From Alphaproteobacteria bacterium (GTDB lineage: Bacteria; Pseudomonadota; Alphaproteobacteria; UBA2966), in the NCBI GenBank assembly GCA_964291395.2, contig OZ219856.1:960001-1024000 (forward strand): a stretch of 64,000 bases of DNA, given 5' to 3'. The notes beneath the pieces were generated by a model that made no database searches, was not told the DNA's origin, and saw only the letters and a list, made by a program, of their open reading frames with translations. Shown here piece after piece: positions 1 to 64,000 of the stretch. Made by a program: the position numbers and the translations under genes. Position 1 is the first letter of the stretch; the number at the start of each line of letters is the position of its first letter.

Positions 1-86
1 AGCGGCGCTACGGCTTTCGCCGGAAATTCGGCACTCGAAGCGGTTATTGCGGCGGACAACGCGGTTGCTTTGGCAGTGCGTGGCAT
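1..86 (-). CDS. 5' end of a hypothetical protein running off the window (MPRTAKATALSAAITASSAEFPAKAVAP...)
   Basis: ATG at 86-84 on the minus strand preceded by AGGGAAAC; open to the window edge; Ala-rich N-terminus. Confidence 0.3.
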   Translation of the reverse strand, partial: MPRTAKATALSAAITASSAEFPAKAVAP

Positions 87-256
87 AACGTTTCCCTGTA
101 GACAACTTCCGATCGGCACGGTCCTCGAGTGGATCGGAAACGGACAGCAGGCGACGCATGCCGACACCCCGCAGTGTGGAATGTCGGTCTCCGAAAGGGC
201 AGCCGTTGCGCCCCGGATCGACAACCCGCCGAGAGATGACAGCCGGTGCGTCATTG

Positions 257-332
257 ATTGGGTCTCGCCGGTTGGCTCGCCGCATCGTCCGAGCCACGTG
301 CAAGACCAGACCCAATATAGGTCCCGATGCGG
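257..332 (-). ncRNA. candidate structured leader RNA (nested hairpin with possible pseudoknot)
   Basis: Pairings 261-268/300-307 and 273-279/290-296; loop CCGCATCG (280-287) is complementary to CGATGCGG (325-332); alternative pairing 257-265/308-316. Confidence 0.3.
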
Positions 333-442
333 AAAAGAAAATGTCGTGCCGGCATACCTCCATACGAGCGCGGCATGTCGCCGGACCGGCCCTTCGCCCC
401 GTTCCGCTCCTTCGTTCCGGAGAAACGGCCGGGCATGTGCCG

Positions 443-493
443 ACAGGAAAACGGACCGTGGTGAGACGGAAATCACCTTGCGGTCAGGGCCGG
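443..493. repeat. 51-bp direct repeat, copy 1 (hairpin-forming)
   Basis: ACAGGAAAACGGACCGTGGTGAGACGGAAATCACCTTGCGGTCAGGGCCGG, identical to 1480-1530. Confidence 0.95.
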
Positions 494-699
494 TCGCCTG
501 ATCGATTCGGTCCTATCATCCGAGGATCGACCGCTGCTCGGGATCAAGTACAGCTGCTTCGACGACGTAGACCGCCGCGAAAGTACATAGGGCCCGGTTG
601 CCCGAGCCCTATGTCGGCCAGCTTGGCCGACCCCGGAGCGCAATGCTCTGATAATCGGAACATGGCGCTGTCGCCCGGACGGGTCAAGAACGTCGGCTG

Positions 700-747
700 T
701 GCAACCTGTGCGTTGCATCGTTTGCCTCGGTGTGTATATAGTTGCGC
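700..747 (+). promoter_or_regulatory. putative hicAB promoter/operator, possibly leaderless
   Basis: TTGCAT (713-718), 18-bp spacer, TATAGT (737-742), then ATG 5 nt later with no SD; inverted repeat TGCAAC-N6-GTTGCA (700-717) overlaps the -35. Confidence 0.5.
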
Positions 748-930
748 ATGTTGCGCAGTAGCCGGGACATCGTCAAGCGTCTCAAGGCCGAAGGGTTCGA
801 ACTGGTGAGCGTGAAGGGATCGCACCATAAATACAGAAAGGGCACGATCACCGTGGTCGTGCCGCATCCGAAGAAGGACTTGCCCGTGGGCACCGCCCGG
901 AGCATCGCCAGGCGGGTGGGCTGGAACTGA
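748..930 (+). CDS. hicA: HicA family mRNA interferase toxin
   Basis: 60 aa with GFELVSVKGSHHKY..VVVPHPKKDLPVGTARSI signature (GSH catalytic His). Confidence 0.93.
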   Translation: MLRSSRDIVKRLKAEGFELVSVKGSHHKYRKGTITVVVPHPKKDLPVGTARSIARRVGWN

Positions 931-940
931 GGAGACAGTC

Positions 941-1330
941 GTGCACTACGTCGCCGTCATAGACAAGGACCCTGGAAGCGCCTACGGGGTCCGGTTTCCG
1001 GAGGTGCCGGGATGCTATTCGGCCGCCGACAGCTTCGATGACATCGTTCCCAACGCGATCGAGGCGTTGAGCCTGTTCTTCGAGGACGGTGAGCCTGTGC
1101 CACCGCGCGGCATCGAAGCGGTGCGTGAGCAAGTTGCCGGGAGCATCGCGGAGGGCGCGGTGCTGATGATGATTCCCTATGTGCGGGACCGGAAGCGGGT
1201 CGTGCGGGTGAACTTGAGCCTGGAGAAGGGGTTCCTCGATACCCTCGACGAGGCGGCGCGCATGCGTGGCATGACGCGCTCCGCGTTCGTTCAGAAAGCA
1301 GCCACGCGAGAGATACTCGACCCAGCCTGA
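941..1330 (+). CDS. hicB: HicB family antitoxin with C-terminal RHH domain
   Basis: YGVRFPEVPGCYSAADS..NAIEAL N-domain; RVNLSL..LDEAA..GMTRSAF RHH; SD GAGGAG; directly after hicA. Confidence 0.93.
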   Translation: MHYVAVIDKDPGSAYGVRFPEVPGCYSAADSFDDIVPNAIEALSLFFEDGEPVPPRGIEAVREQVAGSIAEGAVLMMIPYVRDRKRVVRVNLSLEKGFLDTLDEAARMRGMTRSAFVQKAATREILDPA

Positions 1331-1479
1331 AACGGGCAAAGTCGTCGGCTTCGGGGTAAATCTCGACGCGCCGCGCCGCGAGGCCGCCAACGACAGCGAT
1401 CACGCTCTGATGCTCGGGGGCGCCCGTGCTCGGCTTTCCCGCTTCCCGGCCCGGCAGCCGCGCCGGGAAGCTTCCGCCA

Positions 1480-1530
1480 ACAGGAAAACGGACCGTGGTG
1501 AGACGGAAATCACCTTGCGGTCAGGGCCGG
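1480..1530. repeat. 51-bp direct repeat, copy 2
   Basis: Identical to 443-493. Confidence 0.95.
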
Positions 1531-1750
1531 CGCCGGCGGTGGCCAGGCCGCTCCGGGCAGGAAAGTCGGCCCCGGGCAACGCCTTTGCCGGGCGGGGGTC
1601 GAACCCGCTGGGCAGCGTCGGAAGGTTTCAGGCCGCCCCGTCCTCCGTCCCGGGACTTCGCCCGGCGCCAGGTCGAAGTGGAACGCCGGTTGACACTCGT
1701 GACATTACCGGGTCACTTCCTTGCCGGCGCTGAAAGTGAAATTCGAAGAT

Positions 1751-2776
1751 ATGTCCGTAAACGTTCTCACGAGAGCCGAACCGATCGACGCCCGTGAAGT
1801 TCCCGTAGTCGATATCGCTCCGCTGCGGGATGGCACCGACGCCGCCCGGGTCGGGGCCGAACTCCACCGGGCCGCGAGCGAGGTCGGCTTCCTCTACATC
1901 CGCAATCACGGGGTGGACGCGGCGGTGGTCGAGCGGGCGCGGCGGGCCGCGCTCGCGTTCTTTCGGCTGCCGGAGGAAGCCAAGCGGGAAGCCGGCACGA
2001 ATCAATACCACCACGGGTATCTCAAGCCGGGGTCGACGAAGATGTACGACGACGCCAGGCACGATCTCAAGGAGAGCTTCAACTGGGGCATCGAACCCTT
2101 CGGCGAATCAGGCGGTGATCACAACTCCATGACCGCGCCGACGAACGCTCTCGTTGGGCCGAACGTGTGGCCGGCGGCGATGCCGGAGCTCAGGACCAGC
2201 GTCTATCCGTACTTCGAGGCGGCCAGCGCGTGCGCGGAAGATCTCCTGCGGGGCTTCGCGCTTGGCGCCGGCCTTGACGCCGAGCATTTCATCCGACTCC
2301 GCGACCGGCCGGTGAGCCGAGGGTCGCTCCAATACTATCCTCCGCAACCGGAGGGGGCCGAGGAGGACCAGTTCGGCGTCGCCCCGCACACCGATTTCGG
2401 CCTGCTCACCGTGCTCTGCCAGGACGAGATCGGTGGGCTCGAAATCCGGCTGCCCGACGGCCGGTGGGCCGCCATGCCACCGGTCCCGGACACCTGCGTC
2501 GTCAACATCGGAGACCTGCTGGAACGCTGGTCGAACCGCCGGTACCGTTCCACCGTGCACCGGGTGATCAACAGGAGCGGTCGCGACCGCCTCTCCCTCG
2601 TGGTCGCCTACGATCCGAACTTCGAGACCCTCGTCGACCCGCGGGCGTTCTGCGCGGAGGAAGAGGTGCCGTGCGACGAGCCCATCACCTGCGGCGACTA
2701 CCTGCTGTGGCGATTCGGGAAGGCATTTTCCTATCGCCGGCGAGGCGAGGAGGGCTCCCGGGCGCCCGCCGACTGA
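1751..2776 (+). CDS. 2-oxoglutarate/Fe(II) dioxygenase, isopenicillin N synthase-like (DIOX_N + 2OG-FeII_Oxy)
   Basis: VPVVDI, GFLYIRNHG, HTD..STVHRV..R.S facial triad and 2OG-binding motifs. Confidence 0.9.
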   Translation: MSVNVLTRAEPIDAREVPVVDIAPLRDGTDAARVGAELHRAASEVGFLYIRNHGVDAAVVERARRAALAFFRLPEEAKREAGTNQYHHGYLKPGSTKMYDDARHDLKESFNWGIEPFGESGGDHNSMTAPTNALVGPNVWPAAMPELRTSVYPYFEAASACAEDLLRGFALGAGLDAEHFIRLRDRPVSRGSLQYYPPQPEGAEEDQFGVAPHTDFGLLTVLCQDEIGGLEIRLPDGRWAAMPPVPDTCVVNIGDLLERWSNRRYRSTVHRVINRSGRDRLSLVVAYDPNFETLVDPRAFCAEEEVPCDEPITCGDYLLWRFGKAFSYRRRGEEGSRAPAD

Positions 2777-2837
2777 GCGACGGACCTCCTGCGCTTCGCG
2801 AAGGCATGCCGACGATTCGCTCCGGGGCGGCCCGCAA

Positions 2838-3455
2838 TCAGTCGCCGCCGGGCCCGTGCCGGCGGCTCTCGGCTTCTTCCGGCGTGACGTAGAACCCCAC
2901 CACGTCACCCTCCAGCGTCACGCCCAGCCCGTTGAGCAGCCGGTTCACATAGTTGAAATAGCCGCAGATCTGGTTGACCTCGAGGATGCGGCCGTCGTCG
3001 ACTCCCTCCGCGCGCATGGCCGCCACGTCGGTCTCGGCCATCGCGCCCGGCTCGCGGGTCAGCTTGCCGGCGTAGCGCAGCATGGCGAGCTCACCCGCCT
3101 CGAACGCATCCTCGGGACGGCCTGCTTTCAGGGCCGCCAGGATCGCGTCGGCCCGGTCATCGTCGCCGAGGAGATGGCGCGCATTGGCGAAGTGGTTGGC
3201 GAGGCTGTAGTCGCACCGGTTGAGGATGCTCACCCAGGACGCGACCACCTCCTGAAACCACATGGGGAGCTGGTTGGCATCGTGATGCAACACGCTCATG
3301 TAGAGGGCCTGGTGGCCCATCATCGTGTGCGGTCTGAGCGAGTGAACGCGCATGACGTTCCCCACGTCGCCCGACGGCCCTCGAACGGCGTCGAGGCAGG
3401 CTGCCAGTTCGGGAGAGGAAACCTCGTCACGGCTTGCCGCAATCCAAGCTATCAT
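2838..3455 (-). CDS. peroxidase-related enzyme, AhpD/carboxymuconolactone decarboxylase family
   Basis: VSILNRCDYS, YAGKLT..P, GYFNYVNRLLNGLG motifs; SD GGAGGG. Confidence 0.85.
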   Translation of the reverse strand: MIAWIAASRDEVSSPELAACLDAVRGPSGDVGNVMRVHSLRPHTMMGHQALYMSVLHHDANQLPMWFQEVVASWVSILNRCDYSLANHFANARHLLGDDDRADAILAALKAGRPEDAFEAGELAMLRYAGKLTREPGAMAETDVAAMRAEGVDDGRILEVNQICGYFNYVNRLLNGLGVTLEGDVVGFYVTPEEAESRRHGPGGD

Positions 3456-3627
3456 GTGCCGCCCTCCCAAGCGTTGTCGGCGAAGTCTTCAAGGTACACG
3501 GAACCGGGTCGTCCGTCAGGGTATCGTCTCACGACAGCCTGTCGACTCCTATTGCGAGGAAGCGCCTGCCCAAGCGCTCAAGTCCATGCGGCATTTGAGC
3601 ACCTCTCGTGGCGTCTGTTTTCCTGTT

Positions 3628-4042
3628 GTTGTCGGAAAGGTGGCGTCGGGCTCGGGGTGCGGCCAGGTGCATGATCGGGTGTCGATCCGGCAACCCGGGG
3701 CCCGGAAGAGTCCTTTACCCGCTACCTCACGATGACAAGCTCCTCCCCGGGTACCGGCGTGTTGTTCGCCGCGCCTCTGGCAATGACGGCCTCGCGTCCG
3801 CCATGCTGTTCGATAAGCCGTGCCTGATCGGAGAGCGCCCTTTCGTTGATCTCTTCCGGATCGATCATCTTCAGGAGGTCTTCCTTCAAGCCGTTCAACG
3901 TTCCGGAATGGCTTGGATCGGCCGCGACGTTGTGCAGTTCTTCGGGATCGGCCTCCATGTCGTAGAGTTCCGAATCGTACCCGCCGGCATAGTGCAAGTA
4001 CTTGTAGCGATCGGTACGAAGCATGTAGACGCCGGAAATCGC
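3628..4042. repeat. 415-bp duplicate of the sulfatase 3' end plus downstream DNA (copy 1; partner 8791-9205)
   Basis: Colinear with 8791-9205 at offset 5163, with a few substitutions. Confidence 0.95.
3722..4042 (-). pseudogene. sulfatase C-terminal fragment (about 106 codons)
   Basis: AISGVYMLRTDRYKY...ELVIVR matches the C-terminus of 8885-10348; its 5' part is replaced by an IS end. Confidence 0.9.
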
Positions 4043-4049
4043 CCTGGTC

Positions 4050-4127
4050 CGCCGGCTCGACCCAGCTTGGCCGAGAAACCGGCAATGCACTAACATTCAA
4101 AGTGGACCACTCAGTGGGGGCCGGTCA
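4050..4127 (+). mobile_element. isolated right end (IRR) of the IS3-family element
   Basis: CCCAGCTTGGCCGAGAAACC...CAGTGGGGGCCGGTCA matches the last ~67 bp of the IS at 5918-7181. Confidence 0.9.
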
Positions 4128-4187
4128 ATCACGACTACCCATCACGACCAGATACCCGCTTTGGGCTTCCTATACTCGCTACACCGT

Positions 4188-4967
4188 CTACCATTGTCGC
4201 TTAGGGGCCTTGGCGCGCCCGGCTCTCCAGGCACTAATCTGCGCATAGCCCATGACGCTGATCATGGGAAACAAGCTTGCCAGCGCAATCAAACCGAAGC
4301 CATCGAGCAGCGGACTACGCCCAGGTACAGTAGTGGCCAGTCCCAGCCCCAGCGCCGCGACTAACGGCACGGTGACGGTCGAAGTGGTCACGCCTCCGGA
4401 GTCGTAGGCCAGAGGAATGATCATCCGTGGCGCGAAGAAGGCCGTCTGCAAGATCACGATGATGTACCCCGCGATCATGTACATGTAGAGCGGCGTACCC
4501 GTCACGATGCGAAACACACCAACGGCGATGCTCGCAGACACGCCGATGGCTACCGCCACCCGGAGCCCCCAGGCGCTTACCGTACCGCCAGAGGCTTGAT
4601 TGGCCTTCATCGCGACCGCCAGCAAAGCTGGCTCGGCAATGGTCGTAGAGAAGCCGATGGCGGCGGCGAATATGTACACCCAGTAGTAGTCCCACCACTG
4701 CAAGGGGCCCTCGTCCAAGCCGACGAAGCTAGGCGCCGTGAGCTGCTGCGCCATGACCCGGCCGAGCGGAAACAGAGCACGCTCGAGCCCCACCAGGAAT
4801 AGAGCCAAGCCCAAGATGACGCAGGCAAAGCCCACCAGGGTGCGCCGCAAGTTAGGGATCGGTTGACGCAATATGATGGTTTGGAAGACCACCAGAATTA
4901 TCATCACCGGCAGCACGTCGAACACCGTGGTCTGCAGGCTCTCTAGGCACGCTTCCAGCCACCCCAT
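4188..4967 (-). CDS. DUF1538 family membrane protein
   Basis: [41 protein letters not shown] motifs. Confidence 0.88.
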   Translation of the reverse strand: MGWLEACLESLQTTVFDVLPVMIILVVFQTIILRQPIPNLRRTLVGFACVILGLALFLVGLERALFPLGRVMAQQLTAPSFVGLDEGPLQWWDYYWVYIFAAAIGFSTTIAEPALLAVAMKANQASGGTVSAWGLRVAVAIGVSASIAVGVFRIVTGTPLYMYMIAGYIIVILQTAFFAPRMIIPLAYDSGGVTTSTVTVPLVAALGLGLATTVPGRSPLLDGFGLIALASLFPMISVMGYAQISAWRAGRAKAPKRQW

Positions 4968-4970
4968 CGC

Positions 4971-5697
4971 TCAAACCACCATGCCGAAGATGAGCAAGAA
5001 AATCATCGGCGAAATACTTGCAAAGGCGATGAGCCCGAAGCCATCGATCATGGGATTACGGCCGGGCGTGGCCATCGCAAGGCCCACGCCCAGTGCGGTT
5101 ACCAGAGGCACCGTGACCGTTGACGTGGTGACGCCACCGGAGTCATAGGCAATGCCGACTATCCACTTCGGCGCAAAGGCCGTCAGCACGACGACCACCA
5201 CATAGCCGGTAATGATGATGGCGGGCAGCGACCAGCCTCGCAGGATTCGCAACACACCGACGGAAATAGCGGTGCCCACAGACGCCGCCACCGTATACCG
5301 AAGAGCGACCGCATAACGGCTACGGACACTCTCCTCGTCGACGATGACGCCTTCGGCAGCCATGATTCTGGACGCCTCCTCGGTCACGGCGATCAGCGCC
5401 GGCTCGGCCACCGTGGTGCCAAAACCTAGGGCGAAGGCAAAAAGGAGCAACAAGGCCACGTTGCCTTTGCGCGCGAAGGCGCCGGCCAGCGCCTCGCCAA
5501 TGGGGAAGAGCGCCATTTCGAGACCGCGCACGAATAGCGCTAGGCCTATCAACACGACCGCCAGCCCTACCAGCATCTCGACAAGATTGGGGAAAGGCTG
5601 GCGTAGCACCGCCAGCTGAAAGAACGTTACCACCAAGTACAATGGGCGCGAGATCTCGAGCGGTACTCGCCAAAAGCCGCAGATCGGGACGAGCCAC
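4971..5697 (-). CDS. DUF1538 family membrane protein, with a +1 frameshift near 5634
   Basis: Same motifs as its neighbour; the N-terminal [13 protein letters not shown] is one frame off from [13 protein letters not shown] (extra G in CTTGGTG). Confidence 0.8.
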
Positions 5698-5974
5698 ACT
5701 GAGTAGCCAATCGGTCAGCGCGCGAGGTGACTCGCCTCGCGAGTAGCCATTCAAAGTTAAAATGACAGCAAATCCGTGACAGCCGAGCGAACCAGCTGAG
5801 ACGCCCCTTAGGAAAAGATGCAAAAGTGTACCTAAATGGCAGCCCAATGCAATGGGGGATTTTTGATATAACTATCTGATTCTAAATATAAATTCTATGT
5901 CAAGGTCTTTGTAGGGATGATCTTCCCCCATCGAACTGGTCCACCCTTAGGTTATGGAATGAGGAGGGTCGACG

Positions 5975-6253
5975 ATGGCAAGGAAGCGTTACAAGCCGGA
6001 GGAGATCGTGAGCCTGCTGCGACGGGCTGAGGTGCTGCACGGGCAGGGCATGTCGATGGCGGACGCGATCCGTCAGCTCGGGATCAGCGAGGTTACGTTT
6101 TATCGATGGCGAAAGGAGTATGCCGGGATGAGCGGCGATCAGCTTCGCCGCCTGAAGGAGCTTGAGAAGGAGAACGAGCGGCTGCGCCGTGCGGTCTCGG
6201 ACCTGACGCTGGACAAGCAGATACTCAAGGAAGCCGCCCGGGGAAATTTCTGA
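5975..6253 (+). CDS. IS3-family transposase OrfA (HTH)
   Basis: RYKPEEIV..GISEVTFYRWRK..LKELEKENERLRRAVSDL; ends in slippery G-GGA-AAT (6241-6247) for -1 frameshifting. Confidence 0.92.
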   Translation: MARKRYKPEEIVSLLRRAEVLHGQGMSMADAIRQLGISEVTFYRWRKEYAGMSGDQLRRLKELEKENERLRRAVSDLTLDKQILKEAARGNF

Positions 6254-7147
6254 GCCCCTCGCGCCGCCGCCAGTGCATCGACCATGTCCGTGACCGGCTC
6301 GGGATCTCGGAAAGGCGGGCCTGCAGGGTGCTGGGGCAGCATCGCTCGACCCAGCGCCGGACCCCCTGCGGCCGTGAGGACGAGGACCGTCTGGTCGCGG
6401 ACATGATCGAGCTGGCTCGCCAGTACGGTCGTTACGGCTACCGCCGGATCGCGGCCCTGCTGCGCGACGCCGGCTGGCAGGTCAACGACAAGCGGGTCGA
6501 GCGCCTGTGGCGGCGCGAGGGGCTGAAAGTGCCAACCAAACAACCGAAGCGGGGCCGTCTGTGGCTGAACGACGGCTCCTGTGTCCGGCTGCGTGCCGAG
6601 CGGGCGGACCATGTCTGGTCCTATGACTTCGTGCATCACCGGACCCATGACGGCCGGGCCTTCCGTACGCTCAACGTCCTGGACGAGTTCACGCGCGAAA
6701 GCCTGGCGATCCGGGTTCGCAGGAAGCTCTCCTCGACCGACGTCATCGATGTGCTGACCGACCTGTTCATCCTGCGTGGTATCCCGGCCTGGATCCGCTC
6801 CGACAACGGCCCGGAGTTCGTCGCCGAGGCCGTGCGGCAATGGATCGCCGCAGTCGGCGCCCGCACCGCCTTCATCGAGCCGGGCTCGCCCTGGGAGAAC
6901 GGCTACATCGAGAGCTTCAATGCCAGGCTGCGCGACGAGCTCCTGAACGGAGAGATCTTCTACACCCTCACGGAGGCAAGGATCATGAATCGAATCGTGG
7001 CGGTGCCATTACAACGCGATCCGCCCACATGGCAGCCTGGGATGCCGGCCGCCGGCGCCGGAGACGATTATCTTACCAAGCTGGCCGTCCGGCTCCGCTA
7101 CGCTACGCCGGCCACCCAGCTTGGCCGAGAAACCGGCAATGCACTAA
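6250..7147 (+). CDS. IS3-family transposase OrfB (DDE integrase core), with an extra A near 6988 shifting the C-terminus
   Basis: YGYRRI, WSYDF, IRSDNGPEF, PWENGYIESFN; removing one A restores IESWRCHYNAIRPHGSLG...KPAMH-TAA. Confidence 0.88.
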
Positions 7148-7280
7148 CATTCAAAGTGGACCACTCAGTGGGGGCCGGTCAGCAGGTAATGACCCAACTC
7201 GGACTTTCGCTGTCCCAAAAGCAATGACCAATAGGAACCTCGTCGTCGCACTTCGGTCGGGCACTCGTTGCGTTTGCCTC

Positions 7281-8180
7281 TTAGTGAGCCATTAGAACCG
7301 GTAGCGTCGCTTCCTTGAGGATATGGCTGGTCCCGCCACCAAATATGAACTGGCTCAGCCGGCTGTGTGTGTAGGCACTCTTGATGAGCAGGTCGGCGCC
7401 GACTTTGGGAGCGGTTCTCAAAATGGCCTCGCCGACCGAACGTTTTCCCCGTTCGACTTCCATGTGGCTCGCCTCAATCCCATTGCGTCGCAGATGGTGT
7501 AGCGCCTCGGCACCAGACGGTCCCGCAACTGTGCCCTCCTCCACCGTGATCAGGACGACCTTGTCTGCCGTCTTCAAGAACGGTAATGCAAAAGCTGTTG
7601 TCCGCGCGGCCTCCAGGCTGCAATTCCAGGCAATCAAGATCGTCTTCCCCAATGTCTCTGGCGGGGTCGAGGGAGAAACCAGGATTGGACGACCGCTCTC
7701 AAAGAGTACCGACTGAAGCAGATGTGACTCCGGATAGACATCGATCAAACGATCACCCTTGAAAGGCATGGTGGGAAGCGTATGGGTGTAGTTCTCGACG
7801 ACAGTCATGTCGAATATTCGGGCACGTTCACCAACGGCCTTTACTCCCGCCGCCTCTTGTTCGGCCCATCCGGCCGTTGGCTGACCGGTCACAATTGTCC
7901 CGTCGCTCCACCGAACGTTACGCTCTTCCATGAATGCTCCAAAGACTTCTCGCGCATTCTTGGCGCTTTCGAGTTCTTCATTCCATAACTCTTCGATCAT
8001 AGACGGCGTTAGTTTACCCTCTCCCCTCCCGCGTTGGATCATCTCGGACAGAGGGTGGCTTATGTGAACCCCTTCGATGTATGAGCCAAATTGGCGCGCG
8101 ACGATGAGTGCGGTTTCCAACAGCGTCTGCGCGTTCTCAACTTGTTCGATGGGGACGAGAATCGTTTTCACCGTACTCAC
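7281..8180 (-). CDS. universal stress protein (tandem USP domains)
   Basis: TILVP, ESGRPIL, ILIAWNCSLEAART, DLLIKSAYTHSRL..GGGTSHIL..PVLMAH. Confidence 0.9.
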   Translation of the reverse strand: MSTVKTILVPIEQVENAQTLLETALIVARQFGSYIEGVHISHPLSEMIQRGRGEGKLTPSMIEELWNEELESAKNAREVFGAFMEERNVRWSDGTIVTGQPTAGWAEQEAAGVKAVGERARIFDMTVVENYTHTLPTMPFKGDRLIDVYPESHLLQSVLFESGRPILVSPSTPPETLGKTILIAWNCSLEAARTTAFALPFLKTADKVVLITVEEGTVAGPSGAEALHHLRRNGIEASHMEVERGKRSVGEAILRTAPKVGADLLIKSAYTHSRLSQFIFGGGTSHILKEATLPVLMAH

Positions 8181-8416
8181 ACCTTTCGAATTGGTTGATA
8201 TCGAAATATATGGTGCGCTCGCCCGGCAAAATGTTCAACAGACTGCCTAACCTTCCCGGCAAATTGCCGGGCGGACGCGTTTCTGCGATCCCCAATTTAC
8301 TTTGATGACGATGCCGGCTGGCAGAAATTTCTTAGCGAAGTCAGGTATTTTGTTTGGCAGCGTGCGTGAACGAATAGATGGCGGAGGTCTAGCATGTCTC
8401 CTTCTGGCTATGAACC

Positions 8417-8632
8417 GGCACCGATACCGTCTATTGGGATGGCGAGCTCACCGGCTTCGGGCGTCGGGTGCGCCGGTCCGGGCGGAAGGTCTATGTCGTG
8501 CAGAATCAGGCCAACCGAACCCTCGGGGTGCTCTCCAAGATGTTCTCCATGTCGGAGATATGGGGCTGGCGGCAGGACGGCTCCAACCCATGCCGGCACG
8601 TGAAGCGCTACAAGGAGCACCAGCGCGACTGA
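8417..8632 (+). pseudogene. internally deleted tyrosine recombinase (phage integrase) relic
   Basis: My translation DTVYWDGELTGFG.RVRRSGRKVYVVQ (arm-binding-like) is fused in frame to QANRTLGVLSKMF..WGWRQDGSNPCRHVKRY (core-binding-like); no start codon; ends at the TGA of the IS end. Confidence 0.75.
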
Positions 8633-8706
8633 CCGGCCCCCACTGAGTGGTCCGGTTTGAATGTTAGTGCATTGATGGTTTTTCGGCCAAGCTGGGTGAC
8701 CGGCGG
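8630..8706 (-). mobile_element. isolated, inverted, diverged right end of an IS3-family element
   Basis: TGACCGGCCCCCACTGAGTGGTCCGGTTTGAATGTTAGTGCATT... is the reverse complement of the IS 3' end with several substitutions. Confidence 0.88.
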
Positions 8707-8790
8707 ATGACCGCTGCGGCCCGTGCCATGGACATTCCTCTCTTCGAACTGGAAGGGCATTGAGCCGCACGGTTCCGCCAAGGCCGAGTC

Positions 8791-9205
8791 GTTGTCGGAA
8801 AGGTGGCGTCGGGCTCGGGGTGCGGCCAGGTGCATGATCGGGTGTCGATCCGGCAACCCGGGGCCCGGAAGAGTCCTTTACCCGCTACCTCACGATGACA
8901 AGCTCCTCCCCGGGTACCGGCGTGTTGTTCGCCGCCCCTCTGGCGATGACGGCCTCGCGTCCGCCATGCTGTTCGATAAGCCGTGCCTGATCGGAGAGCG
9001 CCCTTTCGTTGATCTCTTCCGGATCGATCATCTTCAGGAGGTCTTCCTTCAAGCCGTTCAACGTTCCGGAATGGCTTGGATCGGCCGCGACGTTGTGCAG
9101 TTCTTCGGGATCGGCCCCCATGTCGTAGAGTTCCGAATCGTACCCGCCGGCATAGTGCAAGTACTTGTAGCGATCGGTACGAAGCATGTAGACGCCGGAA
9201 ATCGC
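8791..9205. repeat. 415-bp duplicate, copy 2 (overlaps the intact sulfatase 3' end)
   Basis: See 3628-4042. Confidence 0.95.
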
Positions 9206-10348
9206 GCCGGCAGCGTGGTACTCGCCGAACACGATCCGGTCGGTGTCATCCGGTGCGGCAGCGATCCGCATCAGCGATCGACCGGGCAGTTCTTCATCGC
9301 TTGATCCCTTGGGCACTCCGGCTCCGTCGAGGATCGTCGGGTAGATGTCCACCAGCGACACCAGCGTCTCACATGCCCGTCCCTCGGGAACGTCGGGCCC
9401 CGCCATGATCATCGGGACGCCGGCCGACTCGTCATGCATGGTGGATTTGCCCCATATGCGTCGGGCGCCCATGTTGTCGCCGTGGTCGCTCGTATAGATG
9501 ACCCGCGTGTTTCCGCTCAGACCCGATTCATCCAACGCGTCCAACACCCGTCCCACGTTGTCGTCCATGAAGCTGCACAGGCCCAGGTAGGACGCCAGGA
9601 TTGTCTTTCGATGTTCGTCATCTCGGATGAAATGCTCGTAGATGAAGCAGTCGTTGAAACCTTTCCACCAGGGGTGAGTCGCGAACAGTTCTTCATCCGC
9701 CGGTTTGAATTCGGGCAGGCTATCGAGCGGGTACATGTCGTAGAATTTTTGTGGCGCCACGATCGGGAAATGCGGACAGATCATCGAAACGAACAACACC
9801 CAGGGCTTCTCGGCCGGGGCCTTTGCCCGGTCCCGAATCCAAGCGCAGGCACGGCCGGTTATATCGCGGTCGTACGCCGAATATCTGGTTTCTCCGGGTC
9901 CCACTTCTTCCACGTACTGTCTGGCTTGATAACGAACCGGGAGGTCGGGACGGATTGATCCGTGAAGGTCGCCGACACCCACCATGATGTGCATGGGAAT
10001 GATCTGCTCGTCGAACCCCGTGTCATCCCGTTCCGAGCGATAGTGAAGCTTGCCGATGGAAACGACGGGGTTGCCGGCCTCCTGGAGGCGATGGCCCCAA
10101 CTTCGTTGGCGCCCGTCATAGGCGATGGCGTTATCCCAACAGCGGTGGTCGTGCACGTACCGTCCGGTCGCAAAACTCGCTCTTGCCGGCACACAGAGCG
10201 GCGAATTCGTGTAGGCGCGGTCGAACCTGGTACCCCTGCTGGCCAGCGCGTCCAAATTCGGCGTTTTCACACACTCGTGCCCGAAACTTCCCAGCATCTT
10301 GGGATTGTGTTGATCGGCCATGATGATGAGCATGTTCGTCGGTGGCAT
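8885..10348 (-). CDS. formylglycine-dependent sulfatase (choline-sulfatase-like)
   Basis: NMLIIMADQH, TPNLD.LA, SPLCVPARAS (CxPxR), IGKLH, PHFP, YTSDHG, WGK; SD AGGAGG. Confidence 0.9.
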   Translation of the reverse strand: MPPTNMLIIMADQHNPKMLGSFGHECVKTPNLDALASRGTRFDRAYTNSPLCVPARASFATGRYVHDHRCWDNAIAYDGRQRSWGHRLQEAGNPVVSIGKLHYRSERDDTGFDEQIIPMHIMVGVGDLHGSIRPDLPVRYQARQYVEEVGPGETRYSAYDRDITGRACAWIRDRAKAPAEKPWVLFVSMICPHFPIVAPQKFYDMYPLDSLPEFKPADEELFATHPWWKGFNDCFIYEHFIRDDEHRKTILASYLGLCSFMDDNVGRVLDALDESGLSGNTRVIYTSDHGDNMGARRIWGKSTMHDESAGVPMIMAGPDVPEGRACETLVSLVDIYPTILDGAGVPKGSSDEELPGRSLMRIAAAPDDTDRIVFGEYHAAGAISGVYMLRTDRYKYLHYAGGYDSELYDMGADPEELHNVAADPSHSGTLNGLKEDLLKMIDPEEINERALSDQARLIEQHGGREAVIARGAANNTPVPGEELVIVR

Positions 10349-10475
10349 GAACGCCCTCCTGCCGGGCCAACCCTCGGATAAATCTTTGTAAACCCCGCCC
10401 GGTCGACCATTATGACTGTCGCAAGGTATTCCGTTGGGCATGCAGCCCCGGAACGTTCCCATAGGTAGATCACTC

Positions 10476-11534
10476 ATGTCCTCACAACAAGGCGCAGGAA
10501 AGCGGGATATTCTGATTGTCGGCAGTGTGCCGCTGCCTGCCGTGGAGGATGTCTTCCGAACCATCGCCACGGCCCTCGGCACGCGTGTAAAGCGCCTGCC
10601 GGATGGTGAAGTGGGCGATCGCGGCGGTTGGATTCAATGGCAAGTGCACGCGGTCCAGAACCACCCTCAGCTCGTCGTCGATGAAACCGACCGCCGGGCC
10701 GATTGGCAAAGGGCGAGAGGCGAATACGTGAGCACGCGCACCGCCACCAGCTATCGCGTCGCCGATCACGTCGATCCCGCTGACCTTTCCTTCGAGAACC
10801 TCGGGTACGCCGACGCGGCGTTGGAGAGTTACGAGATCTTCCGGCGTCTCAAATCGCAGGGAGTCGTGCCGAAGGACACGCGATTTCAGGTCTCGCTACC
10901 GACGCCTGTGGCCTTTCTCGAACACCTCATTGCACGGCAGTGCCAGGCGGACGTCGAAGGTCCCTACGAAGCCCGTATGCTGACCGAGCTGGCCGAGATC
11001 GCAGCGCACATCCCCCATCACGAACTCGCCGTTCAGTGGGACGTCGCCAAGGATATGGGGATCTGGGAAGGCGTCTGGTCGATCTTCTTCGAGGACGTGA
11101 AGAGCGGCATCACCGAGCGCTTGGTGCGCATTGGCGACGCCGTCCCGGAGGGCGTGGAACTCGGCTATCACCTGTGTTACGGCGATTTGAACCACGTGCA
11201 CTGGAAGGAGCCCGAGGACACGGCGAACCTCGTCGCCGTCGCCAACGGCATCGCCGCCGGAATCGGCCGCTCCGTGCAGTGGCTTCATATGCCGGTGCCG
11301 CGCAGCCGTTCGGATGACGCCTATTTCGCGCCTCTCGACGCGCTGGCGTTGAGGCCCGAAACCCGGCTGTTCCTCGGACTCATACACCACACGGACGGCG
11401 TGGAGGGGACGCGCCGGCGGATGGCGACGGCGGAGAAGTTCGTCTCCGACTTCGGCATCGCCACCGAATGCGGTATGGGCCGCCGTCCGCCGGAGACCTT
11501 TCCCGAACTTCTCCGCATTCACACGGAGGTTTAG
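10476..11534 (+). CDS. hypothetical protein, cobalamin-independent methionine synthase/URO-D-like barrel
   Basis: IVGSVP, LPDGE.G.R..W, GYHLCYGD (HxC), GIATECGMGR. Confidence 0.65.
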   Translation: MSSQQGAGKRDILIVGSVPLPAVEDVFRTIATALGTRVKRLPDGEVGDRGGWIQWQVHAVQNHPQLVVDETDRRADWQRARGEYVSTRTATSYRVADHVDPADLSFENLGYADAALESYEIFRRLKSQGVVPKDTRFQVSLPTPVAFLEHLIARQCQADVEGPYEARMLTELAEIAAHIPHHELAVQWDVAKDMGIWEGVWSIFFEDVKSGITERLVRIGDAVPEGVELGYHLCYGDLNHVHWKEPEDTANLVAVANGIAAGIGRSVQWLHMPVPRSRSDDAYFAPLDALALRPETRLFLGLIHHTDGVEGTRRRMATAEKFVSDFGIATECGMGRRPPETFPELLRIHTEV

Positions 11535-11602
11535 CCGGTCCGGCAGGCGTTCCGCGACCGCTACCCGGGGCCGCCGCCGGCCACGGCGTCCCTGGTTCTC
11601 CG

Positions 11603-12376
11603 TCAGTGCCGCCGGAACCGTGACAACCAGGGCATTTGCAGCGTGACGGCGTCGTAGAGCAACTGGCTGCCGGAACCCAGGAGGCCGAGCGTGATGATGC
11701 CGACGACCATGAGCGACGTCTGCAGGTTGAGTCGCGAATCCATGATGAGGAATCCCACACCCTTGTCGACGGCGATGAACTCGGCGGAGACCAGCGCGAT
11801 ATAGGCGAATCCGATCCCGCTGCGCATTCCCAGGAGAACGAAGGACGCGGCCGACGGCAGGATGACGCGGTAGAAAACCTGAAGCTGGGACAGCCCGAGG
11901 CAGCGCGCCGCTCGCAATCGCACGTTCGGGACCTCCCGGACGCCCGTCATCGTACTGACGGTGACCACCACCCACGTGATGTATGCGATGATCAGCAGCT
12001 TGGGCAGCTCGCCGATGCCGAACCAGAGGATCATGATGGGAACGAGCGAGATCGGCGCCACGCCCTTCAGGAACTCGAAGATCGGACCGACCACCGATTC
12101 GACGCCGCGGAGCTCGCCGAGGATCAAGCCGGTGATGATTCCGGCCCCGACGCCGAGGATCCAGCCCCAGCCGACCCGCCACAAGCTGACCCGGATCGAC
12201 TCCCATAGGAGGCCCGATTCCGACTTCTCGACGGCCGCCTCCCACACCGAGAAGGGGTGTGGAAGAAGAGTCTCGGAGACCAACGTGCCGCTGGCGACAC
12301 CCCAGACGGTAATTCCCGTCAGAACCGACAGGGCGGCGACGAGGATGGTTCGATGAAGGCCGTGCCCGGGCATCAT
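11603..12376 (-). CDS. ABC transporter permease (NitT/TauT/SsuC type)
   Basis: SLWRVGWG, P.MILWFGIGE, AARCLGL, VSAEF..GVGFLI. Confidence 0.9.
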   Translation of the reverse strand: MMPGHGLHRTILVAALSVLTGITVWGVASGTLVSETLLPHPFSVWEAAVEKSESGLLWESIRVSLWRVGWGWILGVGAGIITGLILGELRGVESVVGPIFEFLKGVAPISLVPIMILWFGIGELPKLLIIAYITWVVVTVSTMTGVREVPNVRLRAARCLGLSQLQVFYRVILPSAASFVLLGMRSGIGFAYIALVSAEFIAVDKGVGFLIMDSRLNLQTSLMVVGIITLGLLGSGSQLLYDAVTLQMPWLSRFRRH

Positions 12377-12383
12377 GGCGTCC

Positions 12384-13145
12384 TCAGACCCGCCGCTTCA
12401 CCGACCAGCGAGGCATTAAGCGCTCGATCGTCAATTCGATGCCGCGGTCCAGGACGATGCTGAGGATGCCCAACCCGAATATGCCGATGAAGATCAGCGT
12501 GGGGTCGTAGTTCTGGCGGCCGAGGATGATGAGGTAGCCGAACCCGTTCGCCGCGCCCAGCATCTCCGCGGCGACCACGACCATCACTCCGAGCCCTGTC
12601 GCGGTCCGGACGCCCGCCAGGATGGCGGGGAATGACGACGGAATCACGACCCGGAAGAACGCCGAGACCCCCAGGACACCAAGTGTGTTTGCCGCCTTGA
12701 TACGCAGGTAAGGAACTTGCGCGACGCCCTGCCTTGCGCTCAGCGCGAGCACGTACACGGCGAGGTAGAAGACCAGCGAATAGCGGGCGAGTTCCGTTAC
12801 CCCGAACCAGAGCAGGGCGAACGGGATAAGGGCGATCGCCGGCGTGGAGTTCGCCATGCGCAGGTAGGGATCGAACCACGCGTTGACGTCGCGTGAGGCG
12901 CCCATGGCGCAGCCCAGTACGGCGCCAACCGGTATTCCCACCCCCAGTCCGACCAGGAGACGTTGAAGCGTCGCCCCGAGATGTACGTAGATCTCGCCCG
13001 TTTCGGACATACGGGCGAGGCCCCGCATGACGTCCATCGGCTCCGGGAACAGCAACGGTGTCCCGATGAATGACGCCGCGACCTGCCACAGGATGAAGAA
13101 CAGCAGGATGCCGTAGAGCGGGCCGAACCTGCCGGCTTGAGTCAC
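12384..13145 (-). CDS. ABC transporter permease (NitT/TauT/SsuC type)
   Basis: TLQRLLVG, LLWFG..E, AANTLG, VAAEM.GA.NGFGYLI. Confidence 0.9.
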   Translation of the reverse strand: MTQAGRFGPLYGILLFFILWQVAASFIGTPLLFPEPMDVMRGLARMSETGEIYVHLGATLQRLLVGLGVGIPVGAVLGCAMGASRDVNAWFDPYLRMANSTPAIALIPFALLWFGVTELARYSLVFYLAVYVLALSARQGVAQVPYLRIKAANTLGVLGVSAFFRVVIPSSFPAILAGVRTATGLGVMVVVAAEMLGAANGFGYLIILGRQNYDPTLIFIGIFGLGILSIVLDRGIELTIERLMPRWSVKRRV

Positions 13146-13936
13146 TGTGCCGTCTCCGCTCTTACGTCACCCGCGTCATGCACGTGCCCGATCAGCGATT
13201 CGATGTGGCGGTACGCAGCGATGAACTCCGCATCCGCGGGGTCGCGCTCGTCGGGCAACTCCGGGCGGAACGTGTCGAGGATACGGGCTTCCGGGCCCGA
13301 CGAGAGCACCGTCACGTCCGTGGCCAGGATCAGGGCTTCCGTGATGTCGTGGGTCACGAAGATGACGGTCTTGTGCGTGCGCTCCCACAGGTCCTTCAAT
13401 TCGTATTGCATGCGCCGGCGGGTGATGGCGTCGAGCGCCGCGAAGGGCTCGTCCATGATCAGCACGTGCGGGTCCATGACCAGGCCGCGTGCGATCTGGG
13501 CCCGTTGCTTCATGCCTCCCGACAACTCGGAGGGAAATTTGTGGGTGTCGTTGCCAAGGCCGACGAGTTCCAGGGCCTCCATCGCCTGGGTGCGGCGTTC
13601 GTTCTTGTTGCGCACGAAGTTCTTCAGCCCGAACTCGGCGTTCTCCAGGACGGTCAGCCAGGGGAAAAGCGCATTGCCGATGTCCTGGAAGATGACCACC
13701 CGGTCCGGGCCCGGACCGTGAATTGGGGAGTCGTCGAAGGCGATACGGCCGTCCGTCGGCGGTTCGAACCCGGCGATCAGATCGACCAGCGTGCTCTTCC
13801 CCGAGCCGCTTGGCCCGAGGATACACATGAAGGCACCCCGATCGACCGTCAGGTCGATGTCCGAAAGGACGACCGGGCCGCGCGAGAACTGCTTGTACAG
13901 TCCCGTGACCTTCAGCCGTTTCCAGTCGTTCTCCAT
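13142..13936 (-). CDS. ABC transporter ATP-binding protein (TauB/SsuB type)
   Basis: GPSGSGKST, LFPWLTV.EN, LSGGMKQR, MDEPFAALD, FVTHD. Confidence 0.93.
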   Translation of the reverse strand: MENDWKRLKVTGLYKQFSRGPVVLSDIDLTVDRGAFMCILGPSGSGKSTLVDLIAGFEPPTDGRIAFDDSPIHGPGPDRVVIFQDIGNALFPWLTVLENAEFGLKNFVRNKNERRTQAMEALELVGLGNDTHKFPSELSGGMKQRAQIARGLVMDPHVLIMDEPFAALDAITRRRMQYELKDLWERTHKTVIFVTHDITEALILATDVTVLSSGPEARILDTFRPELPDERDPADAEFIAAYRHIESLIGHVHDAGDVRAETAQ

Positions 13937-13992
13937 GGGACAGGTTCGACCCGCCGCCGCGACCGGCGGCGGGTCGTCACCGTGCCGCTGAC

Positions 13993-14955
13993 CTACATGC
14001 CCCTTACGAGGGTCGGGTCAAGCTTCTTGATATGCGACCAGTCGGTTGCCGTATCCCAGTCGACAGGACCCTTCAGAATGCCGAGCTTCATCAGGAACTG
14101 CTCGATATTGCGCAACTGGGTGCGGAAGGCCTCGTCGCTCACCAGGTCCCACTTCTGGCCCCTCACGGTGTGCTCGACCTCGTTCGGCGGCAGCTTGGTG
14201 AATTCCGCGATCGCGTCTATTCCCTCTTTCGGGCTGTTGGTCAGCAGATCGGAGCCCTTCTTGACGGCCCGCATGAACGCTTCCATCTCGTCGGAGGGTG
14301 CCGACTCGAGATACTTCCGCGACGCCAGCATGCCGCAGTAAAGCGAATAACCCATGTCGCCGGTGGCGGCGAGGATCTTGAACTTGTCGCTGAGGCCGTG
14401 GATCTTCAGGTCGAAGGGCTTCCACAACGAGATGGCGAAGACGTCCCCTTTGACCAATGCCGGGACCTGATCGAACGGCGCCAGGTGGACCATCTCGACG
14501 TCATCCACAGAGAGCCCGCCCGACTGCATATACTTGTCCAGCATGAACTCGGACGCGGACTTGCGAAACAAACCGATCTTCTTGCCTTTGAAGTCGGCCG
14601 GTCCCGTCACGTCCTTGGGGCCCATCACGAAGACCATGTGATTGTTGTCGGAGAACTGCGTGACGATCACGGCGTCACCGCCGGCGGCCATCATGATCAT
14701 GGGCTGGTCGCAGGTGACGAGGAACTGCGCGCCACCCGAGCGGAAAGCCTCCGAGGCGGCGGCACCGGCCTGGAATGTCTTTACCGTGACGTCGAGCCCT
14801 TCTTCCTCGAAGTACCCTTTGACGTAGGCCACGAACGGCGGCGCGAACACCGGGCTGACACCCGAGAAAATATTGATCTTGGTAGCTGCCGATGACGAAA
14901 CCGCGGCAAGCGCCATGCCCGCCGCCGCAATCAATGCGAGTGCAAAACGGTTCAT
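13993..14955 (-). CDS. ABC substrate-binding protein (NMT1/THI5, TauA/SsuA-like)
   Basis: Signal peptide MNRFALALIAAAG..AA; KGYFEEEGLDV; DFKGKKIG; SD GGGAGG. Confidence 0.88.
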   Translation of the reverse strand: MNRFALALIAAAGMALAAVSSSAATKINIFSGVSPVFAPPFVAYVKGYFEEEGLDVTVKTFQAGAAASEAFRSGGAQFLVTCDQPMIMMAAGGDAVIVTQFSDNNHMVFVMGPKDVTGPADFKGKKIGLFRKSASEFMLDKYMQSGGLSVDDVEMVHLAPFDQVPALVKGDVFAISLWKPFDLKIHGLSDKFKILAATGDMGYSLYCGMLASRKYLESAPSDEMEAFMRAVKKGSDLLTNSPKEGIDAIAEFTKLPPNEVEHTVRGQKWDLVSDEAFRTQLRNIEQFLMKLGILKGPVDWDTATDWSHIKKLDPTLVRGM

Positions 14956-15214
14956 TGTTGGCTTCCTCCCGTCGCTGAATCTTGAGACCAATCGAGACAA
15001 CGCGGTCCTGTCGGCCCGAAGGCCGGGCCCATCAGCGCTCTGCGCACCGAGTCGCTTGGAGCCGGCCTTGGAATCTATGTCAATACTCTTCGCATCACAA
15101 CGCAGCGCATGGTGGGTGGCCGCACCGCGCATCCGGGACGCTCGGTTGCTCGGGCGACGCTCAGGTAACAGCGCTCGCCGTGGCGCTGCCGATCGAGGCG
15201 CGTTGCGATCGGTT

Positions 15215-15530
15215 CATCTGGCACCGGTCAGCCAATTGCTGTGCGTCGGGTGCGTCGTGATGACGCTTGCGGAAAGCGGTGATGTTGTCTTGCAGTGGCC
15301 GATAGTAGTTTTCCCACCATGCGGACGCGGGGAGCGGAAAGTGCCGTACTGCCTCGTAGCCGCACGCCTCCACGGCTTCCAGGAGAGCCGAGGTGCCGCG
15401 GATAGCCGGGCACTCCCGGTTCCAGAACGCTGCGCATGCGGCGGGCGGCTCAGACTTCCGCCAGCACACCTCAGTCAGGGCGACATGACCATTGGGTCGC
15501 AGCAAGCGGCGCCAAGCCTCGCGCGGTTCG
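15215..15530 (-). pseudogene. C-terminal fragment of a class I SAM-dependent methyltransferase
   Basis: AWRRLLRPNGHVALTEVCW..FWN.ECP..GYEAVRHFPLPASAWWENYY.PL; no N-terminal SAM-binding motif. Confidence 0.65.
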
Positions 15531-15532
15531 GG

Positions 15533-16039
15533 TCAGACCACCGGTTCCAGCGGGTCGCGGTGGACCGTGGTCATGTCCTGACCCTCGATCCGCAACAGAC
15601 GGCTCAGCCCCTCGCACTGCGGCGAGTGGATATCGCCTTCGTTGTAGACCTTGGCATCGCCCGGACCGAGCGTGTAGGTCCGCTCCACCTCAACCTTTCC
15701 GGGTTCGCCGTCCGACGGTTCCCGCAGGAGCCGCCAGTCCGTCATCTCCGTGCTCCCTGCCGCCTGACCGTAGATGGCCCAGGCCGGCCCGTGATGGTGA
15801 GGATTCCCGTCGATCCCTTCCGGGTAGGTGTGCGCGACGATGCAGAAACCGAGTTCCTCATCCCGATAAAGGACATTGCGTTCGGAGTCCCGGCCGATCC
15901 CGAAAAGCGCGCGCAGGAACTCGCCGTCCGCCAGGACACGTTCCAGCATCCCGCGGATCTTCTCGCGGCCCTCCGGTCCGGGTTCCGCAGTCAGCGCGGC
16001 CTTGCAGTCGGCGGCAAGCGATTCGAGCGTGTACGGCAT
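15533..16039 (-). CDS. cupin-fold metal-binding protein (cysteine dioxygenase-like)
   Basis: PHHHGP.WAIYGQ..G and GDIHSP three-His pattern; SD AGGAGG. Confidence 0.65.
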   Translation of the reverse strand: MPYTLESLAADCKAALTAEPGPEGREKIRGMLERVLADGEFLRALFGIGRDSERNVLYRDEELGFCIVAHTYPEGIDGNPHHHGPAWAIYGQAAGSTEMTDWRLLREPSDGEPGKVEVERTYTLGPGDAKVYNEGDIHSPQCEGLSRLLRIEGQDMTTVHRDPLEPVV

Positions 16040-16156
16040 CGGTTTCCTCCTTCGTCCTCCAGTAATGCTACCGCCAATCCACCTGACTGCCATGCCGTGA
16101 AGGACGCAGGCCAAGGAGAGTCACGGCACGGGCGGCCGAGGCCACGCGGACGAGCC

Positions 16157-16591
16157 TCAAACCGACGCCGTGTGCGGCAGCTGCCGCATGGCTGCGTCGA
16201 ACGTGTATACGCCCGTCGACGCCTCGCCTGCGTCCGACGCGGTTCGCTGCGCCTTGAACACGATCAACGCGTCAGCGAAACCGGCGCCCTTCGTCGACCC
16301 GGCGACGCCCTCTGCCGTCGTTCCCTTGTACGCCTGCAAAGCATGCCAGACGACCTGGTCGTCCTCGAAACGGACATTCGGCTCGCTGAACAGCCGTTCG
16401 AGGACCGCCACCAGGTCGGCCTTTGCCAGCCGGTACTTTCGGCCGCAAAGAGTCCACACGGTTTCCGCCAGAACGACATCCGTGATCAGCACGGGCTCGG
16501 CGGCATCGAAGAGGTCATCCGCGCGCGTCGCCCGGGCCTCGTCGTCGTGCAGCACATACCGCAGCAGGACGTTGGTGTCGGCGGCGATCAA
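16157..16591 (-). CDS. vapC: VapC-family PIN domain toxin
   Basis: DTNVLLR, VLAETVW, FADALI, YTFD. Confidence 0.9.
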   Translation of the reverse strand: MIAADTNVLLRYVLHDDEARATRADDLFDAAEPVLITDVVLAETVWTLCGRKYRLAKADLVAVLERLFSEPNVRFEDDQVVWHALQAYKGTTAEGVAGSTKGAGFADALIVFKAQRTASDAGEASTGVYTFDAAMRQLPHTASV

Positions 16592-16815
16592 GATTGCGGC
16601 TCGTCCAGGGCGCTCTCCAGGGACTCCTCGTCCGTGACGCCGGCATCCCCGGGCACGTGAGCAAGAAACCCCCTGGCCGCACCGGCGGTCTTCCGCACGA
16701 TGGTGATGCGTCCGTCGGCGACGAAGCTGCGGACCTCGTCCCCCGGGCCGATCCCGACCTCTTTACACTGATCTACAGGGAGCGTGATCTGGCGCTTGGC
16801 GCTCACTCGCGGCAT
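16588..16815 (-). CDS. AbrB/MazE/SpoVT family antitoxin
   Basis: VSAKRQITLP...GIGPGDEV; 4-nt overlap with vapC. Confidence 0.9.
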   Translation of the reverse strand: MPRVSAKRQITLPVDQCKEVGIGPGDEVRSFVADGRITIVRKTAGAARGFLAHVPGDAGVTDEESLESALDEPQS

Positions 16816-16860
16816 GGGACATCCCCCGGCAAGGACCGATTGCGAAAGACAATAGCAAAT

Positions 16861-16887
16861 TCTTTACTAATGGCTCACAGGTAAAGA
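16861..16887. promoter_or_regulatory. putative antitoxin operator
   Basis: Inverted repeat TCTTTAC-N13-GTAAAGA in the AT-rich stretch upstream of the antitoxin. Confidence 0.5.
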
Positions 16888-16921
16888 GATTAGCGGCAGG
16901 TCCGCGCCCGGCTGAAGGGCG

Positions 16922-18184
16922 TCATTCGATCTCGATATCGACGGGGACGATCCCGTCGAAGTGCTTGCGCTGGTAGTTCCAGTCTGTCACGGGCTGCTTG
17001 CGGCCCTTCTCGTCGGTCCCACGGGCCATCAGGACGTAGTGGCCCCGCTCGTCGGCCTCCCACGGATATGACCAGCGGCGCCAGAGGTAGCGGTCGGCAT
17101 GGTCCTCGACGTGCGCGTCGTTCCAAGTCTCACCGCCGTCGGTGGATACCTCGACACGCACCATCTTGCCCTCGCCGCTCCAGGCCAGGCCCCGGATCGG
17201 GTACCTGCCCTTCGGCAAGGGCGATTCCTCGTCGCGCGGCTCGGTGATCACCGTCTTGACGCCAAGCGCCGTCATCATCTCCTTGTTCGGGTCGTCCGGA
17301 CCCTTGCCTGACACGAAGTAGTGGGTCTGGTGGTAACAGTCCGGCATGTGGCCCATGACCTCGATCTTGTGGATCCACTTCACCCACCAGTTGCCGGCCC
17401 AGCCGGGCACCACCATGCGCACCGGCGCACCGTGCACGTGGGTCAGGTATTCGCCGTTGTGGGCCCAGGCCAATATGGTGTCCGAGTCCATGGCCTTCTC
17501 AATGGGCAGACCCTTGTCGTAGTTGATGACGCCGGGATCGAAGACCTCGAAATCGGAGCGGCCGGCCGAGCGGTAGACCAGCGAGGAATCCGGGCGCCCC
17601 CGATCGAAGCCCTCGACACGGACGGCCACCGCACTGTCCTTGACGCCAGCCCGCGTCAGCACCTCGCTCAGCCGCGTGCCCGTCCACTCGCCGCCGGAGA
17701 CGATACACGTCGAAGGAACGAGCTGCCTCGCCTCGTCCAGATCGATTTCCCCCTTGGCCACCAATTCTCGCCAATTGACGTCTTCGCCTTCATTCGAGAC
17801 CTGGCGGGACGGCTTCGGCGTGTTCCCGCCTGTTCCACGAGATTCCAGATAGTCCCAAAACTCGGTGTCGTCGCCGGCGCATTCGGTCACCGCGCGGACC
17901 GTGTGACCGGGCAGCAGCCGGAGATCGTTGAGCGTGTAGGTCTTGGGATTTTCGACTTCGCCGAAAATTTCGAACGTGTAGTCCTCCGGATGCACCGGTT
18001 CGGGCACCTGGAGCTGCGCCACGATGTAATACGCGTCCGTCGGAGTGATCAGCCCCTCGAGCTCGAAGTACGGCGAGCGGGCATGGATGATGCGGCCTTC
18101 CTGGTCCTTGCCGGAGACAAACCGGTACCGCCTGCGGTCCGGCCAGCCCATAACCCAATCGCCTTCGATCTCCCGTCGCGGCAT
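16922..18184 (-). CDS. sulfite oxidase-family molybdopterin oxidoreductase (divergent active site)
   Basis: VTECAG Mo-ligand Cys, GEWTG, NGEYL..HGAPVRMVVPGW.G..VKW, GLAWSG, VEVS.DGG.TW, W.RW. Confidence 0.85.
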   Translation of the reverse strand: MPRREIEGDWVMGWPDRRRYRFVSGKDQEGRIIHARSPYFELEGLITPTDAYYIVAQLQVPEPVHPEDYTFEIFGEVENPKTYTLNDLRLLPGHTVRAVTECAGDDTEFWDYLESRGTGGNTPKPSRQVSNEGEDVNWRELVAKGEIDLDEARQLVPSTCIVSGGEWTGTRLSEVLTRAGVKDSAVAVRVEGFDRGRPDSSLVYRSAGRSDFEVFDPGVINYDKGLPIEKAMDSDTILAWAHNGEYLTHVHGAPVRMVVPGWAGNWWVKWIHKIEVMGHMPDCYHQTHYFVSGKGPDDPNKEMMTALGVKTVITEPRDEESPLPKGRYPIRGLAWSGEGKMVRVEVSTDGGETWNDAHVEDHADRYLWRRWSYPWEADERGHYVLMARGTDEKGRKQPVTDWNYQRKHFDGIVPVDIEIE

Positions 18185-18346
18185 GTTCTTCCCTTCCGAT
18201 CGACTGCAAAAAGGATACGCCACATAGTGCTGGCCGGCATCAACCCCCCATGGGTGGTTCCGTGTCGCAAGAGACGTCGGAGCGCCAGCCGACGCGTCCC
18301 GCGAACCACAATCCTGAGAAAACGAGCGTTATCACTGCAGTGATGA

Positions 18347-18868
18347 TTGCGACAGCGCTCCCGTCCAGCACACTTGGCAGTAGGGTTTCGGAGCGACGAA
18401 GCGGCGATCATGAGTGCGTCCGTGATGTTTCTTGTCGCCGCTGCAGCCTTGACCGGATGGCTCGTCACCGTAGCTCAATTGCCGTTTCTGCTCGTCGACG
18501 TGCTCGAGCAGTTGATTGAAACGCCGCGTCTCTTGATGCTGGTGATCGTCGTTTTGGTTCTCGTCATCGGCATGGTGATGGATTTCGTTCCGACGGTTTT
18601 GATCCTTACGCCGGTCCTCATGCCGTTGATCAAGATCGCCGGTATCGACCCGGTCTATTTTGGCGTCGTGTTCGTGATGTCGACCGCCGTGGGCCTCCTG
18701 ACGCCACCAGTGGGGGTTGTTCTGAATGTCGCCTGCGGAATCGGTGGCGTGTCCATGGAACAGGGGAGCAGGGGCGTAGCTCCATTCGTTCTTATGCAGA
18801 TAACGTTGTTGCTACTCCTGGTTGCCGCGCCACAGCTCGTGCTCACCCCGTTAAATTGGCTGCGTTAA
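18347..18868 (+). pseudogene. C-terminal fragment of a TRAP transporter large permease (DctM)
   Basis: GMVMD..TP.LMP..GIDPVYFG..GLLTPPVG; only about 170 codons; no DctP/DctQ nearby. Confidence 0.8.
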
Positions 18869-18916
18869 GCCGGCTCGCCCCGAGACAGCCTCGGTTTGGA
18901 ACCGGCGCAGGCGAAG

Positions 18917-19732
18917 CTAGGCCACTCTGGTCTCGGTGCCCATGAGACTGCTGATGGCCAATTCCTGTACTTCTCTAACCCGTTGACGTTCCAACGCCTC
19001 GGCCTCGTCACCTCGCCCGTCGCGTATCAGTTCGATCAGTTTTTCCCAAGTCTGGACCGACCGGGCGCGGTGTCCGTGGCTGGAGAGTCCCACACGGGTA
19101 TAGCGGGCGACCTGGCGAGCCAAGTGAAAGATGATTTCGTAAAGTTGCTCGTTGCCCGTTCCCGCCGCCAACGCGTAGTTCATTTGGTAACTGACGGAAA
19201 AGTGGATATCCAGATCGTCGTCACCCGCAACATTGTCGGCGAGGATCTTGTGCCCGGCCGTGAGGATCTCCAAGCATTCGGCACTCTCTCCTTCAGCCGC
19301 AAGACGTGCCGCGTGCCCCAACAATATGGCCCTGATGTCGAATATCTCGCTGACCTCGCGTGCGGACAAGTGTGTGACGCGGGCCCCGCGACGGGGAACG
19401 ATCTCTACCAATCTTTCACGTTCCAGAATGCGTAAGGCTTCTCGAACCGGCCCCCGGCTGACCTTGAACTCCGAAGACAAGCTCTGTTCAGTCAGTGCTT
19501 CACCGGGTTGATATTTGTCCTCGAGAATCGACTTGCCGATCTGCCAGGCAATTTGTTCCGCCAGGGACAGGGTTTTCCGACCGTCTCCTGATCGCACCAG
19601 CATACTGTCTTCGAATGAGAATTGTCCCTTCGATCCCACCGATTCGGCAAAGTATGTCGATGTCCGTTCCATGAGCTTTGATTTAGGCAATGTGTTGCGA
19701 GGGTGTGTTCCTGATCGAAAAATGACCGGCAA
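18917..19732 (-). CDS. GntR (FadR-subfamily) transcriptional regulator; start uncertain (19732/19672)
   Basis: LAEQI..YQPGE.LTE..LS.EF.VSRGPVREAL..LE..P.RGA; FCD-like C-terminus. Confidence 0.9.
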   Translation of the reverse strand: MPVIFRSGTHPRNTLPKSKLMERTSTYFAESVGSKGQFSFEDSMLVRSGDGRKTLSLAEQIAWQIGKSILEDKYQPGEALTEQSLSSEFKVSRGPVREALRILERERLVEIVPRRGARVTHLSAREVSEIFDIRAILLGHAARLAAEGESAECLEILTAGHKILADNVAGDDDLDIHFSVSYQMNYALAAGTGNEQLYEIIFHLARQVARYTRVGLSSHGHRARSVQTWEKLIELIRDGRGDEAEALERQRVREVQELAISSLMGTETRVA

Positions 19733-19735
19733 ATC

Positions 19736-20686
19736 TCAGCGGTCGATCGTCCGAGTTCCAGCGTCCATACCGTCCAACTCGGTCCAGTTGGGCAGGGATT
19801 CGATGTTGCCCGGGAGCTGAATTGACCAACCGGCCACTTTGTTGCCCAGCGCTACCGCATCGAGATTCGGCCGCGCCTGAAGCTGTCCGACAATATACCC
19901 GGCGGCGAATGCGTCCCCCACGCCAAATCGGTCAACCGCGTTGCCGACCGATACGCCGGAGACGCGGCGCGTTCCTTCCGTATCCGCCAAAATGGTACCA
20001 CTTGCGCCGGTCTTGAGCACGATTGTCGATAACCCAAGGCCGCTCAGGTAGGCCATCTGCTCATCCTGGTCGACGATGCCCACGAGTTTGATGAGATCCT
20101 CGCGACCTGCGAGAACATGGTCCGCCTGCCTCATGAGGTCTTCCAGACAAGTACGGGCCTCTTCCCGCGGCCAAATCTTGGCCCTGTAGTTCAAGTCGAA
20201 AACGATTCTGACGCCATGGGCCTTGGCGATCTCGACAGCCCTTTCCGCCGCCGCAAGGCAAGTGTTCGAAAGGCCCGGCGTTATCCCTGTGAGGTGGAGA
20301 ATTTGCGCCGAGGCGATGTAATCTTCGTTCAGATCATCCGGAGAGAACGTCGTGAACGCTGAATTTGACCGGTAGTAGAAAACGTTGGAATTCCCGTTGG
20401 TCCGGTTCTCTCTGAGGAAAATGCCCGTTTGTTTTCCTTCCACCAGCCGGACGTTCGTAACGTCGACGTTTTCGCCGCGCATGACGCCGAGAACGTAGGC
20501 GCCCATCTCATCAGCGCCCAGGCGGGAAATCCATCCGGCACTGTATCCAAGACGCGCCACGCCGACAGCCACGGTGCCTTCCGCCCCTCCCGCATGACGG
20601 GAAAATTCCACTGAGTGGCGTAGCGGTCCCCCTGATTTAGCGACGAGAACCGCGCAGGTCTCGCCAATTGTTACCAGATCAGGCAC
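19736..20686 (-). CDS. PfkB-family sugar kinase (2-keto-3-deoxygluconate kinase-like)
   Basis: IGE, GGAE..VAVG.ARLG, FDLNYR..W, VDRFGVGDAF.AG. Confidence 0.9.
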   Translation of the reverse strand: MPDLVTIGETCAVLVAKSGGPLRHSVEFSRHAGGAEGTVAVGVARLGYSAGWISRLGADEMGAYVLGVMRGENVDVTNVRLVEGKQTGIFLRENRTNGNSNVFYYRSNSAFTTFSPDDLNEDYIASAQILHLTGITPGLSNTCLAAAERAVEIAKAHGVRIVFDLNYRAKIWPREEARTCLEDLMRQADHVLAGREDLIKLVGIVDQDEQMAYLSGLGLSTIVLKTGASGTILADTEGTRRVSGVSVGNAVDRFGVGDAFAAGYIVGQLQARPNLDAVALGNKVAGWSIQLPGNIESLPNWTELDGMDAGTRTIDR

Positions 20687-21034
20687 TAAGAACGCGTTCT
20701 ACGATGGCGGTTTGCAGCGCGGTCGTCGCGGCGCCCGTGTCCGACCTGCCGTGTTGCCTGGCGCTCGACCCCGGCACCCGGCGCTATCTGGTATAAGACA
20801 ATTCGCATCTCGAGTTCGAACACCGAGCGGGCGCATGGCGTGATCCATCGGTGACCGCTACGGTCGCCTCTACGCCGCTCCATCCCCAATCAACCTGCGA
20901 CGTTCGGAGACGACGCTAGTTGGCATTCGTATGATTGTCAACTTTCAGTAAAATTACAGAACCTGGCGGAAGGGCGTCTGGCCACCCAATACCGCAGGGG
21001 CTTTTCAGCTTCAATACCAGTTACACCGCTCCAG

Positions 21035-21060
21035 TTGTCAATTATATGATTGTTGACAAT
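21035..21060. promoter_or_regulatory. putative GntR operator in a divergent promoter
   Basis: TTGTCAA..TTGACAA inverted repeat, including ATTGTTGACAAT. Confidence 0.55.
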
Positions 21061-21153
21061 TGATGGAGAATGGATTAGACATACCGATCTCCGGCTGTTT
21101 CCCGATAACCTTCTCGTCCACGAATTGTGTCGACTGCCGAAAGGCCCCCGCCC

Positions 21154-22050
21154 ATGTCCGCATCCATGTCCAATTTCAAGGGTACGATGCCCGCCCTGAT
21201 CACGCCCTTCGACAGTGAAGGGAGGGTGGACGAGGCCAAATTCCGTACTTTCCTCGACTGGCTCGTCCCGCAGGTCAGTGGTCTTTACGTCGCGGGATCC
21301 TACGGTTCGGGCCCCATCATGACCGTCGACCAGCGCAAGCAGGTGGCGGAGATCGTGCTTGACTCGGTTGCCGGACGCGTCCCAGTGGTCGTTCATGTCG
21401 GTGATCCGGATACCGGCACGACGATAGACCTGGCACGCCATGCGGAGACTTTGAGCGTGTCCGGCGTCGCCTCGCTCACCCCCTACTACTACCTTCACGG
21501 TCGCGGCGAGATCGACCATCATTTCCTGGCCCTGATCGATGCCGTCAGCACGCCGGTCTATCTGTACAACAACCCGAAGTACACGAACTACTGCGTCACC
21601 GCCGATCAGATTTCCTGGCTCGCCGAGAAAGGCCTGGCCGGGATCAAGGACAGCAGCGCCAATATTCAATTGTTCTACGAACTGGTCGCGGCCACACGGG
21701 GTTTCGAGGACTTTCAAGTCATCGTCGGTTCGCAGACGATTTTGCTGCCGGCCCTGGTCGGTGGTGGTCGCGGCTGCGTGTCGGGGCTGTCGAACCTGTA
21801 TCCCAGGGTCGTGAACGGAATATTCGATGCTGCGGAGGCGGGTGATCCTGAGCGCGCCCTCTCCATACAACGCGAAGCGAACGAGCTACGCAAACTTACC
21901 GGCGCCGGAATTCCCGTGTCGTTCTACCACAGCGCGCTCCGTTACCGCGGTATCGATATCGGCCTCCCCAAGGCGCCATTGCTCCCGAAGACCGAGGAGG
22001 AAGAGGCGGTGATATTCAAAGCGCTCGACAGGTACAAGCATTTCGAATAG
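21154..22050 (+). CDS. DapA/NAL family aldolase or dehydratase
   Basis: PALITPF, GSYGS (for GxxGE), LTPYY, YLYNNP, GIKDSS Schiff-base Lys. Confidence 0.88.
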   Translation: MSASMSNFKGTMPALITPFDSEGRVDEAKFRTFLDWLVPQVSGLYVAGSYGSGPIMTVDQRKQVAEIVLDSVAGRVPVVVHVGDPDTGTTIDLARHAETLSVSGVASLTPYYYLHGRGEIDHHFLALIDAVSTPVYLYNNPKYTNYCVTADQISWLAEKGLAGIKDSSANIQLFYELVAATRGFEDFQVIVGSQTILLPALVGGGRGCVSGLSNLYPRVVNGIFDAAEAGDPERALSIQREANELRKLTGAGIPVSFYHSALRYRGIDIGLPKAPLLPKTEEEEAVIFKALDRYKHFE

Positions 22051-22171
22051 ACGGACTCGCAACGGGCGCATCCCGTTGCCGAGGAGGCTCTCCAATTCTC
22101 GCGTCGGCCGGAACCTCTACCGCTCGATCACGGGGCGAGGCGGAGATCAACCCCGGAACACGTAGCCGGCC

Positions 22172-23143
22172 TCAGGTCGTTACGCTGTTCGTCGGGGGAA
22201 GTCCCTCCACCAGCACCCGACGAATCTCGTTGGCTGCGTTCACGGCCATGGCGACTTGGGCCTCGAGCGTCATCGCCGCGATGTGGGGTGTGACGATGAT
22301 GTTCGGACAGGAGAACAACGGGTCGTCGAAGTGGGGCGGCTCCCGGTCGAATACGTCGAGCGCGGCGCCGCCGATCTCTCCCGCCGCCGCCGCCGCGGCC
22401 AGCGCATTCTGATCGACGAGGCCGCCCCGGGCGGTGTTGATGAGGACCGCGTGCTTCTGGAGCAGATTCAAGCGGTCCTCGTTCACGAGATGATGGTTCT
22501 CAGGGGTCAATGGGCAGTGAAGCGTGATGATATCCGCGCTGCTCAACAGCTCTTCGAGCGGTACCGCGGGATAAGAGCTGTCAGCTAACGCCGCCGCCTC
22601 GCTGTCGCAGACGATGACATGGGCTCCGAAAGCGGCGAAGTAGTCCGCGACGAGCCGGCCGATCTTACCGAATCCGACGATGCCGACCGTCGATCGTTTC
22701 AACTCACGGCCCATGAGCGACTCGCGGGCCCAGGAGCGATGGTTTCGGATCGTGGTGTCGGCGGTATGAAAGTTCCGCAGCAGCGACAACGCCAAACCCA
22801 CCGTCGCCTCGGCGACCGCGTTCGAATTGGCGTCCTGTGTCGTTGAGACCGGGATGCCCGCCTCGCTGATGCTGGGCAGGTCCAGGTCGTCGAGGCCGAC
22901 GCCGTGCCGTGCGATGAGGCGAAGTCTGGTCTGCCGAGAGATGATCTCGGTATCGATTTTGCCGACCTTGTGAAGGACAGCATCCATGTCGCCGATGCAG
23001 GCCAGGATGTCGTCCTTGAACGGTTGCCCGGGCAGGATGGTGAGTTCCGCGAAATCCTCCAATATGCTCAATCCTTCCGGGCGTACATTCCCAAGCACCA
23101 GAACATTCCTGGTACCGTTCCCGGACAAGCTAGACGCCGGCAT
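22172..23143 (-). CDS. D-2-hydroxyacid dehydrogenase family protein
   Basis: RHGVG, NSNAVAE, GIVGFGKIG, INTARGG, LDVF..EP, TPHIA. Confidence 0.9.
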   Translation of the reverse strand: MPASSLSGNGTRNVLVLGNVRPEGLSILEDFAELTILPGQPFKDDILACIGDMDAVLHKVGKIDTEIISRQTRLRLIARHGVGLDDLDLPSISEAGIPVSTTQDANSNAVAEATVGLALSLLRNFHTADTTIRNHRSWARESLMGRELKRSTVGIVGFGKIGRLVADYFAAFGAHVIVCDSEAAALADSSYPAVPLEELLSSADIITLHCPLTPENHHLVNEDRLNLLQKHAVLINTARGGLVDQNALAAAAAAGEIGGAALDVFDREPPHFDDPLFSCPNIIVTPHIAAMTLEAQVAMAVNAANEIRRVLVEGLPPTNSVTT

Positions 23144-23972
23144 AGGCGTTGAACCCACCGTCGACGGGTGTGACCGTTCCGGTCACGAACGCGGAAGCAT
23201 CCGAGGCATACCACAGGGCCGTGCCCACCAGGTCCTGGACGTCGCCGAGCCTGCCCATCGGGGTGAGATCGACGATCCGCCTGCCTCGTTCCGAATAGCT
23301 GCCGTCAGCTTCGAGCAGGGTTGAGCGCATTCTTTCGTTGGGAAAAAAGCCGGGCGCGATCGCGTTTACCCGAACCTTTGCCGTGTACCGCTTCGCGATG
23401 TGGCATGCGAGCCATTGCGTGAAGTTGCTGACCGCCGCCTTCGACGCGGCGTAGGCCGGGCGTCCCTCAAGAGGCCGGAAGCTGTTCATGGAGCATACGT
23501 TAATGATCGATCCGCCTGCTCCATTCCCGACCATGAGTTTGCCATAGCGGAGGCATGGCAGGACGGTTGCACCCATGAAATTCAGATCCAGAGTATCGGA
23601 AATTGCCTCCGGCACGAGGTCGAAGAATCCTCGACTCCTGTCGGTCATCGCGTTCTTGTTGTTGCCGCCGGCGCAGTTGAACAACACATCCATCCGTCCA
23701 AATTCCCGGGCAACACACTCCGCGTTTTCCGCCACCTCGGAATCGAGGCGAACATCGACTTGATAGACCTCGGCCCTGCGGCCCATCTCGCGGACACGAC
23801 CTGCCAGCCGTTCCGCTGCCGTCCTGTTGCTGTTGAAGACGAGGGCAAGGTCCGCTCCCGCCGTTGCGAAGCCTCGGGCAACAGCGCCACCGATCGCTCC
23901 CGAAGCACCGATAACGACGGCGGTCTTTCCCGCAAGCGAAAACAGGGTGCCGACGGTCTGCTCGTCATCCAT
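23130..23972 (-). CDS. SDR family oxidoreductase (mannonate/gluconate dehydrogenase-like)
   Basis: GASGAIG, NCAGGN, YAASKAAVSNFTQWLA, NAIAPGFF, TPMGRLG, VDGGF. Confidence 0.88.
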   Translation of the reverse strand: MDDEQTVGTLFSLAGKTAVVIGASGAIGGAVARGFATAGADLALVFNSNRTAAERLAGRVREMGRRAEVYQVDVRLDSEVAENAECVAREFGRMDVLFNCAGGNNKNAMTDRSRGFFDLVPEAISDTLDLNFMGATVLPCLRYGKLMVGNGAGGSIINVCSMNSFRPLEGRPAYAASKAAVSNFTQWLACHIAKRYTAKVRVNAIAPGFFPNERMRSTLLEADGSYSERGRRIVDLTPMGRLGDVQDLVGTALWYASDASAFVTGTVTPVDGGFNAYAGV

Positions 23973-24948
23973 GGGCAAGGCCCAAGGCAGACGGGTTGAC
24001 GACGTGAAGCAGGGGCTCGCCACGGGCGAACCGGAGGACCTCCTCGACAGCGGCAAACGCAACCGCGCGCTGGGCCTCTTCGGTGACGGAGGCTATGTGC
24101 GGTGTGACAATGCAGTTGTCCAAACGGAGGAGGGGATCGTCCGCCGAAACGGGTTCATTTTCCAGAACGTCGGTCGCTGCCGCACGTATCCGATTCGATG
24201 CCAGGGCTTCGTACAGCGCGCCCTCCACGACCACGCCACCCCGCGACAGGTTTATCAGTATGGCCGTTCGCTTCATGAGGGCGATTTCGTCCTGCCCGAT
24301 CAGGTTTCGAGTCTCCGGAGTCAGGGGAACATGCAAGGATATGACATCGCTTCGGTTCAAGAGCGTCCCTAAGTCCACGAGTTCCAGCGGCAGGTCAGCA
24401 AGTCCCCTGGCCGAAGGCCGCGGGTGGTGGGCCAATACCTTCATACCGAGTGCGTGGACGCGCTTGACGACTTCGCGCCCAATGCCGCCGACCCCGACAA
24501 TGCCGAATACTTTTCCCTGGAGTTCCATGCCCAGATAGGAGAGACGGTCCGGATTGCCAAGCCCGCAGGCCCTCATGGACTGCGGCATTTTGCGTGCAGC
24601 CATGAAGATCAGGCCTAGCGCGAATTCCGCCACCGAAACGGCGTTCGCCCCGGGAGTATTCGTTACCGCGATCCCTTTCTTCGTGGCGTAGTCGACGTCG
24701 ACATTGCTGTAGCCGGATCCGTGACGTGCGATGAGTTTGAGCGCCGGTGCAGCGTCGATGATTTGAGAATCTATGCGGATCGGGTCCGTCTTGCTGATGA
24801 TGACGTTGCTGCCGCTCAGTCTGAATCGAAGTTCGTCGACGGTCAGGGTGTCGTCGCCGACATCAAGGTCCACCGATCTGCTGAGCCGGGTTTGCGCTTC
24901 CAGGTGTATGGGTTCCGTCAAGTAAACTCGCGGTAACAGACCATTCAT
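23965..24948 (-). CDS. D-2-hydroxyacid dehydrogenase family protein
   Basis: RHGSGY.NVD, NTPGANAVSVAE, GIVGVGGIG, NLSRGG, TDV.ENEP, TPHIA. Confidence 0.9.
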   Translation of the reverse strand: MNGLLPRVYLTEPIHLEAQTRLSRSVDLDVGDDTLTVDELRFRLSGSNVIISKTDPIRIDSQIIDAAPALKLIARHGSGYSNVDVDYATKKGIAVTNTPGANAVSVAEFALGLIFMAARKMPQSMRACGLGNPDRLSYLGMELQGKVFGIVGVGGIGREVVKRVHALGMKVLAHHPRPSARGLADLPLELVDLGTLLNRSDVISLHVPLTPETRNLIGQDEIALMKRTAILINLSRGGVVVEGALYEALASNRIRAAATDVLENEPVSADDPLLRLDNCIVTPHIASVTEEAQRAVAFAAVEEVLRFARGEPLLHVVNPSALGLAHG

Positions 24949-24970
24949 GCTGATAGGCCGGGCTCGGTGA

Positions 24971-25753
24971 TCAGGGGATGGTAAATCCGCCGTCAATGGG
25001 GATGGTTACGCCGGTAACATACGCTCCCAAATCGGATGCCAGGAACGCGACCACGTTGGCGTAGTCGATCGGCTCGCCCTGCCGTTTGAGCGCCAGCCGT
25101 GACATGACGCGTTCGGTCTCCCCCGCGCCGCGGTAGAACATGGCGCCGTCACGCCCCCCGATCCTGGCAGTGGAGGTAAATCCCGGGGCTATCGCATTTA
25201 CCCGTATGTCGTGCTCCCCCAACTCTCGGGCGAACAGTTTTGTCGCCATGATCACGCCGGCCTTGGAGACTCCATAGGCTCCTCGGCTGACATTCGCGTT
25301 GAGTCCGGTGGAGGAGGACAGGTTGATGATGGCACCGCCCCGCCCCTGTCGGATCATTTGCGTCGCGGCCAACTGGGTGCAGAGCACGGTGCCTTTCAAA
25401 TTTATGTCGAAAATGGCGTCCCATTCCTCCTCGGACACCTCCATCAAGGTCTCACGGCTGGAAATGCCGGCGTTGTTGACGAGGATGTCCACGCCTCCAA
25501 GTTCGCTGACACAGGTCCTCACCATCTCCTCGACCGCTGCACGGTCCGCAACGTCGCAGACCAGGGCCTTGACCTTTTGGCCGGTAGCCTCCACTCGCTC
25601 GACCGTGGCCTCCATGTCATCATCGATGGCAATGTCCGCCAAGCAGATGTCAGCGCCGCATTCGGCCAGACGGACGGCATGAGCGGCACCGAGTTGACGT
25701 CTTCCGCCGGTGACGATCGCGGTATTGCCGGACAAGTTGATACGGGTTTCCAT
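24971..25753 (-). CDS. SDR family oxidoreductase
   Basis: VTGG...LG, DILVNNAG, YGVSKAG, RVNAIAPG, IDGG. Confidence 0.9.
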   Translation of the reverse strand: METRINLSGNTAIVTGGRRQLGAAHAVRLAECGADICLADIAIDDDMEATVERVEATGQKVKALVCDVADRAAVEEMVRTCVSELGGVDILVNNAGISSRETLMEVSEEEWDAIFDINLKGTVLCTQLAATQMIRQGRGGAIINLSSSTGLNANVSRGAYGVSKAGVIMATKLFARELGEHDIRVNAIAPGFTSTARIGGRDGAMFYRGAGETERVMSRLALKRQGEPIDYANVVAFLASDLGAYVTGVTIPIDGGFTIP

Positions 25754-25803
25754 TAGGCGCTCCCGGTTACCCACGGCCCGAATCCATGGTACTAAACAAT
25801 ATG

Positions 25804-25816
25804 AATGTTAACAATT
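25804..25816. promoter_or_regulatory. putative GntR operator in a divergent promoter
   Basis: AATGTTAACAATT palindrome, similar to the 21049-21060 site. Confidence 0.45.
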
Positions 25817-25833
25817 ATTGACCTCGATCCCTG

Positions 25834-27204
25834 ATGAACAAGGCGGCTTCCCTCACCCAAACTCTCGCCGATTGCGCCCTGGATATCGCCCGGCGGCCGC
25901 TCCCGGAGACCGTTGGTGACCAAGCGAAACTGTGCCTTCTCGACTTTGCGGCGTCCGTTCTGGCCGCGGCGGACTCTCGAGAGGCAGCGGCAGCAGCGGC
26001 CCTGCTTCCATCCTTCGGAGCCGGAAACTGTTCCTTGATCGCACGAACCGAACGGACGAGCGTGACAGGGGCCTCGTTTTATCATGGGATGGTCGCGACC
26101 GTCGCTGATATGGACGATTCCCATCGCTTTGCCTCGGGGCTTCACCTGTCCGCGATTACGCTACCGGTCTCTCTGGCGCTCGGGGAGGAGCGGAACAGCT
26201 CAAACGATCTTCTGCTTCGCGCAATTGCCGCAGGCTATGAGATTTCGTCGCGTATTTGCCGCGCTGCCGACAGCGGATTGCGGGCGCGCGGGTTTCATTC
26301 CACCGGTGCGGTGGGCGCCTTCGGGTCATGCACCGCCGCCGGCGTGCTGCTGGGATTGGATCGGGAGCGATTGGCGCATGGCTTGGGAATCGCCGCCTCG
26401 GGCGGTGGCGGGATTTTTGCTTTTCTGCGGGAGGCCTCACCTGTCCGCCACGCTCACGCCGCATGGGCTTCCGTCAACGGGCTATCGGCAGCCCTCCTGG
26501 CGGCAGCGGGTGTAACGGGCCCGACCGAGGCTTTGGAAGACTCCGATGGGTTTTTTTCCGCCTATGCCGGTTCGTACGACGAAGGCTTCATCGTCGCGCC
26601 GTTTCCCTCCGAGTCGGGGACCTTCGAGATCAACAATGGCTACCGAAAACTCTTCAACGCTTGCGGCCACTCACTGCCATCCATTACCGCGGCCCTTGAA
26701 ATACGTGAAGACCTGATCGGTCGCCTGGACGACGTGGAACGGATCGAGGTTCGCGCCTACCCTGCGGCAGCCAGATTGACGAGTTCGAATCCCGGCACGG
26801 TCGGTGAGGCGAAGTTCTCGATTCCCTGCATCGTTGCACTCACGCTCCTCTTCGGTGATGTCACGGCACGCGAAATGCGGATGGAAGTCTTGTCGAGACC
26901 GGAGGTACGTCGACTGGCAGAGAAAGTCAGCGTGGTGGAAGATCCGAAAATCAGTGCGGAGTTTCCGCGCCTGCGGGCGTCGGAACTCCGAATAGATCTC
27001 AATGACGGTTCCCGGTTACGCAAGTATGTCGACGCTGCGATCGGCCTGCCCGAGAACCCGGCGAGTCTGGAACAGCTAGTCAATAAGTTCGCTGACAACG
27101 CGGAAGATCACTTGCCGGCGGACGCGGTGGGCCTCGTGACCGAGGAGGTGATGAAGGACACGCCGGTCCGTCGGATCGCCGAGAGACTCAGGTTGGGGAG
27201 TTGA
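25834..27204 (+). CDS. MmgE/PrpD family protein
   Basis: LLD, DMDDSH..H, GYE, RGFHST, K..ACG, EAKFSIP, G.PENP. Confidence 0.88.
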   Translation: MNKAASLTQTLADCALDIARRPLPETVGDQAKLCLLDFAASVLAAADSREAAAAAALLPSFGAGNCSLIARTERTSVTGASFYHGMVATVADMDDSHRFASGLHLSAITLPVSLALGEERNSSNDLLLRAIAAGYEISSRICRAADSGLRARGFHSTGAVGAFGSCTAAGVLLGLDRERLAHGLGIAASGGGGIFAFLREASPVRHAHAAWASVNGLSAALLAAAGVTGPTEALEDSDGFFSAYAGSYDEGFIVAPFPSESGTFEINNGYRKLFNACGHSLPSITAALEIREDLIGRLDDVERIEVRAYPAAARLTSSNPGTVGEAKFSIPCIVALTLLFGDVTAREMRMEVLSRPEVRRLAEKVSVVEDPKISAEFPRLRASELRIDLNDGSRLRKYVDAAIGLPENPASLEQLVNKFADNAEDHLPADAVGLVTEEVMKDTPVRRIAERLRLGS

Positions 27205-27235
27205 TTCCACATCAAATGCGCTCGTCTGCGCACAA

Positions 27236-27370
27236 CTAGATGTTGATGCTCACCGGCCGACACGGGCGGTGGGCCTCAAGCTCGACGATCAATCGGCGGC
27301 ACTGGAACCGCAACTCTCCAGCGTCCGAGACCATCCACCGGTGGTCGTAGTGGCTGACGAACGGGTCCTG
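27236..27370 (-). pseudogene. possible relic C-terminus of an aromatic ring-hydroxylating dioxygenase beta subunit
   Basis: FVSHYDHRW...GELRFQCRRLIVELEAHRPCRPVSINI resembles the degraded C-terminal pattern of that family (by eye). Confidence 0.35.
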
Positions 27371-27702
27371 TGCGCATTTTCCCGTGCGGGCTCTCGGTGT
27401 GTTGAACGGCGCGTGGATTGGATGCCGATCAGCGCGGCAACTGTCTGGTATTGCGTGATCCGGGAGTGTCGCTATCGGAGCCAAGCAACATGGTCCGCCA
27501 TTGCCGCCGGCATGAACATTGAACGTCCGCTGGGCGAGACCACAGGGTTTGGATGTGGCTTTCCTTGGGTCGGCCGCCGGCCCTATCCATGTCGACGGAG
27601 CGGACCGTACAATTCGGGTCGACGACCAGTGAATGACCCGGCGGAAGAAGGCGATGCCGTCGGCCATCGCCGTGGATTCCAGCGGGACTTTCGACGGAGG
27701 GG

Positions 27703-28686
27703 ATGATGGACATCAGTTGTGCGTTTGCGCCGGTCACGGATACGCCGGACCACATTCGGCTTGCCGAGGAACTGGGGTTCCGCCGTGCCTGGGCGTTCGA
27801 TACGCCGGCGGTGCAACTCGACACCTACGCCACGCTGGCGGTGGCGGCGGTGAAGACCAGCCGCATCGAGCTGGGCCCCGGCGTGATCATCCCGAGCCTG
27901 CGCCATCCCATGGCCACGGCGTCGGCCATCGCCACGTTGGTCGGCTTGGCGCCGGGCCGCGTGAACATCGCGCTGGGCACCGGGTTCTCTGGACGTCTGG
28001 CCATGGGACAGAAGCCCAACAAGTGGGATTTCGTCGCCGAGTACGCACAGCAGGTTCAAGGTTTGCTCGCCGGTGAGATCGTTGAGGTCGAGGGCAGGAT
28101 GATCAAGATGCTGCACGGTCCGGGCCAGGCCCCCGAACGGCCCATCAGGATACCCATGCTGTTCGGCACTGCCGGCCCCAAAGGCGAAGCGCTCGCCCGC
28201 GAGCATGCGGACGGCATTTTCACGGTGATTCCCGTCAGCTCGGGTTTCGAATGGCAGTCCCTGCTGGTCCAGGGCACGGTCCTCGACCCCGGCGAGGATC
28301 CCGATTCTCCGCGCGTCATCGAGGCGGCCGGGGGCGGTGCTTCGGTCGTCTTTCACCGAGCCTACGACCGTCCGGCGCCGGGCCGGCCCAAGATGGAGGA
28401 ACTCAAAGGCGGCAGGGAATGGGTCGAGACGATCGAGTCGTTCGACCCCGGCGTACGCCATCTCCACACCCACGAGGGTCATCTGACGTTCGTCAACGAG
28501 ATCGATCGTAAGGTGATCACGGGCGACCTGATCATGAAGTATACCTTCACCGGCGAAGCGGCCGCGCTGCGGCGGCGGATCGAGGAACTCGAGGAAATCG
28601 GCGTGACCGAGATCGCCTTTCAACCTGCCGGGCCGGACGTCCCCCGCGAACTTCGCGCCTTCGCCGGTATGGCGGGCATCGGATGA
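27703..28686 (+). CDS. LLM class flavin-dependent oxidoreductase
   Basis: AEELGF..AW.FD, TSRIELGPGV..P.LRHP, APGRV..LGTG, AGPK. Confidence 0.88.
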   Translation: MMDISCAFAPVTDTPDHIRLAEELGFRRAWAFDTPAVQLDTYATLAVAAVKTSRIELGPGVIIPSLRHPMATASAIATLVGLAPGRVNIALGTGFSGRLAMGQKPNKWDFVAEYAQQVQGLLAGEIVEVEGRMIKMLHGPGQAPERPIRIPMLFGTAGPKGEALAREHADGIFTVIPVSSGFEWQSLLVQGTVLDPGEDPDSPRVIEAAGGGASVVFHRAYDRPAPGRPKMEELKGGREWVETIESFDPGVRHLHTHEGHLTFVNEIDRKVITGDLIMKYTFTGEAAALRRRIEELEEIGVTEIAFQPAGPDVPRELRAFAGMAGIG

Positions 28687-28846
28687 AGCGGGGTTCTCGA
28701 TGTCCGCGTGGGTCGGAGACAGGGGTTACGGTTTTGGTCGTGCCATCTCGCACGTCGGGCTGTACGATCTGGCGGCTTGCGAAGATCACGTAATCCGGCC
28801 GAATCCGGGAAGCGAGGTGCCGGCCATGACTTCCGAGGGCTGAACG

Positions 28847-30121
28847 ATGAACGAGCGAAAGGTCGTAGAACTTGCGAGGCGGGTCTTGCCCGGGGGGACT
28901 TTCGGCAATGTGCCGCACGAAATCGTCATCGCCGAGGGACGCGGCGGCCGGGTGTGGGATATCGACGGCAAGGAATACGTCGACTTCCTCCTCGGTTCGG
29001 GACCCATGCTCCTTGGCCACGCGCACCCGGAGGTCCTCGCCGTGGCGCAGGACCGCGTCGCCAAAGGCACCACGTTCTTCGCGAACAACGAGGAGGGAAT
29101 CCGGCTTGCCGCGGACATCGTCGATGCCGTCGCCTGCGTCGAGCAGGTGCGTTTCGTCAGTACGGGCTCGGAGGCCGACCTCTATGCGATGCGACTCGCC
29201 AGGGCCCACACGGGGCGCGACAAGATTCTCAAGTTCGAGGGCGGTTATCACGGCATGAGCGATTACGGGCTGATGAGCCTGGCGCCGGCGCGGTCGAGCA
29301 ATTTCCCGAGGCCGATCGCAGACTCGGCCGGGATCCCCAGGAGCGTCGAGGACGAGATGCTGGTGGCGCCTTACAACGACCTCGACACCGTGGCCGGCCT
29401 GATCCGCGAATATCGCGGTGAAATCGCCGCGATCATGGTGGAGCCATTTCAACGCATCATCCCGCCGCGGCCGGGATTCCTGGAAGGCCTGCGGGAGCTG
29501 ACCCGGGAGAACGGCTTGTTGCTCGTTTTCGACGAGGTCGTGACGGGCTTCCGTTTCGCGTACGGCGGGGCTCAGGAGTTTTACGGCGTTACCCCCGACC
29601 TTTGCACCATGGGCAAGGCGATCGGCGGCGGTTTCCCGCTCGCGGCCATCGGCGGTCGCGAAGACATCATGGCGCACTTCGACAAGGGGGTCGTGGGAGA
29701 GGACGCCTTCCTGATGCAGGTGGGCACGCTGTCCGGGAACCCGGTCGCCGCGGCGGCGGGCCGCAAGACCCTGGAAATCCTGCGACGGCCCGGCACCTTC
29801 GAGAACCTCTTCAAGACCGGCCGGGCGCTGATGGACGGATTTGCCGAGACCCTGGACAAGGCCGGAATCCCGGCGCGCGTGACCGGCGCGCCGCCGATGT
29901 TCGAGGTGGTCTTTACCGGCCAGGATGTCGTCGACTATCGCACCTCCCTGGGCGATCAGCGGATGACGGCGCGATGCAACGCCCTGTTGCGGGAACGCGG
30001 CGTCCTCAAGGGAGAGAACAAGTTCTACGTCTCGTGCGCCCACGACGAAGGGGACGTGGGCCACGCGCTCGACGCCTTCGCCGATTCGGTCGCCGAGCTG
30101 AGCCGCGGCGCGGCGGCGTGA
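28847..30121 (+). CDS. class III PLP aminotransferase (glutamate-1-semialdehyde aminomutase-like)
   Basis: DIDGKEYVD, GP.LLGHAHP, FEGGYHG, FDEVVTGFR, PDL..MGKAIGGG, GTLSGNP. Confidence 0.88.
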   Translation: MNERKVVELARRVLPGGTFGNVPHEIVIAEGRGGRVWDIDGKEYVDFLLGSGPMLLGHAHPEVLAVAQDRVAKGTTFFANNEEGIRLAADIVDAVACVEQVRFVSTGSEADLYAMRLARAHTGRDKILKFEGGYHGMSDYGLMSLAPARSSNFPRPIADSAGIPRSVEDEMLVAPYNDLDTVAGLIREYRGEIAAIMVEPFQRIIPPRPGFLEGLRELTRENGLLLVFDEVVTGFRFAYGGAQEFYGVTPDLCTMGKAIGGGFPLAAIGGREDIMAHFDKGVVGEDAFLMQVGTLSGNPVAAAAGRKTLEILRRPGTFENLFKTGRALMDGFAETLDKAGIPARVTGAPPMFEVVFTGQDVVDYRTSLGDQRMTARCNALLRERGVLKGENKFYVSCAHDEGDVGHALDAFADSVAELSRGAAA

Positions 30122-30188
30122 TCGGGCGGAACCTGAACCGCTGGAAGATCCCGCATCATCTCACTTCATCCTGCCGATAACGTCCTGT

Positions 30189-31459
30189 ATGCGTATCGAA
30201 ATCCTGTGCACCGGTGACGAGATCCTCACCGGCAAGACGGTCAATACCAACTACAGCCATATGGCCCGGCGCCTCGAGGAGGTCGGCCTGTCCGTGACCT
30301 GGGGCACGACGGTCGGCGACGACCGGGAGAGCCTGTTGGCGGCGTTCCGGCAGGCGGCGGAGCGCGCGGACGCTGTCATCGTGAACGGTGGCCTGGGTCC
30401 GACGGTCGACGACCTGTCGCAGGAGGTGGCGGGCCAGGCGGCGGGCGTCGAGCTGGAGCTCGACGAGGGCTGGCTCGCCCGCATGCGGCAATACTACAGC
30501 CGCCGCAACCGGGTGATGCCCGAAGTCAACCGCAAGCAGGCGATGCTGCCCAAGGGCGCCGAGGTCCTCGACAACCCGATCGGGACCGCATGCGGGTTCG
30601 CCATCCGCATCGGGCCGGCGCGCTTCTATTTCACGCCCGGCGTGCCCCGTGAACTGCGCAAAATGCTCGACGAGCAGGTATTGCCCAGGCTGTTGAAGGC
30701 GAGCGGCCTGCAAGGCGTGACGCGAATGAAGCGATTCCATTCGTTCGGTATCGGCGAGTCACGTGCCGACGAACTGCTGCGCGGCGTGGAGTCGCTCGCG
30801 CCGAACGGCGGCGTAAAGCTTGGTTTTCAATCACATTATCCCCAGCTCGAAACCAAGCTGTGGCGCGCGGTGCCGATGCGGACGAAGTAGGGCGCGGGAT
30901 CGCTCCGGTGGCGGAAGAGATCCGGCGCCGCTACGGCAATTTCATCGTCGCCGAGGACGCCGACACCATCGAAAGTGTCATCCTTTCCAGCTTGGAGTCC
31001 CGCGCCGGGTCGCTTTCGACGGCGGAGATGTACACCGGCGGTGATTTGGCGGCGCGGATCGCTCCGCTCGAAGGGGCCGAGACCCTGTTCCGCCAGGGCG
31101 TCGTGGCCCGTGACCTCGCCAATCTTGCCGAGTCCGTCGGTCTCGACGAGGAAACGGCCGCCGCCGGTGTTACCACCGACGCGGCGTCCGCGGTCGCTGA
31201 AGCGCTCCGGGGAGACGGCGCGGCAAGTCACGCTCTTGCGGTACTCATCGAGCTGGACGAGGGCGAGGACAGGATGGAATTCGGCGCCAACGTCTGTATC
31301 GGAATCGCCGACGAGAACGGGACTGTCGTGCGATGGGCGCGCCTCATGGGCGGCCGTCAGTGGGTGCGTCTGGGTGCGGCGGAGATGGGTCTTGACTGCC
31401 TGCGGCGCCATCTCCTCGGCCTCCCCGTCGACGAGCGGGTCGATTTCGAGAAGCGCTGA
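30189..31459 (+). CDS. cinA: CinA family protein (MocF-like + PncC-like domains), split by a 1-bp frameshift near 30860
   Basis: TGDEIL.G...NTN, VGDD, GGLGPTVDD, N.KQA, PGVPRE, GIGES; the reading frame continues in ORF 30860-31459. Confidence 0.8.
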
Positions 31460-31490
31460 CGCACGACGCGCCACGCTCAAGCCGTCCCGG

Positions 31491-34079
31491 TCAGCGATGT
31501 TCCGGATGATCCGTCGAGTGCGAGTGGGGATGGTCGAAGCCCATCTCGTGCATCCGGTTGTGCAGACGCCGATAGGCGCTCTGGAGCAGAAGCCGCATTT
31601 CGGCCGTGCGCTTCGACTCCGCGCGCGTGCCGATGGTATCGAGGTACGCCATCGCCCCCTCGATCTGCTCGAGAATCGTCAGGGCGTCGGCCGCGGCGAA
31701 AAACGGTGAGCCCTCCACCTCGACCATTACGGGCGTCGAGTGGGCGGCGATCATCTCCGGTTTGTCCTCGTATTTCGCCCGCACGAGAAGCGCGAGCCAT
31801 GCGCTCCGGTCGATGTGGACCGACCAGTATCCGCCGTCCGCATCGGCTTTCACGGATCGGGATTCGCGGATCTCACCGTTGACGATCAACTCCACGCGCG
31901 TCATGGGAACCGTCGCGCTCGCCACGGTCCAAGTCACGTCCACAGTGCCGCCATCCGCGGTCAAGAGCATGCGCCGGCCCATTTCCCGGCCGTCCACGTC
32001 GAACTCCAGCAGGGGGCCGTAGGTCACGAAGGTGCGCGCGTCGCGAACCGCCTCCATCCAGGCGTCGTAGGTGAACGGCGTATCGTCCGGCAGTCGCGCG
32101 TAGGTGCGGATCGTCCCGACGGCCCAGGTGGCGCCCATCTTGTCGGTGCCGCCCACGGCGGGGACGAGATAGCCGTTGTTGAGATAGCGATACCAGTCGG
32201 ACAGCGAATAAGGGTCGATGCCATGGTAGAAATCGTCCTGCGAGCACATCTCCACCGCGTCGGCGCGTTCCAGAACGAGCGTCGCGGCGTTTTCCAGCCT
32301 CGGGTCGGGGAAATGGGGCAGGACCACCAGCCCTCCCTGGTCCCGGCACTGCTTCGCCCATTCGCTGATCAGAATCTCGACGGGATCTCCCAGGGCGGAT
32401 TCGTCGGGCCCCCCGGTGCACAGCGGCGAGATCATGTTCCCGCGGTAGCCGATCAGCGAGATGTGCCCCAGGACGTGCTGGCGGTTCTCCGTGCCGACGC
32501 GGACGAGGTGCTCACCGTCACCGCCCGCTTCCCGGGTTCCGAAGGTGGATTTTCCGTCGAAGTCGCCCACGTTGGTCATCAGTTCACCCCACTGGCTGGC
32601 GAGGAGATTGACGACGTTGACGCCTTCCGCGGCGCCTTCGAGCATGGCCGTGCCCGGTGACAGGAAGTGAACGTGGGTGTCGGCCGTTACCCAGCCCCGC
32701 CTACGCCAATCCAGGACCCTGTCCAACTCGATGGTGATGGTACGGGTGTCGCCGGTCACCTGGACGGTCTTGCGGATCGGTGCGATCTCGAACCCTTTGG
32801 TGACCTCCAGAAAGACGTTGCCGAGGGGCAGATTGATCGAAATCTCTCCCGGAATGTAAACGCAGGTGTGCTCGCCGTGACAGAGGTCGGCACCGTAATC
32901 CTCGAACCAGGCTGGATTCGGCATTCGATGCCGGTCGAGCGGCGGGAGATACTCGCCGTTGGCGCCATGCACGTGGAGCTTCACGGGAACGGGGATCGTC
33001 GACCCCGTCTCCACCACCCGGAGCTGGACACGTTGGGTTGCGGGCGGGACCCGCCGGATAACCGGATCGGCCGTCGCCGTGGCGTCCTCGAGTCGCGCGA
33101 CGGGAATGCGCTCACCTCCCGAGAGATGGAACCGTGCCTCGTCGTGGGCCGTGAACTCCACGATCACTTCGTCGCTCGCGCGCGTGGGCTGCCGGTTCTG
33201 GCGCGTCTCGGCCCATTTGTCGTTCGGGTAGATCAGCCGCGGCGTCGCGGAGATGACCTGTCCGAGATCGAGCTGGACATGGTCGAGCAGGTCATGCTCG
33301 TCGAATTCGTAAGTCTGGACGACGCTCCGGGGTAGCTTGACGACCGCCTTCCGCCGAGTTCCCCACCGAAGCGGCATGCCCTGCGCGTGTCCGGCGGAAA
33401 CCGCGGAGACGATCACCGTTCCGCTCTTGGGCTCGAAGCCCAGTCCGATCACGGCCTTCTCCGGGTGTGGGTTTTCGAACGCCCACAAGTAGTTGGTCCA
33501 CGGTCCCCGGCCCGGATTGCTCCGCGCGGTCATAGCCCGCTTCTGGCGGCGGCCCCACCGTATCGCCATGGGCTCTTGCGACGGGGGGCGGATCGGGCGA
33601 GGCTTTCCTGCGGGGACCGACCGGGTGCAGTTCTCGCCCCAACGAAAATCGAACGTGCCGATCTCGTGCCGGCGCCGAACGGCGGCCCGTTCGGTAGACC
33701 CGTCACCGTAGAAGAAGACATAATCCGCCGCGTGTTCGCCCAGCTTGCCAATCCCATGCATCGGCGAGACGAAGCCGTGCGCGTTGGCCTCGTCGGGTCT
33801 GGTGTCTGACGTGTGCAGAAACACGAACCAGGCGGCCTTCGTCGGAGAGATGTCCACTCTTGCGAACTCGTCGCGAACGGGCAGTACCTTGCGGATTCGA
33901 AACGGGATGCCCCAGGCGACGCTGTCACCGCCGTGGGCGTGCTCGATCTCCGCGAGCATTTCGGGTGAGACGTGGCGGTCGTCGAGGTCACGGAGATCGA
34001 CCTCTCCGTCAAAATCGATCGGCGAGAAAAGTGAGGAAGCGGGACCATCCTGGATGACGTTCACGGTCAAGACCTCCAT
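31491..34079 (-). CDS. CehA/McbA family metallohydrolase (PHP-like; carbamate hydrolase family)
   Basis: GWVTADTHVH, AEGVNVVNLLASQWG, GTENRQH.LGH, PHFP.P, WY.YLN.G..V.GTD, TYGP. Confidence 0.75.
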   Translation of the reverse strand: MEVLTVNVIQDGPASSLFSPIDFDGEVDLRDLDDRHVSPEMLAEIEHAHGGDSVAWGIPFRIRKVLPVRDEFARVDISPTKAAWFVFLHTSDTRPDEANAHGFVSPMHGIGKLGEHAADYVFFYGDGSTERAAVRRRHEIGTFDFRWGENCTRSVPAGKPRPIRPPSQEPMAIRWGRRQKRAMTARSNPGRGPWTNYLWAFENPHPEKAVIGLGFEPKSGTVIVSAVSAGHAQGMPLRWGTRRKAVVKLPRSVVQTYEFDEHDLLDHVQLDLGQVISATPRLIYPNDKWAETRQNRQPTRASDEVIVEFTAHDEARFHLSGGERIPVARLEDATATADPVIRRVPPATQRVQLRVVETGSTIPVPVKLHVHGANGEYLPPLDRHRMPNPAWFEDYGADLCHGEHTCVYIPGEISINLPLGNVFLEVTKGFEIAPIRKTVQVTGDTRTITIELDRVLDWRRRGWVTADTHVHFLSPGTAMLEGAAEGVNVVNLLASQWGELMTNVGDFDGKSTFGTREAGGDGEHLVRVGTENRQHVLGHISLIGYRGNMISPLCTGGPDESALGDPVEILISEWAKQCRDQGGLVVLPHFPDPRLENAATLVLERADAVEMCSQDDFYHGIDPYSLSDWYRYLNNGYLVPAVGGTDKMGATWAVGTIRTYARLPDDTPFTYDAWMEAVRDARTFVTYGPLLEFDVDGREMGRRMLLTADGGTVDVTWTVASATVPMTRVELIVNGEIRESRSVKADADGGYWSVHIDRSAWLALLVRAKYEDKPEMIAAHSTPVMVEVEGSPFFAAADALTILEQIEGAMAYLDTIGTRAESKRTAEMRLLLQSAYRRLHNRMHEMGFDHPHSHSTDHPEHR

Positions 34080-34129
34080 CGCCGGTTTGCCTTCGGATGC
34101 CTGGTGCACCGGCCCTCGTAGTGTAGGCT

Positions 34130-35170
34130 GTGCGCTTTATCGAGAGGAGGTCGATCATCCGCGTTTCGGTCCTTGATCAATCCATTGCCGTCGTCGGACG
34201 ACCGCATGACGAGTCGATCCGCGACACGGTGGCGCTCGCGCAGCTATGCGAGGAACTGGGCTATGCCCGATTCTGGGTGTCCGAGCATCACAGCCATCCG
34301 ACCATCCTCGGGACCGCGCCGGAGATCCTGATCGCGGCGATCGCCGCCAGGACCGGCCGCATCCGTATCGGCAGCGCCGGTGTCATGCTGCCGCATTACT
34401 CCCCGTTCAAGGTCGCGGAGCAGTTCCGGGTGCTCGACGCTCTCGCGCCGGGCCGGATCGACCTGGGGCTGGGCCGGGCGCCGGGATCCGACGGGCGCAC
34501 CGCCTTCGCCCTCAACCCGATGGCCCATGAGCGGGCCGAACACTTTCCCGCCGATGTCCGCGATCTGATGGCCTGGGTCTATGGGGAGCCTTTGCTCGAG
34601 AACCATCCTTTCGGAATGGTCAAGGCGTATCCACAGTCCGACACGGTTCCGGAGGTCTGGATTCTCGGCAGTTCCGATTACGGCGCCCAGCTCGCCGCGC
34701 ATTTCGGATTGCCCTACTGCTTCGCCTGGTTCTTCACCGATGGGCGCGGGGGGCAACGCGCCATCGACCTCTATTTCCGGAATTATCAGCCGAGCGAGCG
34801 TTTTCCCGAGCCGCTCGCCGGGCTCTGCGTCTGGTGCCTCGCCGCGGACACCGACGAAGAGGCACAGCATCACTATACGTCTCGGGCGGTCTGGCAGTTG
34901 TCCCGCGATCGAGGCGTCTTCCTGCCGATGGACTCGCCCGAGGCCGCGGCGGCCCAGCCGCTTGGCGCCCAGGAACGGGCGAGGATCGAGCAGCTGCGCC
35001 GAGAGTCGTTCGTGGGAACGCCCGACGCGGTCGCGGCGCGCGTCAGGGAGCTCGCCGAACGGATCGGCGTGCGGGAGATGGCCATCGTGACCTGGACCCA
35101 TGACGAGGGGGTCCGGCGCCGAAGTTACGAGCTGCTGGCAGGAGCGTTCGGGTTGGGAGATCCGGATTGA
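34130..35170 (+). CDS. LLM class flavin-dependent oxidoreductase (luciferase-like, group 1); start uncertain
   Basis: SVLDQS, RFWVSEHH, RIGSAGVMLPHYSPFKVAEQF, GRIDLGLGRAPG, LGSS. Confidence 0.9.
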   Translation: MRFIERRSIIRVSVLDQSIAVVGRPHDESIRDTVALAQLCEELGYARFWVSEHHSHPTILGTAPEILIAAIAARTGRIRIGSAGVMLPHYSPFKVAEQFRVLDALAPGRIDLGLGRAPGSDGRTAFALNPMAHERAEHFPADVRDLMAWVYGEPLLENHPFGMVKAYPQSDTVPEVWILGSSDYGAQLAAHFGLPYCFAWFFTDGRGGQRAIDLYFRNYQPSERFPEPLAGLCVWCLAADTDEEAQHHYTSRAVWQLSRDRGVFLPMDSPEAAAAQPLGAQERARIEQLRRESFVGTPDAVAARVRELAERIGVREMAIVTWTHDEGVRRRSYELLAGAFGLGDPD

Positions 35171-35176
35171 GCGCTG

Positions 35177-36445
35177 CTAATCGGGCGCGGCCGGCGCCAG
35201 GCGTCGGCACAGCTCCGGCCATCGCCAAGTGACGAGTGCCAAGGCGACCAACCCTTGGATCGCGACGATGGTGACGGCGGACGAGGCGCCGAACCACTCG
35301 GCCAGCAATCCGAGCTGGAGGTAGCCCAAGGGGCTGACACCGATGCACACGACGAGCACGCCCATCAGGCGTCCCCGCAGGTGCGGCGGCGCGGAAGAGA
35401 AGATGACCGCGCTCTGCATCGCGCCGAAGCCCGCGGCCCCGAGGCCGACGATGGGCATCACCAGCGACGACAGCAGCGCCGTGCTCGACAGGCCGAACAT
35501 CAGGATCATGGTCAGTCCCAGCATCGTTCCGTAAAGGTAGATCCTCAGGAACCATGTCGTTCGGGCGAACACGGCGACGAACATGGAGCCGACGAACGCC
35601 CCGGCCCCTTCGGCGCCGGCGAGAAGGCCCACGGCCACCGGGTCCATGCCGAGTACGTCTTTGCCGATCACCGGCACCATGGACAGGAACGGGAAACCGC
35701 AGATGTTGTAGATCACGGTCACCCAGAGAAACCCGACGAGCATGCGGTTCTCCCGAACGAGGCGGACACCCTCGATCAGGTTCCGCAGAAGCGGTGTGCC
35801 GGCCATGGTGCGAGAGGATTCTCCCACGCGGATCGTCAAAAGCAGGCAGATGCCGACCGCATAGAGCGCGGCGCTCGTGACGAAGGCGCCTTCGAGACCG
35901 ATGGTCACCAACAGGACTCCGCCCAGCATGGGACCGAGCAGACGGGTGATGTGGTTGGTCGACGCATCCAGCGCCATGGCGGCGCCGATGCGCGAGAGGC
36001 CCGCGATTTCACCCAGCATGATGCGACGAACCGGCATGTCGGCTGCCTGCAGACAGCCGCTCAGGATCACGCCGATGGACAGGTGCCATATCTCGATCGC
36101 ACCGAGATGGATCAGAGCGCCGAGAACCAGCGAGACCGGGATCATCGCTCCGAGCATCGCCAGGAGGAGCCGGCGCGGACCCACCCTCTCCGCGAGCAGG
36201 GCCACCCAGAACCCGACCACCGACATCGGGACCATGCGGATCAACAGGAGGAACGAGACGATGAGAGGCGAGCCCGTCAGATCGAAGGCGAACACGCCGA
36301 TCGCCAGGACCTCGAGCCAGCGTATGACGGCGACGATGGCCCCCGTGAGCCACAACGCGAAGAAAGTGCGCTCACCCATCAGGGCGAGGGGGTTGGAGCG
36401 CGGTGCGGCCGCGGGGCCGTCGGATGGCGTTGCGGAATCGGTCAA
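35177..36445 (-). CDS. MFS transporter
   Basis: About 12 hydrophobic segments; LRGRLMG, GPMLGG. Confidence 0.85.
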   Translation of the reverse strand: MTDSATPSDGPAAAPRSNPLALMGERTFFALWLTGAIVAVIRWLEVLAIGVFAFDLTGSPLIVSFLLLIRMVPMSVVGFWVALLAERVGPRRLLLAMLGAMIPVSLVLGALIHLGAIEIWHLSIGVILSGCLQAADMPVRRIMLGEIAGLSRIGAAMALDASTNHITRLLGPMLGGVLLVTIGLEGAFVTSAALYAVGICLLLTIRVGESSRTMAGTPLLRNLIEGVRLVRENRMLVGFLWVTVIYNICGFPFLSMVPVIGKDVLGMDPVAVGLLAGAEGAGAFVGSMFVAVFARTTWFLRIYLYGTMLGLTMILMFGLSSTALLSSLVMPIVGLGAAGFGAMQSAVIFSSAPPHLRGRLMGVLVVCIGVSPLGYLQLGLLAEWFGASSAVTIVAIQGLVALALVTWRWPELCRRLAPAAPD

Positions 36446-36535
36446 CGTCGCACGTGATTGAGCGGATAGGGCAAGAGCGTTATCAAGCGTTGTATCCGTT
36501 TGCCATGACCGTCGTCGACATCAGGAAGGCTTGAA

Positions 36536-38227
36536 ATGCCCAAGACGAGCGAGCGCGTGGTCGAGACGTTGATCGACGCAGGGGTCACGCACGCTTTCAC
36601 CCTTCCGGGCCTTGGCATCACCTGGTCCTTGCCGGCGTTCAACGCGCGCCGCAGCGCGATCGACGTGGTGCTGACCCGGAGTGAATGGATCGCCTCGATC
36701 ATGGCCCAGGCGACCGGGCGCCTCACCGGCCGCCCCGCGGTTCTGATGGGGCAGGGGCCGTGGATCACGACCATCGGCGGCGCCGGTATCCTGGAAGCGC
36801 ATTTCTCCGGCTCGCCCATGCTCGTACTGACCGAAACGTCGGATTACGACGGGTTCGGGCAACAGGGCGTTTATCAGACGATGACCGGTGACTACGGCGG
36901 CGCCGACGCCATGGCATCGCTGAAGCCGATCACCAAGTACTGCACCTACGCGACGTCACCGGCGGAAGCGGTGTACGGGACGCAGATGGCGATCAAGCAC
37001 GCCACCCTGCCGCGCCAGGGCCCGGCGGCCGTCGTCATGAAAACGCCGATCATCCGCCAGGAAGTCGATGAGCCGACGAAACCGGTGCTCTACCCCACCG
37101 AGGGATATCTCGGATACGTTCCCGCCAGGCCCGACCGGGACGCGGTCGCCGCCCTGGCCACGCGGATCGATACGGCGGAACGGCCGGTGATCATCGCCGG
37201 CAACGGGGTCATGGCCGCCAACGCCGGTTCCGGGCTGCAGGCACTCGCCGAGACGGCGGGGGTCGCGGTCGCGACGAGTTACAACGCCAAGGGCGTAATC
37301 GCCGAGACCTCGGACATCGCGGTCGGCATGCTCGGGACCTGGGGCGCACCGACGGCCAATCGAGCCGTGTCGAGGGCCGACCTCGTCGTGATGATCGGGG
37401 CCAGCATGGGGCCCGACTACACCCGGTTCCGCGACCCGGAGTTGATCCGTCCTGGCGAGCAGACGCTGGTGCAGGTGGATATCGATCCCCGCAACGCCGG
37501 CTGGGTCTATCCCGTCGACACGGCCATTACCGGCGATGCCGGTGATGTCGTCGCCCTGCTGGCCGAGATCGGTCTCTCGGCCGCGGCGCGCGAGCCACGG
37601 GTGGCCGAGATCGCCGACCTCAAGCGGCGAACGGGTTACGACCGCCTGCCGCGCCCGTCGGCGAAGCAGGGCACGGTGCATCACGCCGATATCGTAGCGA
37701 GCCTGCAGGCTTTTCTTGGCGAGGACGATTTCCTGACGCTGGACGCAGGTGCCAACCGGATCTGGAGCACCTTCGGACTCCGCATGCCGCATCCCCAGCA
37801 ACTCCTGGTTCCCGGCGGAACGGGCATCATGGGATGGGGCCCGCCGGCGGCCCTGGCGGCGAAGCTCGTCGATCGCCGCAAACGCGTGACGTGCCTCGCC
37901 GGTGACGGCGGGTTCATGATGACCCTGCAGGTGGTCACGACGTGCGTTCAGGAAGACGCGGATGTGGTTTTCCTCATCGGCAACAACGCGGGCCTCGGCA
38001 TGGTCCGGGACAATCTCGCCGAAAACCGTATCGCGGTCGATTTCGAAGACGTCGATTTCGCCAAGGCGGTCGAAGGTCTCGGCGGGAAAGGGCTTACCGT
38101 TCACCATCCGGATGAGATCGGCGATGCGCTCGATGAAGCCCACGGAATCGGCGGTCCCGTCGTGATCGACGCCAAGGTCGATCCCGACGCCAGTCACCAC
38201 GAAGCGGTGGATGATGCGCCGTTGTAG
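36536..38227 (+). CDS. thiamine-diphosphate-dependent enzyme (acetolactate synthase-like)
   Basis: F.LPG, RSE catalytic Glu, RPVIIAGNG, GIMGWG, GDGGF...NN..LGMV. Confidence 0.9.
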   Translation: MPKTSERVVETLIDAGVTHAFTLPGLGITWSLPAFNARRSAIDVVLTRSEWIASIMAQATGRLTGRPAVLMGQGPWITTIGGAGILEAHFSGSPMLVLTETSDYDGFGQQGVYQTMTGDYGGADAMASLKPITKYCTYATSPAEAVYGTQMAIKHATLPRQGPAAVVMKTPIIRQEVDEPTKPVLYPTEGYLGYVPARPDRDAVAALATRIDTAERPVIIAGNGVMAANAGSGLQALAETAGVAVATSYNAKGVIAETSDIAVGMLGTWGAPTANRAVSRADLVVMIGASMGPDYTRFRDPELIRPGEQTLVQVDIDPRNAGWVYPVDTAITGDAGDVVALLAEIGLSAAAREPRVAEIADLKRRTGYDRLPRPSAKQGTVHHADIVASLQAFLGEDDFLTLDAGANRIWSTFGLRMPHPQQLLVPGGTGIMGWGPPAALAAKLVDRRKRVTCLAGDGGFMMTLQVVTTCVQEDADVVFLIGNNAGLGMVRDNLAENRIAVDFEDVDFAKAVEGLGGKGLTVHHPDEIGDALDEAHGIGGPVVIDAKVDPDASHHEAVDDAPL

Positions 38228-38505
38228 TTCGTGAACGTCCGTTCACCCGTATCGCATATCTCTACCGCCGTCGGGAGAGGGACGGGGTGGGGAACCGCTC
38301 ACGCGTCGAGGCACTTCACCGCTTGAAGAGGGTGTTAGGTGGCCCTCTGGTTAGTGTCGTTCTTCGTCCTATCCTTCTTCGGCCTGATTCGCACGAATTG
38401 GAGCCCCGAGGGCCAGGAGTCATCCCCGCCCCTGCTTCGCTCGTCCGCTGCCGCCGGGGTCCCCACGATACGCCGGCTCCGCTCCAGTACGGGCCAATTT
38501 CGAGC

Positions 38506-39570
38506 TCAAGCCTGTCTGCGTGCTCGCCGCTCGTCGCGTTCGGCAGGAACGGCCGGCCGAACGGCGTACAATTGCACCTGCCGCGATTTGCCCTTGAGCG
38601 CCGCCATCGGCATGGGTTCGCTTTCGACCCCGTCCGGCAGAGCGATCAGGGCCAGCGCTTCGGCTGAAACGAGAAAGTCCCTGTCGAACTCGCGACAGGA
38701 TTGTTCGATCCGAGCCGTGGTATTGACCGTGTCACCGAGCAGCACGATCTCGAGCCTGCTATCGCCCATTTCGCCGACCACCACCGGCCCCGCATGCAGG
38801 GCGGCGCGAAAGTCCGGCACCACCCCGAAATGGCTCCGGTACTCCTGGCCGCGGGCCATGATCCGGGCACGCAGGCGGAAAACGACCTCCACTGCCCTGA
38901 AAAGGTCGCACGTCTCGTCGACGCGCCAGGTGATGATCGCTTCGTCGCCGACATAGCGATAAATCGCACCGCCACTGCCTTCCAGAGCCGCACCGATGTC
39001 ATAGACGAACTGGTTCATCAGCGCGAGAAACCGGGTCGCCCCGATGCGCTCTGCGATCGCTGTGGAGCCGACCAGATCGATGAATAGTAGGGCGCGCTGC
39101 TCATCTCTGGGCGAGTGATAGCGTCCGAGCAGGAAGTTCCGCAGCACACCGGGTCCGATCAGGCGGTTCAAGGTTAGAACCGAGACGACCGAGAACCCGA
39201 CGGAGAAGGAGAACAAGACGGTCCACCAAAAGTTGGCGCCGGACAACAGTTCCCCTCCCGCACCCCAGAACCAGACGCGAGAGAGCTGCGTCGCGACGAA
39301 GGTCCAGGCGAACCAGACCGCGAACCGGATGACGACGAAGCGTGAAAAGGGCCAGCGCCGGAAGCCAGCGCCGAGCATGCTGTTCACGAAAAACAGCTCG
39401 AAGGTGAAAATCGGCAGCCCTATCAAGGCGGCGGTGCCGACCGAGGTGCCGGCGTTGTGCCAGGAAAAGCCGGCACCCAAGGTTGCGCCGAACAGGACAC
39501 TGGCCGCGAAGATCACCAGCATGGTCGCGCCCATCAGGCGCAGGCGGGACAGGAAGGCTTTTCTGCTCAT
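38506..39570 (-). CDS. membrane-anchored class III adenylate/guanylate cyclase
   Basis: Four TM segments, then FIDLVGST, YVGDE, LHAGPVVVGE.G, GDTVNTTARIE, LKGK. Confidence 0.88.
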   Translation of the reverse strand: MSRKAFLSRLRLMGATMLVIFAASVLFGATLGAGFSWHNAGTSVGTAALIGLPIFTFELFFVNSMLGAGFRRWPFSRFVVIRFAVWFAWTFVATQLSRVWFWGAGGELLSGANFWWTVLFSFSVGFSVVSVLTLNRLIGPGVLRNFLLGRYHSPRDEQRALLFIDLVGSTAIAERIGATRFLALMNQFVYDIGAALEGSGGAIYRYVGDEAIITWRVDETCDLFRAVEVVFRLRARIMARGQEYRSHFGVVPDFRAALHAGPVVVGEMGDSRLEIVLLGDTVNTTARIEQSCREFDRDFLVSAEALALIALPDGVESEPMPMAALKGKSRQVQLYAVRPAVPAERDERRARRQA

Positions 39571-40001
39571 CGGCTCAACGTTCGCTGTCGGGAGGTTAGG
39601 CATGGAGCGGACATGTCGATCGGTGCACGGTACCGCATCGGCTGGCGGCTGATCCCGACGATGCGCGGCGATCCGGGCTTCGAGGTCAATCTCGACGCCC
39701 GGATCGCCCCTGGATGATCGAGAAAATGCCCGATGTCGTGTGGGCGAAACTCCGTTCGTTGCGCCAAGGCGCGGACATCGCAAGCAAGCGGCTCCAGGTC
39801 TAGCGGCCCTGACCACTCGAAATACGTTTACATCGTTGAGGCAGAAACCTGGCCACTCGCTTGCGTGGGGACTTGGATTGGCAACCACGGCTTGGCGGTG
39901 CTGGACCGATAATGCACACAGGGTCCGCACGCCCAACCCACCCTCTTGTACGCATTCGATTTTGCGGACGGCACTTGGCGGTTCAGGTCCCGCTTGAGCG
40001 C

Positions 40002-41000
40002 TTAACTTTGGGCGACCTCCTCGAAGCCGGCCTGTGTCTTGAGGGGCGTGCCTTTCCGCTCGGGCGTTGGAACCGCCTTCAGAGTACCGAGAGGAAGGCG
40101 GGTCATGCGGGCCGCAGCTTCGTCGATGTCGGGACGCGAGCGCTGCATTCCGCTCGGCGCCGCGAGCTCATGTCCGTTGTCCAGTACCGACTTGGGGTCG
40201 TCTCCGTTGACGAAACCCAGGAATGGGCCGCCGAAGTCATAACCGATGAGCCTCTGGAGGGGCTCGGGATACTCGCGGGCGACCTCCGGTGGGTTGGCCA
40301 GATATTGGTTCTCCTCCTGGCGCAGCCAGCCCGCGGAGTATTGGAGGGTGAGGCCCGTGCGTCCCGTGTTTGACCGGTTCCGGCCACCCCCGTGCCACAT
40401 GCCGCCGAGATAGAGCAGCACCGAACCCGCCGGCATCTCGGCAATGAACATCTCGTCTTCGTAGGGTTGCCGATCCTGCTCCCACAAATGACTGCCCGGC
40501 ACGAGCCGCGTGGCGCCGTTGGCCTCCGTGAAATCGGTCAGCGCCCACATCGTCGGCAACAGGATGGCGGGGTAGGGGTGCTCGAACGGATAGAGCAACG
40601 TATCGCGGTGGAGGGTCTGCTCCGATTCGCCCGGCTCGATGTGGATCACGCCGGCAACGTTGAGCTGATAGCGTGCGCAATGGTGCAACAGGATCTCATC
40701 GGCGACAGCCATGACGGTTGGGTGAATGACGAGGTCTCGCGCCGCCGGTGACCGCTGCAGGACCCTTCCAAAGCGTTTCGTATGGTGGCCGAGCCACTCG
40801 TTCTCACCGTACGGTGTCGTCTCGAGGAATTGGGTCAGCTCTTTCCGCGCGCCAGAGGCTTCCGTGCACGCGAGGTTTTCGATGATCGCGTATCCGTCCC
40901 GGTCGACGAGTTCGGCGATCTGGTTTGCCGGTGTGTCCGGCGTGACGACATTGGGCCCAGCGGTCACGGTCTCAACCCCTCGAGGTGATTGTGTTCTCAA
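40002..41000 (-). CDS. phytanoyl-CoA dioxygenase (PhyH) family protein
   Basis: RDGY, PGE..Q.LHRD, LTDFT..NGAT..VPGSH, WHGGG.N, WLRQEEN. Confidence 0.9.
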   Translation of the reverse strand: MRTQSPRGVETVTAGPNVVTPDTPANQIAELVDRDGYAIIENLACTEASGARKELTQFLETTPYGENEWLGHHTKRFGRVLQRSPAARDLVIHPTVMAVADEILLHHCARYQLNVAGVIHIEPGESEQTLHRDTLLYPFEHPYPAILLPTMWALTDFTEANGATRLVPGSHLWEQDRQPYEDEMFIAEMPAGSVLLYLGGMWHGGGRNRSNTGRTGLTLQYSAGWLRQEENQYLANPPEVAREYPEPLQRLIGYDFGGPFLGFVNGDDPKSVLDNGHELAAPSGMQRSRPDIDEAAARMTRLPLGTLKAVPTPERKGTPLKTQAGFEEVAQS

Positions 41001-41085
41001 GCCATGAGAGTATCACGACCGCTGCACCCTCTTTGAGGACTCGTGGGCCAGCGCCGGATGCATTGCATGATATTCGATCATTTTC

Positions 41086-42402
41086 GTGAGCGAGAGTGGA
41101 ATGCATCAAGGAGGCGATGATCGACATCCCGGTCCTGCGGATCCCGATGCCCCGGCATGTCCCGTGAGCGGACCGTCCGCTTTCCGGGTCTGGGGGATCG
41201 TCGCTCTCTGTTTCTGCGCGCTCGGTCTTACCTTCGCCGCACGGTCGTCGGTCGGCGTGCTGATGCCGATATGGGAGGTCGACCTCGGCTGGTCGCGCGG
41301 GCTGAGTTCGACGGGAAGCTCGCTGGTGCTGCTGATAATGGCGCTGATCTCGCCCATCGCGGGCGACATCATCGACCGCGTCGGGCCGCGCCATGTCTTC
41401 GCCGGCGGGCTCGTCTTCATGGGCGGTGCGATCGCAGCCAGCTCGCAGATCTCGCGGGAGTGGGAATTTCTGGTTCTGTTCGGGGTGATCGGCGGCATCG
41501 GTCACGGGGCGATCTCGCTGCCGTTGGTCACCACGATGATGGCGCAGCTGCTGAAGCGCCATAGCGGGCTTGTCACCGGTTTCGCGCTGTCGGGCTCGAC
41601 GGCGGGCCAGCTTCCGGTGCTCACCCTTCTCGCACTCCTGGTCACCATGCTGGGCTGGCGCGACGCCTATCTGAGCTTCGGTTTCGGCCTCCTCGCCCTG
41701 ATCCCGCTGGCCTGGCTGATGCTCAAGGGCGTGGGCGGCGAACCGCGCGCCCAGGCCGAACACCAGACGGATGCCGCCACGCTCCGGGCACGGCTCGGGG
41801 TCCTGGCACGCAACCGGACCTTCGTCCTGCTCACGTGCTCCTACGTTCTCTGCGGCTTCACCACCGGCGGCGTGTTCGACGTCCATTTCGTTCCATACGC
41901 GGTGAGCTGCGGCTTCGCCCTGGTCGACTCGACAGCGGCGCACGGCGCGCACGGCATGGGGAACATGATGGGGCTGATCCTGTTCGGCTGGCTGTCCGAC
42001 CGGGTGCATCGGGCGCGGCTGCTCGCAGCGATGTACGCCGCCCGCGCCCTCCTGTTCATCCTGCTGCTGAACACGACGGGAAATCTGACCCTGCTGTTCC
42101 TCTTCACCGTCGCCTTCGGCATCCTCAACTTCGCCACGCTCGCCCCCATCGCGAGCCTGATCGCCTCGCATGTCGGGATCCGCATGATGGGGCTGTCGAC
42201 GGGGCTGCTGTTTTGCGGACATTCGATCGGCGCCGCCGCGGGCGCGATATTCGGCGGCTATTTCTACGACCTCACCGCGCGATACGAAGGGGTGTGGTTG
42301 ATCGCACTGGGCCTCGCCCTGTTCGCCGCACTGCTCGCCACCCTGGTGCGCGAGGAACCGGACGGGAACAGGCCCCGGCTGGGCGTTGCCACGGCGGTCT
42401 GA
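41086..42402 (+). CDS. MFS transporter (OFA/MCT-like)
   Basis: G.IIDRVGPR motif A, GWLSDR, about 12 TM segments. Confidence 0.85.
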   Translation: MSESGMHQGGDDRHPGPADPDAPACPVSGPSAFRVWGIVALCFCALGLTFAARSSVGVLMPIWEVDLGWSRGLSSTGSSLVLLIMALISPIAGDIIDRVGPRHVFAGGLVFMGGAIAASSQISREWEFLVLFGVIGGIGHGAISLPLVTTMMAQLLKRHSGLVTGFALSGSTAGQLPVLTLLALLVTMLGWRDAYLSFGFGLLALIPLAWLMLKGVGGEPRAQAEHQTDAATLRARLGVLARNRTFVLLTCSYVLCGFTTGGVFDVHFVPYAVSCGFALVDSTAAHGAHGMGNMMGLILFGWLSDRVHRARLLAAMYAARALLFILLLNTTGNLTLLFLFTVAFGILNFATLAPIASLIASHVGIRMMGLSTGLLFCGHSIGAAAGAIFGGYFYDLTARYEGVWLIALGLALFAALLATLVREEPDGNRPRLGVATAV

Positions 42403-42723
42403 GGAAAGCCCCGTTGCCCCCCTGAGGCTCGCGAGGCGGCCTGTTTCTGTCTGCAACAGGAATTGGTAAAATTGCTTCGATACCGGCCCCGGTGCCGCCT
42501 CTCATTGCTCGTCTTCTCCCTTTCTCCGGTCCGGCCGGGTTGGAAAGAGGGAGGCTCGGAGCTGATCGCTTGCCCTCCGGTTACGGTCAGCGCCGTTCTT
42601 CTGTCCGTTCGATTATACGCACCCTTTACATTGGAATTGGAACTCGGTGGCCAGGCCCTCATGGAGGCCACGGGCATCACCGGGTTCAAGAGCGGCATGC
42701 AGGGCCTCGGCGTCGTCCTCGGC

Positions 42724-42945
42724 GCTTGCAGCGCGAGTCCTCTTACCCCGGTCGTCCATCCAGCACCGCATGCGACCCTTCCGTCAGGCAGGCTTCGCGA
42801 GTCGTCTGGGTCAATCCTCAAGCGTGTTCTGCTCTTGCAGCGCGAACCTCTGTTGGTCTTCGCATCCACGCACCGCATGAGCGGTCTTCGCCACCCTTCC
42901 GGTTGTCAGGCAGGCTTCGCGCATCTCTCTTGGCGTCGTCGAATT
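42724..42945. repeat. degenerate tandem duplication with a unit of about 110 bp
   Basis: Blocks CTTGCAGCGCGA, CATCCA, GCACCGCATG, CCCTTCCG, TCAGGCAGGCTTCGCG each occur twice in the same order. Confidence 0.7.
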
Positions 42946-43194
42946 CTGGGCCAATGGCCTACCATTGTCAATGATCATCGCCTCCCGGGAGAGCTAACAC
43001 GGACGGAGCCCGAGGGCTGGCACGGGCTACCCGAGGGTGCCCAGACCGCCGGGCAGGGTTGCGCCACTTCTCTCCGCCTGACGGCCGAAGAGCGTCGTAA
43101 AGATGGAGCGGCTACAATGCGGACGTCCGAATGACCGTCGCCGCGCGCTCCAGCGGCCGACGTACCGGGACCATGGCGAGAGGGGAGACGGTGC

Positions 43195-43621
43195 GTGAAC
43201 GATGAGTTCGAATCCCGCTACGGCGATACGATGCGGCGGGTCAAAAGCAATCGTTCCGTGCCCGTGACTCTCGAGCGCGTGGAGGCCGCGATCCGCAACC
43301 GGGGTCTCGAGTTTTTCGGCTGCCGCGACCATGCGGCCGCTGCCGGGGAGTACGGTCTCGAAATGCCGCCGGTGACCGTGTTCGTTTTCGGGTACCCGAA
43401 ACTGGGAACGCCTTCCATGCCCAGACCCGTGAGTTCGCCATCGATGTTCCGCCCAAGGGCCTGGTCTACGAAGACGACGAGGGCAAGGTGTGGATCGCGT
43501 ACAACACGGCGGAGTACTGTTCGGCGTCATCTATCCGCGGCACGGTCTCGGCATGCCCAAGGACGTGTGGGCGGTTTTCAACAACTTTCTGAAGGAGGTA
43601 TGTGAGGAAGCAGCCGGTTGA
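43195..43621 (+). CDS. DUF302 domain protein with two frameshifts (near 43419 and 43518)
   Basis: DHAAAA...GL..P..VFVFG.PK.GTP, then AIDVPPK.LVYED.EGKVWIAYN, then FGVIYPRHG..EEAAG-stop, in successive frames. Confidence 0.75.
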
Positions 43622-43656
43622 CCGCGGCCGGCCCTTCGATCTTGCGAGTTGAAGCC

Positions 43657-44601
43657 ATGACTCCGTCAGATTCCCGTCCATCGACCCATGACGCCGAGGC
43701 GGATGCCCGGAACGACACGATCAGGATTTACGTCAACGGCGACATCGTGCCCAAGTCGGAGGCGAAGGTTTCCGTTTACGACAGCGGCTTCATGCTGGGT
43801 GACGGCGTGTGGGAGGGCCTGCGGCTCTACAACGGCCGTTTCGCCTTCCTCGAGGAACACCTCGACCGTCTATACGGCGCCGCCAAGGCCATCGACCTCG
43901 ACGTCGGACTGACCCCGGGCGCCCTGACGGAGGCCTTGTACGACACGGTGCGGGCCAATGACATGCATGAGGACGTGCATGCCCGGCTGATGGTGACACG
44001 GGGCCTCAAACGCAGGCCCTTTCAGGACCCCCGCCTGAGCCGGGAGGGCGCCACCATCGTCATCATCGCCGAGTTCAGCGCGCCGTCCGCGGCTGTTCTG
44101 GAGACCGGCTTGTCGCTCCACACGGTCCCCGTCGTGCGCGGACTGCCGGTGACCCAGGATCCGAAACTCAACTCGCATTCCAAGCTGAACTGCATCCTCG
44201 CGGGGATCCACGCCATCAAGGCGGGGGCGGACGACGCGTTGATGCTTGACCCGCACGGCTTCGTGAATACCACGAACTCGACCAACTTCTTCATCGTCCG
44301 ACGGAACGAGGTGTGGACGTCGACGGGCGACTACTGCCTCAACGGCATTACGCGCAAGAAGGTGATCGAGATTTGCCGGGTCGAGGGAATTCCGGTATTC
44401 GAGCGCAATTACTCGCTCGTCGATGCCTATTCGGCCGACGAGGCGTTCGCGACGGGCACCTTCGGCGCGCAGACACCGGTAACGGAGATCGACGGGCGCA
44501 TCATCGGGGATGGCAAGCCCGGCCCGATGTTCCGACGCCTCCGGGAACTCTACGTGGACCTCGTGGCGCGCGATTGCGAAACGAGGGCTTGGAGTCGCTA
44601 G
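43657..44601 (+). CDS. class IV PLP aminotransferase (branched-chain/D-amino acid type)
   Basis: VSVYDSGF.LGDGVWEG.R, HLDRL, NSHSKLN, NFF, L.GITR, ADEAF.TGT. Confidence 0.9.
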   Translation: MTPSDSRPSTHDAEADARNDTIRIYVNGDIVPKSEAKVSVYDSGFMLGDGVWEGLRLYNGRFAFLEEHLDRLYGAAKAIDLDVGLTPGALTEALYDTVRANDMHEDVHARLMVTRGLKRRPFQDPRLSREGATIVIIAEFSAPSAAVLETGLSLHTVPVVRGLPVTQDPKLNSHSKLNCILAGIHAIKAGADDALMLDPHGFVNTTNSTNFFIVRRNEVWTSTGDYCLNGITRKKVIEICRVEGIPVFERNYSLVDAYSADEAFATGTFGAQTPVTEIDGRIIGDGKPGPMFRRLRELYVDLVARDCETRAWSR

Positions 44602-44650
44602 CCTCGCCTTTCACGCACCCGGTCGGGCTGGAGTGGGAAGGGACGACTCT

Positions 44651-47600
44651 TCAATCCCCGGCCGCCGCCAGGAGGGAGGCGTTGCCGCCGGCGGCCGTCG
44701 TGTCGATGCAGAGGTGGCGCTCGACCAGGTAGCGGTGGGGGGCGATCGCTTCGGTGATCAACGGAACGATCTCGCCGTCCCGCGCCGCCAGCGCGATACG
44801 CAGTGCCCGCAGGGTTTCGGGGTCGGCCGCCGATGCCACCGCGGAAACACGGGGCAACGACGTCAAGTCGGCCGGATTCAAGACGCCGTTCAGCGCCGCG
44901 ACCGGGGCGTCGATGCCCATCAGCGGTTCGATGACGGCATCGACACCGGGTGCGGCCAGGACGGCCGCGTTGCCCAATGCGAGCGCCTGCACCCCCTGTA
45001 CCAACGCCGTCTCGACGCTCGGTCCGAGGCACAGGGTCGCTCCGCGGGGATGGAGGCTCAAGCGATTGCTTTCTCCCGTGGGTCCGGGGAGGTCCTTGGG
45101 CCCCGTGTCGATCGACGCGACTTCGTCCAGGGCCCGTTGTACCGGTTCCTCACCGTCGAGGCTCGACAGCGCTTGGCGCAGTACCTCGACCCGGTCATCG
45201 CGGGTCCGCCAATTCGGGACTTGGAGTCCATCGAAGGCCGCCTGAACATCGGCGATGGGAATCACGGATGCATCGCCGATGGGGCCGATGTCATTCCAGT
45301 CCGCGTCCGGATACCTTTGCAGGCGGACGAGGGTGTACGGTCCACCCGCCTTGGGTCCGGTGCCCGACAGGCCTTCGCCGCCGAAGGGCTGCGAGCCCAC
45401 GACCGCACCGATCTGGTTCCGGTTAACGTAAAGATTGCCCACTGCAAGCCGGTCGACCACCTGCTGCACGCGGCTGTCGACGCGGGTATGAAGTCCGAAA
45501 GTCAACCCGTATCCGGAGCGGTTGACCGCGTCCACCACGGCGTCGATCTCGCGGGCCTCGAACCCAGCGACATGCAGCACCGGGCCGAAGATCTCGCGCT
45601 CCAGTTCTTCGATTCCCGAAACCTCCAGGATCGTGGGCGCGACGAACCGGCCTCGGGCGGGCACGTCGAGCTTGAAGAGCTGGCGTCCCTTGCGCGCCAT
45701 GCGGCCGCAATAGGACGCGATGTCCTGTTTCGCGTCCTCGTCGATGACGGGGCCGATGTCGGTGGAGGGGTCCCAGGGATCGCCCAGCCGCAGTTCCGAC
45801 ATGGCGCCGAACAGCATTTGCAGGACGTGCTCCTTCACGTCGTTCTGGATGTAGAGGATGCGCAACGCCGAACAGCGCTGGCCGGCGCTCTGGAAGGCGG
45901 ACGCGACGATGTCCCGCACGGCCTGCTCGGGAAGGGCGGTCGAGTCGGCGATCATGGCGTTGAGACCGCCGGTCTCGGCGACGAGCACGGTGTCCGGCGC
46001 GCAATGTTCGGCCATGGCCTTGTCGATGATCCGAGCCGTCGCGACGGAGCCGGTAAAACACACGCCCGCGATTCGAGAATCCGAAACGAGCCGCGCGCCG
46101 ATCGCGGAGCCGCCGGGCAGATATTGAAGGACATCCTTCGGGATTCCAGCCTCGTGCATCAACCGAACGGCTCGCGCGGCGATCAGAGGCGTCTGTTCGG
46201 CAGGCTTGGCGACGACGGTATTGCCTGCCGCGAGCGCCGCTCCGATCTGGCCCGTGAAGATGGCCAGCGGAAAGTTCCAGGGCGAGATACAGATGAAAAC
46301 GCCGCGGCCCGACCCCAGTCGTTCCCGGTCGAGACGGCGGGCTTCGACCGCATAATAGCGGAGGAAGTCGACCGCTTCCCGGACTTCCGCGATAGCATCG
46401 GGAAGGGTCTTGCCGGCTTCCCGGGCGGCCAGGGCGAAGAATTCCTCGGCGTGCGCTTCATAAAGGTCCGCAATGCGCTCCAGATACGACGCGCGCTCGC
46501 CGGCACCCCTCCGCGACCACGCCTCGAAAGCCGCCGCCGACCTGGACAGCGTATCCGGCATGCCGGCGGGATCCGCGTTCTCGACATGGCCGACGAGATC
46601 GTCCGGGTCGGCCGGATTCCGGACCTCGTCGGCGACGGGGCGGCCGGGCGACTCCGAGGCTGCGTGCCAGCGGGTAGCCCGAAATTGCTCCCGCCCCGCG
46701 TCCAGCTCGGCCATCGCCGCAGGGTCGGTGATGTCCCGGCCCCGTGCTCCCTTTCGCGCCGCACCGAAGATAGCCGAAGGGTAGGGAATCACCGGGTTGG
46801 CCGCGTCGGCGTCGTGCCGTTCCAGAACCTCGATCGGATCACGCGCGACGTCTGCGGGCGCCAGATTCGTATCGACGATCCGGTTGACGAAGGAGCTGTT
46901 GGCGCCGTTTTCCAGGAGCCGGCGCACGAGGTAGGCCAGAAGGTCCCGATGTGCGCCCACCGGTGCGTAGATCCGGCAGCGTGTCCCGTAGCGCTCGAGA
47001 ACGGCGTCATGCAACGCCTCGCCCATGCCGTGGAGGCGTTGGAACTCGAACGCAGCCGTGTTTTCCGCCATATCGAGGATGGCGGCGACGCTGTGGGCGT
47101 TGTGCGTGGCGAACTGGGGATACAGGCGGTCCGTCATACCCAGTAATTTGCGGACGCAGGCCAAATAGGAGACATCCGTGTTGGCCTTGCGCGTGAACAC
47201 GGGAAAGCCGTCGAGACCGAGAACCTGGGCCCGCTTGATCTCGCTGTCCCAATAGGCGCCCTTGACCAGGCGCACCATGATCCGCCGGCCGAGGTGTCCA
47301 GCCAGCGCGTACAGCCAGTCGACGACCGGTCCGGCGCGCGGTCCATAGGCCTGCACCACGATGCCGCAGCCGTCCCAACCGGCGAGCGCCGGATCGGAAA
47401 GCACCGCCTCGATCACGTCGAGCGAGAGATCGAGCCGGTCCGCTTCCTCGGCGTCGACGTTGAAGCCCATGTTGGCGCTCTTCGCCAACAAGGCGAGGGA
47501 CTGCAGACGGGGCGCCAGCTCCTCCATCACCCGCGACCGTTGCGGATATTCGTATCTGGGGTGGAGCGCCGATAGTTTCACCGAAACGCCGGGATTGCGG

Positions 47601-48304
47601 GTGATGTCGGCGCCGCAGAGCCTGGCCAATTCACCGATGGCGTTCGAATAGGCGAGGTGATAGCGGCGGGCATCGGCCTCCGTCCTGGCGGCTTCGCCCA
47701 GCATGTCGTAGGAGTAGACGCAGCCCTGTTCCTCCCGTGGTTGGGCATTTTCGATCGCTTCTTCGATGGTCTGGCCGAGCACGAATTGGCGGCCGAGCTC
47801 GCGCATGGCCTGGGCCACCGCGGTGCGGACCACGGGTTCGCCGAGGCGGCGGATGACGTCGTGAAGCGCGTTGACGAGGCCATGCTCGTCCGAGTGAGTC
47901 AGGACCTTGCCCGTCAGCATCAGGGCCCAGGTCGACGCATTGACCAGGGAGGAGCTGGAGTGGCCCAGGTGCCGGCCCCAGTGGGACGGCACGATCTTGT
48001 CGCTGATCAGTGCGTCGATCGTTTCGGCATCGGGAACCCGCAGCAGCGCCTCGGCAAGGCACATGAGGGCGACGCCTTCCGTCGTGTTGAGACCGTACTC
48101 GGCGAGGAAGCTCTCCATGATCTTGGGAGCGGCCGATGCGCGAACCGTCTCGACCAGCTCCGCCGCCCGGGCGACGATGCGCTGGCGGTCGCGCGCCGAG
48201 AGTCCCGTCGCCGCGGCCAGCTCGGGCACGAGACGGGCTTCGTCGGAGAGGGTGGACGCGCGGATCGCGGCCCGCAGGGTTTTGACCGTTTCGGCATTCG
48301 GCAT
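44651..48304 (-). CDS. putA: bifunctional proline dehydrogenase / L-glutamate gamma-semialdehyde dehydrogenase
   Basis: EGVALMCLAEALLRVPD, YSYDMLGE, RLVKGAYWD, RRLLENGAN, AETGG, SAGQRCSA, GPKAGGP. Confidence 0.96.
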   Translation of the reverse strand: MPNAETVKTLRAAIRASTLSDEARLVPELAAATGLSARDRQRIVARAAELVETVRASAAPKIMESFLAEYGLNTTEGVALMCLAEALLRVPDAETIDALISDKIVPSHWGRHLGHSSSSLVNASTWALMLTGKVLTHSDEHGLVNALHDVIRRLGEPVVRTAVAQAMRELGRQFVLGQTIEEAIENAQPREEQGCVYSYDMLGEAARTEADARRYHLAYSNAIGELARLCGADITRNPGVSVKLSALHPRYEYPQRSRVMEELAPRLQSLALLAKSANMGFNVDAEEADRLDLSLDVIEAVLSDPALAGWDGCGIVVQAYGPRAGPVVDWLYALAGHLGRRIMVRLVKGAYWDSEIKRAQVLGLDGFPVFTRKANTDVSYLACVRKLLGMTDRLYPQFATHNAHSVAAILDMAENTAAFEFQRLHGMGEALHDAVLERYGTRCRIYAPVGAHRDLLAYLVRRLLENGANSSFVNRIVDTNLAPADVARDPIEVLERHDADAANPVIPYPSAIFGAARKGARGRDITDPAAMAELDAGREQFRATRWHAASESPGRPVADEVRNPADPDDLVGHVENADPAGMPDTLSRSAAAFEAWSRRGAGERASYLERIADLYEAHAEEFFALAAREAGKTLPDAIAEVREAVDFLRYYAVEARRLDRERLGSGRGVFICISPWNFPLAIFTGQIGAALAAGNTVVAKPAEQTPLIAARAVRLMHEAGIPKDVLQYLPGGSAIGARLVSDSRIAGVCFTGSVATARIIDKAMAEHCAPDTVLVAETGGLNAMIADSTALPEQAVRDIVASAFQSAGQRCSALRILYIQNDVKEHVLQMLFGAMSELRLGDPWDPSTDIGPVIDEDAKQDIASYCGRMARKGRQLFKLDVPARGRFVAPTILEVSGIEELEREIFGPVLHVAGFEAREIDAVVDAVNRSGYGLTFGLHTRVDSRVQQVVDRLAVGNLYVNRNQIGAVVGSQPFGGEGLSGTGPKAGGPYTLVRLQRYPDADWNDIGPIGDASVIPIADVQAAFDGLQVPNWRTRDDRVEVLRQALSSLDGEEPVQRALDEVASIDTGPKDLPGPTGESNRLSLHPRGATLCLGPSVETALVQGVQALALGNAAVLAAPGVDAVIEPLMGIDAPVAALNGVLNPADLTSLPRVSAVASAADPETLRALRIALAARDGEIVPLITEAIAPHRYLVERHLCIDTTAAGGNASLLAAAGD

Positions 48305-48414
48305 GGCAAGCAGAAAATATACACTCGCCTTGATGCTTCCCCATCGCAAACACCGACGCCTCCGTCATCACCCTCATCCCGTCTCTCTATCGAAGACGGG
48401 CGCGGAAACGGGGT

Positions 48415-49296
48415 CTAAAGCGCGAGGCCGTCTGCCGCCTCCTTGTAGCGCTTGATGAGATCGATGTGGCCATCAGGGAAGCTCGCGCCACTGCCATTGG
48501 TGTTGGCCGCGAGGTGCGTGGCGCCGGCGGCGATCCAATCCTCGCTCTCGCGGAGCCACTCGTCCGGCCCGCCGTCCTGCTGGAGGACCCAGGCTTCCAT
48601 GCCGAAGGACGTGGGGTCCCGGCCGGCGTCTTCCAGATAGGCGCGGAGTTTTTCGACCTGCGGCTTCACGGTATCCGGACCATAGCGGTTGGCACTGACG
48701 TACCAGCCGTCTCCGATCCTTGCGATACGCCGCAACACCACGTCCGCATCGCCTCCAATCCAGATGGGGATGGGTTGTTGAACGGGCATGGGATTGAGAC
48801 CGGCGTTGGGGATCGTGTGCCAACGGCCCTCGAAGGTGACGACCTCTTTCGTCCATAGTTCGCGCAGCACCGCGATCTGCTCTTCCGAGCGCGGGCCCCG
48901 GTCGTCCCACTGGGCTCCGAGGCAGTCGTATTCGACGCGGTTCCAGCCGGTCCCGATGCCGAGCCGTACCCGCCCGCCGGACAGGACGTCGAGTTCCGCG
49001 ACCTGCTTTGCCACCAATGCGGTCTGCCGTTGGGGCAGGATGAGAATGCCGGTCATCAGCTCTATGCGCTCCGTGATTCCGGCGGCATAGGACAGTAGGA
49101 CGAGAGCCTCACGGAAGACGTTGACGTCCCCGTAGACCGCCTTGCGCGTCTGCCGCGCCCCCATGTCCGGGTGCATGACGTGGTCGAAGACGACCAGGTG
49201 GTCATAGCCGAGGTCTTCCACCGCCTGGATATAGGCGCGGACGGCACCGGGGTCGGAAGCGGAATCGACCAGAGGGAAGGCCGCGCCCATGGGCAT
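48415..49296 (-). CDS. LLM class oxidoreductase, probable F420-dependent subfamily
   Basis: DHV, TGILILPQRQTALVAKQ.AE.D.LSGGR.RLG.G.GWN.VEY, PIPIWIGG. Confidence 0.85.
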   Translation of the reverse strand: MPMGAAFPLVDSASDPGAVRAYIQAVEDLGYDHLVVFDHVMHPDMGARQTRKAVYGDVNVFREALVLLSYAAGITERIELMTGILILPQRQTALVAKQVAELDVLSGGRVRLGIGTGWNRVEYDCLGAQWDDRGPRSEEQIAVLRELWTKEVVTFEGRWHTIPNAGLNPMPVQQPIPIWIGGDADVVLRRIARIGDGWYVSANRYGPDTVKPQVEKLRAYLEDAGRDPTSFGMEAWVLQQDGGPDEWLRESEDWIAAGATHLAANTNGSGASFPDGHIDLIKRYKEAADGLAL

Positions 49297-49439
49297 GAAG
49301 GATTCCTCGCGGCGAGACGGACGGATGCACCTCACATAGCACAGTTGGAGGCCAGCGCGAATCGCCCGCGGGTGTTCGGGCAAGCGGTTGCTTCCCCGCT
49401 GCACAAGCGCCTTCATGGCGAGTGCGACGGCAACGATGT

Positions 49440-49853
49440 CTAAATTCGGGATCTCCCGATCGGCGGGCGGAATTCTCCTATCGCCTCCGCGATCTTTTTC
49501 TTCAAGATCTCGGCATTTATGGGTTTGACGACATAAGCATTCGCACCGGCCTCTTTCGCCATGACGGCGTTCTCGGTCTCGGCTTCCGCGGTGGCCATGA
49601 TGAATGGCGTGCTCTCGAGGGCCGGGTCGGCACGGACCTCCTTGAGGAATTCGAGGCCCGTCATGGGCTCCATGTTCCAGTCTGAAATAATCAAGCCGAA
49701 TCTGGTCGCGCGAGCCTTGCGCAGGGCCGTCGGTCCGTCCAACGCCGTGTCGATCTTCTCGAATCCGAGCTGTTCCAGCAGGTTGCGCCCGATCCGCAGC
49801 ATCGTGGACTGATCGTCCACGATGAGAATCGACATGTTCATATCGACAGCCAT
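49440..49853 (-). CDS. single-domain response regulator (CheY-like)
   Basis: MAVDMNMSILIVDD, IISDWNMEPMTG, FIMAT, YVVKP. Confidence 0.88.
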   Translation of the reverse strand: MAVDMNMSILIVDDQSTMLRIGRNLLEQLGFEKIDTALDGPTALRKARATRFGLIISDWNMEPMTGLEFLKEVRADPALESTPFIMATAEAETENAVMAKEAGANAYVVKPINAEILKKKIAEAIGEFRPPIGRSRI

Positions 49854-49890
49854 GGCGGAAGCCGCGCCGGCAGAAATCTCCCGCTCGGTG

Positions 49891-50517
49891 TCATCGCTTC
49901 TCGGCCGCGGTCGCCGCCGCGTCGTCGAGAGCCGTGGCGCGCCGATACGCCTCGCGCGCCTCGATCCGCGCTCCGTACGTCTCGAAGGCCGGCCGTTTGT
50001 CGATGAGATCGAGTTGCAGGCCCCAGGCGATATGGGACCCGACGTAGACATCGGCGGCGGAGAAGGTCTCGCCGGCGACGTAGCCGTCGCCTTCGACGGC
50101 TCTCTCCAGGGTCTGCATTACGGTGGAGAAATTGCCGTAACCGACCATCGTTTCCTTGTCTTCCGGCGGCGCGAGACCGAACGCGCGGTTGGTGACCGCG
50201 GCCTCGAGCGGACCTGCGGCGAAGAACAGCCAGCGATAATAGGCGCCCCGATGCTCTACCGGCGGCACCAACCCGGCCTCGGGGAAGGCGTCGGCGAGAT
50301 AGGCGCAGATCGCCGGGCTTTCGGTGACGATCGTCTCGCCGTGGCGGATCGCCGGCACCTTTCCCATCGGGTTGATCGCGAGGTATTCCGCCGACTTCAT
50401 CGTCGGTCCGTAGTCCAGAAGCTCGGTACGGTAGGGGACCTGCAGCTCCTCCAGCATCCAGCGGACGATGCGGCCGCGCGACATCGGGTTGGTGTAGAAA
50501 ACGATCTCTGAAGTCAT
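49891..50517 (-). CDS. glutathione S-transferase family protein
   Basis: NPMSRG..RWMLEE, INPMGKVP, TES.AIC.YLAD, FSAADV. Confidence 0.92.
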   Translation of the reverse strand: MTSEIVFYTNPMSRGRIVRWMLEELQVPYRTELLDYGPTMKSAEYLAINPMGKVPAIRHGETIVTESPAICAYLADAFPEAGLVPPVEHRGAYYRWLFFAAGPLEAAVTNRAFGLAPPEDKETMVGYGNFSTVMQTLERAVEGDGYVAGETFSAADVYVGSHIAWGLQLDLIDKRPAFETYGARIEAREAYRRATALDDAAATAAEKR

Positions 50518-50556
50518 CGTTGTACTCCATACCGGAAGCGTCGTCCGCGAGGCCGG

Positions 50557-52065
50557 CTATGGAGCGCGAGGTTCCCGCGCGTCCCCGTCCGGCACGATAC
50601 GGCTGGCCCGGTAAATGCTGTATGCCAGCGAGGCGATACCCAGAACCAGCAGGATCGCCGAGACCGGACGCGTGAAGAAGTTCAGGGGATTGTAATCGAG
50701 AAGCTGCATGCTCTTGATGAACGCGGACTCACCGAGCTGTCCCAAGATGACGCCCAATACCACCGCGGCCATGGAGTATCCGGACCGTCGCATCAAATAG
50801 CCGACGATTCCTGCCAGGAACATGACCCAAACGTCGACGACCAGGCCGCGCAGCGCGTAGGCGCCGATCGAGGCGATCAACAGGATGGCCGGCGCGAGCA
50901 GGCTGAAGGGCACGCGCAGCAGATGCACGACGGTCTTGGTCTCGATGTAGCCGAGCAGGAAGATTCCGACATTGGCGAGGAACATGGCCACGAACACGAC
51001 CCACACCAGGTCCTTGCTCGTGATCAGTACGAGCGGCCCCGGCTCCATCCCATGGATCTGAAAGGCCCCTACCATGACGGCGGTCAGAGCGCCGCCGGGC
51101 AGACCCAATGCGAGCAGGGGAATCATGGCCGCGCCGGTCGCGGCGTTGTTCGCCGTTTCGGACGCCACGACACCCTCGATTTCGCCCTTGCCGAAGCGCT
51201 CCGGATTCTTCGACCAGCGCACCGCTTCGCCGTAGCTCAGGAACGATGCCAGAACGGCTCCGATCCCCGGCAGGATGCCCGAGAAGAATCCGATCATCAT
51301 GGACCGGACGACGGCGAACTTGAGACGCCAGAATTCTGCAAGGCTCGGGAAATCGATTCCGAGCGCGGGTGGCACGCGCAGGCCCCGAGCGATCTGATGC
51401 CCCTGGATGAAAACCTCGGAGACGGCGAAGAAACCGAGGATTAGCGGCACGAAGTGGATGCCCGCCATAAGGTAGTCGATGTTGAAGTCGAAACGTGCGA
51501 GGCCGCCCGCCGGATCCGTGCCGATGGTGGCGAGGAGCAGACCGAACAACACCGAGAGCCAGCCCTTCCAGACGGTCTCGGCCCCGACCGTCGCGGCGAT
51601 CGAAAGACCGAGGAAGATCAACGCGAAGATCTCCGGCGGTCCGAAGGCTCGAATGGCCCAATTCGCCAGGGGCTCGGTTGCCGCCATCATGAGTATGCAC
51701 GAGCCGATGCCGCCGAGCGCCGAGCAGGTGACCGCGGCGCCGATGGCCCGTCCCGATTCCCCTTTCTGGGTCATCGGGTAGCCGTCGAACGCCGTGGGGG
51801 CGTTTTCGGCGCTGCCGGGGATGTTGAACAAGATGGCCGTGACGGCGCCGCCGTAGATGCCGGAGACGTAGATCACGGCGAGAAGCATAATGGCGTGGGA
51901 CGGCGCGAAATAGACGGAGAAGGGCAGCAGGACGGTCGCCAGGGTCACGGCGGAGAGCCCCGGAATGGCACCGAACAGGAGCCCACCGACGAGCCCCCCG
52001 AAAAAAACGGACACTCCGACGGGATCGAAGAACAAGGTCGTGAAGCCGAGGATGAAATCGTCCAT
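50557..52065 (-). CDS. tctA: tripartite tricarboxylate transporter large permease
   Basis: GAIPGL, YGG..AIL.NIPG, DGYPM, SETANNA, P.L.LG.PG, PGP. Confidence 0.92.
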   Translation of the reverse strand: MDDFILGFTTLFFDPVGVSVFFGGLVGGLLFGAIPGLSAVTLATVLLPFSVYFAPSHAIMLLAVIYVSGIYGGAVTAILFNIPGSAENAPTAFDGYPMTQKGESGRAIGAAVTCSALGGIGSCILMMAATEPLANWAIRAFGPPEIFALIFLGLSIAATVGAETVWKGWLSVLFGLLLATIGTDPAGGLARFDFNIDYLMAGIHFVPLILGFFAVSEVFIQGHQIARGLRVPPALGIDFPSLAEFWRLKFAVVRSMMIGFFSGILPGIGAVLASFLSYGEAVRWSKNPERFGKGEIEGVVASETANNAATGAAMIPLLALGLPGGALTAVMVGAFQIHGMEPGPLVLITSKDLVWVVFVAMFLANVGIFLLGYIETKTVVHLLRVPFSLLAPAILLIASIGAYALRGLVVDVWVMFLAGIVGYLMRRSGYSMAAVVLGVILGQLGESAFIKSMQLLDYNPLNFFTRPVSAILLVLGIASLAYSIYRASRIVPDGDAREPRAP

Positions 52066-52081
52066 GCGTCACCCGCGCCGG

Positions 52082-52648
52082 CTACAACGCGCCGAGCATG
52101 ACGAGAAAGGCATTGCTGAAGTCATAGAACACGGGCCAGTTGCCCGTGGGCAGCGGCACGTAGAGCCACACGGTGAACATCAGGATTACGCCCGCGTAAA
52201 TGCCGAACGTCGTGCACACCAGATGCAGCCAGTTGCGTTGGCCGAATATGTACATGTACCCGGCAATGAATAGCGGTGTCGTGAAGTAATAGCCCGTGCG
52301 GGGCAGCAACCACAGGTACAACAGGGGCCAGAGGAACGTGCCCGCGATGCGGAGCGTCGCCCATAAACCGGTCTCCATGTCGTGGTGTTCGGCTCCGACC
52401 CCTTCCGAGAGATGCGCCCCCCGCCGGATTGCGCGCCAGCTCGAGATCAGCGACAACGACGCCACGACCGATATGATGAGAAGGATTCCCCGGGGCCACG
52501 ACACGGTGCCCCAGCGGTAGATCTCGAGGTCGCGCTCGAAGGCGTAGGAATAGATCCACATGAGCGCGAATACCGCGAGCCAGATCCCCGACTCGGCGAG
52601 CAGGCGCACGACCTGTGCGTGCGCCTGCCCGCGTCCGGCGTTGCTCAT
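52082..52648 (-). CDS. tctB: tripartite tricarboxylate transporter small permease
   Basis: Four TM segments, WP, LYVPLP.G; between tctC and tctA. Confidence 0.82.
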   Translation of the reverse strand: MSNAGRGQAHAQVVRLLAESGIWLAVFALMWIYSYAFERDLEIYRWGTVSWPRGILLIISVVASLSLISSWRAIRRGAHLSEGVGAEHHDMETGLWATLRIAGTFLWPLLYLWLLPRTGYYFTTPLFIAGYMYIFGQRNWLHLVCTTFGIYAGVILMFTVWLYVPLPTGNWPVFYDFSNAFLVMLGAL

Positions 52649-52681
52649 GCGCCGATTTCGAGTACGGGAACGCAGACCGGA

Positions 52682-53692
52682 CTACTTCGAGAACCCGATT
52701 TTCTCATAGAGGGCGACGTAGGCGTCCACGAGACCCCGCACCAGATCCACCGCGTCCTGGCCGCCGTAATAGCTGCGCGCCAGGTGCATGTACTTGCTGC
52801 GATTGAACTTCTGATAGTCGTCCGTCTTGAAGGCGGCATCGCATGCCTTGACCAGATACTCCTGACGGTCCTTCGGCACGTCCTTGTGGACCCAGAACAG
52901 CCGCACACGCTGCAGGACCGGCACGTCGCCGATGTTGGCGTCAACCAGCGAGGGGACGTCCTTGAACGCGTCGGGGCTCGACGGGAGCACGTTCAGAATG
53001 GCCTTCATCTGACCGCCTTCGAGATACTTCCGCACGTCGCCCGGCTGTTCGAAAAGGGCGTCGGTGTGGCCGCCGATGAGCGAGGCGTAGCGCTCCGCGG
53101 GTTTGTCGAAACTGATCTGCTTGACGTTGATGCCGGCCGCTTCCTCGATGGCGCCCCATTGCACCACTTCCATGGAACCTTCGACGCCGATGTTGGCGAG
53201 GTTTACCTGACCGGGGTTCTTCTTCGCGTAGGCGACGAATGACGCCCAATCGGTATACCGATCCTCGTCGGGGCGGATGTAGACCTGGCTGAAGGTGGCC
53301 TGGGTGACGCAGATGGGGATCAGATCCTCACCCAAGGTGAAGTCGATCTGCTTCGCGGCCTCGGCGGTGATGATGCCGTCCGTCTGCTCGAGAATCGTGT
53401 AACCGTCCTTCGGCCGGCTCATGAAGTCCGGCATCGCCGCGAGACCGCCGCCTCCCGGCTTGTTCTCCACCGAGAAACCGACGCCCGTGATCTTCTGCAT
53501 GGCCGTCGCCCATGCGCGGGAGACCTGATCGGAACCGCCGCCCGGCCCGTAAGGAACGATGATCGACACGGTGCGCTCCGGATAACCGCCCGGCTTCATG
53601 AGATCGGCGGCGACGGCGGTGGTCGAGACCGCAACCCCTAACGCGAGGGCCGCGAGTCCACCGACGGTGAAAACGGATTTTCCTTGTGACAT
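52682..53692 (-). CDS. tctC: tripartite tricarboxylate transporter substrate-binding protein
   Basis: Signal peptide; YPER.V.IIVPYGPGGGSD, VENKPGGGG, DGYT. Confidence 0.92.
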   Translation of the reverse strand: MSQGKSVFTVGGLAALALGVAVSTTAVAADLMKPGGYPERTVSIIVPYGPGGGSDQVSRAWATAMQKITGVGFSVENKPGGGGLAAMPDFMSRPKDGYTILEQTDGIITAEAAKQIDFTLGEDLIPICVTQATFSQVYIRPDEDRYTDWASFVAYAKKNPGQVNLANIGVEGSMEVVQWGAIEEAAGINVKQISFDKPAERYASLIGGHTDALFEQPGDVRKYLEGGQMKAILNVLPSSPDAFKDVPSLVDANIGDVPVLQRVRLFWVHKDVPKDRQEYLVKACDAAFKTDDYQKFNRSKYMHLARSYYGGQDAVDLVRGLVDAYVALYEKIGFSK

Positions 53693-53951
53693 GAGTCCCC
53701 TCCCCTTGGTTTGTTTTGCACTTTGAGATCGATGCACCGCCCCTACGGTGCCCGGCGCATCTGCGATGGGTCCTAGGGTAATCCTCCGGGTCGGTCGGCG
53801 TCGACCTTCAATTTCATATCTGCCTTGTCGTTGCTGGAGGGAATGGATTTCTCATGACTTCTTCCGATTGATCGCTGCCGCGCGTCGTCTCCGAACGGTC
53901 GGCACGGCAATTCCTGTCCCGCATCCCGGCGATTTCGTATCGATAAATTGA

Positions 53952-54740
53952 TCAGCAGCCGAACTGGCCCGGCGTGTCCCCCATGTGACGCTTGAACATG
54001 GCGATAAAGGCGCTCGGGCTCTCGTAGCCGAGATCGAGAGCGACCTGGGTCACGGGACGGCCCGAGGCGAGCCATTCGACCGCGGCCAGCAGCCGTCGGC
54101 GCCGCCGCCATTCGCCGAAGGTCATCCCGGTCTCGGCGAGGAACAACCGGGCGAGGGTGCGGCTGCTCGCGCCGGCAGTCCGTGCCCAGACGTCGAGCGC
54201 CCGGTCGTCTCGCGGAAACTCGGTTAGCGTGTCGACGATGTCCCGCAGGCGGGGATCCCGCGGAAACGGGAGGTGAAGGGGCGTGGCTTCAAGTCCGCGC
54301 AGTTCATCCAGAAGCACGGCCATGAGGCGCCCGTCGGCGCCCTCGATGTCGTAGAGCGCCGGCAAGGTCACGGCCTTGGAGATCAGTTGGCGGAGGAGGG
54401 GCGGGACGGCCACGACCCAGCAGTCACTCGGCAACCACGGCACGGCGCCCGTGTCGAGGTAGAGGGTGCGCATGAGGATCGCTTCGATGGCCAGGATCTC
54501 GTGCTCTATTTCGGCGGGCATCCACAGGGCGTGACCCGGCGGCACGACCCAGGCGCCGGTCCGGGTGGTGACGCGCATCAAGCCGGAATCCGCGTGCACG
54601 AACTGGGTGCGGGTGTGGGAATGCGGGGCGATGCGGTGACCCGGCGGATAGTCGAGTGCCAGCGCAACCACCGGGCGTGGTTGCACGTCGACCGCATCGC
54701 GTTCCGCCGGGCTGAGGCTCTCTTGTCTGAATCGAGGCAT
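53952..54740 (-). CDS. AraC family transcriptional regulator (cupin + HTH)
   Basis: HSH, WVVPP..ALW.P..H, SRTLARLF..ETGM.F..W, LGYESPSAF..MF. Confidence 0.92.
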   Translation of the reverse strand: MPRFRQESLSPAERDAVDVQPRPVVALALDYPPGHRIAPHSHTRTQFVHADSGLMRVTTRTGAWVVPPGHALWMPAEIEHEILAIEAILMRTLYLDTGAVPWLPSDCWVVAVPPLLRQLISKAVTLPALYDIEGADGRLMAVLLDELRGLEATPLHLPFPRDPRLRDIVDTLTEFPRDDRALDVWARTAGASSRTLARLFLAETGMTFGEWRRRRRLLAAVEWLASGRPVTQVALDLGYESPSAFIAMFKRHMGDTPGQFGC

Positions 54741-54766
54741 TTATTGGCAATCTATCGAAAGACAGA

Positions 54767-56062
54767 ATGAACGCCAATGTGCATGATGGCCGCGACAACG
54801 TCGGAAAGAACCCGGTAATGAACCGAAGCGCCCTGCGGCTCGCCTTCCTGAATGTGGGTCACGCCTACGACCATCTGTTCATGTTGCTCTTCGCCACGGT
54901 GGTACTCGCCCTGGAGGATGCCTTCGACATGAACTACGGCGAATTGATCGCCTTGTCGTTCCCCGGTTTCCTGGCGTTTGCCGTGGGCGCGTTGCCGGCC
55001 GGCTGGCTCGGCGATCGTTGGGACCGCACCAAATTGATGGCGGTTTTCTTCCTCGGGATCGGCGGCGCTTCGATCCTGACGGGGTTGGCGCAAAGCCCCT
55101 GGCAAATCGCCGCGGCTCTCACGTTGGTCGGCTTGTTCGGTTCAATCTACCACCCGGTAGGCATCGCCATGGTGGTCGAGGGGCGGGAGAAGGTCGGCAA
55201 GGTCCTCGGGATCAACGGCCTGTTCGGCAACCTTGGCGTCGCCGGCGCGGCGATCATCGCCGGCCTCTTCACCCAAACCCTGGGCTGGCGCGCGGCGTTC
55301 GTGATCCCCGGCGCCGTCGCCATGGCCACGGGTGTCGCCTACGTCCTGGTGATGCGGGGGGAGACCGCAACCGCCGGGCGCGCGCCATCGCAGGCGGCCG
55401 CCCGAACGTCCGGCGCGCCGTTTTTCCTGAAGGCATTGCTCATCCTTGCCGTCGCTTCGCTGTTCGGCGGCCTGATCTTCAACGTCACGACGGTAGCCCT
55501 CCCAAAGGTGTTCGACGAGCGGTTGGCGGGTATGGCAACGACGACTCTCGGCGTCGGTTCGTTGGCCTCCATCGTGTTCGCGGTCGCGGCCTTCGCGCAG
55601 ATTGTCGTCGGCTTCCTCATCGACCGATATCCCATCAAGCCGGTATTCGTCATCGTCGTTGCCGCGCAATTGCCGTTGATGCTGTTGGCGGCGACCGCGC
55701 ATGACGCTGCAATGCTGGCGGCGGCGCTGATCCTGATGGCGCTGGTGTTCGGGGAAATCCCCATACACGACGCCCTGATCGCCCGATTCACCACGAATGC
55801 TTGGCGCTCCCGGATTTACGCCATCAAATACGTGATCACGCTGGGTGTGAGCGCGCTCGCGGTTCCGCTGATTTCGTTCACCCACGAATTCGCGGGTGGT
55901 TTCACCACCCTGTTCGTGCTCATGACCGCCTTCGTCGTGATTATCCTGGCCGCCGTCGCCTTTCTTCCGATCACCGGCCGCTCCAGTGAGGCGGCGTCCG
56001 CTGCCGCCGCGGAAGGGACGAGCGATGCTCAAGTCGAATTGAGCCAATCGGCGATTGACTGA
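54767..56062 (+). CDS. MFS transporter (FSR-like); alternative start at 54818
   Basis: GH..DH, GWLGDRW, SIYHP, G..GN.G; divergent from araC. Confidence 0.85.
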   Translation: MNANVHDGRDNVGKNPVMNRSALRLAFLNVGHAYDHLFMLLFATVVLALEDAFDMNYGELIALSFPGFLAFAVGALPAGWLGDRWDRTKLMAVFFLGIGGASILTGLAQSPWQIAAALTLVGLFGSIYHPVGIAMVVEGREKVGKVLGINGLFGNLGVAGAAIIAGLFTQTLGWRAAFVIPGAVAMATGVAYVLVMRGETATAGRAPSQAAARTSGAPFFLKALLILAVASLFGGLIFNVTTVALPKVFDERLAGMATTTLGVGSLASIVFAVAAFAQIVVGFLIDRYPIKPVFVIVVAAQLPLMLLAATAHDAAMLAAALILMALVFGEIPIHDALIARFTTNAWRSRIYAIKYVITLGVSALAVPLISFTHEFAGGFTTLFVLMTAFVVIILAAVAFLPITGRSSEAASAAAAEGTSDAQVELSQSAID

Positions 56063-56088
56063 GCAATACGAGTCCCTAGTCTGGGCCT

Positions 56089-56829
56089 ATGAGCAGCGTT
56101 CGCGGGGATCAACGGCAGAAGGTGCGCGTCGGGGTGCGGGTCGCCCTGGTCGGCGTGCTTGTCGCCGGATTCGTCTCGTTCTTTGCTTTCGGAGTGGACG
56201 ACTACGTGACCATCGAGACCCTGCGGGAGCACCGGGACATCCTGCAAGCCAAGGTCGACGATTACGCCATCCTGGCTCCCGCGGTCTTCGTGGTACTGTA
56301 TGCCACGGCAATCGCCTTCTCAGTGCCTGGCGGTCTGGTGATGACAATCACCGGCGGGTTCCTGTTCGGCAACGTCATGGGAACCACCTATGTCGTCGTC
56401 GCGGCAACCATCGGGGCGAGCGCGATTTTCCTCATTGCGCGGACCGCATTGGGCGAGCCCCTTCGGGCGCGGGCCGGCCCCTGGCTCGGCCGCCTCGAGA
56501 CGGGGTTTCAGCGGAACGCCTTCAATTACCTGCTCGTGCTGCGCCTGATTCCCCTCTTCCCGTTCTTCGTCGTGAATCTGGTGCCCGCATTTCTGGGCGT
56601 GCGACTCGCGCCCTATGTGGTGGCCACCTTCGTCGGCATCATCCCTGCGACCTTTGTGTATTCGACCGTCGGCGCGGGCCTCGACAGTCTCTTCGAGGCG
56701 GACCAGGAGTTCACCGCCACCGGGATTCTGACACCGGAGATCATTACGGCGCTGGTGGGATTGGCGGTTTTGGCTCTCTTGCCGATCGCTTACAAGAGGT
56801 ACAGGGCCCGGAATTCGGAACCCGGCTAG
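56089..56829 (+). CDS. TVP38/TMEM64 (VTT/DedA-like) membrane protein
   Basis: PG...T..GGFLFG, AT.GA..FL.AR, LRLIP.FPF..VN, GIIP. Confidence 0.9.
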   Translation: MSSVRGDQRQKVRVGVRVALVGVLVAGFVSFFAFGVDDYVTIETLREHRDILQAKVDDYAILAPAVFVVLYATAIAFSVPGGLVMTITGGFLFGNVMGTTYVVVAATIGASAIFLIARTALGEPLRARAGPWLGRLETGFQRNAFNYLLVLRLIPLFPFFVVNLVPAFLGVRLAPYVVATFVGIIPATFVYSTVGAGLDSLFEADQEFTATGILTPEIITALVGLAVLALLPIAYKRYRARNSEPG

Positions 56830-56948
56830 TCAGCCCGGCAGGCGTACGAGGGTTGTGTCGGGGCAGGCGGACTCCCGTATTCTCGATGGAAAAGGCGGGG
56901 CCCGTCCTGCGCCGAGTACTCGCCGATATTCGCAGTCGGCGGCGTCCG

Positions 56949-57638
56949 TCAGCCGGCGCCGACGATCCTCGGCAGCCCCTCGAGCGTCTCTATCTCGGCG
57001 TGGGGCGGGTCGGGGATCCGCTCGCGTGTCTGGCCGAAGCGATTGACCCAGATGACGCGGTATCCGAAGGCGGATGCGGCGGCGGCATCCCAGGCGTTGG
57101 AAGACTGAAACGACATCCGTCCGGCCGGCAGGCCGAGCCGGTCCTCTCCCATCCGGTAGACGCTCGGGTGAGGCTTGAATACGCCGACCTCCTCGACCGA
57201 GAGGACCGCGTCGAGAAGATCCGCAAGATCCGCGCTGCTGACCGCGGCCTCGAGCATGTCGGGCGCGCCATTCGACAGGATGGCCGTCTTCATTCCCGCC
57301 GATTTCAGTTGCGCGAGAACCCCCTTCGCCTCGGGATAGGCGTCGAGCGCGAGATAGAGGTCCATGAGACGGTCGCGCAGCGCGTCGTCGTCGAGGCCGA
57401 GGCTGTCCATCGCGTAGTCCAGCGCGTCTCCCGTAACCCGCCAGAAATCGACGTGCCGGCCCATGACGCTGCGCAGCCAGGTGTACTGGAGCTGCTTCAG
57501 CCGCCAGGTCTCGGCCAGAGGCTGCCACTTGTCCCCGAGTTCCGACCGGCAATGCCGGGCGGCCGCGTCGACGTCGAACAGCGTCCCGTAGGCGTCGAAC
57601 ACGCAGGCACCGATGTCGTCGAATCCTTGAGCTGTCAT
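56949..57638 (-). CDS. haloacid dehalogenase type II
   Basis: FDAYGTLFD, WR.KQLQY.W, LSNG, FKP.P.VY, SSNAWD. Confidence 0.92.
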   Translation of the reverse strand: MTAQGFDDIGACVFDAYGTLFDVDAAARHCRSELGDKWQPLAETWRLKQLQYTWLRSVMGRHVDFWRVTGDALDYAMDSLGLDDDALRDRLMDLYLALDAYPEAKGVLAQLKSAGMKTAILSNGAPDMLEAAVSSADLADLLDAVLSVEEVGVFKPHPSVYRMGEDRLGLPAGRMSFQSSNAWDAAAASAFGYRVIWVNRFGQTRERIPDPPHAEIETLEGLPRIVGAG

Positions 57639-57788
57639 CGCGGTCCCTTAGACGAATAGAGGGGTTTCAGGCAAGCCGGAGTCCATTCGGAGGAGTGGCG
57701 ATCGATCGTGAAGCGCGAGGCGCGCGCCGCGAGGGGAGCGGGCCACGTTCGGGGTCGCGAACCTCGATTCACGTCCGACGTCCCCGAA

Positions 57789-57816
57789 TTGACATCGATC
57801 TCGCCCCGCGTATAGT
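57789..57816 (+). promoter_or_regulatory. sigma70-type promoter of rpsD
   Basis: TTGACA-N16-TATAGT, 57 nt upstream of the ATG. Confidence 0.7.
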
Positions 57817-57873
57817 ACGCGCCCGATCCGGCGCCCCGGCGCCGGTTTTCCAGTTTCACGCGTGGAATTGCCG

Positions 57874-58491
57874 ATGAGCAAGCGTCAATCAGCGAAGTAC
57901 AAGCTCGACCGCCGCATGGGAGAGAACGTCTGGGGGCGACCCAAGAGCCCGTCCAACCGGCGTTCCTACGGCCCCGGGCAGCACGGCCAGGCTCGCCGGC
58001 GCAAGCTGAGTGACTTCGGGATTCAGTTGAAGGCGAAGCAGAAGCTCAAGGGCTACTACGGCAACATTACCGAGAAGCAGTTCCGCAACACCTATGACCG
58101 GGCGGTCAAGAGCAAGGGCGACACGACGGAGAACCTGATCGGTCTCCTCGAATGCCGGCTCGATGCCGTGGTCTACCGCATGAAGTTCGTGCCGACGGTG
58201 TTCGCGTCGCGGCAGTTCATCAGCCACGGCCACGTCACGGTCAACGGACGGCGCGTGACCATCCCGAGCTACCGGGTCCGGGAAGGCGACGTCGTCGAGG
58301 TGCGCGAGAAGTCCAAGAACATGGCGCTCGTGCTCGAGTCGCTGGAATCGGCGGAGCGGGACGTTCCCGACTACATCGAGGTCGACCACGCGAAGCTGCG
58401 GGGTACGTTCCTTCGCGTGCCGTCCTTCGCCGAGGTGCCCTATCCCGTGCACATGGAGCCGCACCTCGTGATCGAGTACTACAGCCGCTGA
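57874..58491 (+). CDS. rpsD: 30S ribosomal protein S4
   Basis: [56 protein letters not shown]. Confidence 0.98.
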
Positions 58492-58590
58492 CCGCCCTTG
58501 CTGCCGTCGTTGCTCCGCTTGCGCTCGCGCCGGCGGGCCGGACGGCGATCATTCCGACATCCCGTGTTCCGTGGTCGAACCACGCGCCTC

Positions 58591-59715
58591 CTACATGTGG
58601 ATGCGGTCGCCTTTGGGATCGAAGAACGGGATTTCGACCACCGTGGCCTTGAGCGGTTCGGGCTCGGTCCTGATGACAAGCGCCGTGCCCACCCCGGCGT
58701 GCTCGGCGGGGACGTAGCCGATGCCGATGGTCTTGTCGAGGGTCGGGCTGAAGCCCGCGAAGGTCGCCTTGCCGCATTCCCGGCCGTCGATCTCGATGGG
58801 AGTGCCGGGCGCCGCGGCGGCGGAGCCCTCGATGATCTCGAAACCGACGAGTTTCCGGCTCACGCCTTGTTGCTTGATACGCAGGAGCGCATCGCGCCCG
58901 ACGAAATCTTCCTTGTCGAGCTTGACCGCCTTGTCGAGGCATGCCTCGAACGGATTGGTGTTCTCGTCGATGTCGCGCGTGTAGATGTGGTAGACCTTCT
59001 CGAGACGGAATACGCCGACCGTCTTGTTGCCGCAGAGCTGAAGGCCGTCGTCCTTGCCGGCCTCCACGATGGCGTCGTACATCGTGTAGGCGTAGCCTGG
59101 ATCGTAGATGATCTCGTAGCCGAGCTCGCCGGTGACGCCGAGGCGCGCGACGATGCAGTCGATGCCGGCGACCTTCGTCTCGACGAAGCGGAAATAGGGC
59201 AGCGCTTCGTTCGAGATGTCGGCGTCGGTGATCTTCTGTAGGATGTCGCGGGATTTGGGCCCCTGAATCTCGATGATCGTGGTGCCGCTGGTCAGGTCCT
59301 CGATCTCGACGTCCATGTCTCCCACATGTCCGCGCACCCATCCCGGCGTCTTGCCGACGTTGAAGGCGGCGGCCGTCAGCAGGTAGTGGTCGGGCGCCAG
59401 GCAGAGCACGACGAGATCGTCGACGATCCCCCCGTCCTCGTTGAGCAGGCTCGAATAGAAGCAACGCCCCGGTTCGGGTTTGATGTCGTTGGCGCAGACC
59501 TTCTGCACGGCATCGTGCGCTTCCGGGCCCTTGAGATGGAGTTCGCCCATCTGGTGACCGTCGAAGAGCACGGCGGCCGAACGGCACGCCTTCACCTCAT
59601 CCTCCACGGAGGTGAAGGTCTCCGGCATCTCCCAGCCGGCGAAGTCGAAAAAGCCGTTGGCTCCGTGAGCAACGTGTTGGCCGTAGTGCGGCGAGCGTTT
59701 CAGGATCTTGGTCAT
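58591..59715 (-). CDS. stand-alone aminomethyltransferase (GcvT-like, folate-binding) protein
   Basis: FAGWEMP, LFD..QMG, LNEDGGIVDD, IQGPKS, GVTGELGYEI, RLEK, DFVGR.AL, SPTL...G.GY, PFFDP. Confidence 0.9.
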   Translation of the reverse strand: MTKILKRSPHYGQHVAHGANGFFDFAGWEMPETFTSVEDEVKACRSAAVLFDGHQMGELHLKGPEAHDAVQKVCANDIKPEPGRCFYSSLLNEDGGIVDDLVVLCLAPDHYLLTAAAFNVGKTPGWVRGHVGDMDVEIEDLTSGTTIIEIQGPKSRDILQKITDADISNEALPYFRFVETKVAGIDCIVARLGVTGELGYEIIYDPGYAYTMYDAIVEAGKDDGLQLCGNKTVGVFRLEKVYHIYTRDIDENTNPFEACLDKAVKLDKEDFVGRDALLRIKQQGVSRKLVGFEIIEGSAAAAPGTPIEIDGRECGKATFAGFSPTLDKTIGIGYVPAEHAGVGTALVIRTEPEPLKATVVEIPFFDPKGDRIHM

Positions 59716-59743
59716 CGGTTTGTCCTCGGACTCGATAAGCTCT

Positions 59744-61078
59744 CTAGTCGTCGCGGCGCGGGATGTTGGATCCCTTGTGCCACTTCTCGAAGTGGTTCTT
59801 GTGCGTGTGGATGTAGGCGCCTTCCTTGAAATACTGATCATAGAACTCCGTGTCGAGGTGGTGAGCCTGGATGAAGTAGAGCAGGTGCATGGTGTCGTTG
59901 TGAGCGGGGAACTTGCCGTACTCCTCGTAGATGTACCGGCAGATATCCTTGACGCACTCGACCCCTTCATCGGAAATGCCGGGCACCGCCTTTTCGAATT
60001 CCTCGTTGGAGACGGTGTGCGGCAGGGTCATGCCCCGGCGCTCCCAGTCGTCGAGTTTCTCGCCCATGCCGGCCACAGCCGCTTCCACCGCCGCGTCCAT
60101 ATCCTTGTAGTAAGGCGGGCAAAACCCCTCGAAGTAGCCGTCGAGGCCGACCGGGTTGGGGAACGGATCGTCCTTGGGCGTGACGAAACGGAAGCCCAGG
60201 CCCTTGCAGATCGGCGTGCCGCCCATGACCACGAGCGGCGTGAAGCCGCCATGCATCCAGCCCCCGATTCCCGTGGCGGCCATGGCGAGCTGCATGAGCT
60301 GCCCCATCATGGCGCCCTCGGCGCAGAGCCAGCTCACGATGATCTTCTCGAGACGGCCGAGCGGAAGAACCTTGTTGCGGTCGAGCAGGCCCTTGTCGGC
60401 CCACTTCTCGCAGCCCGCCGGCTTCATGCCCCGGCGCTCGTCACAGATATAGTAGCCGCCGCCCTTGACGTAGCGCGCGCCGCCCCTGGTGTCGCACATG
60501 TTGACCGTCAGGCGGATGAGATCCTGGCTGATGTCCGTAACCGGCATGAACAGGGTGGTGCCGGGCCGGTTGGTAACCCAGAGATTGTGGGCGAAGAGAC
60601 CGGGTTCCGCCTGAGGCAGATCGAACCGCCCGTCGGACAGCTTGACGGTGTGGTCCCGGTAGAAGTTCCAGACTTTGTCCCGATCTTCGACGGTTTCGTA
60701 CTCCTTCATCTTGCTCATCTTCGCCTTGTCGGCCTGATAAAGGTAAAGCCCGTCGTCGTTGGTGAAGAACAGCAACGTCCTGTGGGCGCCGACCGCGCTC
60801 GGATGCGTGCGCCCGACCGACTTCACCATGCCGCCCTGGGTGTCGCCCTCGCAAAGAATGGCACCCGTCGTGCCGCAGGCCGCCGCCACGAGGACTGCGG
60901 TTTCCTCCTCGGAGAGCGGATAGGGCTCGTAAGGCGATTTGTGGACGAAGGGGCCGTGGGTGAGCTCCATGCCGAAGCCGAATCGCCGCGAGCGCCGGCT
61001 GGTGAGGGCCTCGAACAGAGGAAAGTCCCAGACCTCCTCGAACTCCGGCAAAACGCTGAATTTGGGATCGTCAGTCAT
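59744..61078 (-). CDS. conserved-looking hypothetical protein, 444 aa, probable nitroreductase-like FMN-binding fold
   Basis: LFEALTSRRSRRF (RRSxRxF), PLSEEE..L..AA, RTHPSA, and EGAMMGQLMQLAMAATGIGGWMHGG (the QN..LAA..LGLG-type helix); SD GGAGG. Confidence 0.6.
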   Translation of the reverse strand: MTDDPKFSVLPEFEEVWDFPLFEALTSRRSRRFGFGMELTHGPFVHKSPYEPYPLSEEETAVLVAAACGTTGAILCEGDTQGGMVKSVGRTHPSAVGAHRTLLFFTNDDGLYLYQADKAKMSKMKEYETVEDRDKVWNFYRDHTVKLSDGRFDLPQAEPGLFAHNLWVTNRPGTTLFMPVTDISQDLIRLTVNMCDTRGGARYVKGGGYYICDERRGMKPAGCEKWADKGLLDRNKVLPLGRLEKIIVSWLCAEGAMMGQLMQLAMAATGIGGWMHGGFTPLVVMGGTPICKGLGFRFVTPKDDPFPNPVGLDGYFEGFCPPYYKDMDAAVEAAVAGMGEKLDDWERRGMTLPHTVSNEEFEKAVPGISDEGVECVKDICRYIYEEYGKFPAHNDTMHLLYFIQAHHLDTEFYDQYFKEGAYIHTHKNHFEKWHKGSNIPRRDD

Positions 61079-61316
61079 TGCTTTCCTCCGTCTGGGGTTT
61101 CGGTTCACGGGCGGCGCGCCGGAAGATCAGCGTGACGATTCCGAAGAGGACGCCCGGCCTCAGCAGTTTTCCGAGAACGGTGAGGAGCTCGGGACCGGTG
61201 ATGTAGGTCCTGGCGTCCCACACCCCCATACGTCCGACCATGACGAGGTGGCGGCCTTCGATCTCGAACCCCTCTATCGAGATATCGAACTCACCGGCCA
61301 TCGACTTGATGATCAC
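61071..61316 (-). CDS. small hypothetical protein (81 aa)
   Basis: SD GAGGAG plus GTG; its stop overlaps the next ATG (ATGACTGA); beta-rich N-terminus, amphipathic/hydrophobic C-terminus. Confidence 0.7.
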   Translation of the reverse strand: MIIKSMAGEFDISIEGFEIEGRHLVMVGRMGVWDARTYITGPELLTVLGKLLRPGVLFGIVTLIFRRAAREPKPQTEESND

Positions 61317-61519
61317 GCTGCGACTCCTCTCTGAGTTGTCGCGGGTCCCGGGGACCCGCTTGCCTCGACTCGATACGGCACCGCCGCCGCCGCCGGGCCG
61401 CGGTGCGGCGAGAGTTTAGGGGCAAGACCGTCCCGAGGCCAAGCCGTCCGTCGCTGGCCGTCGCCGGAGAGACCCGATAGGATGCCGCCGCGACGCAACG
61501 GCCGGCGAAGGGCGCCCGC

Positions 61520-62623
61520 TTGGATTACAGTACGTTCATGATGCCTCTCCATGACATGGAGCGGGATTATACGAAGGTCCTCAAGGAAGACCGCGAGGCG
61601 GTCATTCTCGCGGACGAGCTCGGGTTCAAAGAGGCCTATATCGGCGAACACGTCTCGGACCGGACGGAGCCGATCACGTCATGCACGCTTTTCCTCGCGA
61701 CACTCATGGATGCCACGCAGAACATCAAGTTGGGCTCCGGGACCGTCAACTTGCCCAACAGCCATCCGGCCCAGGTGGCCGCCCAGGTCGCGATGCTCGA
61801 TCACCTGCTCGAGGGTCGGTTCATGTTCGGCATCGGACCCGGGGGGCTGCGTTCGGACATGGAGGTGTTTGAGAACATTGACCGGGACCGCGCCGCCATG
61901 TTCATCGAGTCGATCGAGCACATTCTCGCCATTTGGGCGGGGGACCCGCCCTATAACCTGAAAGGCGAGTTCTGGAACATCAGCACGGAACGCACACTGG
62001 CGCCCGAGGTGGGGCAGGGAATCTTCGTCAAACCATACCAGCAGCCGCATCCGCCCATCGTCGTCACGACGATCGCTCCGAATTCCAAGGGACTGATGAA
62101 GACGGCGGAACGCGGTTGGCTGCCGCTGTCGTCGAGCTTTGTTCAGCCCGAGATCGTCGCTACGCATTGGCCGATGTATGCCCGGGGTCGGCGGAACGTC
62201 GGTGCCGAGCCGAGCGTCTCCGAATGGCGAGTCGGCAAGAGTATTTTCGTCGCTGACGACGAGGTGACGGCGCGGAGCTACGGCAAGGGCCTGGACGGTC
62301 CCTACGCGTATTACTTCAAGACGATCATGGGAAAGCTCGTCAGCGCGGGCCGTATCGGCACCTTCAAGGCCGATCGATCGATGCCTGACGAGGACGTCAC
62401 GCTGGAATGGGTCGTCGACTCGCTCGTCATCGCGGGCACCGTCAACAGCGTCGTCGACCAGATCCTGGCCTTCCGGGAAAGAACCGGAGATTTCGGGCAA
62501 CTGGTCTATTGCGGCCACGACTGGCTGGACGCCGATCTCGGCAAGCGCTCCATGCAGCTGTTCGCGGAAGAGGTCATGCCGCGGGTCAATGCCGCCATCC
62601 GCGAGTCCGCTGCGGCGGAGTAG
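61520..62623 (+). CDS. LLM class flavin-dependent oxidoreductase
   Basis: FMMP.H, ADELGF.EA..GEH, IKLG.G..NLP..HP, KPYQQPHPPI, LFAEEVMP. Confidence 0.88.
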   Translation: MDYSTFMMPLHDMERDYTKVLKEDREAVILADELGFKEAYIGEHVSDRTEPITSCTLFLATLMDATQNIKLGSGTVNLPNSHPAQVAAQVAMLDHLLEGRFMFGIGPGGLRSDMEVFENIDRDRAAMFIESIEHILAIWAGDPPYNLKGEFWNISTERTLAPEVGQGIFVKPYQQPHPPIVVTTIAPNSKGLMKTAERGWLPLSSSFVQPEIVATHWPMYARGRRNVGAEPSVSEWRVGKSIFVADDEVTARSYGKGLDGPYAYYFKTIMGKLVSAGRIGTFKADRSMPDEDVTLEWVVDSLVIAGTVNSVVDQILAFRERTGDFGQLVYCGHDWLDADLGKRSMQLFAEEVMPRVNAAIRESAAAE

Positions 62624-62639
62624 TACCCCAAGCGGGGGA

Positions 62640-62734
62640 TGGCGGAAGAGAGTGGGAGTTGAACCCACCAGGAACGCTGAGCGCCCCAGCACGGGTTTGA
62701 AGCCCGGCCGCCCCACCGGAGACGATTCCCTTCC
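62640..62734 (-). tRNA. selC: tRNA-Sec (anticodon TCA)
   Basis: 95 nt GGAAGGGAATCGTCTCCGGTGGGGCGGCCGGGCT-TCA-AACCCG...GGTTCAACTCCCACTCTCTTCCGCCA; long variable arm, encoded CCA, directly downstream of selB. Confidence 0.96.
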
Positions 62735-62756
62735 GCAGTCACCCGGCCTCGGCCTG

Positions 62757-64000
62757 TCATGCGTCCAGGCTTTCGAACGCATCGGCCGCCGGTTTCAGCA
62801 CCGTCCGCTCGTCTCCGATGCGGCGGGTGAAACCGGATCTATCAAAGAATTCCAGTACTTCGATCGTCAAGTTCCTTCCCAGCGCCGTCGCATCTCGGAA
62901 CATGCGCGCCGTGAAGCGCCGGTTGGGTGAGCCCGCGGCCACCCGCTCGGCGGTTCCCGCCAATTGCCGCACCATGGCCGGAGTCATGAAGCGATTTCGG
63001 GAGACCTGGACAGCGAGTCCCTGGCGGCCCAACCTGACGAGGAATTGCTCCAGGGTCCGGGGGGGCATTTCCAAGCTGGTCGCCAGGTCGGGAACCGACG
63101 GCGGGCGTCCTTGATCCGCTTCGAGCAGCGGCGAGATCCTGTCCCAGAGGGCCGCGTCTTTGGGTGGAAGGGCGGTCCGGTGGCCCGCCTGCCGGAGGCG
63201 GCCCGCTTCGCGGACGATCGTGCCGGACGTCACGAGGTCTTCGACGGCCGCCTCGAACAGCGCCCGGCCGAAATCCGAGCCCGCTGCCGCCCGCAGTTGG
63301 TCGAGAGGGATTCCTTGGCTGTCCGACGCGCCGGCGTGGTGGCCGGCGATGGCCTTCGCGATGCCGGATTGGGCCTGCTCCCAGCTCTCCCGTGCGACCG
63401 CGGTTCCCGCGCCGGCGGTCTTCGCGACGACGGTGCCCGCGCGGTGGGCTGCATCGGCGACATCTGATTTGGACAGGTTCCGCGCCACCGCGAAGCGGTC
63501 CAGGTCGATGCCTTGCGACGACGCGGCGCACATTCCCCGGAGGGCCTTCTCCGGATCGTCCTCGTCGGTCGCCTTGATCAGAGCCAAGCGTCCGGGGGTG
63601 CGGCGCCCGCGCCCCGGCGCGAAGGGATCGATCACGCGGCCGCCGCCGACCGTCCGGCGCGCCGACTGGTCCCGGATCACGAAACGATCTCCGAAAGCGA
63701 CGCTGGTCATGGAGTCGAGGACGATCTGCACCAGCCCGGCCTCGCCCGGCCGGAGGGAGCGGTCTTCGAGCAGGGCGACCCGGCCGGTCAGCGCCGCCGC
63801 TCCCACGTGGACATGCACGGGTGTCCAATGGCGGAGGGGGCGAGTCTCGCTCAAGAGGACCTTCAACCGCGCGTCGAACCGGCGAGTCGGAGAATCGAGC
63901 GCCGGAGCGACGAGCCAATCGCCACGCGCCACGGAGTCCCGCCCAAGTCCACGCCCGGTCAAATTGAGCGCGCAGCGCTGTCCCGCGGCACCCGAGGCGG
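62757..64000 (-). CDS. selB: selenocysteine-specific elongation factor, C-terminal part (runs off the window)
   Basis: GQRCALNL, RGDW, HW..VH.H.G, GDRFVIRD.SA..TVGGG.V.DP, winged-helix FRD...LGR..I.VLEFFD..GFT.R.GD.R. Confidence 0.93.
   Translation of the reverse strand, partial: ASGAAGQRCALNLTGRGLGRDSVARGDWLVAPALDSPTRRFDARLKVLLSETRPLRHWTPVHVHVGAAALTGRVALLEDRSLRPGEAGLVQIVLDSMTSVAFGDRFVIRDQSARRTVGGGRVIDPFAPGRGRRTPGRLALIKATDEDDPEKALRGMCAASSQGIDLDRFAVARNLSKSDVADAAHRAGTVVAKTAGAGTAVARESWEQAQSGIAKAIAGHHAGASDSQGIPLDQLRAAAGSDFGRALFEAAVEDLVTSGTIVREAGRLRQAGHRTALPPKDAALWDRISPLLEADQGRPPSVPDLATSLEMPPRTLEQFLVRLGRQGLAVQVSRNRFMTPAMVRQLAGTAERVAAGSPNRRFTARMFRDATALGRNLTIEVLEFFDRSGFTRRIGDERTVLKPAADAFESLDA

Follow-up and report, generated by a model that had tools for sequence, protein, structure and literature searches.

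The gene trio at 58591-61316 of the window, the whole 64,000-nucleotide stretch of DNA that was analysed, encodes a small accessory protein, a protein with the nitroreductase (NTR) fold and a stand-alone GcvT-like folate enzyme, which together probably remove a one-carbon group from a small molecule taken up by the cell, in a manner not previously described. We put a probability of about one half on the reading that the trio is one catabolic module, in which a two-subunit flavoprotein on an NTR scaffold would be paired with a dedicated T-protein paralogue and would hand a one-carbon unit over to tetrahydrofolate (THF). Our search of the literature found no published account of the NTR-like family or of its pairing with a GcvT-like enzyme.

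Organization of the gene trio

All three genes are co-oriented on the minus strand (Table 1). The stop of the small gene and the start of the NTR-like gene overlap by 8 nt (ATGACTGA), and a gap of 28 nt (59716-59743) separates the NTR-like gene from the GcvT-like gene, just as the first-pass annotation had described the layout. Each gene is preceded by a ribosome-binding site, GAGGAG 7 nt before the GTG start of the small gene, GGAGGA 5 nt before the ATG of the NTR-like gene and GAGGA 7 nt before the start of the GcvT-like gene, which in combination with the overlap and the short gap suggests that the trio is co-translated. Longer versions of the open reading frames (454 and 459 aa) start 5′ of the point where homology begins in the alignments. 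The GC3 values of the NTR-like gene (0.86) and the small gene (0.79) are usual for coding sequence here, and homologues of all three proteins are conserved in other phyla.

Table 1 Features of the trio locus and its upstream region
Feature	Position	Strand	Basis
Small gene (81-aa accessory protein P0003)	61071-61316	-	GTG start; ORF and translation
NTR-like gene (444-aa NTR-fold protein P0001, putative FMN enzyme)	59744-61078	-	ATG start; translation
GcvT-like gene (374-aa stand-alone folate enzyme P0002)	58591-59715	-	GCV_T and GCV_T_C domains
Candidate promoter-like element TTGGCC-N17-CTAAAC, 5′ of the small gene	61414-61442	-	Conservation; tentative

The neighbours of the trio are rpsD, SelB and genes for a HAD hydrolase, a VTT-domain protein, an MFS transporter, an AraC regulator and a luciferase-like monooxygenase. 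There is no gcvH, gcvP or FAD amine oxidase gene closer than 5 kb, in line with what had been noticed earlier, and the last 10 kb of the window hold neither gcvH nor gcvP; the GCV_H matches of the genome (C1:129273-129629 and C1:1208125-1208484) are approximately 190 kb or more away from the trio. Likewise, no RiPP or NRPS genes are found nearby, and neither the trio nor the related loci lie in a cyclodipeptide synthase cluster, the genes around them being of transport, regulator, GcvT, ALDH and TauE types.

Structure and motifs of the NTR-like protein

The AF2 model of P0001 (pLDDT 83.7, pTM 0.87) has the NTR fold. Foldseek returns three matches at E ≤ 0.001, all nitroreductases, and in VIA-align all 50 matches listed are NTR-fold proteins, with 45 chains at Z of at least 8, which bears out the initial description of the protein as nitroreductase-fold-like. 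The closest matches, 8cqs_A (Z 14.1, rmsd 2.7, 180 aligned) and 3hj9_B (Z 13.7), are uncharacterised nitroreductases, and next come the flavin dehydrogenases or oxidases ThcOx (Z 12.5), BmdC (11.5), AlbA (8uc3_B, Z 10.4, rmsd 2.8, 158 aligned) and McbC (9.9). The NTR core is single, extends over residues ~12-410 and carries large insertions totalling about 250 residues. The protein had been noted as about twice the usual NTR length, and it is indeed long (444 aa against about 200 aa in AlbA), but this reflects one core with insertions rather than a tandem duplication.

P0001 falls in no characterised family, as no Pfam or NCBIfam cut-off is reached. Its score against PF00881 is 12.3 bits (E 0.2), below the gathering score of 23.5, and of 24 representatives of its family three give sub-threshold scores (17.8-18.9 bits) and 21 have no hit to PF00881. 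The NCBIfam search with P0001 yields no family at E ≤ 1, and profile searches of PDB sequences with the P0001 family give nothing significant. A search with the family profile recovers 1041 representatives (clusters at 50% identity) at E ≤ 1e-10, 231 of them at E ≤ 1e-30, and P0001 belongs to a large family that has neither a name, nor a Pfam model, nor any member that has been studied.

Three motifs to which the first-pass annotation had drawn attention, RRSRRF, PSA and QLMQLAMAATGIGG, are located at residues 28-33, 93-95 and 260-273. R28, R29, R31, R32 and F33 are invariant in 34 sequences and S30 is nearly so, while relatives at 26-54% identity all retain R32 and conserve R29 and R31 to at least 90%. 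We take RRSRRF to be the FMN-phosphate motif of the NTR superfamily (R-x-S-x-R/K, as in NfsB and NfsA). A GIGGW strand is likewise present, with GxGGW conserved across the family, and the C-terminus contains a His-rich motif (Q404, H407, D409, Y413, H426, H429, W433 and H434). P0001 is a putative FMN-binding enzyme.

The His-rich motif also leaves room for a non-redox protein, either a flavin-free scaffold or binder or one with another cofactor or a metal at the C-terminal motif, in which case the link with GcvT could reflect, for example, a hydrolytic or lyase-type release of the one-carbon unit. H407, D409, H429 and H434 are kept even at 26-54% identity, which would suit a metal site, no profile is matched at a family cut-off, the alignment to the NTR core covers only about 180 of 444 residues, and in Tdm a GcvT-type domain already works with a partner that is metal-dependent and redox-neutral. 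However, the family-wide conservation of RRSRRF, of the FMN-phosphate type, and of GxGGW, together with fold neighbours that are all flavoproteins, makes this explanation quite improbable.

The accessory protein

The 81-aa P0003 consists of a conserved N-terminal beta sheet (S-x-AGEF ... G-x-MGVW-x-A-x-T) and two partly hydrophobic helices. Its model (pLDDT 85.6) places the strands at residues 2-5, 8-20, 23-30 and 33-39 and the helices at 41-51 and 54-69. P0003 has no Pfam hit at E ≤ 1 and no NCBIfam hit, and its best fold matches in the PDB reach Z 4.2 at most. A homologue nevertheless occurs at 52 of the 78 related loci, at 49 of them directly upstream of the NTR-like gene, and as judged by this conservation P0003 is a real partner of the NTR-like protein. 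In the four Dehalococcoidia loci with a GcvT link the small protein is absent within 6 kb, and in two of these genomes a search with the P0003 profile, built from 28 homologues and run together with a control search, finds it nowhere in the genome, so the small protein is not required for the GcvT link.

The 81-aa protein had been likened to AlbB, the small subunit of AlbA. In both systems an NTR-fold flavoprotein is accompanied by a small family-specific partner encoded by an overlapping gene. In PMC11055893, AlbA is described as a substrate dehydrogenase or oxidase and not an NAD(P)H reductase, and AlbB as a four-helix bundle of family PF19585. The modelled four-stranded sheet and two helices of P0003 differ from that bundle and have no match to PF19585 or any other Pfam family, so P0003 is not AlbB-like and the parallel holds for gene layout only. 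Furthermore, the small gene is located upstream in the trio, and the trio has no cyclodipeptide synthase nearby.

The GcvT-like enzyme

P0002 contains GCV_T (243.6 bits) and GCV_T_C (67.1 bits) and no other domain in its 374 aa. It is similar end to end to the GcvT proteins of T. maritima and B. subtilis (217.7 bits), the former being its best solved relative (1woo, 243.7 bits, residues 5-365 on 1woo 1-356). It differs from GcvT in falling narrowly under the TIGR00528 equivalog cut-off (233.5 versus 235.85; PRK00389, 273.7 versus 300), in its altered FDVSHMGE motif and in having no gcvH or gcvP nearby. All 21 orthologues of P0002, from two phyla, carry FDGH[QA]MGE instead of FDVSHMGE and share 98 invariant positions, and on this sequence signature P0002 represents a subfamily of its own. 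The Asp pair D99 and D100 of its DDLVV motif is also invariant and, going by T-protein structures, presumably catalytic.

Comparison with other folate enzymes places P0002 far closer in sequence to the methylene-level group (T-protein, DMGO, DMGDH, Tdm and SoxA) than to DmdA or LigM. It gives 149 bits to the folate domain of DMGO (1pj5), 142 to DMGDH (5l46), 141 to Tdm (9q5a) and 111 to SoxA (1vrq), and stays under the methyl-level equivalog cut-offs of DmdA (159.3 versus 410), LigM (65.6 versus 580) and DesA (65.8 versus 800). In DMGO/DMGDH, heterotetrameric sarcosine oxidase and Tdm a GcvT-type folate domain is likewise found beside the maker of a formaldehyde or iminium equivalent, the arrangement proposed here for the trio. 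There, the folate domain is fused to, or in complex with, an FAD amine-oxidase or DUF1989-type metal domain, whereas the trio would have a separate NTR-fold partner and has a stand-alone folate protein; P0002 has no FAD amine-oxidase domain, and no FAD oxidase gene adjoins it.

These scores bear on a rather unlikely alternative, in which the GcvT-like enzyme acts first and alone in a redox-neutral transfer of a methyl or aminomethyl group to THF and the NTR-like protein then uses NAD(P)H to reduce or otherwise convert what demethylation leaves behind or a toxic side product. DmdA and LigM/DesA show that GcvT-family enzymes can stand alone and work without an oxidase, P0002 is likewise a complete protein by itself, characterised nitroreductases are mostly NAD(P)H-dependent reductases and not oxidases, and the Dehalococcoidia carriers do without the small protein. 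Such a transfer is at odds, however, with scores far under the DmdA and LigM cut-offs but near that of GcvT, with the 140-149 bits to the DMGO, DMGDH and Tdm chains, and with the aldehyde dehydrogenase that a sister clade has at this position in place of a transferase, which points to an aldehyde-level flavoprotein product.

Conservation of the linkage and genomic context

The GcvT-like gene adjoins the NTR-like gene in 26 of the 78 related loci. They comprise 22 loci out of 24 in the window's clade (contig ends cut the remaining two) and the four Dehalococcoidia loci, where the order is reversed and the GcvT-like gene lies upstream. Conversely, every locus with the FDGH[QA]MGE subfamily (26 of 26, two phyla, two gene orders) has the NTR-like gene next to it. 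With P0001 homologues linked to the GcvT-like gene and to the small ORF, an NTR fold and no characterised family, none of the outcomes that the first-pass annotation named as refuting its proposal is seen. On the tree the GcvT link needs two changes; the correlations of the distance matrices (r 0.86 and 0.83) are confounded by shared ancestry. The linked GcvT-like proteins of the two phyla are 48-56% identical. Neither an NTR-GcvT nor a small-NTR fusion was found.

The genome's own GcvT-GcvH protein is only 33% identical to P0002. GCV_T is matched 16 times in this genome, and the window locus is without its clade's transporter and regulator genes, which would fit a meaningless adjacency of one T-protein paralogue among many. 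The 26 of 26 linked loci make this highly improbable, as does the lack of an orthologue in 400 other sampled Alphaproteobacteria genomes, where no hit exceeds 39% identity to P0002; four of these genomes have NTR-like relatives, distant ones only (33-38% identity).

The loci of the window's clade encode a Crp-type regulator (17/24), a NitT/TauT-type binding protein (13/24) with E. coli TauA as its best solved relative (E 2.3e-8) and TauE (8/24); a SnoaL-like gene occurs in none. The importer, regulator and TauE genes typical of the clade are not found near the window's own trio, and the window's genome has no orthologue of the binding protein. In the sister clade, whose two-protein core (small and NTR-like) is about 55% identical to that of the window, an aldehyde dehydrogenase gene takes the GcvT position after the NTR-like gene in 24 of 27 loci. 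These loci also contain TRAP DctM (25), TetR (22), TauE (20) and a SnoaL-like gene (24), which precedes the small ORF. The TauE/SafE exporters of the two clades belong to two different subfamilies, and no other catabolic genes are part of the conserved loci. Among the 27 most distant loci no neighbour theme is shared except a MocR-type regulator in six.

The aldehyde dehydrogenase in the GcvT position suggests that the flavoprotein makes an aldehyde-level carbon, which here would be passed as a one-carbon unit to THF. The TauE/SafE exporters and the TauA/SsuA-type ABC or TRAP importers hint at substrates that are anionic and perhaps sulfonated, for instance N-methylated or C1 sulfonates.

The same exporters raise the prospect of an anion-eliminating oxidation, for which nitroalkane oxidase, acting on nitroalkanes, is a model. 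The flavoprotein would cut a C-S or C-N(O2) bond, sulfite or nitrite would leave via TauE and the aldehyde would be kept; in the window's clade this would be formaldehyde, e.g. from methanesulfonate, trapped on THF by the GcvT-like enzyme. We regard it as unlikely. Hydride or carbanion chemistry is hard on an unactivated methyl sulfonate, and the desulfonating flavoenzymes known to us are luciferase-like monooxygenases. The presence of TauE/SafE of two subfamilies in both clades, an importer of the nitrate/sulfonate/taurine type in the window's clade and conserved loci without further catabolic genes, as expected for a substrate yielding a one-carbon unit and an inorganic anion, are all consistent with it, while TauE is absent from 16 of 24 window-clade loci and from the window. 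PMC13619132 provides a precedent in Tdm, where a GcvT-type domain is able to take up formaldehyde made by its partner domain. Export of sulfite, sulfoacetate and 3-sulfolactate is reported for the TauE/SafE family in PMC10413263, and as organic sulfonates are thus exported too, sulfite is not implied.

Proposed mechanism and its significance

In the preferred reading, the catabolic module with a C1 hand-off to THF, the translationally coupled 81-aa and 444-aa proteins would form a two-subunit flavoprotein on a single, much-extended NTR fold. The flavoprotein would take two electrons from a heteroatom-bonded methyl or methylene carbon of the imported compound, which would give an iminium, thionium or hemiacetal-level one-carbon unit, i.e. 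a formaldehyde equivalent. ThcOx, BmdC and McbC (SagB type), among the best structural matches of P0001, are NTR-fold enzymes that oxidise their substrate next to a heteroatom; they differ in that P0001 has no NCBIfam match and no RiPP or NRPS genes nearby. The GcvT-like enzyme would next move the one-carbon unit onto THF to yield 5,10-methylene-THF, and what is left of the molecule would be released in the form of an amine, a thiol or an anion. In the sister clade the oxidised carbon may instead be part of a longer chain and be treated as an ordinary aldehyde by the aldehyde dehydrogenase.

More tentatively, the trio may represent a new class of THF-linked systems that release a one-carbon unit, converting a methyl-heteroatom compound to methylene-THF and an anion or thiol. 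Candidate substrates would be sulfonates (C1 or N-methyl) and methylthio acids, e.g. methylmercaptopropionate. If so, it would supply the missing enzyme for a step of the marine and soil C1/organosulfur cycle for which no gene is known, and the family (more than 1000 clusters at 50% identity) would constitute a large, unexplored set of dehydrogenases acting on C-H bonds next to a heteroatom.

To our knowledge, folate-linked demethylases have an FAD amine-oxidase domain, a Rieske or metal partner, or no partner, and an NTR-fold partner with a small subunit of its own would, if true, add a further architecture. The swap between a GcvT-like enzyme and an aldehyde dehydrogenase in sister operons is a rare and clean comparative clue to the product, an aldehyde-level carbon. 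Through the dedicated binding proteins, experiments could get directly at the substrates, possibly methylated or sulfonated osmolytes that are abundant.

Upstream region

A simple sigma-70 scan gives no site upstream of the small gene. The 5′ leader has no Rfam matches, and the covariation term of its alignment fold is positive (penalising), so no RNA structure is demonstrated. The candidate TTGGCC-N17-CTAAAC element is kept in the window and in the closely related loci L002-L005, and is followed by a GC-rich leader with hairpins that extends down to 61317.

Organization of the locus

Three genes encoding a small protein (P0003), a nitroreductase (NTR)-like protein (P0001) and a GcvT-like protein (P0002) are arranged in tandem on the minus strand, and the open reading frames, overlap, spacing and flanks confirm the three-gene arrangement described in the first-pass annotation. 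The small gene overlaps the NTR-like gene by eight bases, ATGACTGA, where the stop of the one meets the start of the other, the spacing between the NTR-like and GcvT-like genes is 28 bases, and a purine-rich ribosome-binding site is found before each of the three starts. The longer frames of 454 and 459 aa in a mechanical ORF list have starts that precede the onset of homology. The trio is flanked by a convergent rpsD and by a divergent luciferase-like monooxygenase gene, with selB next to the latter. Genes for gcvH, gcvP or an FAD amine oxidase were not found near the trio. The luciferase-like monooxygenase was left out of the module because a close homologue (87–89% identity) is present in just 2 of 78 related loci (L001 and L004). 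The fold of the 5′ leader RNA lacks covariation support, and a riboswitch search with Rfam gave no match at E ≤ 1 in window positions 57500-62000 and tRNAs only, no riboswitch, in 11 related loci.

Table. Coordinates of the trio and of other features in the window and in related loci.
Feature	Location	Strand	Remarks
81-aa ORF (P0003)	61071-61316	-	GTG start
444-aa ORF (P0001)	59744-61078	-	Middle gene of the trio
374-aa ORF (P0002)	58591-59715	-	Last gene of the trio
Promoter-like TTGGCC-N17-CTAAAC and GC-rich hairpin-bearing leader	61317-61442	-	Upstream of the small gene; common to the window and L002-L005
Luciferase-like monooxygenase	61520-62623		Divergent
selB (selenocysteine elongation factor)	62757-63962	-	Two genes from the trio, continuing to the window end
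IS-type integrase gene (rve, HTH_21)	6328-7227	+	
SsuA-family ABC transporter	11603-18223	-	Encodes a binding protein, an ATPase and two permeases; the cluster, with a sulfite dehydrogenase homologue close by, is ~40 kb away from the trio
SsuA-type binding protein	13993-15132		
173-aa fragment	18347-18868	+	Matches only the last third of TRAP DctM; probably a gene remnant
872-aa ORF	31491-34109	-	No Pfam family at E ≤ 1e-5; CehA/McbA-type metallohydrolase domain (NCBIfam, 140 bits) in C-terminal half
tRNA-Sec gene in close relative L004	L004:3699-3789		~2 kb from the L004 trio copy
GcvT-like match, related locus L006	L006:7356-8470		Two pieces, different frames
GcvT-like match, related locus L010	L010:7371-8310		Two pieces, different frames
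516-aa single frame with GCV_T, GCV_T_C and GCV_H	L079:278-1828 = G000:C1:1208077-1209627		Window's genome, outside the window

Linkage of the three genes across genomes

With each species represented by one genome, a scan yielded 246 stretches encoding a P0001 relative, and from the best 80 of these 78 loci were obtained, each taken with up to 6 kb per side. The conservation of the neighbourhood, which had been put forward as a check, is upheld in these loci, with the NTR-like gene being linked to the small gene in 52 and adjoined by a GcvT-like gene in 26 of the 78. Within the clade of the window (24 loci, at least 60% identity) the GcvT-like gene is located directly downstream in 22 loci and the remaining two (L028 and L072) stop at a contig edge, while in four Dehalococcoidia loci (~50% identity) it is found directly upstream. 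The split GcvT-like genes of L006 and L010 could result from a frameshift or an assembly sequencing error, and the match in L011 spans residues 1–351. On quick maximum-likelihood trees (IQ-TREE, 73 rows; 6 of the 78 loci were dropped, their anchor gene having been missed or shortened by ORF calling) the GcvT-adjacency label undergoes two changes, and the identities between phyla are 45–52% for the NTR-like and 48–56% for the GcvT-like proteins.

Among 400 further Alphaproteobacteria genomes that were sampled, none has a P0002 relative above 39% identity, and NTR-like relatives are confined to four genomes and distant only (33–38% identity). Taken with the linkage, this near-absence marks the NTR-like/GcvT-like pair as a rare accessory module, the two parts of which travel together. 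Adjacency by mere chance is considered very improbable.

Fold and family of the 444-residue protein

The motifs that were previously pointed out in P0001 are present, RRSRRF at residues 28–33, PSA at 93–95 and QLMQLAMAATGIGG at 260–273. The Pfam nitroreductase-type match, PF00881, is sub-threshold (12.3 bits against a cut-off of 23.5), no NCBIfam family was found at E ≤ 1, and PDB sequence searches with P0001, with the profile of its 34-sequence alignment (A1) and with that of the small protein (A2) gave nothing significant; the top matches, ZipA (E 0.09) and Rubisco (E 0.14), were taken as chance. The AlphaFold2 model predicted from A1 is confident (pLDDT 83.7, pTM 0.87) and unambiguous in its structural neighbours. 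Foldseek returned three matches at E ≤ 0.001, all nitroreductases, and VIA-align against structure representatives found 45 chains with Z ≥ 8, all 50 among the matches listed being of the nitroreductase fold. The list is headed by 8cqs_A (Z 14.1, rmsd 2.7, 180 aligned) and 3hj9_B (Z 13.7), followed by ThcOx (Z 12.5), BmdC (11.5), Ava_2154 (10.8), AlbA (10.4) and McbC (9.9). The aligned core covers residues ~12–410, so that the double length does not stem from a tandem repeat but from a single core enlarged by insertions (~250 residues) and a C-terminal tail. Subgroups of the superfamily are described as sharing one FMN-binding core and diverging in the extensions added to it (PMC8668982).

An N-terminal Arg/Ser motif and a GxGGW strand are conserved throughout the P0001 relatives, and a His-rich C-terminal motif (Q404, H407, D409, Y413, H426, H429, W433 and H434) is kept even at 26–54% identity. 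The segment of residues 404–434 could be a metal site or contribute catalytic residues. Such a site would suit a metal-based or otherwise flavin-free chemistry, which sits poorly with the nitroreductase fold and is regarded as quite improbable. The conserved cysteines C320, C375 and C380 were considered as ligands of a metal cluster, an idea rejected because they vary in distant relatives.

The P0001 family is large and unnamed. A word-indexed search found 467 relatives, and among the 120 listed none has a precomputed Pfam domain and the few named ones are "hypothetical protein"; a profile search of 1.84 billion representatives gave at least 2000 matches at E ≤ 0.001, with 1041 reaching E ≤ 1e-10 and 231 reaching E ≤ 1e-30. 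Pfam matches in 24 family representatives amount to three sub-threshold PF00881 hits and one MpaB/Lcp oxygenase fusion, the other 20 having no match, and the ESM Atlas holds unnamed clusters only, one with PF00881 on 16% of its members. In this fusion, the 863-aa protein P0190, the catalytic domain of MpaB/Lcp-type oxygenases (PF09995, 95 bits) is N-terminal to the NTR-like domain. A search for fused forms, in itself weak evidence, found no longer protein related to P0001.

The GcvT-like protein

The GCV_T and GCV_T_C domains of Pfam extend over the full length of P0002, which scores narrowly below the cut-off of the GcvT equivalog (233.5 against 235.85) and far below those of DmdA, LigM, SoxA and Tdm. 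Among solved structures it is closest to the T-proteins from T. maritima (243.7 bits) and B. subtilis (217.7), ahead of the DMGO, DMGDH and Tdm folate domains (141–149), E. coli GcvT (130) and DmdA (118). The alternative that the genes encode unlinked consecutive steps, with the GcvT-like enzyme performing a DmdA-like methyl transfer, seems unlikely. Across 21 GcvT-like proteins adjoining NTR-like genes 98 positions are invariant, and these proteins have in common the signature FDGH[QA]MGE, the corresponding stretch in T. maritima GcvT being FDVSHMGE. Sixteen matches to GCV_T were counted in the window's genome. Its 516-aa GcvT-GcvH protein, with the same DVSHMGE core as T. maritima GcvT and only 33% identity to P0002, looks by its domains like a natural fusion of the T- and H-proteins of glycine cleavage.

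The small protein

No Pfam or NCBIfam family was found for the 81-aa protein, of which S5, A7, G8, F10, G28, M30, G31, V32, W33, A35 and T37 are invariant in 28 aligned homologues (A2). In the loci where the A2 profile detects it, the small gene is positioned directly upstream of the NTR-like gene in 49, frequently with its stop overlapping the NTR-like start, and the exceptions place it 5 kb upstream (L014), directly downstream (L041) or on the opposite strand ~1 kb downstream (L078). The P0001 relatives in the 26 loci without it are all at most 52% identical, and no match was found in five whole genomes of this type, the window's genome being matched as a control.

The model of the small protein consists of four strands and two helices (pLDDT 85.6), and its best PDB fold matches, COMM domains (Z 4.0–4.2) and Pur-alpha (Z 3.6), are too weak for naming the fold. 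AlbB, the partner of AlbA, is by contrast reported to be a four-helix bundle of family PF19585 (PMC11055893); the likeness to AlbAB therefore lies in gene layout and not in small-subunit homology, and the module misses defining features of AlbAB. A complex prediction with two copies of P0001 (as A1) and one of the small protein (as A2) gave a score of 0.02 and a mark of 0.32 and is neutral on binding. A 207-aa protein found in the weakly evidential fusion search, in which a stretch resembling the small protein is combined with the DctM domain of Pfam, is taken as a putative gene-calling merger.

Proposed working of the module

The structure of the genes, the folds and the conserved linkage between the small, NTR-like and GcvT-like genes are demonstrated. 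Building on these, our main reading, with a probability of about one half, is that the NTR-fold flavoprotein and the GcvT-like enzyme form a module for transfer of C1 units to tetrahydrofolate (THF). P0001 would bind FMN, with the small protein as a putative subunit, and the flavoprotein would dehydrogenate a carbon adjoining N or S, or eliminate an anion, after which the GcvT-like enzyme would carry the C1 unit to THF to give methylene-THF. The module would work similarly to the folate-linked demethylases DMGO/DMGDH, sarcosine oxidase and Tdm; it misses defining features of each. The novelty would consist in the partner scaffold, unprecedented for a folate-linked system that releases C1 units, and literature searches, covering papers accessible without subscription, found none that deals with the P0001 family or pairs a nitroreductase with GcvT. 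The boldest reading, a new class of enzymes acting on a methyl-heteroatom compound in the C1/organosulfur cycle, is a more tentative and rather doubtful prospect.

Sister clade and substrate clues

The sister clade (27 loci, ~55% identity), which includes Roseobacteraceae, Rhodospirillales, Chelatococcus and Zhengella, retains the small and NTR-like genes, followed by an aldehyde dehydrogenase gene in 24 loci and TauE/SafE in 20, and preceded by a SnoaL-like gene in 24. Its divergent genes include the TRAP transporter components DctM (25/27) and DctP (17/27) and a TetR regulator (22/27). Cultured carriers in this clade are Ruegeria marina, Shimia aestuarii, Chelatococcus asaccharovorans and Zhengella mangrovi, whereas the 78 loci include none from a cultured member of the window's clade. 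Since a formaldehyde-level C1 enzyme and an ordinary-aldehyde enzyme share the same slot, the simplest reading of the gene order is that the flavoprotein would yield aldehyde-level carbon.

In the window's clade, a Crp-type regulator follows the GcvT-like gene in 17 of 24 loci, TauE/SafE of a subfamily other than that of the sister clade is found in 8, and a NitT/TauT-type ABC importer is common, with a binding protein (13 loci, for example L013:9567-10811) that weakly matches the SsuA family and, among solved structures, is closest to E. coli TauA (E 2.3e-8). TauE/SafE proteins are reported exporters of sulfite, sulfoacetate and 3-sulfolactate (PMC10413263), and by analogy the TauE/SafE and importer types hint at anionic, possibly sulfonated candidate substrates. 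The same hints would suit an anion-eliminating cleavage, with a C1 sulfonate or a nitro compound as substrate, an alternative that we consider improbable. The window and its closest relatives (L001-L005) are without the regulator and importer of the clade, and no orthologue of the clade's binding protein was found in the window's genome, the SsuA-type binding protein of the window being unrelated to it. The TPP enzyme and class-III aminotransferase of the window lend no support to a taurine pathway, since their scores fall far short of the cut-offs for Xsc and other equivalogs. Near the SsuA-family transporter of the window lies a homologue of the SoxC/SorA-like molybdenum sulfite dehydrogenases, which scores below the equivalog cut-offs.
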